Shown in pieces: positions 1 through 41,765 of a DNA stretch of 41,765 bases. The notes under the pieces were generated by a model that saw nothing but the letters and a program-made list of their open reading frames with translations, was not told where the DNA came from and made no database searches. Made by a program: the position numbers and the translations under genes. Position 1 is the stretch's first letter. Every line of letters begins with the position of its first letter. This DNA is from a virus. The stretch is taken from the UHGV virus genome UHGV-1359164, one strand, 5' to 3'.

Positions 1-14
1 AGCCATTTTAGAAG

Positions 15-38
15 CTATGCAACACGAAATGCAACACG
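15..38. repeat. 24-bp direct repeat copy A ('ctatgcaacacgaaatgcaacacg'), itself an internal tandem of 'atgcaacacg'
   Basis: Identical 24-mer recurs at 220-243. Confidence 0.8.
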
Positions 39-41
39 CGC

Positions 42-70
42 AATAAAAAATGGCTTAAATAAGCCATTTT
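42..70 (-). terminator. Rho-independent terminator (stem 47-70 'aaaatggctt/aagccatttt', U-tract on minus strand) directly 3' of the tRNA-like fragment
   Basis: Perfect 10-bp stem, 4-nt loop, A-run 42-50 on plus equals U-run on minus. Confidence 0.7.
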
Positions 71-75
71 TCAAG

Positions 76-100
76 AGCAGATAACGGGAATCGAACCCGT
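76..100 (-). other. tRNA/tmRNA 3'-end fragment (T-arm 'ACGGG-TTCGATT-CCCGT' plus acceptor 3' strand 'TATCTGC'), candidate att core
   Basis: Canonical T-stem/loop on minus strand; no matching 5' acceptor strand or anticodon arm upstream, so it is not a full tRNA. Followed by the terminator. Confidence 0.55.
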
Positions 101-111
101 TAAAGTAAAAA

Positions 112-162
112 CTCACAAACCCGCGAAAACACTGAAATCTAGCATTTATGCGGGTTTGCGAG
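112..162. other. 13-bp-stem hairpin (one G-U pair) with a 25-nt loop, adjacent to the att fragment
   Basis: 'ctcacaaacccgc' at 112-124 is complementary to 'gcgggtttgcgag' at 150-162. Confidence 0.5.
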
Positions 163-219
163 TTATAAATATTTATCACTTGCTCTATAAATATATCACA
201 AATAATATATTTTTGCTTT

Positions 220-243
220 CTATGCAACACGAAATGCAACACG
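220..243. repeat. 24-bp direct repeat copy B
   Basis: Identical to 15-38. Confidence 0.8.
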
Positions 244-381
244 ACTGCTGCAATGGGTAGATAGGTGGTGCATCCATGCGTTATCTTTCCCAACGTTATT
301 CCATGCCATATAAGAAATGCAAGGCAGTCCTTATAGATATTGGTACAGAAGAACTGGCTCATCTGGAGATTGTGACGACTA

Positions 382-1182
382 TTATAGTACTAATCCTGGA
401 TAGTGGAGAGCGCCGTCCTGGTCAGGAGTAAGTACTACTGGTTCAGTTGCCATGCGACCGTCCTGATTCAGGTAGTACCACTTGCCATTGATTGTCTGTA
501 AGCCCTTTAGCATGGCACCGTCGGAGCCGAGATAGTACCAAGACCCTTTGTATTGATACCAGACATCATGAACCATCATGCCGGCACCGTCGAACCAGTA
601 CCAGAGTTTTCCGTCTTTGTACCAGTCATTGGAAACATACTTCCCAGATCCGTCTTTTAAATAGAAGCGCCAGCCGCCATTTTCCTGCTGCCAGCCTTCT
701 ATGATCTTCGGCTTTTCCACGGCTGACCAGGTTTTCATAAACTCTTCCGGAGTTTTATAAAGCTTTTTAATCACACTGGTACCACTTCCCCAGTCTGGAA
801 GTTGAAAATGTGGTTTATCTACAATACTCTTCCAGTTTCCACCCCATTCCAAGCCGATGGATGTGCCGATCGCGCCAACCTTGCTAAAAAATCCATCTGA
901 ATCATAATAGGCGCCGCGGCCATCTGCACGATAAATGTCGAAGGCTGTACCCCACTGGTGATAACTGCTGTAACTGCTGCCTGGGGCATTGGTCACGATA
1001 TTTCCCGGTTTTGTACGCCCCTGAGCATATAAATCATCTTGCTCTGCTTTTGTCCTGAGAGTTTCCCCGATTTTGATCTGCAAGCCTTTGGCGGCACACT
1101 TGGAAATCAATTCTGTTGCCAGCTTCTGTAAACGTGGATGGCATAAAGTAATATCTCTCATAATTTCGCCTTTCTTTTGCAC
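382..1182 (-). CDS. Endolysin: peptidase M15 (L-Ala-D-Glu / D-Ala-D-Ala type) catalytic domain plus C-terminal YG/W-rich cell-wall-binding repeats
   Basis: Motifs 'SYHQWGTAFD' (SxHxxGxAxD) and 'EWGGNW...DKPHF'; C-terminal repeats 'GWRFYLKDGSGKY / GKLWYWFDGAGMM / GSWYYLGSDGAML / GKWYYLNQDGRMA'. Confidence 0.8.
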   Translation of the reverse strand: MQKKGEIMRDITLCHPRLQKLATELISKCAAKGLQIKIGETLRTKAEQDDLYAQGRTKPGNIVTNAPGSSYSSYHQWGTAFDIYRADGRGAYYDSDGFFSKVGAIGTSIGLEWGGNWKSIVDKPHFQLPDWGSGTSVIKKLYKTPEEFMKTWSAVEKPKIIEGWQQENGGWRFYLKDGSGKYVSNDWYKDGKLWYWFDGAGMMVHDVWYQYKGSWYYLGSDGAMLKGLQTINGKWYYLNQDGRMATEPVVLTPDQDGALHYPGLVL

Positions 1183-1191
1183 CGGTGAAAC

Positions 1192-1323
1192 TTAGTATTT
1201 TTCTCCGGTCAACTCCTGATACTCTTCTTCTGTCAGTTTTCCAGCCTGTACCAAAGTTCTAAGTCTATCTTTATCCCAATATTTTGGATAGTATTTTTCA
1301 GCCATTTTATTTACACTTAACAT
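1192..1323 (-). CDS. XkdX-like small phage protein (43 aa)
   Basis: Hand translation 'MLSVNKMAEKYYPKYWDKDRLRTLVQAGKLTEEEYQELTGEKY'; the C-terminal 'EEEYQELTG' is the XkdX-family signature. Below the ORF-track length cutoff. Confidence 0.55.
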   Translation of the reverse strand: MLSVNKMAEKYYPKYWDKDRLRTLVQAGKLTEEEYQELTGEKY

Positions 1324-1335
1324 ATGCGCTCCTCC

Positions 1336-1746
1336 TTATAAATCGGTTCCTGTCATTACAGCCAAAAAGTCTATGTCAGCTCTATTGTGTTTCACCTGTT
1401 CTGTCACTCCTGGTTGGGACAGAATCAGTGTCACAGCCCTGCCCGTTACAGCTTCAGCTTTTACGCTGCCGTCATCGTTATACGTTGTAGGCTGTATCTG
1501 TGCATTGTCATTTACGCTCTTGGGATTGCCCAAAACAGTATAGCCATCATACACGGCTAATGTCTCCCCAGTGCTATTGATGATTTTTATCTGATCTGTG
1601 TTGGCAGCGCTAGAAAAGATGGCAATCAGATCTTCAAGGTTGTCAGCCGACAAAAATGTCAGCTTAAGGCTGTCACTAAACGCATCAAGCCCGTTTACTA
1701 CTAAATCAAATTCTTTTTTATTTTTTAACTTTAATTTTTCATTCAT
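1336..1746 (-). CDS. Hypothetical late protein in XkdW-like position
   Basis: ORF 1336..1818; likely start is internal ATG ('MNEKLKLK') preceded by AAAGGA; sits between fibre region and XkdX/endolysin. Confidence 0.4.
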   Translation of the reverse strand: MNEKLKLKNKKEFDLVVNGLDAFSDSLKLTFLSADNLEDLIAIFSSAANTDQIKIINSTGETLAVYDGYTVLGNPKSVNDNAQIQPTTYNDDGSVKAEAVTGRAVTLILSQPGVTEQVKHNRADIDFLAVMTGTDL

Positions 1747-2085
1747 TCTTTTTTTCCTTTCTTTTTCCTTTGTACTCAACTTGTAAATTCTGTTTACATC
1801 TTCCGATTTTTCTTCCACACAGTTGTTCCGCTATATAGTAATTTAAACTTTTATTATAGAGGCGAAAATCCAAATAAAGATGTAAAAACATTAGCAAGTG
1901 GTATTTACCAAATTGACGGTGGAAATGAAGCATACACCCCCACCAGATGGGGAATGTTGATTGTCTTTTCGGCACTTAATTATGGATATGCCCTATTTAC
2001 TCATACAGATGGATCTGTGTACGTGCGCACATGGTCTCAAAGGAATGGTAGTTATTATATCGACTGGAAGAAGTTATCCAATTAA
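1735..2085 (+). pseudogene. Inverted remnant of a tail-fibre C-terminal knob (receptor-binding tip) without start codon or RBS
   Basis: Frame-1 translation '...NLNFYYRGENPNKDVKTLASGIYQIDGGNEAYTPTRWGMLIVFSALNYGYALFTHTDGSVYVRTWSQRNGSYYIDWKKLSN*' matches the fibre-tip pattern (GIY...G.L.V....Y.RT...G.W..WKK). First ATG is only 44 codons from the stop. Confidence 0.45.
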
Positions 2086-2131
2086 AATCATGCATCTGTT
2101 TTTTTTAGAAGTATACATGTAAATGATCATT

Positions 2132-2491
2132 TTACTTATGCGTCAACGTAAAATCTCTATTGGATATAATGACGCATTCATCCCAAGTACCCATTCCAGT
2201 AATTGATAAACGCGCTACCTTTCCCACACTATTGCAAGCCACTTTATATGTAGACCGATTTACAAGAGCAGTGACATTTCCAATATTATGAAAAGAATAT
2301 AGTCCTCCATCAGCTATGACCAAACCGCAAAAATGACTGCTGTCTATTATGGATGTTGCAAATACTTGTGTGTATTCTCCTTCATTGGCAATTTTTTTGA
2401 TGTATACATTACTGATGCAGCTGCTAACGATTGCTAAATTACTACGTTTTAGATTATGTTTTTTGAATATTTTTACAAAAATAATGAATAT
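2132..2491 (-). pseudogene. Open frame without ATG or RBS (only an internal TTG), probably a decayed gene fragment
   Basis: 120-codon minus frame from the stop at 2492 contains no Met; AT-rich surroundings. Confidence 0.3.
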
Positions 2492-2538
2492 TCAAGTAGT
2501 AACGTAGTAATAACCAATAACGAATAGGCGCTATTCTA

Positions 2539-3282
2539 TTATTCTGATGTTAAATAAATTATAGAAAATTCAACGTTTTGATTTCCTGAAGAGAACTGTT
2601 TATTAATTCCTATAGATGTACTTTCGATCATTATAAGATCAGTAACATTTTTCCCTAGAATGTGATACTCACCGATAGACCAAATAGGACGAAAACCTTC
2701 AGGAATATCCATTATTTTGTTGGTAGCAAAAGATGTCATTGCATCAAATTTTATCGTGCCTACAATTTTTACCGTTACAGTTGTCCCAATTTTTTTAATC
2801 TGTGTACCTTTATCAGTAAAGTATGACGAGTCAAATGTGGGATTGCCAATCACTGGCGTTTTTAAATTACTATTTAGCTGATCAAGTTTCTGCCCCATAG
2901 CATAGGCCAGTGCCGCAGAAACACCTTTAGTCGCATCATTGGTCTGTACGCTTACCAGATCGCTGATCTTAAGCAACTTAGTAGCAGCCTGATCTACTAC
3001 CCAGTTTATCAAATCCTGTGCAGAAACTGTACCGCCCACTTCTCCCAGCACTCCGCTGGTATCCTCTGCCTGCACTGATTCCAGGGCTGTAGGGTTAAAG
3101 CCTTTAGCCATCAGCTGATAATTAATGTGATCATCTGTAGGTGTGATGCCTTGTACAGTCTTCAAGGTAATATATGTACTGTTTTCATACATTACCATTG
3201 TAAGTTGTTCATATGCTGTTTCCGGATTATATTCTCCACCATTGGTAAGCATCCACTTACCAAGATCTGTTGTGCTTGCCAC
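2539..3282 (-). CDS. Tail fibre / receptor-binding protein (distal part)
   Basis: GTG start overlapping the upstream TAG ('GGAGGTGGCATAGTG': SD GGAGG, 7 nt, GTG); located after the BppU-like gene. Confidence 0.5.
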   Translation of the reverse strand: MASTTDLGKWMLTNGGEYNPETAYEQLTMVMYENSTYITLKTVQGITPTDDHINYQLMAKGFNPTALESVQAEDTSGVLGEVGGTVSAQDLINWVVDQAATKLLKISDLVSVQTNDATKGVSAALAYAMGQKLDQLNSNLKTPVIGNPTFDSSYFTDKGTQIKKIGTTVTVKIVGTIKFDAMTSFATNKIMDIPEGFRPIWSIGEYHILGKNVTDLIMIESTSIGINKQFSSGNQNVEFSIIYLTSE

Positions 3283-4054
3283 TATGCCACCTCCACTAAT
3301 ACATGGTTATTTTCAACTTTAACTGTTACTGTTTTTCCTTGTTTGCACATCAAATGCCCTGTTGATGCATCCAGATAAAACTCCGGTAAGATCAGATTTG
3401 CATAGGTCCCAGCCTTTTCAGCTTCTTCTTTCGCCTTTTCGCTATAATATTTGCTGTTATCAGTATCTTCCCCTGTTCTGGAACCAGTACCACCCACAGC
3501 ATAGCTTATAGATGATTTATTATATGCCTCTGCCTCTTGCGCTGCTGTCTGAGCATCAAGCATATACTGCCGTAAAGTCTTCTGCAATGTAGGCTCTAGC
3601 TTATCTGCTGTTATTGACCCGTCTACCACATTTGCAGATATAGTCGTTCCATCCAGGTTCATTGCAATAGTCGCTGTACTGGAAACGTTATAAACAAAAC
3701 GTTGGAAGCTGATCTTCTTTATGGTTCCGTCCTGCTGGACCAGTACGAGATTACCGTCTTCGTCCAGATCAAGCTTTGTTGGCATCATCTCAATAGGAAA
3801 ATCTACCGTTTCTACAGTGCCATCCTTATGTGTTACAGTTACAATCCAAGTGGATGTGTCAACTTCCCATCCAGTTATAAATTTGGCCGCATCCGATGCT
3901 TCCAGTTTGTCCTGGGATAGGCCAAGGATATATTGCGCACATTGCAGGATACCATTATCCATATGGCGCAGATTTGTCTTGCCAACTGGTGTGGATGTGT
4001 CCGGGTAGTTCACCCAGCCTATAATGCTATAAAACAGCTCACTCAGCTTCATTC
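3282..4054 (-). CDS. Baseplate/tail-fibre protein with BppU-like N-terminal domain
   Basis: 'MKLSELFYSIIGWVNYPDTSTPVGKTNLRHMDNGI' (the NL.HMD.GI motif of BppU-type N-termini); start taken at internal ATG with AAGGAAG RBS. Confidence 0.55.
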
Positions 4055-4230
4055 TTTGCTTCCTTTCCGGACTGCTGTGGTTTTTCCGGGATTTCTTTAA
4101 CGATTCCACTGTCAAGGATAGCCGCAGCCTGTGCCATAAACTTTATATTGTCAAATCCTTTTACAGCCACCATATTAAGTAGTGCTGTTAAAAGCTGGAT
4201 ATCCTCTTTTTTGTACTCTACCTTAGCCAT
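4039..4230 (-). CDS. Small hypothetical protein between Tal and BppU-like genes
   Basis: RBS 'GGAGGTTGATC' followed by ATG ('MAKVEYKK'). Confidence 0.35.
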   Translation of the reverse strand: MAKVEYKKEDIQLLTALLNMVAVKGFDNIKFMAQAAAILDSGIVKEIPEKPQQSGKEAKNEAE

Positions 4231-6250
4231 GATCAACCTCCACTTTCCGCAGGATAAATTGCAATGCCTTTACTATAACCGGGATGTAATTTATGTACGG
4301 GATGGAATAGTATTTACCATTTTTAGTATACAATGGCATTTCCGTGCCCAGATCTGCACACATTTTTTTTACTTCCTGTGCAATAAATCCCAGGCTTTCC
4401 GCATCGTTTACATTCAGTGCATAGGCTACCGGCCGCAGCCCTTTTATCACTTCTACAGCAAGCTTTTCATGAACATCTCTGATGTCATGCTTTAATCTTC
4501 TGTCTGACCAGGTTTCCCCAGCCATTGATGAATAAACGCTTACACAGCTTATTCGATTAGCATCGATATTTTGGCAGTTAATCGCTCCTGAAAAATCCGC
4601 TCCTGAATTAAATACCGCATTACCTCCAACTTCCAGATGGTTTGTGTAAATCGTACTCGCACCGATGGAACTTGTATTTGCAGTTCCATCAATTTCTGCA
4701 CCGGTAATCTTCAGTTTTCCATTTGCCAATGTAATACTTCCATCATTGGTTTTGAAACTGTTCGCCACCACATCACCTGTAAATGATCCGCTGCTTGCTG
4801 TCAGTTTACCGTCTGCCGTCATAGAGGAATATGTGGAACTCCAGCTAAAACGATTCCCTTTTATGCTGATCCCACCGGTTTCCACCGAAAGCTGATTTGA
4901 TACGTCTCCCTGGCTGACTTTCAGTTCAATCTTATCACTGACTACGTTAATCGCTGATCTCAGTTCTGCTTCCTGACCGGTAGCTCTCGTAACTTCCAGG
5001 GAAATCTGATTAGCCATCTGGGTAAACTTGGAATTAGTTCCCTCTTCCAGATTGGTAAGTTCATTTGATATTTCTTCTACAGATCGTTTAAGGATAGCAG
5101 ATAAGCCTTTTATCTGTATCAATTCACTTTCAATGCTAAAAGGTCTTGATAATTCCTGGCTTCCAGTGCTTTCATAGCTGTCCATAGCTCCCTGAATACC
5201 CGTAAAGGTTCTTTTCATCACAAGGGTATTAACTATCCCGTCTGTAGTCTCCAGACTGATCCTATCCCCTATTTCAATCCACGGTGAACCGTTTGTAGAT
5301 ATGGTTGCGGGCTGGTATTCCAGACCGTTTACGACGTTTTTAATGTTATTGGCAATTCCTATCATCTCTGATGTGGTCTTGCCATATACCAGCATGTTTC
5401 CTTCAATGATATAAACATTTTGACCGTCTCCTGTGCTGGTTCCGCCTATGTCCCCTTCTTCCTGACGGATCTGTACGGTATCTATATCTGGAACTGTGTA
5501 CTCTTCACTCTCGGCATTCTGATAGATTGTGATCCGCGCGGATATATCCTCTTTTTCCGGAAGTGCGATATACCGCAGTTCCCCGTTCTTATTGATGTTT
5601 CCAAATACTCCATTGATCTGGCAGATCTGATGCAGTACTTCCCGCCCTTTCAAAGCTGTAGGATTTATGGTCTTTTCTACCTGTATTTCATCATTAACAA
5701 GAACTGCATTTTCTTCCCGCACACCTACAAATGAACAGAGTGATTTACGAAATGCTTTTAATGTCATTGGAAAACTCAATGCATTATACCAACCGGACAC
5801 ATCTACATCAAAACGCTGCATCCTGTCATAGGCTATTATCTTTCTGGTATTCTTGTCTTCCTGCTTGGGTGTAGACTCTACTTTAAACAAGCCCAGGACC
5901 ATGTTATAGCCACCAAATGACTCTGTAGCCATAAATTCGCGGCCTGAAATACTCTGGGTCAGTCCCGTTACTGTGATTTCAAACTGGGCTGCCTCACACG
6001 ATCCAAAGCTTAGATCTTCGTCTGAACACAGGCTTTCTGTAATGGCAAGGGAATCTGTTACTATCTGATCATCTTCTATGGAAAAATCCACAGCGTCCGC
6101 AGACATTTCAGAAGGATATAAATCCTCTGAAGGATACAGTGTTTCAGACGGGTATAGAGCATGATATTCTTCTTTAAAAAAAGTCAGCTTAAGACTTTTT
6201 CCACCATATTCGTTAAACAGGTCTTTATAAACCTGATCGATCTCTATCAT
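4223..6250 (-). CDS. Tail-associated protein (Tal): prophage-endopeptidase-tail N-domain plus C-terminal peptidase-S74 intramolecular-chaperone domain
   Basis: Located after TMP and a small tail protein; C-terminal 'SDRRLKHDIRD' is the S74 autoproteolysis motif; N-terminal 3x 'LYPSE' repeat. Confidence 0.7.
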   Translation of the reverse strand: MIEIDQVYKDLFNEYGGKSLKLTFFKEEYHALYPSETLYPSEDLYPSEMSADAVDFSIEDDQIVTDSLAITESLCSDEDLSFGSCEAAQFEITVTGLTQSISGREFMATESFGGYNMVLGLFKVESTPKQEDKNTRKIIAYDRMQRFDVDVSGWYNALSFPMTLKAFRKSLCSFVGVREENAVLVNDEIQVEKTINPTALKGREVLHQICQINGVFGNINKNGELRYIALPEKEDISARITIYQNAESEEYTVPDIDTVQIRQEEGDIGGTSTGDGQNVYIIEGNMLVYGKTTSEMIGIANNIKNVVNGLEYQPATISTNGSPWIEIGDRISLETTDGIVNTLVMKRTFTGIQGAMDSYESTGSQELSRPFSIESELIQIKGLSAILKRSVEEISNELTNLEEGTNSKFTQMANQISLEVTRATGQEAELRSAINVVSDKIELKVSQGDVSNQLSVETGGISIKGNRFSWSSTYSSMTADGKLTASSGSFTGDVVANSFKTNDGSITLANGKLKITGAEIDGTANTSSIGASTIYTNHLEVGGNAVFNSGADFSGAINCQNIDANRISCVSVYSSMAGETWSDRRLKHDIRDVHEKLAVEVIKGLRPVAYALNVNDAESLGFIAQEVKKMCADLGTEMPLYTKNGKYYSIPYINYIPVIVKALQFILRKVEVDHG

Positions 6251-6262
6251 CTGCTCCGCTCC

Positions 6263-6676
6263 TTAATACTGGATCATTTCAATGGTTACTTTCTCATAGT
6301 ACATTTCACCGGTGTCATTGTCTGCTATGTGGTCAATAGCAAACTCTGTATCTGGGATATAAAAAGAACCGGTGCCATATACACATGTATCTAAATTCCA
6401 GTAGGTCACTCTGTACTTCTTTTGAGTAGCATCCTGCAGACCATTGGCCTTAATAGAATTAAACAGATCCTTTTCCCTCTGGGATAATGGTCTCAATTCC
6501 AGATTAAGAGTTGTTTTGAAATTAGGAGATGTCACCCTCTGCAAGGACTCATTATTATCTCTCCATGCCTTTTTCTCTATTCGCTGGTCCGGTGTTGACC
6601 TGTACCGGGTAAGGAAACTGTTTGGGAGCTGTGTGTTCCCAAACATTACCAGATAACCTCTATAGTCTTTCTGCAC
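6263..6676 (-). CDS. Small tail protein (Dit-position)
   Basis: Immediately downstream of TMP and upstream of Tal. Confidence 0.4.
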   Translation of the reverse strand: MQKDYRGYLVMFGNTQLPNSFLTRYRSTPDQRIEKKAWRDNNESLQRVTSPNFKTTLNLELRPLSQREKDLFNSIKANGLQDATQKKYRVTYWNLDTCVYGTGSFYIPDTEFAIDHIADNDTGEMYYEKVTIEMIQY

Positions 6677-6686
6677 GCCTTACCTC

Positions 6687-9467
6687 CTACACTAAGACAG
6701 GATTTTTTCCCGTCCTTTTCTTTTCCTGACGGACAAATTTAACAGTAGATGCGCCCATTTCTTTTCCATCCAGATAGATGTATCCTACAATATCGCCACC
6801 ACCCAAGCCGCCGGATTCCTGTAATGCTTCCTTAAGGGCCTGCTTCATGGTAGACAGCGGGGATACAACTTCCGTTTCCTTTTTGTTATCGCCCAGGATA
6901 GCCGCAAATTCACCGGCACGTGGCGGTACTACTGTTCCTGATGCAAGACGTGGAAGTCTAACTGTAGATATATCAAATCCAAAATGCTGACCACCGGCAA
7001 CCGGTGACCATTCCGGGATATCAAAGCTGATTTTATTTAATCCGCTGATAATGCTATTAACGGCGATTTCAACAAGCGCCACAATTCCATTAAAGACGCT
7101 CTTGAAAATGTCTTTAATGCCATTCAGCGCCGTTTCTATATCCAAAGTAAGTACGCCCTGGATAAATTCAAGCAGCCCAGTTAAAACGCCTGTAACGCCT
7201 TCTCCTACAGCACCTACCACTGACAAGAATGTATTAAAAAATCCTCCTATGTTCTCAATAGCATTGCCTATTAATGGTGCAAATGTCTGCACAATCCAAT
7301 CCAATAAGGGCATTAATAATTGATTCCATGCGGCAGTCAATGTATCTGCCAATTGTCCAACCATATCCGCAAAGCTGCTGAAAAACGGCTGTAAATACTG
7401 ATTTTTTACTTCTGTAAATTTATCAGCCACCTTCTGCAAAGCTGGTAAAATGTACGTATTAAAAGCTGTCAATGCGCTTCCATATATCTTCGTAAATCCT
7501 TCTGCAAATGCGTCAAACATTGGAGCTATATGTTCGTCATAGGCCTGATTTATTTCATCCAATGCCACTGTAAACACATCTTTAATGTCACCCATGACCT
7601 GAGCAACAACGCCTAATATATTATCCAAAGCATTTTTGAACTCATCCTTGTTGTTTATAAATGGGGTAGTGAGCGTATCTAAAAAATCTCGACCTGTTTT
7701 GGCAAACAGTTCGCTCAATCCCATAAAAGCATTTGAAAAAAATCCAATCAAATTCGCTGTAAAAGTCTGACCGTTTTCATCTGAGAAAGCGCTAAATACA
7801 TACGCAAAAGCCTCAGAAAAATTTGCTACAATATCCGATATATCACCAGTTATATCAAACATATCTATGATATATTGTTTGATGCGATCCTGAGCATCTT
7901 CTAAGTATTGTGCAAATCCGCCGATCAAATTTGTAGCCAGTGTGACGCCTATAGAAGCAATCGAACCTGCAATGACTCCCAGATCATAAACAACTTTTTC
8001 TCCCCAGACTTTAGCAGCGTTCTGAACTTTAGCATCAGAAAAAATGTTACTAAAGCTGTCTTTTATACGCTGTAATCCACTTATGATGGTTGCAAATCTT
8101 GAAGTTGTGTCTCCAAGACCTACTTTAAAGCCTTTAGCAAATAGCGCGGCTATATCATTCCATTTCTTCTTTACTGCATCTAATGCCTTTGTCAAAGCGC
8201 TGGAAACTGCTACAGTCTCAAACATCTCAGATGGAGATACTCCGCCACTACCTCCGCCATTTCCAGAAGAACTATCATCTTTTTTTACATTTAGCTTATC
8301 AAATGCGGCCAGCTCTTCTTTGGCGTCTTTTGCAGCGCTTCCAGTCTTTTTTAGTGACTTCGCATAATCCTGCTGAACCTTGGTAGCCTTGACTACAGTA
8401 CTTTTCCCTGTCAAAGCCGCCATAAACTGAGCGATTGCCGTAACCGCAGTGTTGAGAAGTCCAATCAAGTAATTTAAATCTGGAGCCACCGCTGACAAAA
8501 TAGGGGCAAACGCTGTTGCAAAGCTGTTCTTTAGCTGAGTAAGTGACGACATCAAACTAGAGATATCTTTATTTGTGTTTCCAGAGTACTGGGCCAAATT
8601 CTTAAAGCCATCAACTAAAGCGCCTCTTATCTTGCTAAATAGCGCATATAGCGATCGAATGCCTAATCCATATTTAATCAGATTTTTCAAACTCAGCGCA
8701 GTGGAGTTCGCATTCTTGCCAATTTTTTTAATTCCATCTGCAGCTTTTTGTGTCATGCCTCCCGCAAGCCTTTTTACGTTGTTATTTAAGGCTGACATTC
8801 TTTTTTGTGCATTATCAATGCCATTGCTATAGTTAGACGTTGATCCCGCTGCATTCTCCAAGATACCGCCATACTCCTGCACCTTCTGTTTTAGAGACAT
8901 AAAGGATGTATTCAGCCGGTTATTTGTATCCTCAAGCTTTTGCTGTTCAGCTTCCAGCTGGGCTGCTGCCTTCTGAGCGGCAGGTGTATCCGCCCCAGAA
9001 GTAAATGCACCGCCACTTTTTTCAAGATCTTCTTTTTCGGCCTTTGCGTACTCAAGGGTCTTTTTCAGCTGTTCAATTTCGTATTGCATGCCAGCATAAG
9101 CTTTGCTGTTCGTTTTGCCTCCGGTGTTTACAAATTTTTCCTGACGTTCAGTCAACGCCGCAAGCTTTTTTTCTGTTTCGTCAATTTGTTTTTGGATCGC
9201 TTTATACTCTTCCGTTGGAATCTTCTGGTTGTTAAACTCTTCAACTTTTTGCTTTAAAGCTTCAACCTTTTTTTCCTGAGCTGCATACTGAGCATTCAGC
9301 TTCGAGAAAGCATCCAGTTGCTTCTGAAGTGCGATCTTGGCTTTATCTCCTACATTACTGACTGTTTTGGCCATACGTTTGGCAGCCAGCTCTATGTCTT
9401 TGGATCCAGCCTTAAAGCCATCATCTGCTATGGTTGTATCGATAACTATTGTTCCATCTGCCTGCAC
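6687..9467 (-). CDS. Tail tape measure protein (926 aa)
   Basis: Size, position after chaperone pair, coiled-coil N-region, Gly/hydrophobic-rich core. Confidence 0.85.
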   Translation of the reverse strand: MQADGTIVIDTTIADDGFKAGSKDIELAAKRMAKTVSNVGDKAKIALQKQLDAFSKLNAQYAAQEKKVEALKQKVEEFNNQKIPTEEYKAIQKQIDETEKKLAALTERQEKFVNTGGKTNSKAYAGMQYEIEQLKKTLEYAKAEKEDLEKSGGAFTSGADTPAAQKAAAQLEAEQQKLEDTNNRLNTSFMSLKQKVQEYGGILENAAGSTSNYSNGIDNAQKRMSALNNNVKRLAGGMTQKAADGIKKIGKNANSTALSLKNLIKYGLGIRSLYALFSKIRGALVDGFKNLAQYSGNTNKDISSLMSSLTQLKNSFATAFAPILSAVAPDLNYLIGLLNTAVTAIAQFMAALTGKSTVVKATKVQQDYAKSLKKTGSAAKDAKEELAAFDKLNVKKDDSSSGNGGGSGGVSPSEMFETVAVSSALTKALDAVKKKWNDIAALFAKGFKVGLGDTTSRFATIISGLQRIKDSFSNIFSDAKVQNAAKVWGEKVVYDLGVIAGSIASIGVTLATNLIGGFAQYLEDAQDRIKQYIIDMFDITGDISDIVANFSEAFAYVFSAFSDENGQTFTANLIGFFSNAFMGLSELFAKTGRDFLDTLTTPFINNKDEFKNALDNILGVVAQVMGDIKDVFTVALDEINQAYDEHIAPMFDAFAEGFTKIYGSALTAFNTYILPALQKVADKFTEVKNQYLQPFFSSFADMVGQLADTLTAAWNQLLMPLLDWIVQTFAPLIGNAIENIGGFFNTFLSVVGAVGEGVTGVLTGLLEFIQGVLTLDIETALNGIKDIFKSVFNGIVALVEIAVNSIISGLNKISFDIPEWSPVAGGQHFGFDISTVRLPRLASGTVVPPRAGEFAAILGDNKKETEVVSPLSTMKQALKEALQESGGLGGGDIVGYIYLDGKEMGASTVKFVRQEKKRTGKNPVLV

Positions 9468-9479
9468 GCTTACGCCTCC

Positions 9480-10040
9480 TTACAGCCATTTTTCAAGGTT
9501 CTCAATCTCTTTTTTCTGTTCTTCGCTCTGCACAGTTGGGAGTTTTACCAGATCGCTGTTTTCCCGCTCAAACTCTCTTTCCCATTTTTCCAGCTTTTTA
9601 TGCTTAGCTTTTTTTTGACGTATGGACAGTACTTGTGAAAAAAGTCCGTCCTCAACCTCCATAAAAAAGCCCAGGAACGTCCACCAGTGTATGTATTTTT
9701 CAGCGCGCAATTCTTTTCCAGCCACTTTATTAACCGCTGGCATGATCATAGCCGCATCATACTGCCAGTCAATAAGCTTTTTCTGTGGCTTTTTCTTGTC
9801 CGAGTCTATTCCGCCATCAATAAAGGCAACGGCTTTTTTGCACGCTTCTTCGTAGCAGTGCACTGGGATTTTATCCGCGTCTATATACAAGATCTGGTAC
9901 ATAACTTCTTGCTTTTCATAGTCGCTTAAGTCTGGATCCGCACAGGCAATGAGGATATCCAGTACGGCGCGAAAATCCGACTGGATATCATACTCAATGC
10001 CATCGATATTTAGCGATTTCGGGAGATTATAACCTATCAT
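9480..10040 (-). CDS. Tail assembly chaperone (Gp15-family-like)
   Basis: Position between major tail protein and TMP; acidic; ATGA overlap with upstream gene. Confidence 0.55.
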   Translation of the reverse strand: MIGYNLPKSLNIDGIEYDIQSDFRAVLDILIACADPDLSDYEKQEVMYQILYIDADKIPVHCYEEACKKAVAFIDGGIDSDKKKPQKKLIDWQYDAAMIMPAVNKVAGKELRAEKYIHWWTFLGFFMEVEDGLFSQVLSIRQKKAKHKKLEKWEREFERENSDLVKLPTVQSEEQKKEIENLEKWL

Positions 10041-10444
10041 TTTTTATACTTCTCTGTGTACTTCTTCACCTTTGCGCTGGTTTTACGGATTCGCACATCC
10101 AGTTCTTTTTCAATAAATGATGCCAGTACATTCATGACATACTCACATAAGAGAGTACCGTCTGGGCGTGGTGTGAAAGGATTTACACCTGCAAAAAGAT
10201 CCGCTGCAGCATGAGTATTTAGCAGATTATCAAACAGCTCTGATACCTTATCGGATGCCGCATACAATTTGCCTATGTCATCCCCTTCCGGAAGCTGAAT
10301 ATTTTCAAATTCTGCCGCAACCTTTTCATATCTTCTTACAATGTCCAAATCCGCAGGGTTCCAGTAAAATCCGCCTGTCACATTTCCTTTGCTGTCAACA
10401 ATATCGATCCACTCCAGGTTATCCAGTACCAACTGCTTTCCCAT
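10037..10444 (-). CDS. Tail assembly chaperone (gpG-like)
   Basis: Position and size; overlaps the next gene by 4 nt. Confidence 0.5.
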   Translation of the reverse strand: MGKQLVLDNLEWIDIVDSKGNVTGGFYWNPADLDIVRRYEKVAAEFENIQLPEGDDIGKLYAASDKVSELFDNLLNTHAAADLFAGVNPFTPRPDGTLLCEYVMNVLASFIEKELDVRIRKTSAKVKKYTEKYKK

Positions 10445-10455
10445 TTAAATCTCCT

Positions 10456-10953
10456 TTAACCTAAATCTGATGGTGTGAATGTTTTCTTGCTTACATCCCA
10501 TGTACCTTTAACCCTGTTTCCAGCTTTGTACACAGTAAATGGAGTCTGTATGCCGGATGTATCGCCGCCTACACTGTTCGGGATTAAGTAAACATCTTCT
10601 CTATAAGCCCATACTGCAGTAGGTGCAGCATCCTCGGTTAATCCTGGCTTTAACAGCACATCAACCATAGTGGTCTTGCACTTATCGCCTGTGGCTCTTG
10701 TATTGGCCAGATCCATGATCTTGTTGCTGAGCGTATCGTCATATTCTTCGTAGTAAAAAGGATCTACATCTGACTGTACTTCATAGCCTGAATGCTGCAC
10801 TGACTGTTCGCCTAAGATGTTTTTTGTAATCTCAACATCAGGGTTCAGCTCTTCATTGTACTCTTCCAGGTTTTTTCCGATTCTTACATAAGTCGGAGTT
10901 GATGTGCTAAAAGCTGCGTCAATGTAATGCGCCAAGTACTTACGTTCAATCAT
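10456..10953 (-). CDS. Major tail protein
   Basis: 165 aa, immediately upstream of chaperone pair and TMP. Confidence 0.6.
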   Translation of the reverse strand: MIERKYLAHYIDAAFSTSTPTYVRIGKNLEEYNEELNPDVEITKNILGEQSVQHSGYEVQSDVDPFYYEEYDDTLSNKIMDLANTRATGDKCKTTMVDVLLKPGLTEDAAPTAVWAYREDVYLIPNSVGGDTSGIQTPFTVYKAGNRVKGTWDVSKKTFTPSDLG

Positions 10954-10974
10954 GTTATCATTTCCTTTCTATGG

Positions 10975-11472
10975 TTAAAATTCTATGTCATTTGTATACT
11001 GCACTGTTACTGGCAGTACCCAATCTTGTACTGAGTTTTCATTTGGCTCCAGGCCGTATGAGTTATCACGGGTAATTCGTTTTATAATCCGGCCTTCTGA
11101 CAATGCTGGGAAAGTCGTGAGACGCGTTTGAGCGCCATCTAGTACTACCGGTTCATGGCACAGCCACTTCCCAAGGGTGTCAAGGAACTCTTGCGCGCTA
11201 AGCTTCAGCCTCTCTTTGTTTGATGCCGTCCGGTACACAACATAAAAAGGGTACTGGCACTTTTGATGTCTTCCACCGCATACGTCTTCAGTTTCGGCAT
11301 ACACCAGCGCACCGTTATCAGCCGAAAATGCTATTCCAGAGTCTTTGGCAAGCTCTTCAAATTTAATGACAGTGCCGTTCTTAAGACCCGGATACTGATT
11401 TAAAAGTGCTTTAACGGCACGTGTCAAAATCTCATATCCGCTGGCATCAATGCCAATTGGCTTACTATCCAT
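10975..11472 (-). CDS. Neck / tail-completion protein
   Basis: Synteny between connector genes and major tail protein. Confidence 0.4.
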   Translation of the reverse strand: MDSKPIGIDASGYEILTRAVKALLNQYPGLKNGTVIKFEELAKDSGIAFSADNGALVYAETEDVCGGRHQKCQYPFYVVYRTASNKERLKLSAQEFLDTLGKWLCHEPVVLDGAQTRLTTFPALSEGRIIKRITRDNSYGLEPNENSVQDWVLPVTVQYTNDIEF

Positions 11473-11956
11473 GTTTTCCTCCTCCAGCTATGCGTTTAAC
11501 GTCTTTGATCCATGTTTTTTGGTCCGCTTCTTTTGCAGCATCAAACCAGTGGTCTTGCGCTTTCGGATGAGCCTGATGCGTGTAAGATATGTTTTCCCGC
11601 GCATTTGTCTTTCCGGTGTACTCACTTACAAGTACCTTGCGCGCTCCACGCCTCGCCCAAGGTGATCCAGTCTTTTCGTCCACCATGACTTTACCCTCGT
11701 ACAGGTATCTGCCTTGTGGGCCATAAGCAGCAAATACTTTTCCAGTTCCCTGTTCCGCAGCACTGGCGGCTCTGGTTGCGTTTATAAAGCTGCCAGTAAT
11801 CATTGGCATAAAGGGTACCATGCTGTTCATGACAGCGCCGTCAAGATGGTATTGTGCCCGCCTGTATTGCACTTCAAAACGGTCATATCCTATCTTCATA
11901 TGTACATCCCCATCAACAATGGAAAACCCCTTAAAATGTCGTGTCTTTGCGCTCAT
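11465..11956 (-). CDS. Head-tail joining (minor capsid-type) protein
   Basis: Synteny. Confidence 0.4.
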   Translation of the reverse strand: MSAKTRHFKGFSIVDGDVHMKIGYDRFEVQYRRAQYHLDGAVMNSMVPFMPMITGSFINATRAASAAEQGTGKVFAAYGPQGRYLYEGKVMVDEKTGSPWARRGARKVLVSEYTGKTNARENISYTHQAHPKAQDHWFDAAKEADQKTWIKDVKRIAGGGKHG

Positions 11957-12460
11957 TTACTTACCTGTGATCTCAAAATGTGGAATAACAGTATACGGGC
12001 CACCTACACTGCTGACCTTATAAACATTATCCCTTTGGCTGTTCATGTACTGGTAAAATCCGTCAAGGTAATCATCATCCGTTACCGTTCCGCCCGTCCA
12101 TTCTCCAAGCCAAAAAAAGTCATCTGGCCCAAATGTTAGGAGCTCTGGCAGGTCATCATTGACTTGTCTACTCCACTCTTTTGGTGCTAACCATAGCATA
12201 AAGCTGTCACCGCTTTGCCGTACCATCACATTGTCACCGTCCGGAATGTAAGATATATGCAGCACAGCATTGTCAGAGCTGTCGGGACCGTATTTTTTTA
12301 AGATAGCGCCATGATCCGTTATCAGATCAACGCCAGGAAGGACATGCGGATACCAGTACACCTTGCCGGTTGTCGAGGATTCATAGTAGTTAAAGACCGT
12401 CACTGTTTTGTCATACATAATATTTACCACCCTGATATAACGTTTCGTACTCTGTTCCAT
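11957..12460 (-). CDS. Head closure / minor capsid-type protein
   Basis: Synteny. Confidence 0.4.
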   Translation of the reverse strand: MEQSTKRYIRVVNIMYDKTVTVFNYYESSTTGKVYWYPHVLPGVDLITDHGAILKKYGPDSSDNAVLHISYIPDGDNVMVRQSGDSFMLWLAPKEWSRQVNDDLPELLTFGPDDFFWLGEWTGGTVTDDDYLDGFYQYMNSQRDNVYKVSSVGGPYTVIPHFEITGK

Positions 12461-12508
12461 ACGGCTTTCCCTTATCGCTCATACCACTTGCTGATCCGCG
12501 GCCACCCA

Positions 12509-12778
12509 TTACTTATTTATGCTCTGCTTATATACCTGGTTCACTCCTGTGGCTGCCAGTCCATTGAACATTCCCACAGAAATCGCTGTAATGTAGTCCG
12601 ATGCCGGGAAATCTGGAATAATTCCCATTCCGACTGCTCCGAGAATTCCGCCAATAACTGCCATGATTACCGGAATCCATTCATCAGAGATTTTTTTTGA
12701 CGCTTTACAGCCCATTCCTATGATGTAGCAGATCATAACGATTGCTATACACGAGCCTAATGTTGAAATGTCCATCAT
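12509..12778 (-). CDS. Holin-like small membrane protein (two TM helices plus charged C-terminal tail)
   Basis: 'LGSCIAIVMICYIIGMGC' and 'WIPVIMAVIGGILGAVGMGII' helices then '...GVNQVYKQSINK'; inside an AT-rich insert in the neck module. Confidence 0.45.
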   Translation of the reverse strand: MMDISTLGSCIAIVMICYIIGMGCKASKKISDEWIPVIMAVIGGILGAVGMGIIPDFPASDYITAISVGMFNGLAATGVNQVYKQSINK

Positions 12779-13071
12779 TCAGATACCTCCTCATAAGTTT
12801 TTTCAAAAATATCTGGTTTGCACGGATATAATTCTCCGTTTACACCCTGGATAACATAATCGCCAATAGATACATGATGATTGCCTTCCAGAGTTTTGAT
12901 ATACAATTCTGGAGTATCAGATGGTTTCGCCCTTGGAATGATATAATACATTGTTCCTTCTTTAAAGGCTTTTACTGCCCAGTCCGGCACATAATACTTA
13001 CCGTCCCTATCTTTCAAATCGCCATCATACTGAAATGCTTCAATTACAACTGGTTTCTTTCTAAATTTCAT
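12775..13071 (-). CDS. Conserved phage protein, paralogue of the N-terminal half of 29952..30533
   Basis: 'KKPVVIEAFQYDGDLKD.DG.YVP.WAV.A...G.MYY....EL.I.TLEG.HHVSIGDYVIQGVNGELYPCKPDIFEKTYE' shared with 29952..30533; roughly 75-80% nucleotide identity by eye. Confidence 0.6.
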   Translation of the reverse strand: MKFRKKPVVIEAFQYDGDLKDRDGKYYVPDWAVKAFKEGTMYYIIPRAKPSDTPELYIKTLEGNHHVSIGDYVIQGVNGELYPCKPDIFEKTYEEVSE

Positions 13072-13088
13072 TGATATACCTCACGCAA

Positions 13089-13463
13089 TTACATCAAATC
13101 ATATTCGTTGAACACTTTAAAAATCTTCGGTGACTGAATAGCAAACCAGTCGACCATTTCTTCATTCACAGCCCAACTGTCAGCACTGTTTGAATTGGAA
13201 TCAAGTCCAGATTCGAGCAGAAATGCATGAATGATTTCGTGTCTAACAACCTGCTTCTGATAGCCTTCAAGGTCTGCCTTTGCTCCAATCTGTCCCTGCG
13301 ATGCCTCCATATCATCAACCACAATTTCCCGTGCTGATAAATCAATATAGCCATCTGCATTTGTCAGATTCGGATATTCTTTCTCGTTCCCGAACTTCAT
13401 GCTCCATTCAGAGCCTAAGATATTAACCTTGAAATCCTGCATATAAAATCGGTATCCCTTCAT
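13089..13463 (-). CDS. Small HEXXH (zinc-metallopeptidase-motif) protein
   Basis: 'VVRHEIIHAFLLESGL'. Confidence 0.45.
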   Translation of the reverse strand: MKGYRFYMQDFKVNILGSEWSMKFGNEKEYPNLTNADGYIDLSAREIVVDDMEASQGQIGAKADLEGYQKQVVRHEIIHAFLLESGLDSNSNSADSWAVNEEMVDWFAIQSPKIFKVFNEYDLM

Positions 13464-13923
13464 CCGTCCTTACTCCCATCAGAAGCGGTAAAGCTATCTT
13501 TAAGAGTAAGTCGTTCGTTTTTTGTGCATCTCCGGCGGCGGCATATACTGCGCTCCATTCTTTAGCACTTGCCCCCATTTGCTGAGGAGTGGCGTAAGAT
13601 TTAGACTCACTACCAGACGATACAGATGTAACTATTCCAGTAGCGGTACCTCCGCCAGGGATAGAAATTGATGTGCCGATTGCGGCTGATAGTGCATTTT
13701 TGTCAGCTATATCAATCTGATACAGTGCTTCTGCAACAGCACAGATCGCCTTTTTTATACGTTTCTGCTGCCGATCATCGGACGGTAATCCATCTGCCAT
13801 CCGGTCAAATGTCAAGCCGTCAATAAAGTCACTTGCCCTCTCAGACATCCTCATAAAATCAGATTCCGGCACGACATTGCCGAAAAATGATTTTTGGTAA
13901 AACTCATAATCTACATATGCCAT
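13423..13923 (-). CDS. Head-tail connector (gp6-like) protein
   Basis: Directly downstream of major capsid gene; N-terminus 'YVDYEFYQKSFFGN...ESDF'. Confidence 0.55.
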   Translation of the reverse strand: MAYVDYEFYQKSFFGNVVPESDFMRMSERASDFIDGLTFDRMADGLPSDDRQQKRIKKAICAVAEALYQIDIADKNALSAAIGTSISIPGGGTATGIVTSVSSGSESKSYATPQQMGASAKEWSAVYAAAGDAQKTNDLLLKIALPLLMGVRTDEGIPILYAGFQG

Positions 13924-13938
13924 GCCGAAACCTCCTCA

Positions 13939-15105
13939 TTACTGTGCGGTTACAGTCGTATGACCTGCGCTCAGCGCTTTATATGTGCTGTCGCACTCAA
14001 CTACAGTGATCACCTGGCCGTTGGCCGCTGTGATATCGCTCTTGCCGTCCCATGCGCTCCAGTTTTTCACATTCTGTCCATACTCTACAGTGGTCTCAGA
14101 AGATGCCACTTTGTACTTATAGACGTTACCAGCGTTGCCCTTTTCCGGATTAACAGTAATCTTTGTGGTACCGCTGGATGATCCAGCTGTAGACTGTACA
14201 GTCAGATCGCCAAGAGTCTGAGATGCCCCAAATGTAATCACAGAAATAGCATCCAGATACTCAGCAAACAGCACCATACCCATGATTGCGAATGCCTCAG
14301 ATACAGCAGTGCTGTAGTTGCCCTGAGTATGGAAGCCGATCAGATTGGTTTCGCCGGACACTGTATAGGAGAGCCCAGCACGTGCAAAGTCTGAATCGCT
14401 CGGATCAACATAGTAAAGAACAATGTTGTCTACCGGTGTAGCGATTACCTTGCCACGCGGGATATCGCTGTCGGACAGCAGGAACACAGTATTAAATCCC
14501 ATAAAATCTTTCATATACTGGAATCCGAACTGGTTCTGAATAGTGATATTTGCAGCGCCAAGATACTCATATACATCAAGGATGTTTACAAAGCCTGCAA
14601 TACCATTCGGAATGGAACGATGCATGTTTTTGAATTTATCCTCAACGCGGCCTTTTGCCATAGCAAGAGCCATCTGGAAAGTGTTCTCGGTAGAGGTAAG
14701 GGTACCGGTCTTAAGATAGGTGTAAAATCTTCCGGTTACATCCGTCTGGAGCTGGAAGAGGAACTCTTCATCTGTCATCTCCACAGCCACATCGTAGCCA
14801 TAAGTCTTGATTGCCTCGATGGATACAGCCTTTGCGTACTTCTCCACATCCATTTCAGCATACTCTTTTTCTTTTACCTCGAATTTGGAGTACGGAATTT
14901 CCTCTCCCTCTGCGACCTTACCGCTCTGTAAAGTTCCGGTTGCATATTTGGATTTCAGAGTTGATCCCGGCTCTTTTTTTATCATTCTCAGCACACCAAG
15001 AATTTCGGATAAGTGCTCCCAGTTGCGTTCAAATCTGGTTACAAAATCTACCTCTCTCGCGCGTACCTGAATGTTTTCTGTTTTTATAAGATTTGCTTTT
15101 GCCAT
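13939..15105 (-). CDS. Major capsid protein with C-terminal Ig-like domain
   Basis: Likely start is 'MAKANLIK' (internal ATG of the ORF); ~390 aa after scaffold; C-terminal beta-rich '...TKITVNPEKGNAG...VECDSTYKALSAGHTTVTAQ'. Confidence 0.75.
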   Translation of the reverse strand: MAKANLIKTENIQVRAREVDFVTRFERNWEHLSEILGVLRMIKKEPGSTLKSKYATGTLQSGKVAEGEEIPYSKFEVKEKEYAEMDVEKYAKAVSIEAIKTYGYDVAVEMTDEEFLFQLQTDVTGRFYTYLKTGTLTSTENTFQMALAMAKGRVEDKFKNMHRSIPNGIAGFVNILDVYEYLGAANITIQNQFGFQYMKDFMGFNTVFLLSDSDIPRGKVIATPVDNIVLYYVDPSDSDFARAGLSYTVSGETNLIGFHTQGNYSTAVSEAFAIMGMVLFAEYLDAISVITFGASQTLGDLTVQSTAGSSSGTTKITVNPEKGNAGNVYKYKVASSETTVEYGQNVKNWSAWDGKSDITAANGQVITVVECDSTYKALSAGHTTVTAQ

Positions 15106-15166
15106 AAAAGTTAAGCCCTTTCTGCCCGTAATTTGGGCGCCAGTCAAATCACTGGATTAACAACGA

Positions 15167-15802
15167 TCACTCAAACAGTGACATGTTGCTTGCAATTGCA
15201 GCCTGTCGTTCGCTTGTATCTTTGATGTCCATGATTTCTTTTTTGGTCATCTTTCCACCCGGATGATTATTGCGGGTTATCCCTGTTGTAAATCTCGCCT
15301 GGTTCTGCATAGCGGTCTGCTGATCTTCATCAACAAATGCAGACGCATCGTCTTTTTTCATCTGATCCAGCAGATCATTAAGCCCCAGTATCCTTCCATC
15401 CTTAAGCTTAAGACCGGCGTCTTTGATGTCTGCCATAACAGCCTTTTTAGCAGACTCGGAAGAGAATTTAACATCTTCCAGTGCAGATTTAAGAGCATCA
15501 GCAAAATCTCTTTCATAAATTTTATTGTTAAAATTTTTCTCTGCATCTGCTGCTTTTTGCTTCCATGTGTCGACCTCTGCCTTGACGTTCTCTGGATCAA
15601 TGCCATCAAAGCTTTTGAGTGTAGCTTCTGCTGTCTCTGCCCGTTCCTTCCAACTGTCACGCTCACTTTCGACCTTTGACAGTGTTTTAGAAACTTCTCC
15701 GGCATTCTTGTAATGCTCAGACAATGCTTTTTTTACATCTGCCTTCTTATCTTCCGGGATGTCAATACCAAATGATTTGAGTGTTTCAATAAGTTTCTGC
15801 AT
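15167..15802 (-). CDS. Scaffolding protein
   Basis: Acidic, K/E/D-rich helical, precedes major capsid. Confidence 0.7.
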   Translation of the reverse strand: MQKLIETLKSFGIDIPEDKKADVKKALSEHYKNAGEVSKTLSKVESERDSWKERAETAEATLKSFDGIDPENVKAEVDTWKQKAADAEKNFNNKIYERDFADALKSALEDVKFSSESAKKAVMADIKDAGLKLKDGRILGLNDLLDQMKKDDASAFVDEDQQTAMQNQARFTTGITRNNHPGGKMTKKEIMDIKDTSERQAAIASNMSLFE

Positions 15803-15878
15803 ATCATCCTCCTGGCCGTGTTTATTGACCTGCCGCCGCAGGTAATGGATTAAGCCCGATAGACCACGGGCGGGGTAA

Positions 15879-15950
15879 CTCCGGCAGCCGGATTCGAACC
15901 AGCGCTATGAGAGTCAAAGTCTCATGCCTTAACCGCTTGGCAATGCCGAA
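15879..15950 (-). tRNA. tRNA-Gln (anticodon TTG)
   Basis: Hand fold: acceptor TTCGGCA/TGCCGGA, anticodon stem TGAGA/TCTCA with loop CTTTGAC, T-arm GCTGG-TTCGAAT-CCGGC; no encoded CCA. Confidence 0.7.
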
Positions 15951-16022
15951 AGCTGATAGCCGGACTTGAACCGACAACATATTGATTACAAGTCAATTGT
16001 TCTTCCATTGAACTATACCAGC
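15951..16022 (-). tRNA. tRNA-Thr (anticodon TGT)
   Basis: Acceptor GCTGGTA/TATCAGC, anticodon loop CTTGTAA, T-loop TTCAAGT. Confidence 0.7.
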
Positions 16023-16026
16023 AAAA

Positions 16027-16100
16027 TGGACCGCCAGGGACTTGAACCCCGGACCACCCGGTTATGAGCCGGGCGCTCTGACCAGCTGAGCTAGCGGTCC
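16027..16100 (-). tRNA. tRNA with CAT anticodon (elongator Met or Ile-lysidine; G1-C72 pair argues against initiator)
   Basis: Acceptor GGACCGC/GCGGTCC, D-arm TAGCTCAGCTGGTCAGAGCG, anticodon loop CTCATAA, T-arm CCGGG-GTTCAAG-TCCCTG. Confidence 0.75.
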
Positions 16101-16102
16101 TA

Positions 16103-16133
16103 AAATGCCTGGCATGATTACATACCAGGCATT
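16103..16133. terminator. 9-bp-stem hairpin 'aatgcctgg...ccaggcatt' followed by TTTTA on the minus strand
   Basis: Perfect inverted repeat between 16428..16970 and the tRNA trio. Confidence 0.5.
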
Positions 16134-16427
16134 TACAAGGGGAAAAGAAAAACTCTGCTTATAGCAGCGGAATCCTCGCTGCGGTCGTAAGCCGCATTAA
16201 CAGCCTATCAGCTACGAGGTGAAAGGAGGAAATTCAAGGCCAGTCAAAGCACTTGAATTTTGATCTGGCAAGCGCACGCCGGAAATTTCATCCGCTTTTC
16301 AACCTCCAGGAATGGCCTGTTTATATTAAGGACGTGCGCGGGAGGTGTGTGATAAAACCATGAAAAGTAACCAATCCTCTTCACATCTACATTCTACCAT
16401 TTATCTATAAGTACCTTGTCCACACAT

Positions 16428-16970
16428 CTACAGCATATCTCTAAGCTTATCCACATAGCGCTTCACAAGATCGCGTTCTTCGCGGCATTCTGCGTCCTTT
16501 GACATATCACCGATTTCTGCCGTAAGCCCATCCAAGTGTTCCTCTAATGCGGCCAGCATTTTACGCTTACAGTCCTCTGATTTGCCGGATCGATAGCTCT
16601 GCTTTTGCGTCATGTAATCATCATAAGCATCTCGACCATCGCTCCGGCTGTAATGTCCACGCACATAATGCTCACCACGGCGCATATAGGATGATCCGCG
16701 GTCATAATCTGGCATTCGGCCATCAGAAGCGCTATAACGCCCCATGTTATCACGTCCGCGGCGCTCGCTGTAGTCACCTACACGCATCTGTTCCAAAACG
16801 GTCATATAATACTCGCCCTTTTTATCCCAATACTCTGTGTTTTTAATGTCTTTATACATATCAATCAGCTTAAAAGCCGTGTCCAGATTGCCGGAGGTGA
16901 GGCCTTTTTCAGCAATGTTAGATATCTCATCTTCAATACGTGCACATAAATCTTTAATATCTCTCATCAT
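16428..16970 (-). CDS. Hypothetical protein: helical N- and C-terminal segments flanking an R/G/S/Y/D-rich low-complexity core
   Basis: RBS 'GGAGGTGGG' then ATG; composition only. Confidence 0.5.
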   Translation of the reverse strand: MMRDIKDLCARIEDEISNIAEKGLTSGNLDTAFKLIDMYKDIKNTEYWDKKGEYYMTVLEQMRVGDYSERRGRDNMGRYSASDGRMPDYDRGSSYMRRGEHYVRGHYSRSDGRDAYDDYMTQKQSYRSGKSEDCKRKMLAALEEHLDGLTAEIGDMSKDAECREERDLVKRYVDKLRDML

Positions 16971-16979
16971 CCCACCTCC

Positions 16980-17403
16980 TTATGCTACCCGTGTTACCAC
17001 AAGATTTGCATTTGCTACGGTGATAGCCTGGGTACTGGTATTCTCTACCGCAACATTAAAGCAGCATCCGCGCGGCACATCAATAAAGATTCCGGCAGAT
17101 ACGTTGTTAAACGCTTCTACCGCGGTCGGTGTGGAAATCATCTGGGACGATAAGACAGGCTCACCGCCGATTGCAATAGCAAGAGAAATTGCTTCCGCTG
17201 TTCCTCCAGTCGGCACTGCGATATTCGCAGAAAAGCTAACAAAATAGCGGGCCTTGCACTGATTAGTCATTCCTCTGAGGGTAACAATGCCGCTGCCTTC
17301 CCGGTGCTGCACGCATGCGGTTCCTTTTACAGCGGTGTTGGTATACACCACGTTTCCGTTTGCTGCCACTTCCTGAGCGGCAACAGCTAAATATTCAGCC
17401 ATA
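16980..17403 (-). CDS. Hypothetical beta-rich Ala/Val/Thr-rich protein with CC pair (possible spore-appendage / exosporium-like jellyroll)
   Basis: Start 'MAEYLAVAAQEV' after AGGAGA; C-terminal '...RGCCFNVAVENTSTQAITVANANLVVTRVA' resembles Bacillus Ena/BxpB-type proteins (recollection only). Confidence 0.45.
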
Positions 17404-17539
17404 TTGTTTTCTCCTTTTTCATATCGCAAAAAGGCAGGTCTAAGCCTGCCGATTTGCGTAATACCGGCATTGCGCCGAACATCCAACCATATTGCCGATG
17501 TCAGGAATATGGTTGGAAGATACAGATATGATGTTGTTG

Positions 17540-18310
17540 TCAGCAGTTACAGCCCGTATTGCAGCCGTAATATACGTTCGGGTTCGGCACCTGGTATGCC
17601 GGAATCGGTGCCGGATTGATCGCATTAATGAGCTGCTGGGTCTGTGCTGCCATAGCGGTAGTAAGCAATGCACTCTGACGATCCTGAGATGCAGCACGTC
17701 TGAGATCATTGTTTTCAGCCTGGAGGGAAGAAATCTTCTCGTTGCACAGGTAGTCCAGAATAGCTCTGGTTCCTGCGTTCTGGCTGTCGATAATGTCTCT
17801 GGTGTTGTTGTTCATGGTGTTCTGGAGTGCACAGGTGTTCTGCGCCATGTTGTAATTTACGCCCTGGATTGCTTCCCGGGTCTCGCAGCAGCACTGAGCA
17901 AGCTGCGCCTGGAGTGCGTTAGTGTTCTGCATGTTGGCTACAGTGTCGGCGTTAATAGCCTGCTGGATGCCGAAGCCAGTCTGCATGACGTTTGTATTGA
18001 TGCCGTTGAATCCGGTAAGCATACCGTTATTCATGGCATAGAAGCCATCACACAGGCCGCTGGACAGGCCGTCCAGTTTGCTGATAACTGCCTGGTTGTC
18101 AAAGCCACGCTGGATTGCGGAATCGGTGTATGCGCTTCCGGCTGCTCCACCTCCGCCGTTTCCCCAGCCATTGCCACCCCATCCGCAGAAAGCGAAAATG
18201 AATAAAACGATGAGCCACCAGACACCGTCTCCGCCAAACATTCCATCATTGTTCCGGTTGTTGGTTCCGGTAGCCGCCGCAATGTCGGCTAAGCTGTAAG
18301 TTCCATCCAT
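17540..18310 (-). CDS. Hypothetical membrane protein: TM helix, Gly-rich tract, Q/N-rich region, C-terminal Cys cluster
   Basis: RBS AAGGAGA; 'VWWLIVLFIFAFCGWGGNGWGNGGGGAAG'; 'CCCETR'; C-terminal 'YYGCNTGCNC'. Confidence 0.5.
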   Translation of the reverse strand: MDGTYSLADIAAATGTNNRNNDGMFGGDGVWWLIVLFIFAFCGWGGNGWGNGGGGAAGSAYTDSAIQRGFDNQAVISKLDGLSSGLCDGFYAMNNGMLTGFNGINTNVMQTGFGIQQAINADTVANMQNTNALQAQLAQCCCETREAIQGVNYNMAQNTCALQNTMNNNTRDIIDSQNAGTRAILDYLCNEKISSLQAENNDLRRAASQDRQSALLTTAMAAQTQQLINAINPAPIPAYQVPNPNVYYGCNTGCNC

Positions 18311-18357
18311 ATTGATATCTCCTTTGATTTATTTACATTCCCGGCCAGGATAATGTA

Positions 18358-18579
18358 CTATTTCATGCCGCCCAGCATCCGTTGAAACTGCTGTGCCATC
18401 TGCTGAGCCTGATCAAGCTGCGCCTGTGATATTCTGCCAGACTGCAACATCTTTTGTACCTCAGCTTTTGGGTCTCCCTTAAAGTTTTGCTTAAACTGCG
18501 CAAACTGCTGCATCATCTGCATGGGGCCGTTGCCGCCCATCGGCATGCCGCCGAACATTTGGAATAATGGGTTACTCAT
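18358..18579 (-). CDS. Small Q/M-rich hypothetical protein
   Basis: 'MSNPLFQMFGGMPMGGNGPMQMMQQFAQFKQNF...'. Confidence 0.4.
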   Translation of the reverse strand: MSNPLFQMFGGMPMGGNGPMQMMQQFAQFKQNFKGDPKAEVQKMLQSGRISQAQLDQAQQMAQQFQRMLGGMK

Positions 18580-19036
18580 CTGCTGCCGCACCTCCCTTTG
18601 ATCTCCGGCTCTCTGGTTTGGCAGTAGAGCCGCCGCTTGCTGGAAACGAATTTATCTTGTCCAGAATCTCATTGTATTTGTCAAAAAGGTCCTGGTACTC
18701 TTTACGGGTAACATACATATCATTCATGGCAGCTTCCGGTTGTTTCTGTGGCATTCTGCCGTTTATTTCGTGATACTCAAATACGCGTAAAGGTTGCGGC
18801 ATGCCGGATACATCCGTTGACTTGATGTAAAACCGCTCCGCTTCGCTGTCCATCAGCAGTACGCATGATCCGGGCGCAACAAGGTAAGACTTTGCCCCAG
18901 TCTCTCCCTGCACCCAGAGTATTCCTTGGTTATTTGTCGGTGCCATCGGCTGCGGGACGGGCTGATATTGGTTCATCTGCGCCATACGATCCTGATACGG
19001 CTGGTATGGCTGATACATGTTCGGATATGCTGCCAT
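18572..19036 (-). CDS. Hypothetical protein with N-terminal (YQP)n repeats and conserved central domain
   Basis: RBS GGAGGA; 'MAAYPNMYQPYQPYQDRMAQMNQYQP'; central 'GILWVQGETGAKSYLVAPGSCVLLMD...FYIKSTD'. Confidence 0.5.
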   Translation of the reverse strand: MAAYPNMYQPYQPYQDRMAQMNQYQPVPQPMAPTNNQGILWVQGETGAKSYLVAPGSCVLLMDSEAERFYIKSTDVSGMPQPLRVFEYHEINGRMPQKQPEAAMNDMYVTRKEYQDLFDKYNEILDKINSFPASGGSTAKPESRRSKGGAAADE

Positions 19037-19196
19037 GTTCGATTTCCTCCAATTCTTCCAAAAAGATCAAAATATCGTGGTAATCGGTTTTTATAGGTAT
19101 CTCTACCTCATCGTCATCGGAAAACATCTTCTTCACGCTTATATTTTGGCATAAAAAATAAGCCCCTGACAGTTCGTCAAAGGCTCAATAAAGTAT

Positions 19197-19406
19197 CTAT
19201 AAAGTTCCACATATGCGAATGATCTTTGAGTTTACCCGGCGGCTGATCCGCTTCGCGGTGGCAAGGCTCACATTCATGTTTTCTGCGCAGATCTCCATTG
19301 GCACGCCTGCGGCTCGGTATTCAAATAAAGCTCTTTCCTCTGGTGTAAAATTCGCAAGTTTCCGGAAGTGGTTTAGCTCCGGCACTGTAAAATCATACAC
19401 TTTCAA
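19197..19406 (-). CDS. Sigma-70 region-4-like HTH protein (69 aa, TTG start; possibly a truncated sigma factor or late activator)
   Basis: 'NFTPEERALFEYRAAGVPMEICAENMNVSLATAKRISRRVNSKI' fits the region 4.2 pattern; no ATG in frame; begins 11 nt after the upstream stop. Confidence 0.4.
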   Translation of the reverse strand: MKVYDFTVPELNHFRKLANFTPEERALFEYRAAGVPMEICAENMNVSLATAKRISRRVNSKIIRICGTL

Positions 19407-19417
19407 GATGAGATCTA

Positions 19418-19762
19418 TTACCCCTCACTTTCTATCGGCTCATATGGTAGAGCCAGACATCTATTATAAAGATCTTCGCCTGTTCCATTGCCTCCAAGTG
19501 TCTTGTATGGACGAAACATATACTCAAGATTGTCTCTGTCTTCCAGTGTACAGTACTTACGTTTTAAGTAAAACGTACACGCCTGATAGAGCCGATCATG
19601 GAGAAGTGCCAGAACTCCCGCATTAATAGCATTTGTTCTCGCGCGTTCCGTCTTCAGCTGTTTAGACAGTTTATGATATGCTCCCGAAAGTACTACTGAT
19701 ATAAGGCCAAACAGCCATGATACCCAGTGTGCTGTTATGTACAGTATAATCATTTCCATTGT
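19418..19762 (-). CDS. Hypothetical membrane-anchored protein (N-terminal TM)
   Basis: Start 'MEMIILYITAHWVSWLFGLISVVLSGAY' after AAGGAG; internal start of ORF 19418..19891. Confidence 0.45.
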   Translation of the reverse strand, partial: TMEMIILYITAHWVSWLFGLISVVLSGAYHKLSKQLKTERARTNAINAGVLALLHDRLYQACTFYLKRKYCTLEDRDNLEYMFRPYKTLGGNGTGEDLYNRCLALPYEPIESEG

Positions 19763-19769
19763 ATACTCC

Positions 19770-20165
19770 TTAGTTATGATTTTTCTCCCAGTAATATATA
19801 GGAATTTCTCCCCCGCTATCCCAGGTATCGTATATATGTCCGTCCTGCACACAAACAACATGGCCATCAATGCAAAGTATGTACGTCCCATGCTGATGCT
19901 CCGTGCAAAAATCAGCTACTGTATAGATGTTTTGGATATGATCGTCTATCATATGCCGTCGATATCCCTTTTCTTTTAGATATGCGCCCCATACGTAATT
20001 AGCACTTGGCATATCAGACAGCATACAAGCCTTTACCATGATGCCGGAGAAAACCGTCTCCCAGTCCTGCCCTGTTGCCTTACAGATGGCCCGGATAACG
20101 CAGTCACCTACGCGCTTACCGGCTGGATTCGGATTGTAATACTCCCACTCAACATCATATTTCAT
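19770..20165 (-). CDS. Cys/His-containing small protein just downstream of MuF (papain/NlpC-P60-like arrangement?)
   Basis: 'GKRVGDCVIRAICKATG' (Cys candidate) and 'GTYILCIDGHVVCVQDGHIYD' (His candidates). Confidence 0.45.
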   Translation of the reverse strand: MKYDVEWEYYNPNPAGKRVGDCVIRAICKATGQDWETVFSGIMVKACMLSDMPSANYVWGAYLKEKGYRRHMIDDHIQNIYTVADFCTEHQHGTYILCIDGHVVCVQDGHIYDTWDSGGEIPIYYWEKNHN

Positions 20166-20169
20166 AGCA

Positions 20170-21387
20170 TTATCCTTTCTTCAAATACGCATATCTTTTT
20201 GCCGCTCCTCGCGCCTTTGCCGCCTGTTCTCTTCCCCATTTGGCAATTCTGAGGCGGTCATCCAGTAGGCGTAAGTCATTGGCTTTGCAAAAATCATTGT
20301 ACGCCCGGTTCTGCCTCTGTAAAAGATATGACTTTCGATCTAACTCCTCTTGTAGCTCTATCCTCAGTGCATCATCATTGCAGGTGTCTACAGCCGTTTG
20401 CAAGCCCATAACCATTTGCTTTGTCTTTCTGATTCTTCGCTCTAATGCTCGCTGCCTCTGCTCTAACTTTTCCAGCCTCACATTATCCTCTGTCTCTATA
20501 TCCTTATACGGGTTGTTTACCCCGTCACCGGGTCCAAAGCTGTGGCGGCAGTTCCAGCCACTTAACCCTTCGCCTGTCCCGTATCCAGTCACAGAAAATG
20601 GCGGGTATCGTTTATCTTGCCCCGTCCGGCTGTAAAACTGTCCTTGCCACCACAAATGGTTACCTGGATTCTGCCCGCCGTCTCCCGTTCGCGCCCCAAT
20701 ATGTGCCGACACAAGGATTATATCCCACTCCTGTTCCTTCATGCGCTCCATAGATATATCACCGGCTGCCTGGGCGATTCCCGTACGAACAGCCCGTGCC
20801 GTAGCTGTCTCAAGTGTATCTTTGTGCCCTGTTGGATACTGCACCACAACGCCATTCTGCGATATAGTGTCAACAGCCTCTTTTACAGCCTGTGTGTAAG
20901 AGACAGCACCACTCATAACCTTATGATATGCACTATCGCATTCGCTTATAAAAAGGCTTTGAGCCGCTTCCGCTGTTGTTCTGGTCATGTTTGACCACTC
21001 TCCCATAGTAGCCTCATAGTCTCTTTGCAACATTCGCAATAGCACCGGGGACTGTTCCAACGCTTCTGGTGCAATCCCAGCCGCTTCGTATATGGAGTTA
21101 TCATAGGCCGCAGCTTTTACGTTTGCATCCTCCATTGCTGAGGCAACTTCTTTTCTTTGTAAGCGCGTACGGATAGCGATTTCCTGTGTAATATCTTCCA
21201 GCAAGTATCCGGCATCTTGCAATATTTGTAGGCGCCACCGGTCGGAAGAGGTAAATATATATTTTTCTCCACGCCCCAGGCGGATCATGACAGCTTCTAT
21301 GATTCGGCTGATAATATAGTTATGTAGCGAAGATGCTATATCCTCGCTACCCTCTGCTATTTGTCTCAGATAATTTGGTGTCAGCAT
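20170..21387 (-). CDS. Minor capsid protein (MuF / SPP1 gp7 family)
   Basis: Follows portal; ~400 aa; RBS GGTGAGGA. Confidence 0.75.
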   Translation of the reverse strand: MLTPNYLRQIAEGSEDIASSLHNYIISRIIEAVMIRLGRGEKYIFTSSDRWRLQILQDAGYLLEDITQEIAIRTRLQRKEVASAMEDANVKAAAYDNSIYEAAGIAPEALEQSPVLLRMLQRDYEATMGEWSNMTRTTAEAAQSLFISECDSAYHKVMSGAVSYTQAVKEAVDTISQNGVVVQYPTGHKDTLETATARAVRTGIAQAAGDISMERMKEQEWDIILVSAHIGARTGDGGQNPGNHLWWQGQFYSRTGQDKRYPPFSVTGYGTGEGLSGWNCRHSFGPGDGVNNPYKDIETEDNVRLEKLEQRQRALERRIRKTKQMVMGLQTAVDTCNDDALRIELQEELDRKSYLLQRQNRAYNDFCKANDLRLLDDRLRIAKWGREQAAKARGAAKRYAYLKKG

Positions 21388-21394
21388 TCCTCAC

Positions 21395-22789
21395 CTACTC
21401 CTCTTCAAATAGTCCTTTTGCTTGTGTATTTTCTGCTTCTTTTGTCATTGATACCGCCTCATCTTTCGTCATGCCCTCGAATTTTGTAAAGTATAACCAC
21501 GCCGGGACCTTTCCTTGCATTACGTACTGCCACCAGCGGCTGCGATCTGCTTCGCGATCATAAAGGATATCCCCAAAGTCGTAGATGACATCATACGTCC
21601 CTACAGGTGATAGGCCGTACAGATCCGCGTACACATTAAGGGCATATACAGTATCATCAAGACACGCTTCCAGTTGATCACGCACATCCTTGATAAACTG
21701 GACAGTGCGCTGCTGGTCGGCTTCTACACCTGTTGCCGTCTGGATTCCGGAAGACTCGTTAAAGACAAAGTACCCATTTGCGAATCCGGCCTTGTACCCA
21801 ATCTGGCTTAACAGGTTATTGATGCCCTTGATTCTGACCTCGGTATTAAGCTGTGGGTTAATCTCCTGGTAAAACTCCTTTGTATCGTTGCCGAATACAT
21901 TTTTAACGTAGTGCGGAAGACCAACCGCATCCGCCGGGCCACGGTGTTTTATCTTCTGCCCGCTCTCATACATCAGTCTGTCATCTGCCAGTATGATTTT
22001 CTGGCTGTCCTTGATCTCTCCCGCATTCCGGCTGTATGCTATGTCAAGGTCTTTCAGTTCCTCTACGGCTTCGCGGAATATCGGCAGCCCAAGTGGGGAC
22101 GATATATCTACGTTATTGGCCTGCGGCGTGCGGAAGATACCAAACATTGGCTTGTCCAGTGGTTCCCCGGATGCCTTAAGAATCGGCGGCGCATCTTCCA
22201 ACATGTCCGCCCATTTCGTCTTCGTCAGCGGCACCGGATCACCCAGGCTCTCAGCAGATTTAGAAACGTATGCCCTGTTGCTCACATAATAGGGGTAGAG
22301 CGTCACGCCATCCTGTACCGTCTCAACAAATCTGTGATATTCCAGACGGGTGTACCATTTCTTCCCGGACTGGTACGAATCCTTGAAGATAATGCCGCGC
22401 ACAGCAAGATTGTCGTAATCAACAAGCAGCACGTCCGCCGGGGTAAATGCATCCAGGCTTGTGCCGTTTGGCTTTAAAAACACCGTACCATATGCACAGC
22501 CGTACTCCACCCAGTCTCGAAGCTTTGGATAAACTAAATCTATCTGCTGCTGTAGCCATTCCGCCCGGTCACTGCCTTCCAGGTGTATACCAATTCCAAG
22601 AGTTACTAGGCGGGCTGTCTCAGAGCAAAGAGCCTTTGCAAAATTGATAGTCTTAATACCCTCATCATCGTCCAACCACTCCGGCTGACCGTGGTATATC
22701 TTCGCACACTGATCTATAGCTTTTTCCATCTCTGGAGATACGATGGATTCCACATCAAAGTCGTTCTCTGCCTGCCGTTTAAAAATCAT
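21395..22789 (-). CDS. Portal protein (SPP1 gp6-like)
   Basis: ~465 aa immediately after terminase; start 'MIFKRQ' after AAAGGTGG. Confidence 0.8.
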   Translation of the reverse strand: MIFKRQAENDFDVESIVSPEMEKAIDQCAKIYHGQPEWLDDDEGIKTINFAKALCSETARLVTLGIGIHLEGSDRAEWLQQQIDLVYPKLRDWVEYGCAYGTVFLKPNGTSLDAFTPADVLLVDYDNLAVRGIIFKDSYQSGKKWYTRLEYHRFVETVQDGVTLYPYYVSNRAYVSKSAESLGDPVPLTKTKWADMLEDAPPILKASGEPLDKPMFGIFRTPQANNVDISSPLGLPIFREAVEELKDLDIAYSRNAGEIKDSQKIILADDRLMYESGQKIKHRGPADAVGLPHYVKNVFGNDTKEFYQEINPQLNTEVRIKGINNLLSQIGYKAGFANGYFVFNESSGIQTATGVEADQQRTVQFIKDVRDQLEACLDDTVYALNVYADLYGLSPVGTYDVIYDFGDILYDREADRSRWWQYVMQGKVPAWLYFTKFEGMTKDEAVSMTKEAENTQAKGLFEEE

Positions 22790-22824
22790 GTTAAACCACC
22801 TTTTTATCGTTGATAATATTCCCA

Positions 22825-24453
22825 CTATGCACTATTCCCCCGTCTCTCCCACAGCGATTCCGTAGCGTAACGGGTCGCATCAATTAAATGATTGTCCCGG
22901 TCTGGATAGCCGCTTATGATATTGCCATCCTTATCCCGGTCGTATTCGTATTTCTTAAATTCTTTGCATGCTTCCGGTGTTCGGTTCGGGTCCATAACCA
23001 GTTTCTTTCCCTGTAGCCACTTCATGGAGTATTCAACGCTACACGGTCCTTTCTTTGCCGCTCTTGCTGGCAAACCATCGTCTCTGTAATCCGTCACAGA
23101 TTTAGGCTCTGCGCTGTCGCAAGTTATAACGTAGTCATCATATCCGCGCCGCTTTATCTCCGCAGATGTCCAACTGTTTTTCTTTTTATTTTCGCGAATT
23201 TCGTCAATAAAGAATATAGTTTCACGCGCTGAATCGTAATATATGCGCACAAACCCATACGGGTCTGGATACCATCCCCAGTCAACGCCCTGATAGATGC
23301 GGTCCATCTGGCTGATTTCTTCATCAGTTATGGTCCGCTCCTCGATAAACTCAAATACGTTGCCGCCGTTTCCGTTGGCTTCGCCCATGTACTCGTTGTC
23401 GTAGGCAGCAGGATTGACCTCTTTCAGATGCTCAGCATCATTGATGAACTGTTCACCCAACCATTCTGCCGGAACATCCTTGTATGTGCTTCGGACCACC
23501 TTTGCAGCAGAATCCTTGAACTCTGCTTCTGTGGTGTACTCATTCGCCCAGTTGTTTTTGCTCCTCGGTGGGTTGAATGATTTAAACCTGTAGGCCTTAT
23601 CGCCACCACGGATGGCCGACTGCTGTATATTTCTGACCTCTTCCGGTCCGGCGAACTGGTCCAACTCCTCAAACCACACGATACCGATGTAGCCAAACTC
23701 CGGCTTTATGGACTTAATCTTAAGCGGATCGTCAGCGCCGCGGAAGTATATCTTCTGCCCGGTCGGCTTGTAAGTTATTTCAAACGGAGAAGTCTTGAAC
23801 TTAAATTCGTCCTCCAGCCCCATCTTCGATATGGCCCACTTAATCTGAGCATAAACGGAATCCTTGATAGTGTTACCGACCTTACGTAGCACCAGAGCGT
23901 GCATATCTGAGTGGTTTTTCAAAAGCTCTATGATAATACACGAAATCCCGGAAGACTTCGTGCTACCGCGTCCGCCGGGCAAAACATATTCTGTGTGTAG
24001 TCCGCGCCGGATGTCACGCACCATAGGGTGGAACACATCGGCTATGATATCAAGGTCAAGATGGTACTCACCTGCTGCTCTGGCGGCTTCTGCTGCTTTC
24101 TGCTGTGCTTCTTTCTGCTCCTTGATGGTGATAGCTTTTTCCAGGTCAGACATGGCCTTAAGCTGTTCGGAAAACGCCGGGGTAAATCCGAAGGAATCCT
24201 TCACCTCGCCCCGCGCTATCATGGCCCGCCGCTTCTGGATATCCGCAAGAGACATAGTGTCGGTACCGTTGCGCCTGTCAAGCTCTGCCTGTTTGTTCGC
24301 TATATAGGCCGCAACATCAGCATTCTTCAACAGTCTGCATCCTTCCTGTTCTGGCTTCTTATATCCCGCTTTCCTCGCCGCATCAGTCGCATTCCCACCA
24401 TTTTCTATGAAGTTTTTCGCGAACGCTTCCCGCTTTGGCGTAAGCTCGGCCAT
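22825..24453 (-). CDS. Terminase: small-subunit (HTH) domain fused in frame to a PBSX-type large subunit (542 aa)
   Basis: N-terminus 'MAELTPKREAFAKNFIENGGNATDAARKAGY' is TerS-like; Ala/Gln/Lys linker; then 'LPGGRGSTKSSGIS' Walker A and nuclease C-domain. The single ORF contains no internal stop. Confidence 0.8.
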   Translation of the reverse strand: MAELTPKREAFAKNFIENGGNATDAARKAGYKKPEQEGCRLLKNADVAAYIANKQAELDRRNGTDTMSLADIQKRRAMIARGEVKDSFGFTPAFSEQLKAMSDLEKAITIKEQKEAQQKAAEAARAAGEYHLDLDIIADVFHPMVRDIRRGLHTEYVLPGGRGSTKSSGISCIIIELLKNHSDMHALVLRKVGNTIKDSVYAQIKWAISKMGLEDEFKFKTSPFEITYKPTGQKIYFRGADDPLKIKSIKPEFGYIGIVWFEELDQFAGPEEVRNIQQSAIRGGDKAYRFKSFNPPRSKNNWANEYTTEAEFKDSAAKVVRSTYKDVPAEWLGEQFINDAEHLKEVNPAAYDNEYMGEANGNGGNVFEFIEERTITDEEISQMDRIYQGVDWGWYPDPYGFVRIYYDSARETIFFIDEIRENKKKNSWTSAEIKRRGYDDYVITCDSAEPKSVTDYRDDGLPARAAKKGPCSVEYSMKWLQGKKLVMDPNRTPEACKEFKKYEYDRDKDGNIISGYPDRDNHLIDATRYATESLWERRGNSA

Positions 24454-24474
24454 CTACTCACCATCCTGTCATTA

Positions 24475-24729
24475 CTACCAGTCTACCAGTGCTTCCCACA
24501 TCTCCTTTAAGGTCATGACAACATCAACCTGTGATGCTGTCCGGATGATCTCATAGTCCTTTGTTTTCCACTTACCTTTCACATATTGCAGTGTAGGTGT
24601 ACTCACGCTGTACATGGTTATCATCCGGTTCTGATCCGCACTGTAAAACTGGCTTGTGCCTATCTTTGTTACAAACCGCTTTGTGAGCAACGCTCTTTGC
24701 AGCTTTCTTTGTATCTGGTTAAGGTTCAT
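24475..24729 (-). CDS. Hypothetical small protein, first gene of the late operon
   Basis: ORF between terminator hairpin and terminase. Confidence 0.4.
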   Translation of the reverse strand: MNLNQIQRKLQRALLTKRFVTKIGTSQFYSADQNRMITMYSVSTPTLQYVKGKWKTKDYEIIRTASQVDVVMTLKEMWEALVDW

Positions 24730-24763
24730 ACTATCACCCTATTTTCATTTTATTCCAGTGCTA

Positions 24764-24803
24764 AACAAGGCGTATCACCGTTTTTGCGATGATGCGCCTT
24801 GTT
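24764..24803. terminator. 14-bp-stem hairpin separating early and late operons
   Basis: 'aacaaggcgtatca...tgatgcgccttgtt'. Confidence 0.45.
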
Positions 24804-24829
24804 GATTACCGTCTTGTTTAAATAGAAAT

Positions 24830-25063
24830 TTATGCAAATCTCAACTGCCCATCTATATCTTCTTCCAAGCGGTCTGTCCGGCAATTCGGCAATCGCTTAG
24901 CAACACACAGCTCTTTCAGATTCGCCCTCACCAGTGCCGTAGGTATCGGCGGACAAACTGCATTCCCACAGCGTCGCACCTGTTCGGCCCGGGGATATGC
25001 CTTTCCTTCGCAGTCTCGGTCAATTATGTAGTCTGCCGGAAATCCTTGGCGGGTGTCCACCAC
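24830..25063 (-). pseudogene. C-terminal fragment (motifs IX-X) of a C5 cytosine DNA methyltransferase
   Basis: 'TRQGFPADY...RRCGNAVCPPIPTALV' matches 'QGFPDDF ... GNAV.VP' at the C-terminus of Dcm-type MTases. No motifs I-VIII upstream. The 25084..25398 ORF is in another frame. Confidence 0.55.
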
Positions 25064-25083
25064 TTATTTTCTTGTGTCATTGT

Positions 25084-25398
25084 CTAGCTCCCTTTATACT
25101 TCCAAAAGCCAAAAAGCTTAAGTCTGTGGTAAAATTCTGCTTTTACTTTCCGCCTATACCCATAAAAATCATCTGCCTTTGCCGGAATATCTCTCCCGCG
25201 CCGGATCAGCGTATAATATCCGTCTCCAGTCACCAAGCTATCATACGTTTGGATTTCAAGCCCTGGCGCTTTTGATATCGCACAGCCAAATAGTATGATT
25301 TTTATCTCAGGATTCGGACTCCTGCAATATAGGTCAAGTTGTGATTCGTCCTCTTTTGGCACGTTATAGTCAGATAACTTAGCCTCTCTTGTTCTCAT
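25084..25398 (-). CDS. Hypothetical protein (possibly frameshifted MTase remnant/TRD)
   Basis: ORF only. Confidence 0.25.
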   Translation of the reverse strand: MRTREAKLSDYNVPKEDESQLDLYCRSPNPEIKIILFGCAISKAPGLEIQTYDSLVTGDGYYTLIRRGRDIPAKADDFYGYRRKVKAEFYHRLKLFGFWKYKGS

Positions 25399-25719
25399 CT
25401 AATCTCCTTCTTCTTTTTTTGCTGTCAGATATATCGTAGACAAATTATAGCCACTCCGTTTGAGGCGTTTTACAATCTCGTCCCAGTCTTTTAACAAACT
25501 TCTCTTTGCTCTGTCTTTTACTGGTTTTTCTTCTTTTTTCTTGCTTACAAGCTTCGAGCATCCCCAGCAGATCCTATAGTAGCCACCTCTAGCTTTTTTT
25601 TGCCCGTTACACCAACCTGTCCCGTTGTCGTAGTAGCATGACATTCTTTTCCCCTTTCCGCAGCTATCCGGCGCATGGCTGCTATTACGTATTCCATGCC
25701 CGGGTTTGTTTTTTTCCAC
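25399..25719 (-). CDS. Cys-rich small protein (zinc-ribbon-like), GTG start; an alternative overlapping ATG frame also exists
   Basis: 'CGKGKRMSCYYDNGTGWCNGQKK...YRICWGC'. Confidence 0.3.
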   Translation of the reverse strand: MEKNKPGHGIRNSSHAPDSCGKGKRMSCYYDNGTGWCNGQKKARGGYYRICWGCSKLVSKKKEEKPVKDRAKRSLLKDWDEIVKRLKRSGYNLSTIYLTAKKEEGD

Positions 25720-25741
25720 ATGGCTATATCTCCGCTAAATT

Positions 25742-26158
25742 TCAGTTTTGCTTACCATTCATGCGCTCTGCCTTAATTTCAAACTTCAATTCGTCTTCTT
25801 TAATATCAAGAGCTTTTTTCATATTGCATCTACTGGTTCCCCCTACATATGGGACAAATAAACTTCTAATTATTTCGCTTGTGTAAAATTGGATACAAGG
25901 TGTTTCCCCGTCAATCTTCGTATCAACTTTCAGATAGTCCAAAATATTATTGACCTGCTGCACCACATCTTCAATGAGATTTAATGCGCCCTTATAGATA
26001 TCAACGTAGCCATTAATCCTGATAGAATGCTGTCCTTCATCAATAATCCAAGCACCACAATCTGGACATTTCCCGTCAATAGGTTGTAATGCTTCATACA
26101 CCGTTTTGATCTTTGCATTTTCCTTGACTTCGCAATATGGACAATGTAAATAACTCAT
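25742..26158 (-). CDS. Hypothetical protein with N-terminal CxxC...CxxC zinc ribbon
   Basis: 'HCPYCEV...GKCPDCGAW'; start 'MSYLHC' after TTAAGATTTGGAGGA. Confidence 0.5.
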   Translation of the reverse strand: MSYLHCPYCEVKENAKIKTVYEALQPIDGKCPDCGAWIIDEGQHSIRINGYVDIYKGALNLIEDVVQQVNNILDYLKVDTKIDGETPCIQFYTSEIIRSLFVPYVGGTSRCNMKKALDIKEDELKFEIKAERMNGKQN

Positions 26159-26193
26159 GCTTTCATCCTCCAAATCTTAACTTTCAGTTTAGC

Positions 26194-27129
26194 TCACTCA
26201 TACCCTTCAAAGCTCAGTTGTCCAGGTGTGTCCCTTTCTTCCATCCACCAGCTAAAAACGTCATTCCCGTCTTTCCACCTAGGTTTTATTCCTGTTCCAG
26301 CATTCCTCATCGCTTCCAGCATTTTGTCAAAAGCTCTGATATACGCTCGCTTGTATGTCGGGAACATGGAAAATTCAAAATACCTGTTTTTTCCTGCCAT
26401 CGGACAGCCTACGCAACCACATCTTGAAAAACCCATGTTATAAAGCGGATTGATATGAATTCCTTCGCCAGCAATGAAGCGTGCTATATCGTAGTCCGTC
26501 CACTCTATTATTGGATTGCAAACGGTTTTGGCTTTTAACTCGCATTTTTCGATGAATTTTCTTTTCTTTGAGTTATCATTCATCAGCATAATTTCCGAAA
26601 TACCTGGGATTGTCATTTGCTCAAATTCTTCAGTTTCCCCTTGATTTTCCGACATTTCCGAATCAGATATTTTTATCCTATCTTTTTTAGCTTTCCCGAA
26701 TACCTCATACTCTCCCCTGTCAGCCCTTGCGCTGCTTTCATCCCACCGCACGCCTGTTGCTATCATTCTGTTTTTACAAGTGCCTTCTTTCAGGTATGCA
26801 CAACAATATCTCGCCCGTCTGGTTGGCGGCATTTTCTTTTTTACAATCAACTGCCACATCGAAAGGGCCGGGTATTGGATTGTACATTTAATTCCCTGCA
26901 TCTCTAATTTTTTGAATACATTTCTAATATGATAAACTGTCTGTGGCGTATCTACGGTTGTATGACTGTGATGTACTTCGAACGGAACGCCGGACCTTTT
27001 AAAAAGTTCCAGAATAACATCTGAATCTTTTCCCCCGGAATATGTACATACAACCGGCGCGCGATAATGGCGCAGGCTCATTTCAGACGCCAGCTTGATC
27101 CTTTCGATTGCTTTTTGTTCTAAATCCAT
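26194..27129 (-). CDS. PAPS-reductase-family (PP-loop ATP pyrophosphatase) protein, phage type
   Basis: 'VVCTYSGGKDSDV' PP-loop; C-terminal 'CGCVGCP' cluster. Confidence 0.7.
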   Translation of the reverse strand: MDLEQKAIERIKLASEMSLRHYRAPVVCTYSGGKDSDVILELFKRSGVPFEVHHSHTTVDTPQTVYHIRNVFKKLEMQGIKCTIQYPALSMWQLIVKKKMPPTRRARYCCAYLKEGTCKNRMIATGVRWDESSARADRGEYEVFGKAKKDRIKISDSEMSENQGETEEFEQMTIPGISEIMLMNDNSKKRKFIEKCELKAKTVCNPIIEWTDYDIARFIAGEGIHINPLYNMGFSRCGCVGCPMAGKNRYFEFSMFPTYKRAYIRAFDKMLEAMRNAGTGIKPRWKDGNDVFSWWMEERDTPGQLSFEGYE

Positions 27130-27144
27130 CTTTTCTCCTAAATC

Positions 27145-27642
27145 TTAATTTACTTTTAGTTCTTCACACATATATTTGAGGTCATTGTAATATCTTTCTT
27201 CGTCACCAAGCAAATCAGCAATTATTTCCAAAAATACTTTTTCTGCATCTTCCCAACTATTGATATTGTCATCATCTAGCTCTTGAATACCTCTATCAAG
27301 AAATTGATACCCATAAACTGCTTTCATTTCATCATCACATATCACAAATAAAGTAGCAATTCTATCTGTGTCATATGCGTACAATACCTTCTGCGTAATC
27401 CATGTTTCTTTTTCAGGGGTTACTTCTATTAATTTCATTCTTCTTGTCTTTACCTGTCTAACAGTTTCAGGATTAACTTCGTGCATTATAATCAATCTTC
27501 CTATTTCTCCTTTGACTGTAACAGCATTAGATATTGGGTGGATATATGTTTTCCCCTTAGAATGAATTAGGTCTCCTTCTACCCAGACTTCATTGAACTC
27601 TCTTCCACTATTTTTCACAGTTAATGCTCTAAATTTAACCAT
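27145..27642 (-). CDS. YopX-family phage protein
   Basis: N-terminus 'MVKFRA...' typical of YopX proteins; size. Confidence 0.55.
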   Translation of the reverse strand: MVKFRALTVKNSGREFNEVWVEGDLIHSKGKTYIHPISNAVTVKGEIGRLIIMHEVNPETVRQVKTRRMKLIEVTPEKETWITQKVLYAYDTDRIATLFVICDDEMKAVYGYQFLDRGIQELDDDNINSWEDAEKVFLEIIADLLGDEERYYNDLKYMCEELKVN

Positions 27643-27711
27643 GCTACCTCCAACTCTTAATTTCCTCGTAATACCTCTTTTTTGCTTCGCTCAGGATTAC
27701 CATGTCCATAT

Positions 27712-27885
27712 TTAATCAATATCGCCAGAATAATCTTCATTCCACAAGGCTTCAAAGTTTTCAATCGTCCTTTTGACTGCATTCTCATAAGTCTCTGCTT
27801 CTTCATCAGACAAGCTTCGATTCGCAATCTCCGGCGGTTCAAGTCGAACTATTCCGTATTTTTCACGGATCATTGCTCTTGTCAT
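27712..27885 (-). CDS. Small acidic hypothetical protein
   Basis: Motif plus 'GGGAAGGTGG' RBS then ATG ('MTRAMIREKY'). Confidence 0.3.
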   Translation of the reverse strand: MTRAMIREKYGIVRLEPPEIANRSLSDEEAETYENAVKRTIENFEALWNEDYSGDID

Positions 27886-28173
27886 AAGCCACCACCTTCC
27901 CAACTCTTAACTTACCAATCAAATCTTGCCATGTTCATAAACTCAAGTGGCATGGAACCACCAAAGAGATCATTAGCACCGTCGATAATGTCTGAATCTA
28001 CTCCGTCCGCTTCCAGCTGATCGTCAAACATTGCATCATTGCAGATAGATCCATACGGTGTTCTCGAATGTTTCCTGCTATATTTCTTTCCGTTACGTAA
28101 TTCCAAGGGATTCCGTACAACTGCTTTCTGTAGCCTCGATTGTATATCTCATGTATTCATCCTCCATCAAATC

Positions 28174-28422
28174 TTAATACAATCCAATAATGCAATAGCC
28201 TTTCATCAACCCGTACTCTGTAGCATTTCGCATCACATATCGAACCAAAAAACCGGTTTCTCTTCCGGTATATGCGCTTCCGTCCCACTCTTGCAATACA
28301 AGAAAATCACCAACTTGAATATCGTCTTCATCTTTTCTCAGCTCAAAGGATTTATCTCCGCTGATCACCGCATCATAATATTTAGGCAAAATTTTCTTTC
28401 TCACCATTTTGTGCATCGTCAT
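28174..28422 (-). CDS. ASCH/PUA-like (DUF3850-type) small protein
   Basis: 'ILPKYYDAVISGDKSFELRKDE.DIQVGD.LVLQEW' pattern. Confidence 0.4.
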   Translation of the reverse strand: MTMHKMVRKKILPKYYDAVISGDKSFELRKDEDDIQVGDFLVLQEWDGSAYTGRETGFLVRYVMRNATEYGLMKGYCIIGLY

Positions 28423-28711
28423 TCATCTCCAAAATCTTAACTTTCAGTTCTTCTATGGCTTTTTTATATTTCTGTACTATCTTATTGAAAAACTCAGCCA
28501 TTGTTACAAGAGCTTTCTTCTTTGCTTCATTCATATCTTCCGTTTTCAAAGGTACGTTGCTCAAATTCAATTCATAGCATGATAACAGCCATTCATTGCC
28601 ATAATCTATATGTTTATGAACCCTAAACTTAATTCCATTAGCCTCATTTTCTAATACACGTATTTCTCTTTTTACGTCGTTTCGACTATACGTAGTAATA
28701 TCTTTATACAT
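28382..28711 (-). CDS. Hypothetical protein
   Basis: Motif plus GGAGGGAAAG then ATG ('MYKDITTY'). Confidence 0.4.
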   Translation of the reverse strand: MYKDITTYSRNDVKREIRVLENEANGIKFRVHKHIDYGNEWLLSCYELNLSNVPLKTEDMNEAKKKALVTMAEFFNKIVQKYKKAIEELKVKILEMNDDAQNGEKENFA

Positions 28712-28770
28712 CTTTCCCTCCACTAAATCTTAATATACAAATAACTCAATCAATATCTCCAGAATCGTCA

Positions 28771-29004
28771 TCATTTCAATTTGAGATTTTTCCATAGCTG
28801 GTAACATTTCTTACAAGCCAAACCTGGATTTTTTTCTATTTCTTCAGTATCAATATCAGTTGTGAAAAAATCCTGATCTTGCCAATACTTTTCGCACAAA
28901 GACGTATTTTTAAAAAAACAGTGATATTTTGCTTTAGGATGAATCCAGTCAACGTTTGTAAGATTGCTTTGCTTTACTGGAAGCATCCATTTGTATCTTC
29001 TCAT
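28771..29004 (-). CDS. Hypothetical Cys-containing small protein
   Basis: ORF preceded by degenerate motif. Confidence 0.35.
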   Translation of the reverse strand: MRRYKWMLPVKQSNLTNVDWIHPKAKYHCFFKNTSLCEKYWQDQDFFTTDIDTEEIEKNPGLACKKCYQLWKNLKLK

Positions 29005-29027
29005 ATGCTCAGTCCTTCAAATTCTTA

Positions 29028-29252
29028 TTACCATTTAATTGCTTTTACTAACACTGTGTAATATGGTTCGACAATGTTTACAAAAACCAATGTTGCATGT
29101 TCCAATGGCTCATATAATACACACTCAACTATTACTTCTATTTCTTTCCCTTCAGATGCTTTCATAGAAATCCTGTCATCTTCCCGTGGTGTGAAATCAA
29201 GGACTCCTAAATTGCATTTTGTTGTTTTATCAATCACAAAAATATTATTCAT
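29028..29252 (-). CDS. Hypothetical small protein
   Basis: 'TTAGAATTGGAGGTAAGAGAA' then ATG ('MNNIFVIDK'). Confidence 0.35.
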   Translation of the reverse strand: MNNIFVIDKTTKCNLGVLDFTPREDDRISMKASEGKEIEVIVECVLYEPLEHATLVFVNIVEPYYTVLVKAIKW

Positions 29253-29458
29253 TTCTCTTACCTCCAATTCTAATGAAACACGAATTTTGCTTATCTCGTG
29301 ATTTTCTTCTGGATTTCAAGAGATAGTCGCAAGATAAAACGCTTGCGAGTCCGCTATCAGTCAGCCCCTCGCCTCTGTAAATCCGACTTTCACGGTTGGC
29401 AGCACCGGCCTTATAGACTGATTTCATCCGGCTTCCAGTTCTATCATTTTAAGGTATT

Positions 29459-29674
29459 TTAATTATCATCTTTTAACACTAAATTAATTGCATCTCTCAA
29501 ATCTTTAAAACATTCTTTACACAATCGAATACGATGACGTGATATGCCAAGTTCTTCACTCACAAAGTAATCCTTATTTCCACAATTTTCACAGCAATCT
29601 ACTTTATTTATCTGGATCCTATGTATACTGTTTTGTGGCTCTTCTTTTTTTAGCTTCTTAGCTATCCAATTCAT
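29459..29674 (-). CDS. Small zinc-finger protein
   Basis: 'CCENCGN...CKEC'. Confidence 0.4.
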   Translation of the reverse strand: MNWIAKKLKKEEPQNSIHRIQINKVDCCENCGNKDYFVSEELGISRHRIRLCKECFKDLRDAINLVLKDDN

Positions 29675-29683
29675 AATCTTAAT

Positions 29684-29929
29684 TTACACATTTACACCGT
29701 GATCTTTCAAAGCCTGTGTCCAAGTTTCTTTTATCTCCTTCGGGCAATGCGCCATAGCATCTGACCATATAGGCCAACGCCCGTGCTGATCATAGAATTT
29801 ATACTGATATGCAAGGCTATCCCGATTGTGCGGCTGCTCCGGGTCATGCTTTACTGCACATTCCGGACAAGTTCCATCCTGTGTTTTACCAAGCAGTGCC
29901 ATTCCATATATTTTTTTCAAATATCCCAT
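29684..29929 (-). CDS. Hypothetical small protein (Cys/His-containing)
   Basis: RBS AGGAGA; motif present in inverted orientation. Confidence 0.4.
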   Translation of the reverse strand: MGYLKKIYGMALLGKTQDGTCPECAVKHDPEQPHNRDSLAYQYKFYDQHGRWPIWSDAMAHCPKEIKETWTQALKDHGVNV

Positions 29930-29951
29930 ATCTCTTCTTTCTCCTAAGATT

Positions 29952-30533
29952 TTAAAACTCAGTTACTCCATCCGGGCCTTCCAGATCTGCAGTATTGTCT
30001 TCGTACTCGCACCTGGAGATGAGGGTTATATTTTCCACCGGGACCTTGCAGGTTTTCGCAAATCCAGCCTTCCGCTCTTCTGCCATCACCGGAAGATTCA
30101 CGCTTCCTAAATTTTCTGTGTCAAAATCAAACGCCACCATCGCATAACCTGTGCTTTCCGGTCCACCGTATAAGTCAGCCCCTACGATCTCGTAATACAA
30201 ACTTAATGTTACTTGTACTGTATTCATCTTCGCTCTCCCAATCTTAATACTCTCATAAGTCTTTTCAAAGATATCCGGTTTGCATGGATACAGTTCACCG
30301 TTGACACCCTGAATCACATAATCTCCTATGGAGACGTGGTGAATACCTTCCAGAGTTTCGATAAAAAGCTCACACGGCGGAGCGCCGCAGCTTTCAGAAC
30401 TATAATACATGACGCCCTTTTCGTAAGCTTCAACTGCCCAGTTCGGTACATACCAGTTACCATCACAGTCTTTTAAATCTCCATCGTACTGAAACGCTTC
30501 AATAACCACGGGTTTCTTTCTATATTTAGCCAT
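29952..30533 (-). CDS. Two-part protein: N-terminal 97 aa paralogous to 12775..13071, read through into a C-terminal ~95-aa unit that has its own motif, RBS and ATG (at ~30226)
   Basis: Paralogy by eye; internal 'TTAAGATTGGGAGAGCGAAG' then ATG ('MNTVQVTL') inside the ORF. Confidence 0.55.
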   Translation of the reverse strand: MAKYRKKPVVIEAFQYDGDLKDCDGNWYVPNWAVEAYEKGVMYYSSESCGAPPCELFIETLEGIHHVSIGDYVIQGVNGELYPCKPDIFEKTYESIKIGRAKMNTVQVTLSLYYEIVGADLYGGPESTGYAMVAFDFDTENLGSVNLPVMAEERKAGFAKTCKVPVENITLISRCEYEDNTADLEGPDGVTEF

Positions 30534-30682
30534 AATATTTCCTCCAAATCTTAATAAATATATCTAGGCTTTGGGTGGCTCTTATTTTGGCCACGTTCTT
30601 TTACAATCTCAATTGCATCATTTATTCCCTTGATGTAGGCACTTGTATCGGTTATAGCTTTTATAAAACCAAGGTTTTCTTT

Positions 30683-31249
30683 TTAACGAAGCATCAGCTG
30701 TGGCATGGTTTTCCATTTACTCCCATTTTTAGAAAGCCAGCCTTCATCTTTTGCCATATCCATATCAACAGTCATACCTTCAACTCGTCTGCCGTTCTTC
30801 ATTGTCCATGCCATGCAAGAAAATGGCTTTCCGTCCTTGCCCTTCGTTTCCTCAAACTGCAATTCCATGTCAAATTTTCCAGAATTGTTAATAGCTGCAA
30901 TCAAGAATTTAGAACTCCATGACGGTCTTCCCTGGATAACATAAAGATTCTGCATAACCATAAGCGGACTAACCTTAAGCCGATTGGCCTGCTCTATTGC
31001 AATTAAACAGTTTGCATCATTTCTCTGAAATGTAGCCGGAACAATTGTAGAACTCGAAAGCGCTTTAGCCATTTGCATAGCCATAATGAAGTTATCTGAC
31101 GTTCCAAAAATTCCAAGGCTGTAGTCTGTCACCTTGTTTCTTGCCTGAACTGCCTCTTTCTTCTCCTCTTGGTGCTTCCTTGTGGTCCCTCCTTTTGGGG
31201 CGGGTTTTTGGAGGACTATGATAGGTTCCCGCCCCAGGTTAATGGTCAA
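30683..31249 (-). CDS. RecT/Red-beta-family single-strand annealing protein, apparently C-terminally truncated (188 aa)
   Basis: '...GKFDMELQFEETKGKDGKP...GSKWKTMPQLMLR*' stops exactly where family members continue ('MLRYRAA.FF.R.Y'); the downstream frames do not restore the motif. Confidence 0.5.
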   Translation of the reverse strand: MTINLGREPIIVLQKPAPKGGTTRKHQEEKKEAVQARNKVTDYSLGIFGTSDNFIMAMQMAKALSSSTIVPATFQRNDANCLIAIEQANRLKVSPLMVMQNLYVIQGRPSWSSKFLIAAINNSGKFDMELQFEETKGKDGKPFSCMAWTMKNGRRVEGMTVDMDMAKDEGWLSKNGSKWKTMPQLMLR

Positions 31250-31290
31250 AGAGTATATCGTGACATATAAACCGACCGCAAGTTTTTTAT

Positions 31291-31506
31291 CTATGTATCA
31301 TCCCCGTTTGGGATCGGGGTGGATACCTTTTTTATAGCTTTATGCGTCCGTCTGCTTGGATCTGGGCATAAAGCCGTGCCGTCATATGCTGGTCTCCTGA
31401 AGCTTTCGCTCATAGGAGATGGGTATTTTTCTAAATCGGCCAGCTCGGCCATTTTCTTTTTTACACTTTTTTCATGGTATGTAACTTTATCCTTGTGACT
31501 TATCAT
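31291..31506 (-). CDS. Hypothetical small protein
   Basis: ORF only. Confidence 0.25.
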   Translation of the reverse strand: MISHKDKVTYHEKSVKKKMAELADLEKYPSPMSESFRRPAYDGTALCPDPSRRTHKAIKKVSTPIPNGDDT

Positions 31507-32086
31507 TATCCATCCACTCTTTTACTTTATCCTGCATTATGCTGTTATAGTCTGTATCGCGCTGATCGTAGTTAAAAAATGCATTCTGTTTTTTAGGCTG
31601 GCTTTTCCCAGCCTTTGCCGATTTATCTTGCTCTCTCGCAAACCAGCTGTTCAAAAAACGTGGTGCACCTTTCCGTGTTTTTCGGCGTGTAAGGTTCGAA
31701 TCACACCACCCGATGATCTTGTTAAGCTCTTGCCTACAATCAACACCCGGGTACAGCTTTTGCATCTTATCAAGCGCAGTTTCTGTTACTTCGTATAATG
31801 TTCCATCATTAAGCTTAAATGCTCCAACTACAGGCCCGTTTTCTTCTTCCGGAATATCTTCCGCCGGTCTCCCACCTTTTGCTCCATTGGCCTTTCGCTT
31901 GATATTGGCATCGATTTGAGGCTTAGCCATCTCGTATATGGACATATACAGCTCTCCAGTGTCTTCCGGTTCTTCTCCTTTCAACCCATAATCAATAATT
32001 GCCCATAGAGCTTTAAGCTGTTGGTTTTCTGGTAGCCGCTTGATAGCTTTCGAAAAACTGCTGTAAAAAATCAAGCTATCTCTCAT
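31487..32086 (-). CDS. Hypothetical replication-module protein
   Basis: 199 aa ORF in operon context. Confidence 0.4.
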   Translation of the reverse strand: MRDSLIFYSSFSKAIKRLPENQQLKALWAIIDYGLKGEEPEDTGELYMSIYEMAKPQIDANIKRKANGAKGGRPAEDIPEEENGPVVGAFKLNDGTLYEVTETALDKMQKLYPGVDCRQELNKIIGWCDSNLTRRKTRKGAPRFLNSWFAREQDKSAKAGKSQPKKQNAFFNYDQRDTDYNSIMQDKVKEWMDNDKSQG

Positions 32087-32411
32087 TTCGCCCAGCCTCC
32101 CACTCCCGGTAAATTTTTATCCAGTCGGAAAGCCGCATGGTCACAAGCCATTCGCAGCGATCCCGCCTGTGGAATACCGCCGGGAGGTGTCTGGGAAGCG
32201 CATCATGCACTGCCTGTGCTACCGCATCCAGAAGATTGAGTTTCTCAACCCTCTTGCACTCAACGTGGATACCTGGAAGTCCAATCACATCAGCATTACC
32301 TGCTGCGCCGCAGTATTGCTGCCCTCTTCTGGCATCGTATCCGTACTCCCGGAACACTCCGGCGAGCTCCCTTTCTCCGCGTTTTCCCTTTTCTCTCTGT
32401 GTCTTACCCAT
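32076..32411 (-). CDS. PD-(D/E)XK Holliday-junction-resolvase-like nuclease (Hjc/RecU-type)
   Basis: 'GKRGERELAGV...NADVIGLPGIHVECK' gives E...D...E.K; start after GGAGGTTG. Confidence 0.5.
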   Translation of the reverse strand: MGKTQREKGKRGERELAGVFREYGYDARRGQQYCGAAGNADVIGLPGIHVECKRVEKLNLLDAVAQAVHDALPRHLPAVFHRRDRCEWLVTMRLSDWIKIYREWEAGRNER

Positions 32412-32778
32412 CACAACAACCTCCAAACAATGATAGCTGCTCATATTTCTCTTTATCAGGTGGCTTCATGTTCCTCGCGAAACGCTTAGCACCTCTTTCT
32501 GCCGTCTTTATGCTTCTGCATCTTCTATCCTGTGTCTCAATCCATCGGACCGCTTCACGCCGTCCCTGTGCATCTGTACGTGGGATATAATAGCCCAGTC
32601 CGTTGTCTGCTGTGAGAATTGGTCGATCATACCGCAGTATCTCAATCGCTTTCCGCACCGCCCTGTCTGGCAAGCCAGTTACCCGGCATAATTCCCTACG
32701 GCTTGTAGCGTTTTCCTTACCTACGCCAATCGCATTATATACAGTTGCTGTTGCAGCAGATGTTAATCTAAAATCCAT
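32404..32778 (-). CDS. Winged-helix DNA-binding protein (replication/regulatory)
   Basis: 'SRRELCRVTGLPDRAVRKAIEILRYDRPILTADNGLGYYIP'; start after AAAGGAAAG. Confidence 0.45.
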   Translation of the reverse strand: MDFRLTSAATATVYNAIGVGKENATSRRELCRVTGLPDRAVRKAIEILRYDRPILTADNGLGYYIPRTDAQGRREAVRWIETQDRRCRSIKTAERGAKRFARNMKPPDKEKYEQLSLFGGCCDG

Positions 32779-32804
32779 AGCTTTCCTTTCTTCTTGCCTG
32801 CATA

Positions 32805-33107
32805 TCATAAATATGATTTGCCAAACTCCTGCCGGAAGTCATCACGGCTCCCGTAATGCTCCTCGTAGTATGTCTGGGCCATCTGTTTCAATTTCCGGTC
32901 AATCTGTAAATTTTCATCAGACCGGACAAACCCCGCCCCATTTGGGTGTAGGTCTGGCCGCAGCGGTATCACAAACCCTCTTTCTTCGGATTTCTTCTTA
33001 AACCCCTGTCGGCTCTCAAAGATATGGTGCCGCTCTACCGCAGATGAGCCGGTAAAGTAGCAGTGGTCCATATCGTCAGTAAAAACGCTCCAAAGTCTCT
33101 TAGCCAT
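32805..33107 (-). CDS. Small HNH-like nuclease candidate
   Basis: 'DHCYFTGSSAVERHHIF'. Confidence 0.35.
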   Translation of the reverse strand: MAKRLWSVFTDDMDHCYFTGSSAVERHHIFESRQGFKKKSEERGFVIPLRPDLHPNGAGFVRSDENLQIDRKLKQMAQTYYEEHYGSRDDFRQEFGKSYL

Positions 33108-33672
33108 CTTCCCTCCGGTTCTGATCGTAAAGCTGCTTCATCCGTTCCAGTTCTTCCGGTGTGGCTGTCTCAATGCCAAGTACCTTACACTCGTAAATCA
33201 GGCCATCCAGAAGGTGCGACATCTCAGCGGTGTCGTAGCGGCTGGAACCCATCAGAACAACGTATGTACGGTAGTTGATTCCGTCATTCCCTTCGACCAC
33301 CTGTGATGTTGGGCGGAGGTGAAACACCGTTCTTTCCATGACATCGTTTTCGGCTTCTTCCGTGTCCGGGATTCGTACATAGCACCTGGAACCGTCCACA
33401 AGTTCCACTTGACCGTATTCCCTCAACATGATGTTATGCGCCCGTGGTTTTGATATGCGGAGGTCTTCGGCGAGTTTTGAAAGTAGTACCCAATAGTATG
33501 CGTTGCTGTCAAGGCTTCTTTTTTCTCTCCAGTGCGCCGCCTTAATCCGCAGCGGCTTATCCGCAATGCCGTCAATCTGGCCGGATACATCGTCCTCAAT
33601 CTCAAATGTCAGGCGGAACTTACCGGATACCCAGTCTTTGGCGGCATTTATCAGTTTTCCCTTGCACTCCAT
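33100..33672 (-). CDS. Hypothetical protein downstream of ERF (SSB position, but no SSB signature seen)
   Basis: Synteny only. Confidence 0.4.
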   Translation of the reverse strand: MECKGKLINAAKDWVSGKFRLTFEIEDDVSGQIDGIADKPLRIKAAHWREKRSLDSNAYYWVLLSKLAEDLRISKPRAHNIMLREYGQVELVDGSRCYVRIPDTEEAENDVMERTVFHLRPTSQVVEGNDGINYRTYVVLMGSSRYDTAEMSHLLDGLIYECKVLGIETATPEELERMKQLYDQNRREDG

Positions 33673-33675
33673 AGG

Positions 33676-34362
33676 CTACCTCGCAGGTGTGTTCCAGGGC
33701 AGTCCATCTCCGGTATCATCCGGTGGCACTGTATTCTGCTCTGCCTTGTTTTGTGCTGCCGATGGCGTTTTTTCAAATGCTTCCATTGCTGTCTCAAACT
33801 GCTGCACCGTAAGCTCTTCTAGTGACCGTGCGCCGATTGCCTTAAGTATCGCACTCTTTGATTTGCCGATTCTTTTGCACTCATCTGCAAACATTTTTCG
33901 CTGTTCCGCTGTTGCATATACAGGCTTACTCGGCGGCATAGTCTCAGCGTCCGGATCTTTCATTTCTTCTGTTGGAATGCAAAATGTTTGGAAGCAGGCG
34001 TATTTAAAAGCCACGCTCATAGCCTTATTTGTGGCTTTATCTCCACTGTCCATGCCTTCGCCAATCACGATTGCAGAAACTGAAGATCCATCTTCTGCAT
34101 AAAAGGTATATTTCACAGTGCAGATGGAGTAGATCAGGTTTCCACCCTTTGCTGTTTGACGTTCTTCACGTCTCTGTTCCAATATCTCCGGCACAACAAA
34201 TAATCTGTGTTTTATCAGCGCTGGATTGATCGCATTCATGACAGCATCAATACCGCGATACATGAAGCGTTGCTGTTCATTTCGGCTATTCTTTCCAACC
34301 GCTCCGATTTCAGCCATGACGGCATTTATCGTCTCATAAATATTTTTCTTCTTCTCCTCCAT
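33676..34362 (-). CDS. ERF-family single-strand annealing protein
   Basis: 'FMYRGIDAVMNAINPALIKH...DSGDKATNKAMSVAFKYACFQTFCIPTEE' matches the ERF core. Confidence 0.7.
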   Translation of the reverse strand: MEEKKKNIYETINAVMAEIGAVGKNSRNEQQRFMYRGIDAVMNAINPALIKHRLFVVPEILEQRREERQTAKGGNLIYSICTVKYTFYAEDGSSVSAIVIGEGMDSGDKATNKAMSVAFKYACFQTFCIPTEEMKDPDAETMPPSKPVYATAEQRKMFADECKRIGKSKSAILKAIGARSLEELTVQQFETAMEAFEKTPSAAQNKAEQNTVPPDDTGDGLPWNTPAR

Positions 34363-34370
34363 ACTCTCGC

Positions 34371-34862
34371 CTACTTAATCTGGAGATTCTGCCTTGCAAC
34401 CAGCCGTGCCCCTTTGACTTCTGTGCCACTTCTCAAGAGCTTCTTAAGTGCTGTCTTATCCACTACCGGATCAGCAATCTTGATACAGGATTGCGGCAAG
34501 GCGTTGACATCACCAACAAATTCAACAGCTTCTGACTTTCTCCATGATGCTGATACGCGCTCTGTCTGGAACTTCTGCCCATTCAGCACCCCACTGACAT
34601 ACTTTTTAAGGCTTTCGGCTTTCGCTTCCGCTCTTGCTTGTCGATCTGCAAAGGCCATTTTTTCTTTTTTCAGTGCCTCTGCATCCGACTGCAAATTTTT
34701 AATCCATAAAAGGATATTTTCTATTTTCTCATTAAGATCGCACTGTAAGCTATCAATGGCCGCATACGCTTCTGTATCAACAATCTCTCCTGTCTCTGGA
34801 TCCAAAGCATTTTCAAATGCATTCATAATGTCCGCGTTGATCTGGTATAAATTCACGTTCAC
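34371..34862 (-). CDS. Siphovirus Gp157-family protein
   Basis: Position upstream of ERF; coiled-coil; N-terminus 'MNVNLYQINADIMNAFE'. Confidence 0.55.
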   Translation of the reverse strand: MNVNLYQINADIMNAFENALDPETGEIVDTEAYAAIDSLQCDLNEKIENILLWIKNLQSDAEALKKEKMAFADRQARAEAKAESLKKYVSGVLNGQKFQTERVSASWRKSEAVEFVGDVNALPQSCIKIADPVVDKTALKKLLRSGTEVKGARLVARQNLQIK

Positions 34863-34942
34863 ATTCCTCCATTACGTTCTGTCTGTTTTTTCTTTGTTTT
34901 GCCCTCTCTCTGCATTTACAGCACTCGTCTGCTTCGCAGCTA

Positions 34943-35116
34943 TCACACCGGCTGTTCATTTTCTTCACCCTCAAGCAAAGCAATCATCACATCATCATCT
35001 ACTATAGTCCCCGATTTGGCTTTTAAATATGCCAGCGTTGCACTTACTCGTCCTTTTAATAAGACCAGCTCTGTAAACTCCTCATACGGGATTTCAATCT
35101 TTTTTTTCTCTTCCAT
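34943..35116 (-). CDS. Small hypothetical protein (57 aa, below ORF-track cutoff)
   Basis: Hand translation 'MEEKKKIEIPYEEFTELVLLKGRVSATLAYLKAKSGTIVDDDVMIALLEGEENEQPV'; RBS GGAGGAATGCAAG then ATG. Confidence 0.4.
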   Translation of the reverse strand: MEEKKKIEIPYEEFTELVLLKGRVSATLAYLKAKSGTIVDDDVMIALLEGEENEQPV

Positions 35117-35283
35117 CTTGCATTCCTCCTACACACCTGCTAAACTGTAGTTGTAATTTTTTTGTTAAACGGCCGTTCAGCTCTGTCAAGCTTGCGGCCT
35201 TTTTCTTTGGCTTGGCATACCCAGTGTACTTACTGCCTCCGCATAACTCGGCCGCTCTGTTCGTGCCGTTTGCCCTCCTACTC
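35094..35283 (-). CDS. Small basic hypothetical protein
   Basis: 'GGAGGAAATC' then ATG ('MSRRANGT'). Confidence 0.3.
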
Positions 35284-35302
35284 ATGATTTCCTCCTTTTG
35301 GG

Positions 35303-35530
35303 TTAGATTGCATGTACCCACATAAATACCGCAAACACAGCGATCACAAATCCAAAGCTTGCACATCCGACAACAAACACGGTTGTCAAAATGTCAAATG
35401 CCATACCAAGCAAATCAAGCACCTTAAAAAACTTTTTCTCCTGTCTTGGAGCCTCTTCTTTTTCGCTTCTTACTGCCACATAACCAGGCATCTTGCCATT
35501 TTTCTCACTGACAAACGTAAGTCTTGCCAT
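35303..35530 (-). CDS. Small C-terminally membrane-anchored protein
   Basis: 'ILTTVFVVGCASFGFVIAVFAVFMWV'. Confidence 0.35.
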   Translation of the reverse strand: MARLTFVSEKNGKMPGYVAVRSEKEEAPRQEKKFFKVLDLLGMAFDILTTVFVVGCASFGFVIAVFAVFMWVHAI

Positions 35531-35591
35531 TTTTCTTTACCCCCTTATAGGCCACAGCAAGTTAGATACAAACCTCTTTTGGTTCTTCATT

Positions 35592-36425
35592 TTATTCCTC
35601 GTCTTTGCTTTTATGCACAACCATTTCAAATTTTCCGCCATCTGGAATCATGATTTTTATAACCGGATAATTTTTAAAGTCTCGTGCAGTTGAGCTGTCC
35701 CACATCTCGCCGACCTGTGAGCTGCCCCACATCTTGCCGACCTGTGAGCTGCCACACATCTCGCCGACCTGTGAGCTGTCACACATCTTGCCGACCTGTG
35801 AGCTGTCCAACATCTCGCCGACCTGTGAGCTGCCCCACATCTCGCCGACCTGTGATCTGCCCCACATCTCGCCGACCTGTGAGCTGCCCCACATCTTGCC
35901 GACCTGTGAGCTGCCCCACATCTTGCCGACCTGTGAGCTGTCACACATCTCGCCGACCTGTGAGCTGTCACACATCTCGCCGACCTGTGAGCTGCCCCAC
36001 ATCTCGCCGACCTGTGAGCTGTCCAACATCACGCGTACATCATTAAGCAACTTTTTCACTTCGCAGCGTTTAAGCCGGTAAAAACCAGTTTTCAGCTCTT
36101 CCAGCTTTTTGTCAACAAGTACATGCTTTCTCCACCAGTCGCATACTGATTCGCGGAACTCTTTCTCATGCGTTTCTTTGTCAAACCAATCAGGAATTAT
36201 ATCTTGATCAACGACAAACACCCATTTCTCCGGTTTTTCTGCCGGATCAATCCACCACTCATCATCTTTTTTCGGTACCAGCTCAGCCCGAACAAAGGTT
36301 TTTGATGCGCCTATGTAATCGTCCTTAATTCCGAGGCTTTCCAGCAAATCGGAATGGCTTTCATTATCTTCTGGCGCAATTACGATTTTGTTTTTCAAGA
36401 TAATTCCGCTCTTAAATCTACACAT
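35592..36425 (-). CDS. Early protein with unknown N-terminal domain followed by ~13 tandem 9-aa (27-bp) repeats 'SSQVG(E/K)M(W/C/L)(G/D)'
   Basis: 27-bp units 35692-36042 with variation confined to two sub-sites. Confidence 0.6.
35692..36042. repeat. 13 x 27-bp tandem repeat ('gagctgccccacatctcgccgacctgt' consensus)
   Basis: Read directly; the overlapping plus-strand and out-of-frame ORFs in the track are repeat artefacts. Confidence 0.9.
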
Positions 36426-36437
36426 TGTTTTCCTCCG

Positions 36438-36734
36438 TTAAATCACATTGTTTTTTTCGTCATCCGTTATCCCTGCGACCTTTAATATGGCCCACAGTTC
36501 CCGCAACCGCATAGAGCCTGGATCCTGCTTTCTCAGCCGGTATGTTGACAGTTTCATTCCCGCCATCTTAGCCATGCGATTATCGTCATAGCGCTTGCGG
36601 GATTTGATTACGTCAAGGAGTATCTGGAGGTTTTCCCCTTTCTCCTCGGCGTATGTCTTTTTTTTAAGCGCCATACTACCCCCGATCTTGTAAATGCTCT
36701 TGTGTTCAAAGCCAGTGTAAAAACCCATAAGCAT
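36438..36734 (-). CDS. Small HTH-type DNA-binding protein (start ambiguous: 36734 or 'MALKKK' at ~36673)
   Basis: 'DNRMAKMAGMKLSTYRLRKQDPGSMRLRELWAIL'. Confidence 0.4.
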   Translation of the reverse strand: MLMGFYTGFEHKSIYKIGGSMALKKKTYAEEKGENLQILLDVIKSRKRYDDNRMAKMAGMKLSTYRLRKQDPGSMRLRELWAILKVAGITDDEKNNVI

Positions 36735-36816
36735 CCAATCTAACGCGTAGCACTGCTACCGTGTTGCGCCTACTTACGGGCCGGAGAGGCTCCTGCCAGC
36801 TCCGGGCATACAGCTA

Positions 36817-36913
36817 TTTACATTAACATTTTCATTTACATTAACATTTACCTTTACATTAGGTTTTTAAATTACATAACCTATGGTTTTGCAATTTAAA
36901 AACCTATGGTTAT
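36817..36913. promoter_or_regulatory. Divergent control region: three to four 'TTACAT(T/A)A' iteron-like direct repeats (36817-36882) and two 'ACCTATGGTT' boxes (36876-36913)
   Basis: Direct reading; the 16-mer 'AAAAACCTATGGTTAT' recurs at 40384-40400. Confidence 0.5.
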
Positions 36914-36956
36914 TTACTCCTTATGTGATATAATTAATACAAAGGAGCATTCAAAA

Positions 36957-37271
36957 ATGGATATTTCTAACAACCAAATTAAATTATTAAGACGTTTATA
37001 TAACACCGATATACCATTGTCTGAATTTTCTGAAGCTGACAAAGAAAACATCAGTTATTTAGGAAAATACGGCCTTATAAAATATTGCGCAGAGGATATC
37101 GATGTAATACATCCGCCTACAATTGTTTGCATTCAACCGTCTGGCCAGGCTGAATATGACACTTACATCAGAGACCGTAGACGTTGGTACATCCCTGTCG
37201 TGCTTTCATTTTTCTCACTTGCCTTTCTCACAACCTTCCTGTTGTTCTTCGTGAATCCTCGAATGCTTTAA
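36957..37271 (+). CDS. Hypothetical protein with C-terminal TM anchor (lysogeny-region moron)
   Basis: AAAGGAG RBS; 'WYIPVVLSFFSLAFLTTFLLFFV'. Confidence 0.45.
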   Translation: MDISNNQIKLLRRLYNTDIPLSEFSEADKENISYLGKYGLIKYCAEDIDVIHPPTIVCIQPSGQAEYDTYIRDRRRWYIPVVLSFFSLAFLTTFLLFFVNPRML

Positions 37272-37620
37272 GATCATCCTCGGAAATCCGATATTCTTTA
37301 CCAATGCGGATCGCTGGGAGTTTCTTCTTTCTGATCCACTCCCATACTGAAACCTCGACAGTCAATACAGGTCAAAGGCGGCGCTGAATGTTTTGCCAGC
37401 GATTAGGCATATTGCAGAACCAAAACTGCGAAAGTGGCAAAGTGCTTCAAGAAACGCTTGGTGCGTTCAGGTGTGGTGAAAACCTGCAAAGTACATAGAG
37501 TAAACAAATTTGGCAAGATACTGATGGGAAACGCACTCCTGTCAGTATTTTGGCTTACCTCCATATCTTGAACGGATAATCCGTGCCGTATCCTGATAAA
37601 TAATAGAAAGGAATGTTTCA

Positions 37621-37836
37621 ATGAATATCGCACAAGAAAACGTCTTAAAAAAACTTGTATCAAGCTTTAACGAAACAGGTGTTAATTCGTTTGACACAAC
37701 ATCGTTTACTGCACTTGAAAACGCATGCCTTAAAGAACTCCAAAAAATGGGATATATAGTGATTAGTCAAGATATATTACAAACAGTTTCTTTATCTGAC
37801 AAATTACTATCATTAATTTCTAAGGCTAATGAATAA
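37621..37836 (+). CDS. Hypothetical small protein
   Basis: ORF with AAAGGAA RBS. Confidence 0.35.
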   Translation: MNIAQENVLKKLVSSFNETGVNSFDTTSFTALENACLKELQKMGYIVISQDILQTVSLSDKLLSLISKANE

Positions 37837-38095
37837 TCTCATTGAAATGAGCACGGCTTTCTTTGTATGGTGCAAGGATTGACTGTGCTTTTTTAATATC
37901 TTCTTCGTTGATATCGCACAGGATATCTAAAAGTCGCATATTATCAATTTTCATTTCTACAAAGCTATCAATACCGTCAGCGGAATATGATATTTTTGTC
38001 AGTGCTTTGCTGATATCAATTCCAAGGAATTTAACCCTTGTTGGCTTCCCAGCACTTTCAATGGTAATAACTGGTTGCTTATTCACTTTCTTCAC
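37826..38095 (-). CDS. Hypothetical protein downstream of cro
   Basis: GGGGAGG RBS; GTG start. Confidence 0.35.
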   Translation of the reverse strand: MKKVNKQPVITIESAGKPTRVKFLGIDISKALTKISYSADGIDSFVEMKIDNMRLLDILCDINEEDIKKAQSILAPYKESRAHFNEIIH

Positions 38096-38292
38096 CTCCC
38101 CTTATCTCCTTCCAGCAGGGTCTCAATTCCGACACCGAAATATGTAGCGATTTTCTGGAGCTTGTCAATCTTCGGAACACTTCTCCCACTTTTCCAATCT
38201 GAAAAAGTAGATTTTGGGATTCCTGTATCAGATGCAACTCTGTAATCAGTGACGCCTAAAGAATCGCGGAGCTGCACATACTTTTTATACAA
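38092..38292 (-). CDS. Cro-like XRE-family HTH regulator
   Basis: 'GVTDYRVASDTGIPKSTFSDWKSGRSVPKIDKLQKIATYFGV' is paralogous to the cI HTH; divergent from cI. Confidence 0.7.
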   Translation of the reverse strand: MYKKYVQLRDSLGVTDYRVASDTGIPKSTFSDWKSGRSVPKIDKLQKIATYFGVGIETLLEGDKGR

Positions 38293-38329
38293 AATATCAC
38301 CTCTTTCCTTAACAGACTATTGCTTTTAG

Positions 38330-38382
38330 TTCGGAAATGTGATATAGTTCAATTGTCAGATTAAAAGATTCACATTTCCGAA
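38330..38382. promoter_or_regulatory. Operator: 13-bp inverted repeat 'TTCGGAAATGTGA' / 'TCACATTTCCGAA' with 27-bp spacer; additional 13-bp direct repeats 'GATTTCATAAATA' at 38454 and 38485
   Basis: Direct reading of the cI/cro intergenic region. Confidence 0.6.
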
Positions 38383-38515
38383 TCGATTATGAAAATCATA
38401 TTAATTCGTTTGTTATATTTATGATTTCCTAACCATGTGTAAACTATAGCACGGATTTCATAAATAGTCAAGCGTTTTAATTGTGATTTCATAAATATTT
38501 TTTAAGGAGTCCACT

Positions 38516-38899
38516 ATGTACGAAATATTTGCGAAATTACTGGAAGAACGTGGCGTTACAGCTTACAAAGTTTCAAAAGCAACTGGAATTGCTGGCTCTA
38601 CTTTTTCAGATTGGAAAAATGGAAGAAGCACTCCCAAGCAAGATAAGCTACAGAAAATTGCTGATTATTTCGGCGTGTCTGTTGACTTCTTAATAACAGG
38701 AAAGGAGAAAGTTGCCGTTGCACAGGAAGAGCACATTGATTTAAAAGCGGAATTTAACCGCATCAAGAAACTGTTGGAAAGCGGGGAAAACGCACCGTTG
38801 TACTTTGACGGGCAACCCGCAGATCAGGAGAGCATCAACTTGCTGCTCGATCAGATCAAGATATCCGTTGCGCTTATGGAACGTATGCGCAAAAAATAG
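38516..38899 (+). CDS. cI-like repressor (XRE HTH plus C-terminal dimerisation region)
   Basis: 'GVTAYKVSKATGIAGSTFSDWKNGRSTPKQDKLQKIADYFGV'; AAGGAG RBS. Confidence 0.8.
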   Translation: MYEIFAKLLEERGVTAYKVSKATGIAGSTFSDWKNGRSTPKQDKLQKIADYFGVSVDFLITGKEKVAVAQEEHIDLKAEFNRIKKLLESGENAPLYFDGQPADQESINLLLDQIKISVALMERMRKK

Positions 38900-38911
38900 G
38901 AGAGGTAGAAC

Positions 38912-39337
38912 ATGACAGATGCAAAAAGGACAGCCGTTGAGCTATCGAAGAAATACCACACAAATGAACCGTTCGAATTAGCCGAACAGTTGGGGGTATA
39001 TACACAGGTTGGACCTTTGGGGAAGATATTTGGATGCTGTTTAACCATAGCGGGGCAACGCTTTATATATATCAACAGCGATCTGGATAAACCTACACAG
39101 AAGATGGTAGCGGCTCATGAACTGGGCCACGCCGTGATGCACCGGGAAGACTACTTCTTTTTTAACTGGATGAACGATACGACATACCGGAGCCGGGCAG
39201 AAATCGAAGCGCATACTTTTGCTGCTGAGTTGCTGGTACCGGACAGCGTTGTGTTAGAGCATCCGGGATTTACATTGAATCAGCTATCCGCATTAACCGG
39301 ATACGCTGAGGAGTTCTTGAAATTCAAAAGGTTTTAA
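38912..39337 (+). CDS. ImmA/IrrE-family zinc metallopeptidase (anti-repressor protease)
   Basis: 'HELGHAVMH' HEXXH; immediately downstream of cI. Confidence 0.75.
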   Translation: MTDAKRTAVELSKKYHTNEPFELAEQLGVYTQVGPLGKIFGCCLTIAGQRFIYINSDLDKPTQKMVAAHELGHAVMHREDYFFFNWMNDTTYRSRAEIEAHTFAAELLVPDSVVLEHPGFTLNQLSALTGYAEEFLKFKRF

Positions 39338-39352
39338 GGGGGATGTTTGGGA

Positions 39353-39502
39353 TTGCACTACTTTTACGTGGGCCGTTATGGTAAAGGTATCCTTTTTATA
39401 TTTACTGCTGGGTTTTTCGGCATTGGATGGGTTTCAGACATATCAAAAATTTTGAAAGGGCGATTTGTCGATCAGTACGGTGCCCCGTTGATTGAGTGGT
39501 GA
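39353..39502 (+). CDS. TM2/NINE-like small membrane peptide (49 aa, TTG start; below track cutoff)
   Basis: Hand translation 'HYFYVGRYGKGILFIFTAGFFGIGWVSDISKILKGRF...'. Confidence 0.35.
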   Translation: MHYFYVGRYGKGILFIFTAGFFGIGWVSDISKILKGRFVDQYGAPLIEW

Positions 39503-39514
39503 TCTTATTTAGAA

Positions 39515-40180
39515 ATGATTGAGAAAGATGAAAAGCGAATTTTAGAACGCAAAGAGATTGAAAAGAATAGAGAAATTCAAGAAGAGAACAAAAGAAAATT
39601 AAATTATTCTTTTACCATAAAAGATATGGAACAATTTAGTGAAATACCCTTTGAATGGTGCTGGGTAGATACCCTATCATACTCCAACGGCATTGCTTGG
39701 TTTATGTTAAACAAGAATAATCAATATATTGCCTTATCTGTTTTGGATTTTATTAACCAGATTTTAGTCAAATCTAAAGCTTATACAGGATTCACAAAAA
39801 AAATGTATATTTGCACAGAAAACATAAATTTTGATTTTCCGGTTCCAATGCACAAGGATAGTCTTCCTTGGACATATGTGCAGTGTGTACCTTATACTCC
39901 AAAAATGAAACTATCAAAGTATCCGGCAGTTTTACATTTTTGCGAATACGCTACCAAAAAAGAATACTGTGGTTTTGAATCATATGTCTATTGTTCTCTT
40001 GGAGAGATATTTTTTATGCAGGATGGGAATATAGGGAAAGCCAATTTAGACATACAACCTTATAAAATCCAAATCAGGCTTCATGGATTAAATTTAATTG
40101 TTAAGAGAATTGACAAATTTACCTCAATGGGGAATATTAATATCTACAAATTTAATCCTAAGGAATATAATGCTTTTTGA
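39515..40180 (+). CDS. AT-rich hypothetical protein (221 aa) between ImmA and integrase; no recognisable domain
   Basis: Markedly lower GC than flanks by eye; K/E-rich N-terminus. Confidence 0.5.
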   Translation: MIEKDEKRILERKEIEKNREIQEENKRKLNYSFTIKDMEQFSEIPFEWCWVDTLSYSNGIAWFMLNKNNQYIALSVLDFINQILVKSKAYTGFTKKMYICTENINFDFPVPMHKDSLPWTYVQCVPYTPKMKLSKYPAVLHFCEYATKKEYCGFESYVYCSLGEIFFMQDGNIGKANLDIQPYKIQIRLHGLNLIVKRIDKFTSMGNINIYKFNPKEYNAF

Positions 40181-40352
40181 TTTTATTTAATTCTTCAGAT
40201 TGTTGAGCTAGATGAGCGCCAGATTCAAAAGCTTCTCTTACAGCAGCTTTCATCTGCCGCAGAGGAGAGGGGGCATTCTCAGGAGTGACGATGCTTTCCA
40301 GACGCTCAACACGATTTACTAAGTTATTCCATCGTTTTTTTGATATAAACAT
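40158..40352 (-). CDS. Small hypothetical protein convergent with the moron
   Basis: AAGGA RBS. Confidence 0.3.
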   Translation of the reverse strand: MFISKKRWNNLVNRVERLESIVTPENAPSPLRQMKAAVREAFESGAHLAQQSEELNKIKKHYIP

Positions 40353-40569
40353 AAAATACCATCCTTTTTATTTTATCATATCAGAAAAACCTATGGTTAT
40401 ATCACCAATATAAAAAACGCCCGGCGCTACCAACACCAGACGTTTTAGGAGTGTGATATTATCGCAAACCTACACCCGTATAATATCACATTTCCAGGCA
40501 GTCACGCAAGATAAAATATGTAAAAATCTGGTGGCTGTATTTTTTATACCCAAAAAGGAGTGTGCGACT

Positions 40570-41765
40570 ATGGCAAAAGCAAAAAAATTACCCTCAGGAT
40601 CATGGCGTGTACTAGTGTTTGACCACTACGAGCCTGTCTTAAATCCAGACGGAACACCCGTCATGCAAAACGGAAAACCAAAACAAAAAAGAATATATCA
40701 GTCCTTTACAGATGATGACCCGTCAATCAAAGGGCGCAAACGGGTCGAATTGGCAGCTGCACAATACATGGCAGAGAAAGATTCGCGTGAAGCGGAAAGG
40801 CGCAACCAAGAGGCGAATATGACGCTTAGAGGGGCGGCAGAAAAATATATAGATCTGTGCAGAACATTGAAAAGGTCTCCGTCCACCATAGAAGACTATG
40901 AGTGTATCATGCGGAACGGGTTCCAGGATCTTTTTAACATGCGCCTGTGTGACATATCGGAAGATCTACTGCAAAACGCCATAGCCAAAGAAGCACAGAG
41001 ACCTGTCAACGGAAAGCCGGGTAAGACCCTTACAGCAAAGCGGCTGAAAAATGAATGGGGGTTTGTATCCTCTGTGCTGCACAAATACACAAACATCCGC
41101 ACCGACAATCTGCAATTACCTACGCCAACGCAAAGAATGGTTGACCTGCCAGATGCAAAAACAGTAATGGATATAGTACGCGGCACCGAAATGGAGCTGC
41201 CGGTGCTGCTTGCAATGTGGCTGTCGTTCACAGCATCGGAGATCCGCGGTCTTACAAAATCCAAATCAATTAATGGTGATTACATAACAATAAAAGAGAC
41301 AGTCATTACCGTAAAAGGAAAAGCTGTAAGAAAAGAGACAGCGAAGAACAACACGAGAAAACGCAAACACAAAATACCGGCTTATATAAAAGGTCTGATC
41401 GACAAGGTTCCTGGCGATGTACTGGTGCCGATGACTGACGTTTCACTGCACCACCGCTGGAAACGCTTGCAAAAAAGCTACGGTATAAAAGACCCTATCA
41501 CGTTTCACGACCTCAGACATCTTAATGCCTCAGTAATGGCCCTGCTGCAGATACCAGACAAATACGCTCAGGAGCGCGGTGGCTGGAAGTCGGATGCTGT
41601 CATGAAAAAGGTCTACATGCAGACATTTTCGTCGGAGCGGCAAAAGGTTGATGATAAAATTGACAGCTACTTTGAGAGCATCGTGGGAACCGAAAAAAGC
41701 GAAAAAGAATCCATAAAAGAAGTTGTGAACCGGCTGAAAAAAGAAGATCCAGAGGGATGGAAAAA
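40570..41765 (+). CDS. int: Tyrosine integrase (phage integrase family), 3' end beyond the window
   Basis: Hand translation: '...ITFHDLRHLNASVMAL...RGGWKSDAVMKKVYMQ' (box II R/H...Y); AAAGGAG RBS. The minus-strand ORFs 40698..41264 are shadows. Confidence 0.85.
   Translation, partial: MAKAKKLPSGSWRVLVFDHYEPVLNPDGTPVMQNGKPKQKRIYQSFTDDDPSIKGRKRVELAAAQYMAEKDSREAERRNQEANMTLRGAAEKYIDLCRTLKRSPSTIEDYECIMRNGFQDLFNMRLCDISEDLLQNAIAKEAQRPVNGKPGKTLTAKRLKNEWGFVSSVLHKYTNIRTDNLQLPTPTQRMVDLPDAKTVMDIVRGTEMELPVLLAMWLSFTASEIRGLTKSKSINGDYITIKETVITVKGKAVRKETAKNNTRKRKHKIPAYIKGLIDKVPGDVLVPMTDVSLHHRWKRLQKSYGIKDPITFHDLRHLNASVMALLQIPDKYAQERGGWKSDAVMKKVYMQTFSSERQKVDDKIDSYFESIVGTEKSEKESIKEVVNRLKKEDPEGWK

Follow-up and report, generated by a model that had tools for sequence, protein, structure and literature searches.

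Spore coat and exosporium proteins are rich in Cys and in Gln, Tyr, Arg and Gly and lack long hydrophobic stretches, and one of them, BclA, is proteolytically trimmed upon attachment. Ejection proteins of phages, in turn, often contain transmembrane (TM) and Gly-rich segments. The locus analyzed here has its closest described counterparts in Bacillus exosporium proteins, in small clan CA peptidases, in the tRNA and structured-RNA hotspots of phages and in phage morons. In ExsF, an exosporium protein, leader peptides dock in clefts at the trimer interface (PMC12357932).

Organization of the MuF-scaffold interval

The window (the whole stretch of 41,765 nt that was analyzed, UHGV-1359164) is from a siphovirus of gut Lachnospiraceae (Clostridia). 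The 4.3 kb between its head genes for MuF and scaffold, with all genes from one to the other on the minus strand, is occupied by eight ORFs (A–H), three tRNAs and a RAGATH-21 RNA (Table 1), so that the interposed block originally predicted here is real in both coordinates and content, and Pfam identifies its two flanks. It is composed of three independent layers within the late operon: A-B-C, packed directly behind MuF and closed by a terminator-like hairpin; the core cassette D-E-F-G-H; and a hotspot of non-coding RNAs upstream of the scaffold gene. The idea of a single co-transcribed island is contradicted by that hairpin, by an insertion hotspot between C and D and by the RNA-gene hotspot at the 3′ end. 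The RAGATH-21 RNA and the hairpin that splits the island are elements additional to those of the original prediction.

Table 1. Features of the MuF-scaffold interval and its flanking genes, in order of transcription
Feature	Coordinates	Strand	Basis
MuF-like minor head protein, upstream flank outside the island	20170–21387	-	Pfam Phage_min_cap2 E 9.5e-71; phrog_581
A, 131 aa, predicted minimal papain-like (clan CA) cysteine peptidase	19770–20165	-	predicted structure
B, 113 aa, N-terminal TM segment, variable accessory gene	19418–19759	-	phrog_4105 E 2e-32
C, 69 aa, HTH protein, weakly sigma-70 region-4-like, TTG start	19197–19406	-	Sigma70_r4_2, phrog_1190
Terminator-like hairpin, 13-bp stem plus T run, end of MuF-A-B-C unit	19159–19187	-	
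D, 154 aa, core cassette member	18572–19036	-	phrog_21718 E 1e-37; alignment A4
E, 77 aa, Q/M-rich small protein	18358–18591	-	phrog_22984 E 5e-25
F, 256 aa, signature protein	17540–18310	-	phrog_16490 E 5e-55; alignment A1
Short GC hairpin and T run in the F-G gap	17433–17450	-	
G, 140 aa, stand-alone protein, predicted TNF/C1q-like jelly roll	16980–17402	-	phrog_20016 E 4e-57
H, 180 aa	16428–16970	-	phrog_28802 E 6e-63
RAGATH-21 structured RNA	16271–16340	-	Rfam RF03097, 79 bits (gathering score 70.3), full length
Hairpin, 14-nt arms, directly upstream of tRNA trio	16103–16134	-	
tRNA, CAT anticodon (Met or Ile2)	16027–16100	-	ARAGORN; Rfam 67.9 bits
tRNA-Thr (TGT)	15951–16022	-	ARAGORN; Rfam
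tRNA-Gln (TTG)	15878–15951	-	ARAGORN; Rfam
Scaffold protein, downstream flank outside the island	15167–15802	-	Pfam Phage_scaffold E 4.2e-22; phrog_194

The eight ORFs are real genes: each is preceded by a Shine-Dalgarno sequence and matches a PHROG family (E 5e-25 to 6e-63 for A, B and D–H), and they are kept in about 80 close relatives, with B found in four of them (L010, L011, L014 and L015) among the matches listed. Intergenic gaps are of 4 (MuF-A), 10 (A-B), 11 (B-C) and 160 nt (C-D). The last of these is an insertion hotspot, ranging in relatives from 90 to 3123 nt, with inserts that include genes on the opposite strand, among which is a 413-aa ORF resembling, in our reading, an IS256-type transposase.

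By structure prediction and alignment, A folds as a clan CA peptidase whose triad is invariant, and its six Cys agree with the Cys/His protein noted beside MuF. Homologs of A occur also alone, surrounded by uncharacterized genes in Bacillus or, in Geobacillus phages, close to recombination genes, so that A may serve a purpose of its own outside the cassette. A candidate substrate is E, with a Gly-Gly site in only 29 of 72 homologs. The ORF of B extends to position 19891 (157 aa), and the match to phrog_4105 covers residues 55–152 of this long version; from hydropathy and an upstream AAGGAG, position 19759 is the likeliest start. For C, which had been read as a sigma region-4 fragment, a region-4-type HTH is at best what holds, and the matches are poor (Sigma70_r4_2, E 0.07, below the Pfam threshold; phrog_1190, E 8e-4). 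In other phages an analogous small HTH protein, c15 (Sigma70_r4, E 1.3e-4), lies just ahead of the cassette; neither contains region 2, and they are therefore not sigma factors.

The features that had been described were confirmed by composition for A, B, D, E, F and H. D starts with a disordered N-terminus rich in Tyr, Gln and Pro, originally noted as a (YQP)n repeat; a small beta domain and a helix follow, and the tail is charged. The Q/M-rich E contains 21 Q/N and 12 M residues in its 77 aa and a conserved N-terminal motif, M-x-NP-L/M-F, and a protein occupies its slot in 72 of 83 loci. H has helical ends and a disordered core rich in Arg, Gly, Ser and Tyr (34 R/K and 14 Y residues); in some loci (seen in L104, L108 and L118) its slot is taken by a DUF7841 protein, c53.

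F begins with an acidic N-tail and a short hydrophobic segment flanked by Trp; a linker rich in Gly and Trp then leads to a helical region, which is rich in Q/N and contains an invariant CCC motif, and the C-terminus is rich in Cys. The single hydrophobic segment, the Gly-rich stretch and the Cys cluster (10 Cys) are those of the original prediction. All 66 homologs contain the TM-like segment and the CCC motif, with a median of 11.5 Cys. F is probably a single-pass, Cys-rich membrane protein, with topology and membrane insertion uncertain because its hydrophobic stretch spans about 13–15 residues and carries no positive-inside signal. By hydropathy, D, E, G and H contain no hydrophobic stretch of 19 residues. 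The hairpin between F and G is a possible attenuator.

The AF2 model of G, with its start at 17402 (140 aa, corrected), is beta-rich (pLDDT 92.8), and the CC pair highlighted in the original prediction is invariant in the alignment. The modeled fold is a TNF/C1q jelly roll, closest to those of the exosporium proteins F-BclA (C-terminal domain; Foldseek E 1e-7, TM 0.76), ExsFA (0.76) and BxpB (0.74); the anticipated likeness to BxpB thus stands at the level of fold (TM 0.74–0.76), while that to Ena does not. Other Foldseek matches are the TNF-like knobs of phage fibers and spikes (8ke9, 9eul). The family comprises more than 3000 protein clusters, or 971 at 50% identity, and the best 150 of these 971 are all short (83–196 aa, mostly about 140) and contain no fused fiber or collagen region. 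At some loci an unrelated Cys-rich protein, c9, replaces G in the same slot.

The Gln/Thr/CAT tRNA trio was recovered entirely by both ARAGORN and Rfam. The hairpins said to bound it were found in part: one with 14-nt arms precedes the CAT tRNA, but that on the far side has only about 5 bp. RAGATH-21 was found at the same place in the seven relatives tested with Rfam and, by nhmmer, in at least 39 loci. In relatives, the H-scaffold gap contains RAGATH-21 and tRNAs of varying identity, in some cases with ROOL or GP20-b RNAs.

Distribution and mobility of the cassette

The cassette is made up of D-E-F plus G (or c9) and H, usually with A. It retrieved at least 587 matches in IMG/VR (gut-virome contigs), as well as 217 matching stretches in a GTDB set with one genome per species, mostly from Clostridia; in this set the closest bacterial match for F is from a Lachnospira genome. 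Eubacterium ramulus is the source of one relative of G. Among 61 diverse loci with full flanks around F, its neighbors on the same strand were D (61/61), G or c9 (60/61), H (49/61) and A (41/61; 33 upstream and 8 downstream). The order and strand of D, E, F, G/c9 and H are constant and the cassette is always in late-gene orientation, across differing hosts and positions: within the head module, behind genes for tail or lysis, or next to recombinases. Among 45 loci that have 5 kb or more of sequence to either side, head genes flank the cassette on both sides in 11 and on one side in 2, a recombinase adjoins it in 12, and a tape-measure gene alone lies upstream in 7, the remaining 13 being unclassified. 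These comparisons demonstrate that D-E-F-G-H, usually with A, is passed as one unit from phage to phage among those of gut Clostridia, which supports the module originally proposed. The cassette did not enter this phage recently, since all of the about 80 close relatives carry it at the same spot, with a conservation matching that of structural genes, including the major capsid protein (MCP) gene.

A complete cassette, bracketed by terminators, is present in the Butyrivibrio virus Ceridwen, which lacks an integrase and has been observed replicating only lytically. The cassette coexists with at least three MCP families, of which two already come with a decoration protein, and the MCP of the window carries its own Ig-like domain. 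As predicted, searches against Pfam, NCBIfam, PADLOC and PDB sequences placed the block in no standard head-assembly or decoration family, being empty or below threshold, and no member matched decoration, fiber or scaffold families. No paper or curated annotation describes the cassette, consistent with the original claim of novelty; it is found in hundreds of gut phages, yet its function is undescribed.

Possible functions of the cassette

Our preferred reading, advanced tentatively, makes the cassette an autonomous module of late genes, whose products would assemble into a protein complex anchored in the membrane of the infected cell. F would anchor the complex on the cytoplasmic face of the membrane and serve as a Cys-rich helical platform; G, or c9 in its slot, would form a TNF/C1q-type trimer that, by analogy with ExsF/BxpB, might dock extended peptide tails of its partners; and D, E and H would contribute aromatic, Q/R/G-rich tails on small folded domains. 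A would trim one or more components, and the module may be turned on by the small HTH protein (C or c15). At a late stage of productive infection, the complex would most likely act at the envelope of the cell, for instance in egress, in remodeling of the envelope or in exclusion. The hydrophobic segment of F with its acidic N-tail, and the lack of long hydrophobic stretches in D, E, G and H, suggest membrane anchoring and assembly in the cytoplasm; use in lytic growth is suggested by Ceridwen and independence of capsid type by the three MCP families. The phage has its own endolysin (382–1182) and holin-like gene (12509–12778), which argues against an ordinary lysis pair. The cassette is probably neither a capsid part nor a sporulation device; Ceridwen and the diversity of capsids, with decoration proteins already in two of the families, weaken both of these readings, which had been originally proposed.

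Several observations go against a membrane complex: the short hydrophobic stretch of F makes its membrane insertion uncertain, the window's lineage has the cassette inside its head module and as conserved as the structural genes, which would also fit a role in the virion, TNF-like knobs occur on phage fibers and spikes, and A has homologs that occur alone. It is doubtful, though, that D–H are a virion-associated set assembled onto or into the particle, whether as head fibers or surface knobs made of G trimers, as a coat cross-linkable through Cys, or as proteins inside the particle that are ejected with MuF, in which case F would enter the host membrane on infection. Such a set would agree with the place of the cassette between MuF and scaffold, in the window's lineage and in at least 11 diverse loci, the late-gene orientation with strong Shine-Dalgarno sites, the MCP-like conservation and the lack of long hydrophobic stretches in D, E, G and H, as expected of proteins assembled in the cytoplasm; additionally, the G/c9 and H/DUF7841 swaps recall the module exchange of host-recognition proteins, and F has TM-like and Gly-rich segments, as many ejection proteins do. 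Conversely, most diverse loci place the cassette outside the structural module (behind tail or lysis genes, beside recombinases, or between terminators in Ceridwen), the three MCP families are unrelated, family searches found no decoration, fiber or scaffold match and the best G representatives lack a fiber shaft.

Less probable still, and in our view unlikely, is a prophage moron in which F and its partners, in the membrane of the lysogen or infected cell, would block entry or abort the infection of other phages. The 12 of 45 loci at a prophage end, beside an integrase or recombinase, would fit it, as would a membrane protein at the core of the cassette, its own small HTH gene, its swappable slots and a weak coiled-coil match of F to ZorA in PADLOC (E 7e-4). 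Nevertheless, no cassette member had a significant PADLOC match, the cassette always runs in the direction of the late genes and here forms part of the head operon, its presence in all close relatives is not patchy, and Ceridwen has no integrase.

It is very improbable that the proteins are a sporulation cargo, made in the mother cell to join or alter the spore coat or exosporium. The solved structures nearest to G are indeed exosporium proteins, the composition of the cassette proteins recalls that of coat proteins, hosts are mostly Clostridia and a BclA-type trimming would give A a role. Against this, Ceridwen, seen growing only lytically, infects Butyrivibrio fibrisolvens, of a genus that to our knowledge does not form spores, and neither Lachnospira nor E. 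ramulus, sources of relatives of F and G, is known to us as a spore-former; moreover, the orientation is late-lytic and no protein belongs at the sequence level to the BclA_C, Ena, F-ENA or CotH families. Finally, the least probable reading is an independent hitch-hiking of unrelated accessory genes at a permissive site. It would fit the insertion hotspots of the MuF-scaffold interval and neighboring gaps, the few relatives with B, the patchy C-like HTH genes among diverse loci and the occurrence of A alone. It may hold for B and C, but is largely refuted for D–H by their constant order and strand across very different positions and hosts.

Comparison with known systems

G shares the jelly-roll fold with ExsFA/BxpB and the C-terminal domain of BclA (Foldseek E 1e-7 to 1e-5, TM 0.66–0.76) and, like ExsFA/BxpB (about 140–170 aa), is a stand-alone protein; the docking of N-terminal leader peptides of fiber proteins by ExsF trimers offers, by analogy, a plausible working model for G. 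Unlike them, G is phage-encoded, even in a phage whose host is not known to sporulate; sequence identity is only 10–15%, there is no Pfam BclA_C match, PDB profile E-values (0.3–0.6) are not significant and G lacks collagen repeats and an exosporium leader. The small clan CA peptidases nearest to A are the C39 double-glycine peptidase domains of PCAT/ComA transporters, staphopain and Josephin. In contrast to the C39 domains, A stands alone (125–131 aa), is not fused to an ABC transporter and matches neither Pfam C39 nor C39_2, with no profile similarity to a neighboring C39_2 lysin; the Gly-Gly site of the candidate substrate E, moreover, is found in a minority of its homologs. C and c15, of about 70 aa and at the head of the cassette, come nearest to sigma-70 region 4 and to the small HTH activators of phage late genes. 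Region-4-type HTH profiles are their sole matches, and these fall below curated thresholds.

The RNA layer is an ordinary case of a familiar type, with the make-up of the tRNA clusters and hotspots of structured RNAs found in phages (RAGATH, ROOL/GOLLD near tRNAs, GP20-b leaders), here RAGATH-21 and tRNAs directly upstream of a GP20-family scaffold gene; its sole oddity is that tRNA identity swaps freely among otherwise syntenic relatives. As a whole, the cassette resembles phage morons and late-operon accessory cassettes, which are likewise self-contained and vary in position between phages: it occupies moron-like sites after lysis genes, at prophage ends or between head genes, sometimes with its own terminators and small regulator. 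It differs from typical morons in its much larger size (5–8 genes) and far stronger conservation; it is fixed throughout an abundant lineage and present in an apparently virulent phage.

Organization of the region between MuF and the scaffold gene

All genes within 11–24.5 kb of the window are on the minus strand, and the ORFs flanking the island of about 4.3 kb follow the SPP1-like order terminase, portal, MuF, scaffold and major capsid protein (MCP); MuF and the scaffold protein were named from Pfam matches, and the other three from the annotation of their homologs in Dulem virus 35. Each of the eight island ORFs (A to H) has a Shine-Dalgarno site and matches a PHROG family, all of them of "unknown function" except for a weak sigma-factor match of C. 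These ORFs, together with three tRNA genes, agree with the content previously described for the island. Its GC content (0.42–0.51) is inside the phage's own range (0.35–0.51), so composition gives no sign of a foreign origin.

Features of the window, with the basis of their assignment
Feature	Coordinates	Strand	Basis or remark
FuFi-1 RNA (RF02986)	37392–37551	+	145 bits
PAPS-reductase-domain protein	26194–27129	-	Pfam E 8e-21
542-aa ORF	24453–22825	-	Homolog annotated terminase in Dulem virus 35
476-aa ORF	22825–21395	-	Homolog annotated portal protein in Dulem virus 35
MuF	21387–20170	-	Pfam Phage_min_cap2, E 9.5e-71
A	20165–19770	-	Island ORF
B	19759–19418	-	Island ORF
C	19406–19197	-	Island ORF
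Terminator-like hairpin	19187–19159		Directly after C
Small ORF	18930–19136	-	Starts MKKMFSDDDE
D	19036–18572	-	Island ORF
E	18591–18358	-	Island ORF
F	18310–17540	-	Island ORF
G	17402–16980	-	Island ORF
H	16970–16428	-	Island ORF
RAGATH-21 RNA (RF03097)	16340–16271	-	Between H and the tRNAs
tRNAs CAT (Met or Ile2), Thr-TGT, Gln-TTG	H-scaffold gap		ARAGORN and Rfam
Scaffold	15802–15167	-	Pfam Phage_scaffold, E 4e-22
402-aa ORF	15147–13939	-	Homolog annotated MCP in Dulem virus 35
HExxH protein, 124 aa	13089–13463	-	phrog_1233 (cluster c8)
Holin-like gene	12509–12778	-	phrog_1129
"Kinase" PHROG match	3282–4115		
Endolysin	382–1182	-	

The original prediction treated the island as a single co-transcribed insertion. 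MuF, A, B and C are spaced by only 4–11 nt and C and D by 160 nt, and this last gap contains a strong terminator-like hairpin that had not been reported before. Around 80 close relatives from IMG/VR show the constant order MuF-A-(B)-C-[gap]-D-E-F-G-H-[gap]-scaffold-MCP, with elastic gaps between portal and MuF (5–2,851 nt), C and D (90–3,123 nt), and H and scaffold (262–1,150 nt). The inserts between C and D include genes on the opposite strand, indicating that this gap is a boundary between transcription units. The hairpin and these inserts do not bear out co-transcription of the island as one unit; it is a composite of layers.

The portal-MuF and C-D gaps are insertion hotspots in the relatives, with inserts of up to 2.9 and 3.1 kb, respectively. 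Those between C and D (e.g., L011, 6151–9275) contain a 413-aa ORF that, from its appearance, we take to be an IS256-type transposase and a Cys-rich ORF of 217 aa that may be an HNH-type endonuclease; others have ORFs of about 240–250 aa, with a possible HTH domain at the end. The small ORF overlapping the start of D in the window, a putative gene, begins much like the small ORFs of cluster c50 ("MFSDEVLEKIF..."), which are found upstream of D at other loci. Outside the island, the PAPS-reductase-domain protein is encoded upstream of the terminase gene, and the FuFi-1 RNA maps to the phage's early or regulatory region.

The Gln/Thr/CAT tRNA trio was recovered by two independent methods: ARAGORN found the three genes, and the Rfam tRNA model scored 57–69 bits against a gathering score of 29. 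The RAGATH-21 RNA, missing from the original prediction, is full length (model positions 1–76; score 79 bits, gathering threshold 70.3). It was present at the same place in all seven relatives tested with Rfam (78–92 bits), and nhmmer recovered it from the equivalent site of at least 39 related loci, the distant L001, L134 and L135 among them; it could be a processing site, or a leader for the transcript of the tRNAs and the scaffold gene. A literature search for RAGATH-21, extended to RAGATH and FuFi-1 RNAs in general, retrieved no paper on it among those listed.

Downstream of RAGATH-21 the relatives have one to three tRNA genes, and their identity (Met, Tyr, Ile-TAT, Gln, Thr, Leu-TAA, Asn, Ser or Gly) varies between phages. 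This hypervariable slot ahead of the scaffold gene has at least nine identities among otherwise syntenic phages (e.g., L010, 12250–12322; L017, 12244–12335; L049, 12210–12279; L065, 12246–12320). Some calls are odd, such as a "tRNA-Tyr" of 92 nt whose anticodon is at position 39, or the two-base anticodons called in L065 and L125. One relative has a ROOL RNA of 574 nt between two tRNAs (L066, 12310–12870; 384 bits), and two have a GP20-b leader RNA directly upstream of the scaffold gene (L134, 13961–14025; L135, 12445–12509). A skipping-rope RNA was found in L017 (16683–16785). This RNA hotspot documents the free exchange of tRNAs, RAGATH-21, ROOL and GP20-b elements upstream of scaffold genes.

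Composition and spread of the cassette

Genes D to H, usually with A, form a cassette around F, its signature Cys-rich, predicted membrane protein. Membership was defined by clustering of neighbor proteins (clusters with the prefix c) and HMM searches, which gave the general layout (small TM protein c10)-(r4-like HTH c15 or C)-A-D-E-F, followed by (c42)-G or c9-H or a DUF7841 protein-(HExxH protein c8, or c16). Among 61 diverse loci with full flanks, HMM searches placed D next to F in every case, G or c9 in 60, H in 49 and A in 41 (33 upstream and 8 downstream). An E-type small protein lies between D and F in 72 of 83 loci, and at some loci without H its slot holds the DUF7841 protein.

Using tblastn, F matched 23 phage records, all derived from gut metagenomes. 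The cassette is located between MuF and the scaffold gene in Dulem virus 35, as in the window; after the holin and endolysin genes in Bajarodcaudo virus 5 and Dulem virus 33; after the receptor-binding protein in Dulem virus 36; and after an integrase in Dulem virus 39. A survey of the 45 loci whose flanks were both 5 kb or longer found head genes on both sides of the cassette in 11 and on one side only in two more, an adjoining recombinase in 12, and the tape-measure gene alone upstream in another seven, leaving 13 unclassified; in most lineages, then, the cassette is outside the structural module. These differing contexts, with conserved neighbors, indicate that D-H, with or without A, is a unit moving between phage genomes. 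The comparison with related phages proposed in the original prediction thus confirmed a cassette, with members kept together at several genomic positions, and it is not a set specific to the head module. In the lineage of the window, however, it is fixed and not recently acquired.

A pattern scan of one genome per bacterial species yielded 217 confirmed stretches, most of them from Clostridia (Lachnospiraceae, Oscillospiraceae and others) and a few from Bacilli; the best-matching F, at 81% identity, was that of Lachnospira intestinalis. A few contigs with the cassette were binned to MAGs of Collinsella, Prevotella, Paludibacteraceae or "Ca. Onthomorpha" (L098, L137, L152 and L162); these are probably mis-binned phage contigs and not true hosts. 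We also obtained at least 587 matches in IMG/VR, and more than 3,000 protein clusters for G alone. Among phages of the dominant Clostridia of the human gut, D-E-F-G-H(+A) is one of the commoner sets of conserved genes. In the window, the head-tail joining region encodes an HExxH protein of cluster c8; in many other phages c8 homologs directly follow H, so this one is possibly a cassette gene that became separated from the rest.

Proteins encoded in the island

Scans of all eight proteins with Pfam, NCBIfam and PADLOC returned only sub-threshold matches, and PDB sequence-profile searches with A, G, D, F, c9 and H gave none that was significant. G has no Pfam family at E ≤ 0.1, and a profile of diverse G sequences placed four entries of the BclA C-terminal domain on top of the PDB matches at non-significant E-values (0.3–0.6). 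Its AlphaFold2 model is confident (pLDDT 92.8) and describes a compact jelly-roll beta sandwich of TNF/C1q topology, with 106 Foldseek matches in the PDB at E ≤ 1e-3. The nearest folds are the F-BclA C-terminal domain (E 1e-7, TM 0.76), ExsFA (0.76), BxpB (0.74) and the BclA C-terminal domain, followed by TNF ligands, C1q domains and two phage fiber or spike knobs; the latter two are the only ones among the top 50 matches that are not BclA-type, ExsFA/BxpB, TNF or C1q structures. The modeled fold thus puts G in the TNF/C1q-like superfamily. The likeness to BxpB proposed from the sequence holds at the level of the fold, whereas the likeness to Ena does not, since neither G nor a representative of c9 matched Ena (DUF3992) or F-ENA (DUF4183) in Pfam.

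The G family comprises 971 clusters at 50% identity, and its top 150 representatives (83–196 aa, most about 140) have no fused fiber or collagen region, or attachment partner. BclA has a collagen stalk, which G (140 aa) lacks; ExsF, in turn, is a stand-alone trimer that docks the N-terminal leader peptides of collagen-like fibers in clefts at the trimer interface (PMC12357932). In about a quarter of the loci G is replaced by c9, a Cys-rich beta protein without known relatives, whose profile had no match among PDB sequences. The possibility that G and c9 are homologs was rejected, as they are unrelated to each other.

For protein A, alignments of 40 diverse and 98 database homologs show the presumed catalytic residues C22, H102 and D113 as invariant, and its model is confident (pLDDT 92.5), although Foldseek by itself was weak. 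A belongs, by its predicted papain-like fold and these residues, to the clan CA cysteine peptidases. It has no Pfam C39 or C39_2 match, and it stands alone, unlike C39 proper, which is fused to an ABC transporter. Comparison by hhalign with a neighboring C39_2 lysin (probability 0.5%) excluded a lysin-type C39_2 domain. Likewise, we discarded cleavage by A of a double-glycine leader in E or F, since GG occurs in 29 of 72 E-slot proteins and is not conserved in the F alignment. Homologs of A without the cassette are found in large, Tsamsa-like Bacillus phages (KC481682, 9509–9904), Geobacillus phage GBK2 (KJ159566, 26471–26860) and Prevotella Lak megaphages, with 32–42% identity; this small phage cysteine peptidase is widespread, and its structural neighbors are Josephin- and UfSP-like.

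In F, an acidic N-terminal tail precedes a short hydrophobic segment flanked by Trp; a linker rich in Gly and Trp leads to a helical region that is rich in Q/N and has an invariant CCC motif, and the C-terminus is Cys-rich (median of 11.5 Cys in 66 homologs). The charge distribution of F has no positive-inside signal and leans to N-out/C-in. From its alignment, D has a small beta domain and a helix behind a disordered, Y/Q/P-rich N-terminus; a match to VP5 of a haloarchaeal virus (E 0.003), spanning some 35 residues of the helix upstream of a charged tail, was dismissed as compositional. The small protein E is rich in Q and M, and its N-terminus carries a conserved M-x-NP-L/M-F motif; H has an R/G/S/Y-rich core between helical ends.

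C had been described as a fragment of sigma-70 region 4. Only weak matches of the r4 type were found, to phrog_1190 ("sigma factor", E 8e-4), to NCBIfam ECF models (E about 0.1) and to Sigma70_r4_2 (E 0.07), the latter with a Pfam score of 13 bits for a cut-off of 25.7. The matches of this 69-aa protein are confined to the C-terminal r4 part of the profiles, and we did not find a sigma region 2. C is thus, at best, a putative r4-type HTH; the analogous c15 matches Sigma70_r4 (E 1.3e-4).

Possible function and relation to known systems

We propose that the cassette is an autonomous late-gene module that would assemble in the infected cell, at the cytoplasmic side of its membrane. F would be the anchor and platform of the module; G, or c9, would act as an oligomeric adaptor binding D, E or H by their extended tails rich in aromatic residues, by analogy with ExsF; A would trim a component; and C or c15 may be the switch. 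The output might be egress, envelope remodeling or exclusion. This reading derives from the conservation of gene order and strand wherever the cassette lands, its retention in a phage that appears virulent, a core formed by the conserved, predicted membrane protein F, the absence of a long hydrophobic stretch in D, E, G and H, and the frequent company of small TM proteins, a small HTH and one or two small peptidases. Taken as a whole package we consider it plausible, if somewhat short of an even chance.

A role in the virion, with the proteins as surface knobs, a coat, or ejection proteins that travel with MuF, appears rather unlikely. Capsid decoration, as suggested in the original prediction, is weakened because the phages with the cassette use at least three MCP types, that of the window with SbsC_C, Phage_capsid_4, and a lambda-E type with its own decoration gene, and because the cassette is mostly outside the structural module. 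The only Pfam match of the window MCP is a C-terminal S-layer SbsC_C (Ig-like) domain (residues 321–401; E 1.3e-15), which amounts to a built-in decoration of the capsid surface.

Alternatively, and with a low probability, the phage could build a self-assembling, cross-linkable protein layer or scaffold, convergent with exosporium construction. F would then be the membrane anchor, G a docking trimer of TNF fold, D, E, H and c9 the cysteine- and tyrosine-rich matrix proteins, and A the maturation peptidase. Such a layer might line the inside of the infected cell's membrane or surround progeny particles, and might serve, for example, to organize assembly and egress, or to harden virions against oxygen exposure and transit between anaerobic guts.

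Exclusion or defense is quite unlikely as the function of the cassette. The PADLOC defense models matched the island proteins only through a weak similarity of the F coiled coil to ZorA (E 7e-4, 16 bits). A lysis module was rejected: the phage has its own endolysin and holin-like genes, and none of A to H has an endolysin catalytic domain or belongs to a recognized holin family. The two lysis genes are split in an unusual way: that for the holin-like protein lies with the head-tail connector genes, and that for the endolysin some 11 kb away, at the end of the tail module.

The original prediction also contemplated a cargo directed to sporulation, which we now see as very improbable. The cultured Butyrivibrio virus Ceridwen contains, after the endolysin gene and between predicted terminators, a complete cassette (c10-like, c15, terminator, A, D, E, F, G, an HNH-like insert, H and c16). 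Its host, Butyrivibrio fibrisolvens, is not known to form spores. Ceridwen has no integrase, and its replication was observed as lytic only (PMC7372960). Additionally, no link to a spore-coat kinase was found; a CotH-like kinase acting on the RG/SY-rich H was discarded, as the "kinase" PHROG match has no CotH or other Pfam match. That the genes are unrelated hitch-hikers, which would concern the variable genes only, is hardly to be expected.

A module of five to eight genes kept both in an abundant lineage and in a virulent-looking phage likely serves a step of the infection cycle that is outside the textbooks. The link to an exosporium-anchor fold, the dedicated small protease and the Cys-rich membrane protein provide concrete hypotheses, which the cultured pair formed by Ceridwen and B. 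fibrisolvens DSM 3071 makes directly testable; its abundance in the gut, the unexpected exosporium-like fold and this phage-host pair make the cassette a worthwhile experimental target.

As a whole, the cassette corresponds to no described system: its families have just an "unknown function" label in PHROGs or a DUF number in Pfam, all its members are annotated as "hypothetical," and a literature search with their PHROG and DUF identifiers retrieved no paper. The layer of tRNAs and RAGATH-21 is a known, ordinary kind of phage feature, and G and A add new, highly divergent members to known fold superfamilies.

Follow-up and report, generated by a model that had tools for sequence, protein, structure and literature searches.

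A short motif recurs directly upstream of the Shine-Dalgarno (SD) sequence of many small phage genes in the 41,765-nt stretch of DNA analysed here (the window), which raises the question of what holds it at gene after gene of one module: expression, recombination or mere descent. The repetition, noticed in a first-pass annotation, is real. The exact 9-mer TTAAGATTT occurs six times in the window against 0.84 expected from shuffles, a count reached in 0 of 100 shuffles, and the motif with its adjoining SD (TTAAGAKT-N0-6-GGAG) occurs eight times against 0.08 expected. All six exact copies, and with them the other motif copies in the window, lie on the minus (coding) strand within 4.4 kb (26172-30554). 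An independent repeat finder recovered the motif as direct-repeat families D1, D2, D4, D6 and D8, and found no palindrome and no inverted repeat adjoining any copy in the window.

The extended consensus is approximately 18 nt long, wAAA-TTAAGATT-T-GGAGG (also written wAAATTAAGATTTGGAGG). In the alignment of junctions, of which the window and its relatives together provide 74 unique ones, information content is found only at positions -4 to +13, with random flanks. The TAA within the motif is the stop codon of the upstream ORF in 29 of 63 unique junctions, and in 12 further junctions of the 63 the upstream ORF stops at most 6 nt upstream of that TAA. The first T of the motif and the start codon are 16-26 nt apart (mode 19), and the 9-mer is intact although its spacing from the SD differs by 0-4 nt between copies. 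The copies and the surrounding regions are listed below, with related phages given as L numbers.

30541..30558, minus strand: copy 1, ttaTTAAGATTTGGAGG, 7 nt upstream of the ATG (30533) of a 193-aa ORF; first junction of the variable region
30233..30247, minus strand: copy TTAAGATTGGGAGAG inside the 193-aa ORF, with an internal ATG (30227); in-frame fusion seam
29935..29952, minus strand: degenerate copy TAAAATCTTAGGAG before gene 29929..29684; the copy first annotated as inverted
29672..29686, minus strand: copy TAAaTTAAGATTATG abutting the start codon of gene 29674..29459, without an SD; crossover point in L121/L122 and L077
29262..29274, minus strand: degenerate copy TTAGAATTGGAGG before gene 29252..29028
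29013..29027, minus strand: degenerate copy TAAGAATTTGAAGGA before gene 29004..28771, whose L323 version (99% identical) is preceded by a perfect TTAAGATTTGAAGGA
28715..28736, minus strand: copy ataTTAAGATTTAGTGGAGGG before gene 28711..28382
28427..28449, minus strand: extended copy AACTGAAAGTTAAGATTTTGGAG inside gene 28711..28382, at its 3' end, and preceding the DUF3850 gene (28422..28174); crossover point of a 1.3-kb difference from L323/L324
28161..28177, minus strand: copy TTAAGATTTGATGGAGG, its TAA the stop of the DUF3850 gene, before a 19-codon mini-ORF (28152..28093)
27889..27910, minus strand: variant TTAAGAGTTGGGAAGGTGG before gene 27885..27712
27647..27663, minus strand: variant aaaTTAAGAGTTGGAGG before gene 27642..27145, its TAA ending ORF 27842..27657
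27134..27152, minus strand: copy taaaTTAAGATTTAGGAG, its TAA the stop of gene 27642..27145, before a PAPS-reductase-like gene (27129..26194)
26167..26189, minus strand: extended copy AACTGAAAGTTAAGATTTGGAGG preceding gene 26158..25742; bounds the PAPS-reductase cassette on the right and is where the L322 deletion crosses over
25731..25755, minus strand: decayed relative AAAACTGAAATTTAGCGGAG (repeat family D14) before gene 25721..25399; second partner in the L322 deletion, which crossed over in the common AAACTGAAA
25399..31486, minus strand: variable (hyperplastic) region whose genes are small and mostly orphans, with low G+C (0.35-0.42), flanked by a conserved DUF6291 gene (32086..31487) and by conserved 104-aa and 84-aa genes and TerL (25398..22825)
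32076..34826, minus strand: phage recombination genes, comprising the four below
34826..34371, minus strand: Sipho_Gp157
34362..33676, minus strand: Erf single-strand annealing protein
33672..33100, minus strand: NinB/Orf-like mediator
32426..32076, minus strand: RusA/PDDEXK-like resolvase

Gene by gene, a recognisable copy is present at 13 of the 14 starts from 30533 to 26158. The 9-mer with at most one mismatch is found at ten (30533, the internal start at 30227, 29674, 28711, 28422, 28152, 27885, 27642, 27129 and 26158) and a degenerate motif at three (29929, 29252 and 29004), and the doubtful ORF starting at 29427 has no copy. The initial count of at least 11 consecutive genes therefore stands when degenerate copies are included and falls to ten starts without them. 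The copy reported inside an ORF (30239-30247) exists and marks the seam of a two-gene fusion. The mini-ORF at 28152..28093 is followed by an out-of-frame 64-aa ORF. Beyond these 14 starts, the motif is found at 0 of approximately 50 other gene starts of the phage, replication genes included, in agreement with its description as module-specific and missing from late and lysogeny genes. It is likewise missing from the 11 replication/early genes at 37663-31249, and hence is not a general mark of early genes.

The first-pass annotation had proposed looking for the motif in related phages, and comparison of the relatives' loci restricts it to one human-gut phage clade, the hosts of which are probably Lachnospiraceae. 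The TerL of the bearers is 80% identical or more, with L394 (76%) and L406 (65%) as outliers. In these relatives (G+C 0.44-0.48) the motif is invariably on the same strand as TerL, 1-7 kb upstream of that gene and, as in the window, in the variable region only, which separates the replication module from the terminase gene. The proteins encoded just downstream of the motif fall into 43 unrelated small families (median length 74 aa), and the motif thus was not spread by gene duplication. Sister-clade loci without the motif (G+C ~0.40) contain approximately one copy across all loci and yielded no other start-associated 8-mer, and the Blautia phage Montmirail has no motif copy used as a ribosome-binding site (RBS); a scan of genome contigs included chance singletons among the matches listed. 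These comparisons, all among phage genomes, speak against a generic RBS context. The supposed inverted copy (29944-29952, plus strand, one mismatch) finds no support, given that approximately 20 one-mismatch matches are expected by chance in the window, no inverted-repeat pair includes the motif and the relatives have 0 minus-orientation copies. We do not take this place for a true inversion; it is better read as a decayed direct copy.

The earlier suggestion of a recombination hotspot used for gene-cassette shuffling is backed by comparative evidence: cassettes identical in sequence differ in their neighbours, with the crossover inside the motif. HSPs of 96-100% identity between the window and its relatives end at motif copies. 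Window segment 26160-27153, a cassette with its left edge at the copy 27134..27152, has at least five different upstream neighbours among the relatives, and in L121 it adjoins segment 29675-30248 via a single common motif copy. The genomes L322-L325, which are 99-100% identical to the window, display deletion, re-ordering and new neighbours with crossovers within AAACTGAAA, TTAAGATTT and GTAAATTAAGATT, and in three-way alignments of the window with L322, L323 and L121 the crossovers lie inside 9-13 nt of the motif. The exchange in L323 used a copy within coding sequence, truncating the gene, and the 193-aa ORF is an in-frame fusion, at a motif copy, of a 98-aa-type gene with a 91-aa gene found by itself in L121 and L122. 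No real junction with both flanks conserved was found in the relatives below ~90% identity, and neighbour pairs therefore turn over fast. With related contigs counted as independent, motif starts were ends of homology more often (43 of 83) than the other starts of this region were (53 of 200), an odds ratio of 3.0 (p = 6e-5); when only homology of at least 95% identity is taken, the counts are 33 of 83 versus 25 of 200, an odds ratio of 4.6 (p = 7e-7).

We consider it probable that the element is a lineage-specific stop-plus-RBS junction adaptor that serves as microhomology for cassette shuffling. Its copies mark most gene boundaries of the variable accessory-gene region, all as direct repeats, and in the model each gives the upstream gene its stop (TAA) and, ~5 nt on, the next gene its SD. 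Because both are provided by each copy, a gene between two copies would be terminated and re-initiated correctly; the adaptor would also supply translational coupling. It would act as microhomology because the same sequence is present at every junction and is common to related phages, and recombination between copies would delete, insert, re-order, swap and occasionally fuse cassettes. The exchange is probably catalysed by the phage's own Erf/Orf/resolvase module: Erf-family proteins carry out efficient recombination of diverged or short homologies (PMC3945230), and RecET recombines 5-13 bp (PMC2327257). The 9-mer may be kept by selection for an expression function or simply be propagated with every exchange.

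Against the adaptor model, identity over 9-18 nt is little for homologous exchange to be efficient, and the retention of the 9-mer despite variable SD spacing, and without an SD at 29674, suggests a value of its own that the model does not explain. A dedicated site for a clade-specific factor, which would catalyse or target cassette exchange or translationally switch the accessory-gene regulon, would explain this retention, although we judge such a site distinctly unlikely; if true, a dedicated exchange site would make this RBS-based system the phage equivalent of an integron-like cassette platform. Alternatively, illegitimate recombination could occur anywhere, with gene-boundary recombinants surviving and the motif a copied ancestral RBS without causal part. 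Only viable recombinants survive, and gene boundaries are therefore preferred breakpoints in any phage, so that part of the breakpoint enrichment could reflect selection and not mechanism. Starts without the motif also match breakpoints in the 53 of 200 cases above, and motif-free sister-clade phages have equally variable regions; since they too are mosaic, the motif is not required for shuffling. However, a passive motif is very unlikely given crossovers within the common 9-13 nt and not merely near the boundary, a 3-4.6-fold enrichment (odds ratio) over other starts of the same region, 43 families that exclude inheritance by gene duplication, and the L323 truncation and in-frame 193-aa fusion, which are unlike selection for clean boundaries alone.

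Another reading is that a phage or host factor binds the 9-mer in the mRNA or the DNA and co-ordinately switches translation of all the accessory genes, with recombination a mere by-product of repeating a functional sequence. This would fit the strict single orientation, the fixed place just 5' of the SD and the restriction to one non-structural module, as well as a 9-mer kept with varying SD spacing, without an SD at 29674 and at the same L077 junction. The exact 9-mer is also retained upstream of PAPS-reductase orthologues in the distant lineage L135/L152, and the Start-Associated Sequences (SAS) of mycobacteriophages have the same anatomy and a function that is still unknown (PMC3203893, PMC12699233). 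We nevertheless regard a regulatory site as unlikely. There is no candidate factor, no variable-region protein (the DUF3850/ASCH-like protein included) being conserved across motif-bearing relatives, and the motif is no more complementary to the phage's FuFi-1 and RAGATH-21 RNAs than shuffled controls are. Against a generic Firmicutes 16S 3' tail, which may not be that of the host, only GGAGG pairs, with a duplex of -10.4 kcal/mol versus -29.1 for the full complement. Predicted RBS accessibility does not differ significantly between motif and non-motif starts (39 of the ~50 other starts), and three genes tolerate decayed copies. RNase III sites lie between the early genes of phage T7, and RegB cuts in T4 early SDs. 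By analogy, an endoribonuclease might cut the polycistronic transcript at the motif into single-gene mRNAs or inactivate it, which would suit an AU-rich motif, single-stranded in character, at nearly every boundary of a long stretch apparently without promoters or terminators. We hold such processing to be extremely doubtful, given that no hairpin or other structure was found at the motif in the window and no nuclease gene is conserved alongside it.

The closest analogues of the putative adaptor are the PeSLs of T4-type phages, the linker sequences of lambdoid phages and the SAS of Cluster K mycobacteriophages. PeSLs (promoter-early stem-loops; Arbiol et al. 2010, PMC2839356; Comeau et al. 2014, PMC4122927) contain a sigma-70 promoter and a stem-loop terminator, which makes a PeSL-bounded gene its own transcription unit, and give circular excision products between neighbouring copies. 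Like PeSLs, the motif is a repeated expression-signal cassette that bounds small orphan genes in a hyperplastic region and includes an upstream stop codon and a downstream SD, and here too recombination between copies explains insertions, deletions and replacements between close relatives. However, PeSLs are much longer and different in sequence: the motif spans only ~18 nt, made up of a stop codon, a spacer and an SD, without a sigma-70-type early promoter or a stable stem-loop (terminator or attenuator), in a temperate siphovirus-like phage of a Gram-positive host. Promoter-like sites are no commoner than in shuffles and show no association with the motif, which abuts the SD and so has no space for a leader, and the initiation regions of motif genes have weaker predicted folding than others.

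SAS (Pope et al. 2011, PMC3203893; PMC12699233) are, like the motif, short asymmetric repeats with an SD core, present in ~10-19 copies per genome in one orientation. Both lie a few nucleotides upstream of start codons, sometimes containing the upstream stop codon, and both are clade-specific, rare elsewhere and found only in the half of the genome that holds the non-structural genes. The sequences are unrelated, with only the GGAG core in common: TTAAGATTTGGAGG here deviates from the 13-bp SAS consensus GGGATAGGAGCCC by more than the two positions allowed for membership. Approximately half of SAS sites have 17-bp imperfect inverted repeats (ESAS), whereas the motif has none and its flanks hold no information, and the host phylum is not the same. 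SAS are discussed as translation or regulatory signals and not as exchange points, whereas here the recombination evidence is strongest.

Integrons resemble the variable region as arrays of promoter-less single-gene cassettes in one orientation, gained, lost and re-ordered at a repeated site between them. Their attC sites are imperfect palindromes of 57-141 nt recombined by an adjacent IntI integrase, in contrast to the 9-18-nt asymmetric site here, which has no inverted repeat; no integrase lies in or beside the cassette array in the window, and no dedicated integrase is linked to the site. Linker or boundary sequences of lambdoid phages reportedly go back to the modular theory of Susskind and Botstein and to Clark et al. 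2001 on HK620. Such sequences are mentioned in PMC2327257, and phage-encoded Rad52-like annealing proteins are the likely catalysts of exchange at them (PMC3945230). As in lambdoid phages, a short junction sequence is conserved here among related phages with unrelated flanking genes, and recombinant junctions have the crossover inside the common sequence. Whereas the lambdoid cases are few, scattered and heterogeneous in sequence, here one defined consensus is found at ~10-13 consecutive junctions and doubles as a stop-plus-RBS unit.

The window covers nearly the full length of a phage contig (41.9 kb) that comes from a metagenome of the human gut. The whole interval between about 37.6 kb and 0.4 kb is read on the minus strand, and the features are as follows.

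38.5-39.3 kb, plus strand: lysogeny module (HTH repressor, ImmA-like peptidase)
37392-37551, plus strand: full-length FuFi-1 RNA (Rfam RF02986, 145 bits, E = 3e-32), between the lysogeny and lytic blocks, on the strand opposite to the lytic genes
Minus strand, in reading order: early and replication/recombination genes for Sipho_Gp157, Erf, a NinB/Orf-like protein, a RusA/PDDEXK-like resolvase and DUF6291
Minus strand, after DUF6291 and before TerL: run of small genes
24453..22825, minus strand: TerL
Minus strand, after TerL: portal, head, tail and M15 endolysin with cell-wall-binding repeats
16271-16340, minus strand: RAGATH-21 RNA (RF03097, 79 bits), just upstream of three tRNA genes
15878-16100, minus strand: tRNA genes Met-CAT, Thr-TGT and Gln-TTG, with the RAGATH-21 RNA in the middle of the late-gene block

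The host is probably a Lachnospiraceae, given that among cultured phages Blautia phage Montmirail is the closest relative, with about 69% identity across terminase and portal. Immediately upstream of the first motif copy lies the gene for a 188-aa protein (30683-31249, minus strand) without a Pfam match. It matches positions 291-443 of 633, the C-terminal part, of phrog_561 (E = 2e-55), annotated as a RecT-like annealing protein, and with this match the phage may carry a second recombination-related protein besides Erf.

All motif copies fall between 26172 and 30554 and lie on the minus, coding strand. The exact TTAAGATTT occurs six times in the window against 0.84 expected, a count reached in 0 of 100 shuffles, and TTAAGAKT with GGAG within 6 nt occurs eight times against 0.08 expected. 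In an independent repeat search of the window the motif came out as several families of direct repeats, and no inverted pair included it. The first-pass annotation had assigned the motif to at least 11 consecutive genes and regarded it as specific to the early module, and both statements need narrowing. Our per-gene table covers 14 gene starts, 30533 through 26158: the 9-mer is present with no more than one mismatch at 10 of them, three others (29929, 29252 and 29004) have only decayed versions, and one, a doubtful ORF, has none. The motif is indeed confined to one gene region, with no comparable match at about 35 downstream genes, but none is found at 11 upstream replication and early genes either; hence, it marks the accessory-gene region and not early genes in general. 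The supposedly inverted copy at 29944-29952 is not supported as such: it has one mismatch, about 20 matches of this kind are expected by chance, and relatives have none in that orientation. It is treated here as a decayed direct copy.

One perfect copy precedes only a 19-codon ORF (28152..28093, minus strand), followed by an out-of-frame 64-aa ORF (28106..27912, TTG start). This stretch (27912-28152) has the look of an assembly error or of a gene broken by a frameshift, and its equivalent in the related contigs L320 and L321 is called differently by different gene callers (39 aa versus 64 aa). The sole interval of the array without a motif copy is a ~190-nt stretch at 29245-29458 (minus strand), with G+C above its surroundings and only a doubtful 60-aa ORF; a structured RNA was considered for 29255-29470, where genes are sparse, and rejected (z-score of -0.28 versus shuffles, no Rfam match).

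Across 74 junctions with unique flanks, taken from the window and related contigs, the information content is limited to positions -4 to +13, wAAA-TTAAGATT-T-GGAGG, between random flanks, although the invariance of positions 0-7 is circular because the search pattern fixed them. In 29 of 63 unique cases the upstream ORF has the TAA of the motif as its stop codon, and a further 12 upstream ORFs end at most 6 nt upstream of the motif. The start codon follows 16-26 nt from the first T of the motif (most commonly 19), with a gap of 0-4 nt between the 9-mer and the SD; at 29674 the 9-mer abuts the ATG and the SD is absent. Two unrelated genes (26150-26172 and 28144-28166, minus strand) are 87% identical across SD, spacer and first codons (GGAGGATGAAnnCATGAGnTAT), and this likeness, reaching 3' of the motif, may be the trace of an older exchange.

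The motif is a real, clade-specific junction adaptor. Loci of relatives were retrieved via the PAPS-reductase-like protein and via TerL, and in this search of related phages, which the first-pass annotation had suggested, the motif is found only in close relatives with a G+C of 0.44-0.48, in which the PAPS reductase is at least 89% identical or TerL is at least 80% identical, plus two TerL outliers (L394, 76%; L406, 65%). Without exception it precedes TerL and is on the same strand. In the sister clade (G+C about 0.40), the motif-free loci contain about one copy in total, a density in sister phages of about 1 per Mb per strand; no alternative start-associated 8-mer was found in sister-clade phages, and the motif is not in use in Blautia phage Montmirail. 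Scanned for the exact 14-mer, viral contigs yielded mostly chance singletons, plus contigs with a G+C of 0.44-0.49 and 2-5 copies each; among the matches listed, the same scan of bacterial genomes returned single chance matches across all phyla, with two copies at only two unrelated loci. The 13- and 14-mer had no matches in the searchable literature, and matches to the 9-mer there were from unrelated organisms. Look-alikes stand upstream of a few distant PAPS-reductase orthologues, including the exact 9-mer in L135 and L152. In these two and in L136, L137 and L153, all distant phages (G+C 0.39, PAPS reductase 53% identical), the exact TTAAGATTT lies about 25 nt upstream of position 10001, before the orthologous gene, as a single copy with no adjoining SD; either a relic or the transfer of a junction may explain it.

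The protein families preceded by the motif number 43, are unrelated and have a median of 74 aa in length. For most small genes of the window, no homologue is present among the TerL relatives (10 with the motif, 46 without it), and the flanks (the DUF6291 gene; the 104-aa, 84-aa and TerL genes) are conserved; the interval 31.5-25.4 kb is therefore a hyperplastic region, and its G+C is lower (0.35-0.42). The related contig L322 has an insertion (its 1834-4317) of a tyrosine integrase (345 aa) and a DNA methylase (478 aa) immediately before the 84-aa gene and TerL; the insertion is outside the motif array, and on both sides of it L322 is 96-99.9% identical to the window.

Strong comparative evidence points to the adaptor as the site of cassette exchange. 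A recombination hotspot for cassette shuffling, one of the first-pass suggestions, agrees with cassettes that change neighbours, crossovers in the motif and breakpoint enrichment at motif starts. The PAPS-reductase cassette (26160-27153) is bounded by two successive motif copies, shows 96-100% identity across eight contigs and has at least five different upstream neighbours, with the switch point at aaaTTAAGATTT. The stretch 29675-30248 is 99% identical in the related contigs L121 and L122, and in L121 its equivalent joins the PAPS cassette via one shared motif copy, so that the window has 2.5 kb extra between two copies. Four contigs, L322-L325, encode a PAPS reductase identical to that of the window. 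L322 is without gene 26158..25742, with the crossover within a shared AAACTGAAA. In L323 and L324 the motif copy in the 3' end of gene 28711..28382 is joined to the PAPS copy, with 1.3 kb lost and that gene truncated, and a relative of the 3' part of gene 27642..27145 sits between other cassettes. In L325, 990 nt are 100% identical to the window, and the neighbour is different again.

The motif copy earlier noted inside an ORF does lie within a 193-aa ORF (30533..29952), at the point where two genes are fused. Residues 1-96 share 72% identity with a 98-aa paralogue at 13071..12775, phage-family matches cover only residues 1-98, and the second half is a stand-alone 91-aa gene in L121 and L122, behind a motif copy with stops. 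The phage has a pair of phrog_419-type paralogues of about 98 aa, one among the head-tail genes (12775-13071, minus strand) and one as the first cassette of the variable region (30248-30533, minus strand), its stop codon lost and the gene fused to the next.

Breakpoints were compared in 27 non-redundant motif-bearing loci, with other starts within 2 kb as controls. Homology of at least 90% identity ends at 43 of 83 motif starts versus 53 of 200 other starts (odds ratio 3.0, p = 6e-5), and homology of at least 95% identity at 33 of 83 versus 25 of 200 (odds ratio 4.6, p = 7e-7), p-values that overstate independence because the loci are related. No genuine junction with both flanks conserved was seen below about 90% identity, so neighbour pairs are short-lived and turn over fast; apparent junctions at lower identity were two chance intragenic matches in late genes.

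As a stop codon and an SD at fixed spacing, the adaptor would tolerate exchange anywhere within it: the upstream gene would still be terminated and the downstream gene would still have an RBS, so recombinants would usually be viable. The copies, direct repeats of 9-18 nt and sometimes 23-28 nt with the AAACTGAAAG extension, could anneal with one another inside a single genome or across co-resident phages. A full set of recombination proteins, with the Erf annealing protein at its centre, is encoded by the phage. For short or diverged homologies, Erf-type and other Rad52-like proteins are far better recombinases than RecA (PMC3945230), and the use of 5-13 bp has been reported for RecET (PMC2327257). 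We infer a role of the Erf-centred proteins in cassette exchange, as well as translational coupling through the adaptor.

Recognition of the 9-mer by a trans-acting regulator is kept alive by copies that are intact even where the SD is displaced or absent, but we consider it unlikely. No protein is conserved with the motif except lineage-linked replication genes: no variable-region protein of the window is common to the motif-bearing relatives, and DUF6291, present in 8 of 10 motif-bearing versus 0 of 46 motif-free relatives, tracks the clade together with neighbouring replication genes and gives no functional hint. The motif does not pair with the phage's own FuFi-1 or RAGATH-21 RNAs as an antisense target (duplex energies within the shuffled range). 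RBS accessibility is alike in motif and non-motif genes (unpaired probability 0.56 versus 0.53, p = 0.29), and weaker folding at motif genes (p = 0.015) goes along with the region's lower G+C. An RNase site is far less probable still, since no structure accompanying the motif was found in the window. Promoter or terminator sites are not above shuffled expectation and the motif abuts the SD, and in extended pairing with the anti-SD only GGAGG pairs with the 16S tail; both roles were rejected.

The origin of phage mosaicism is an old dispute between exchange guided by conserved linkers and random breaks filtered by selection, and clear cases of defined linkers are few (T4-type PeSLs, some lambdoid junctions). 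This human-gut phage clade is an unusually clean linker case, with one 9-18-nt consensus at about a dozen consecutive junctions that also serves as stop codon and RBS, and with exchanges visible between genomes of 99-100% identity. If it is confirmed, the case would offer a directly testable system for cassette turnover, a practical rule to delimit accessory-gene cassettes in gut phage metagenomes and a natural plug-and-play junction for gene insertion into such phages.

The adaptor is not a member of the PeSLs, the Start-Associated Sequences (SAS) or the integron cassettes. It lacks the attC palindrome and the integrase of integrons. In behaviour it resembles the lambdoid linker idea and the T4-type PeSLs (PMC2839356), although the promoter and stem-loop of the latter are absent. 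In anatomy it resembles the SAS of Cluster K mycobacteriophages (PMC3203893), although the sequence differs and the ESAS repeats are absent. The function of the SAS was still unknown in 2025 (PMC12699233), and the adaptor may shed light on it.
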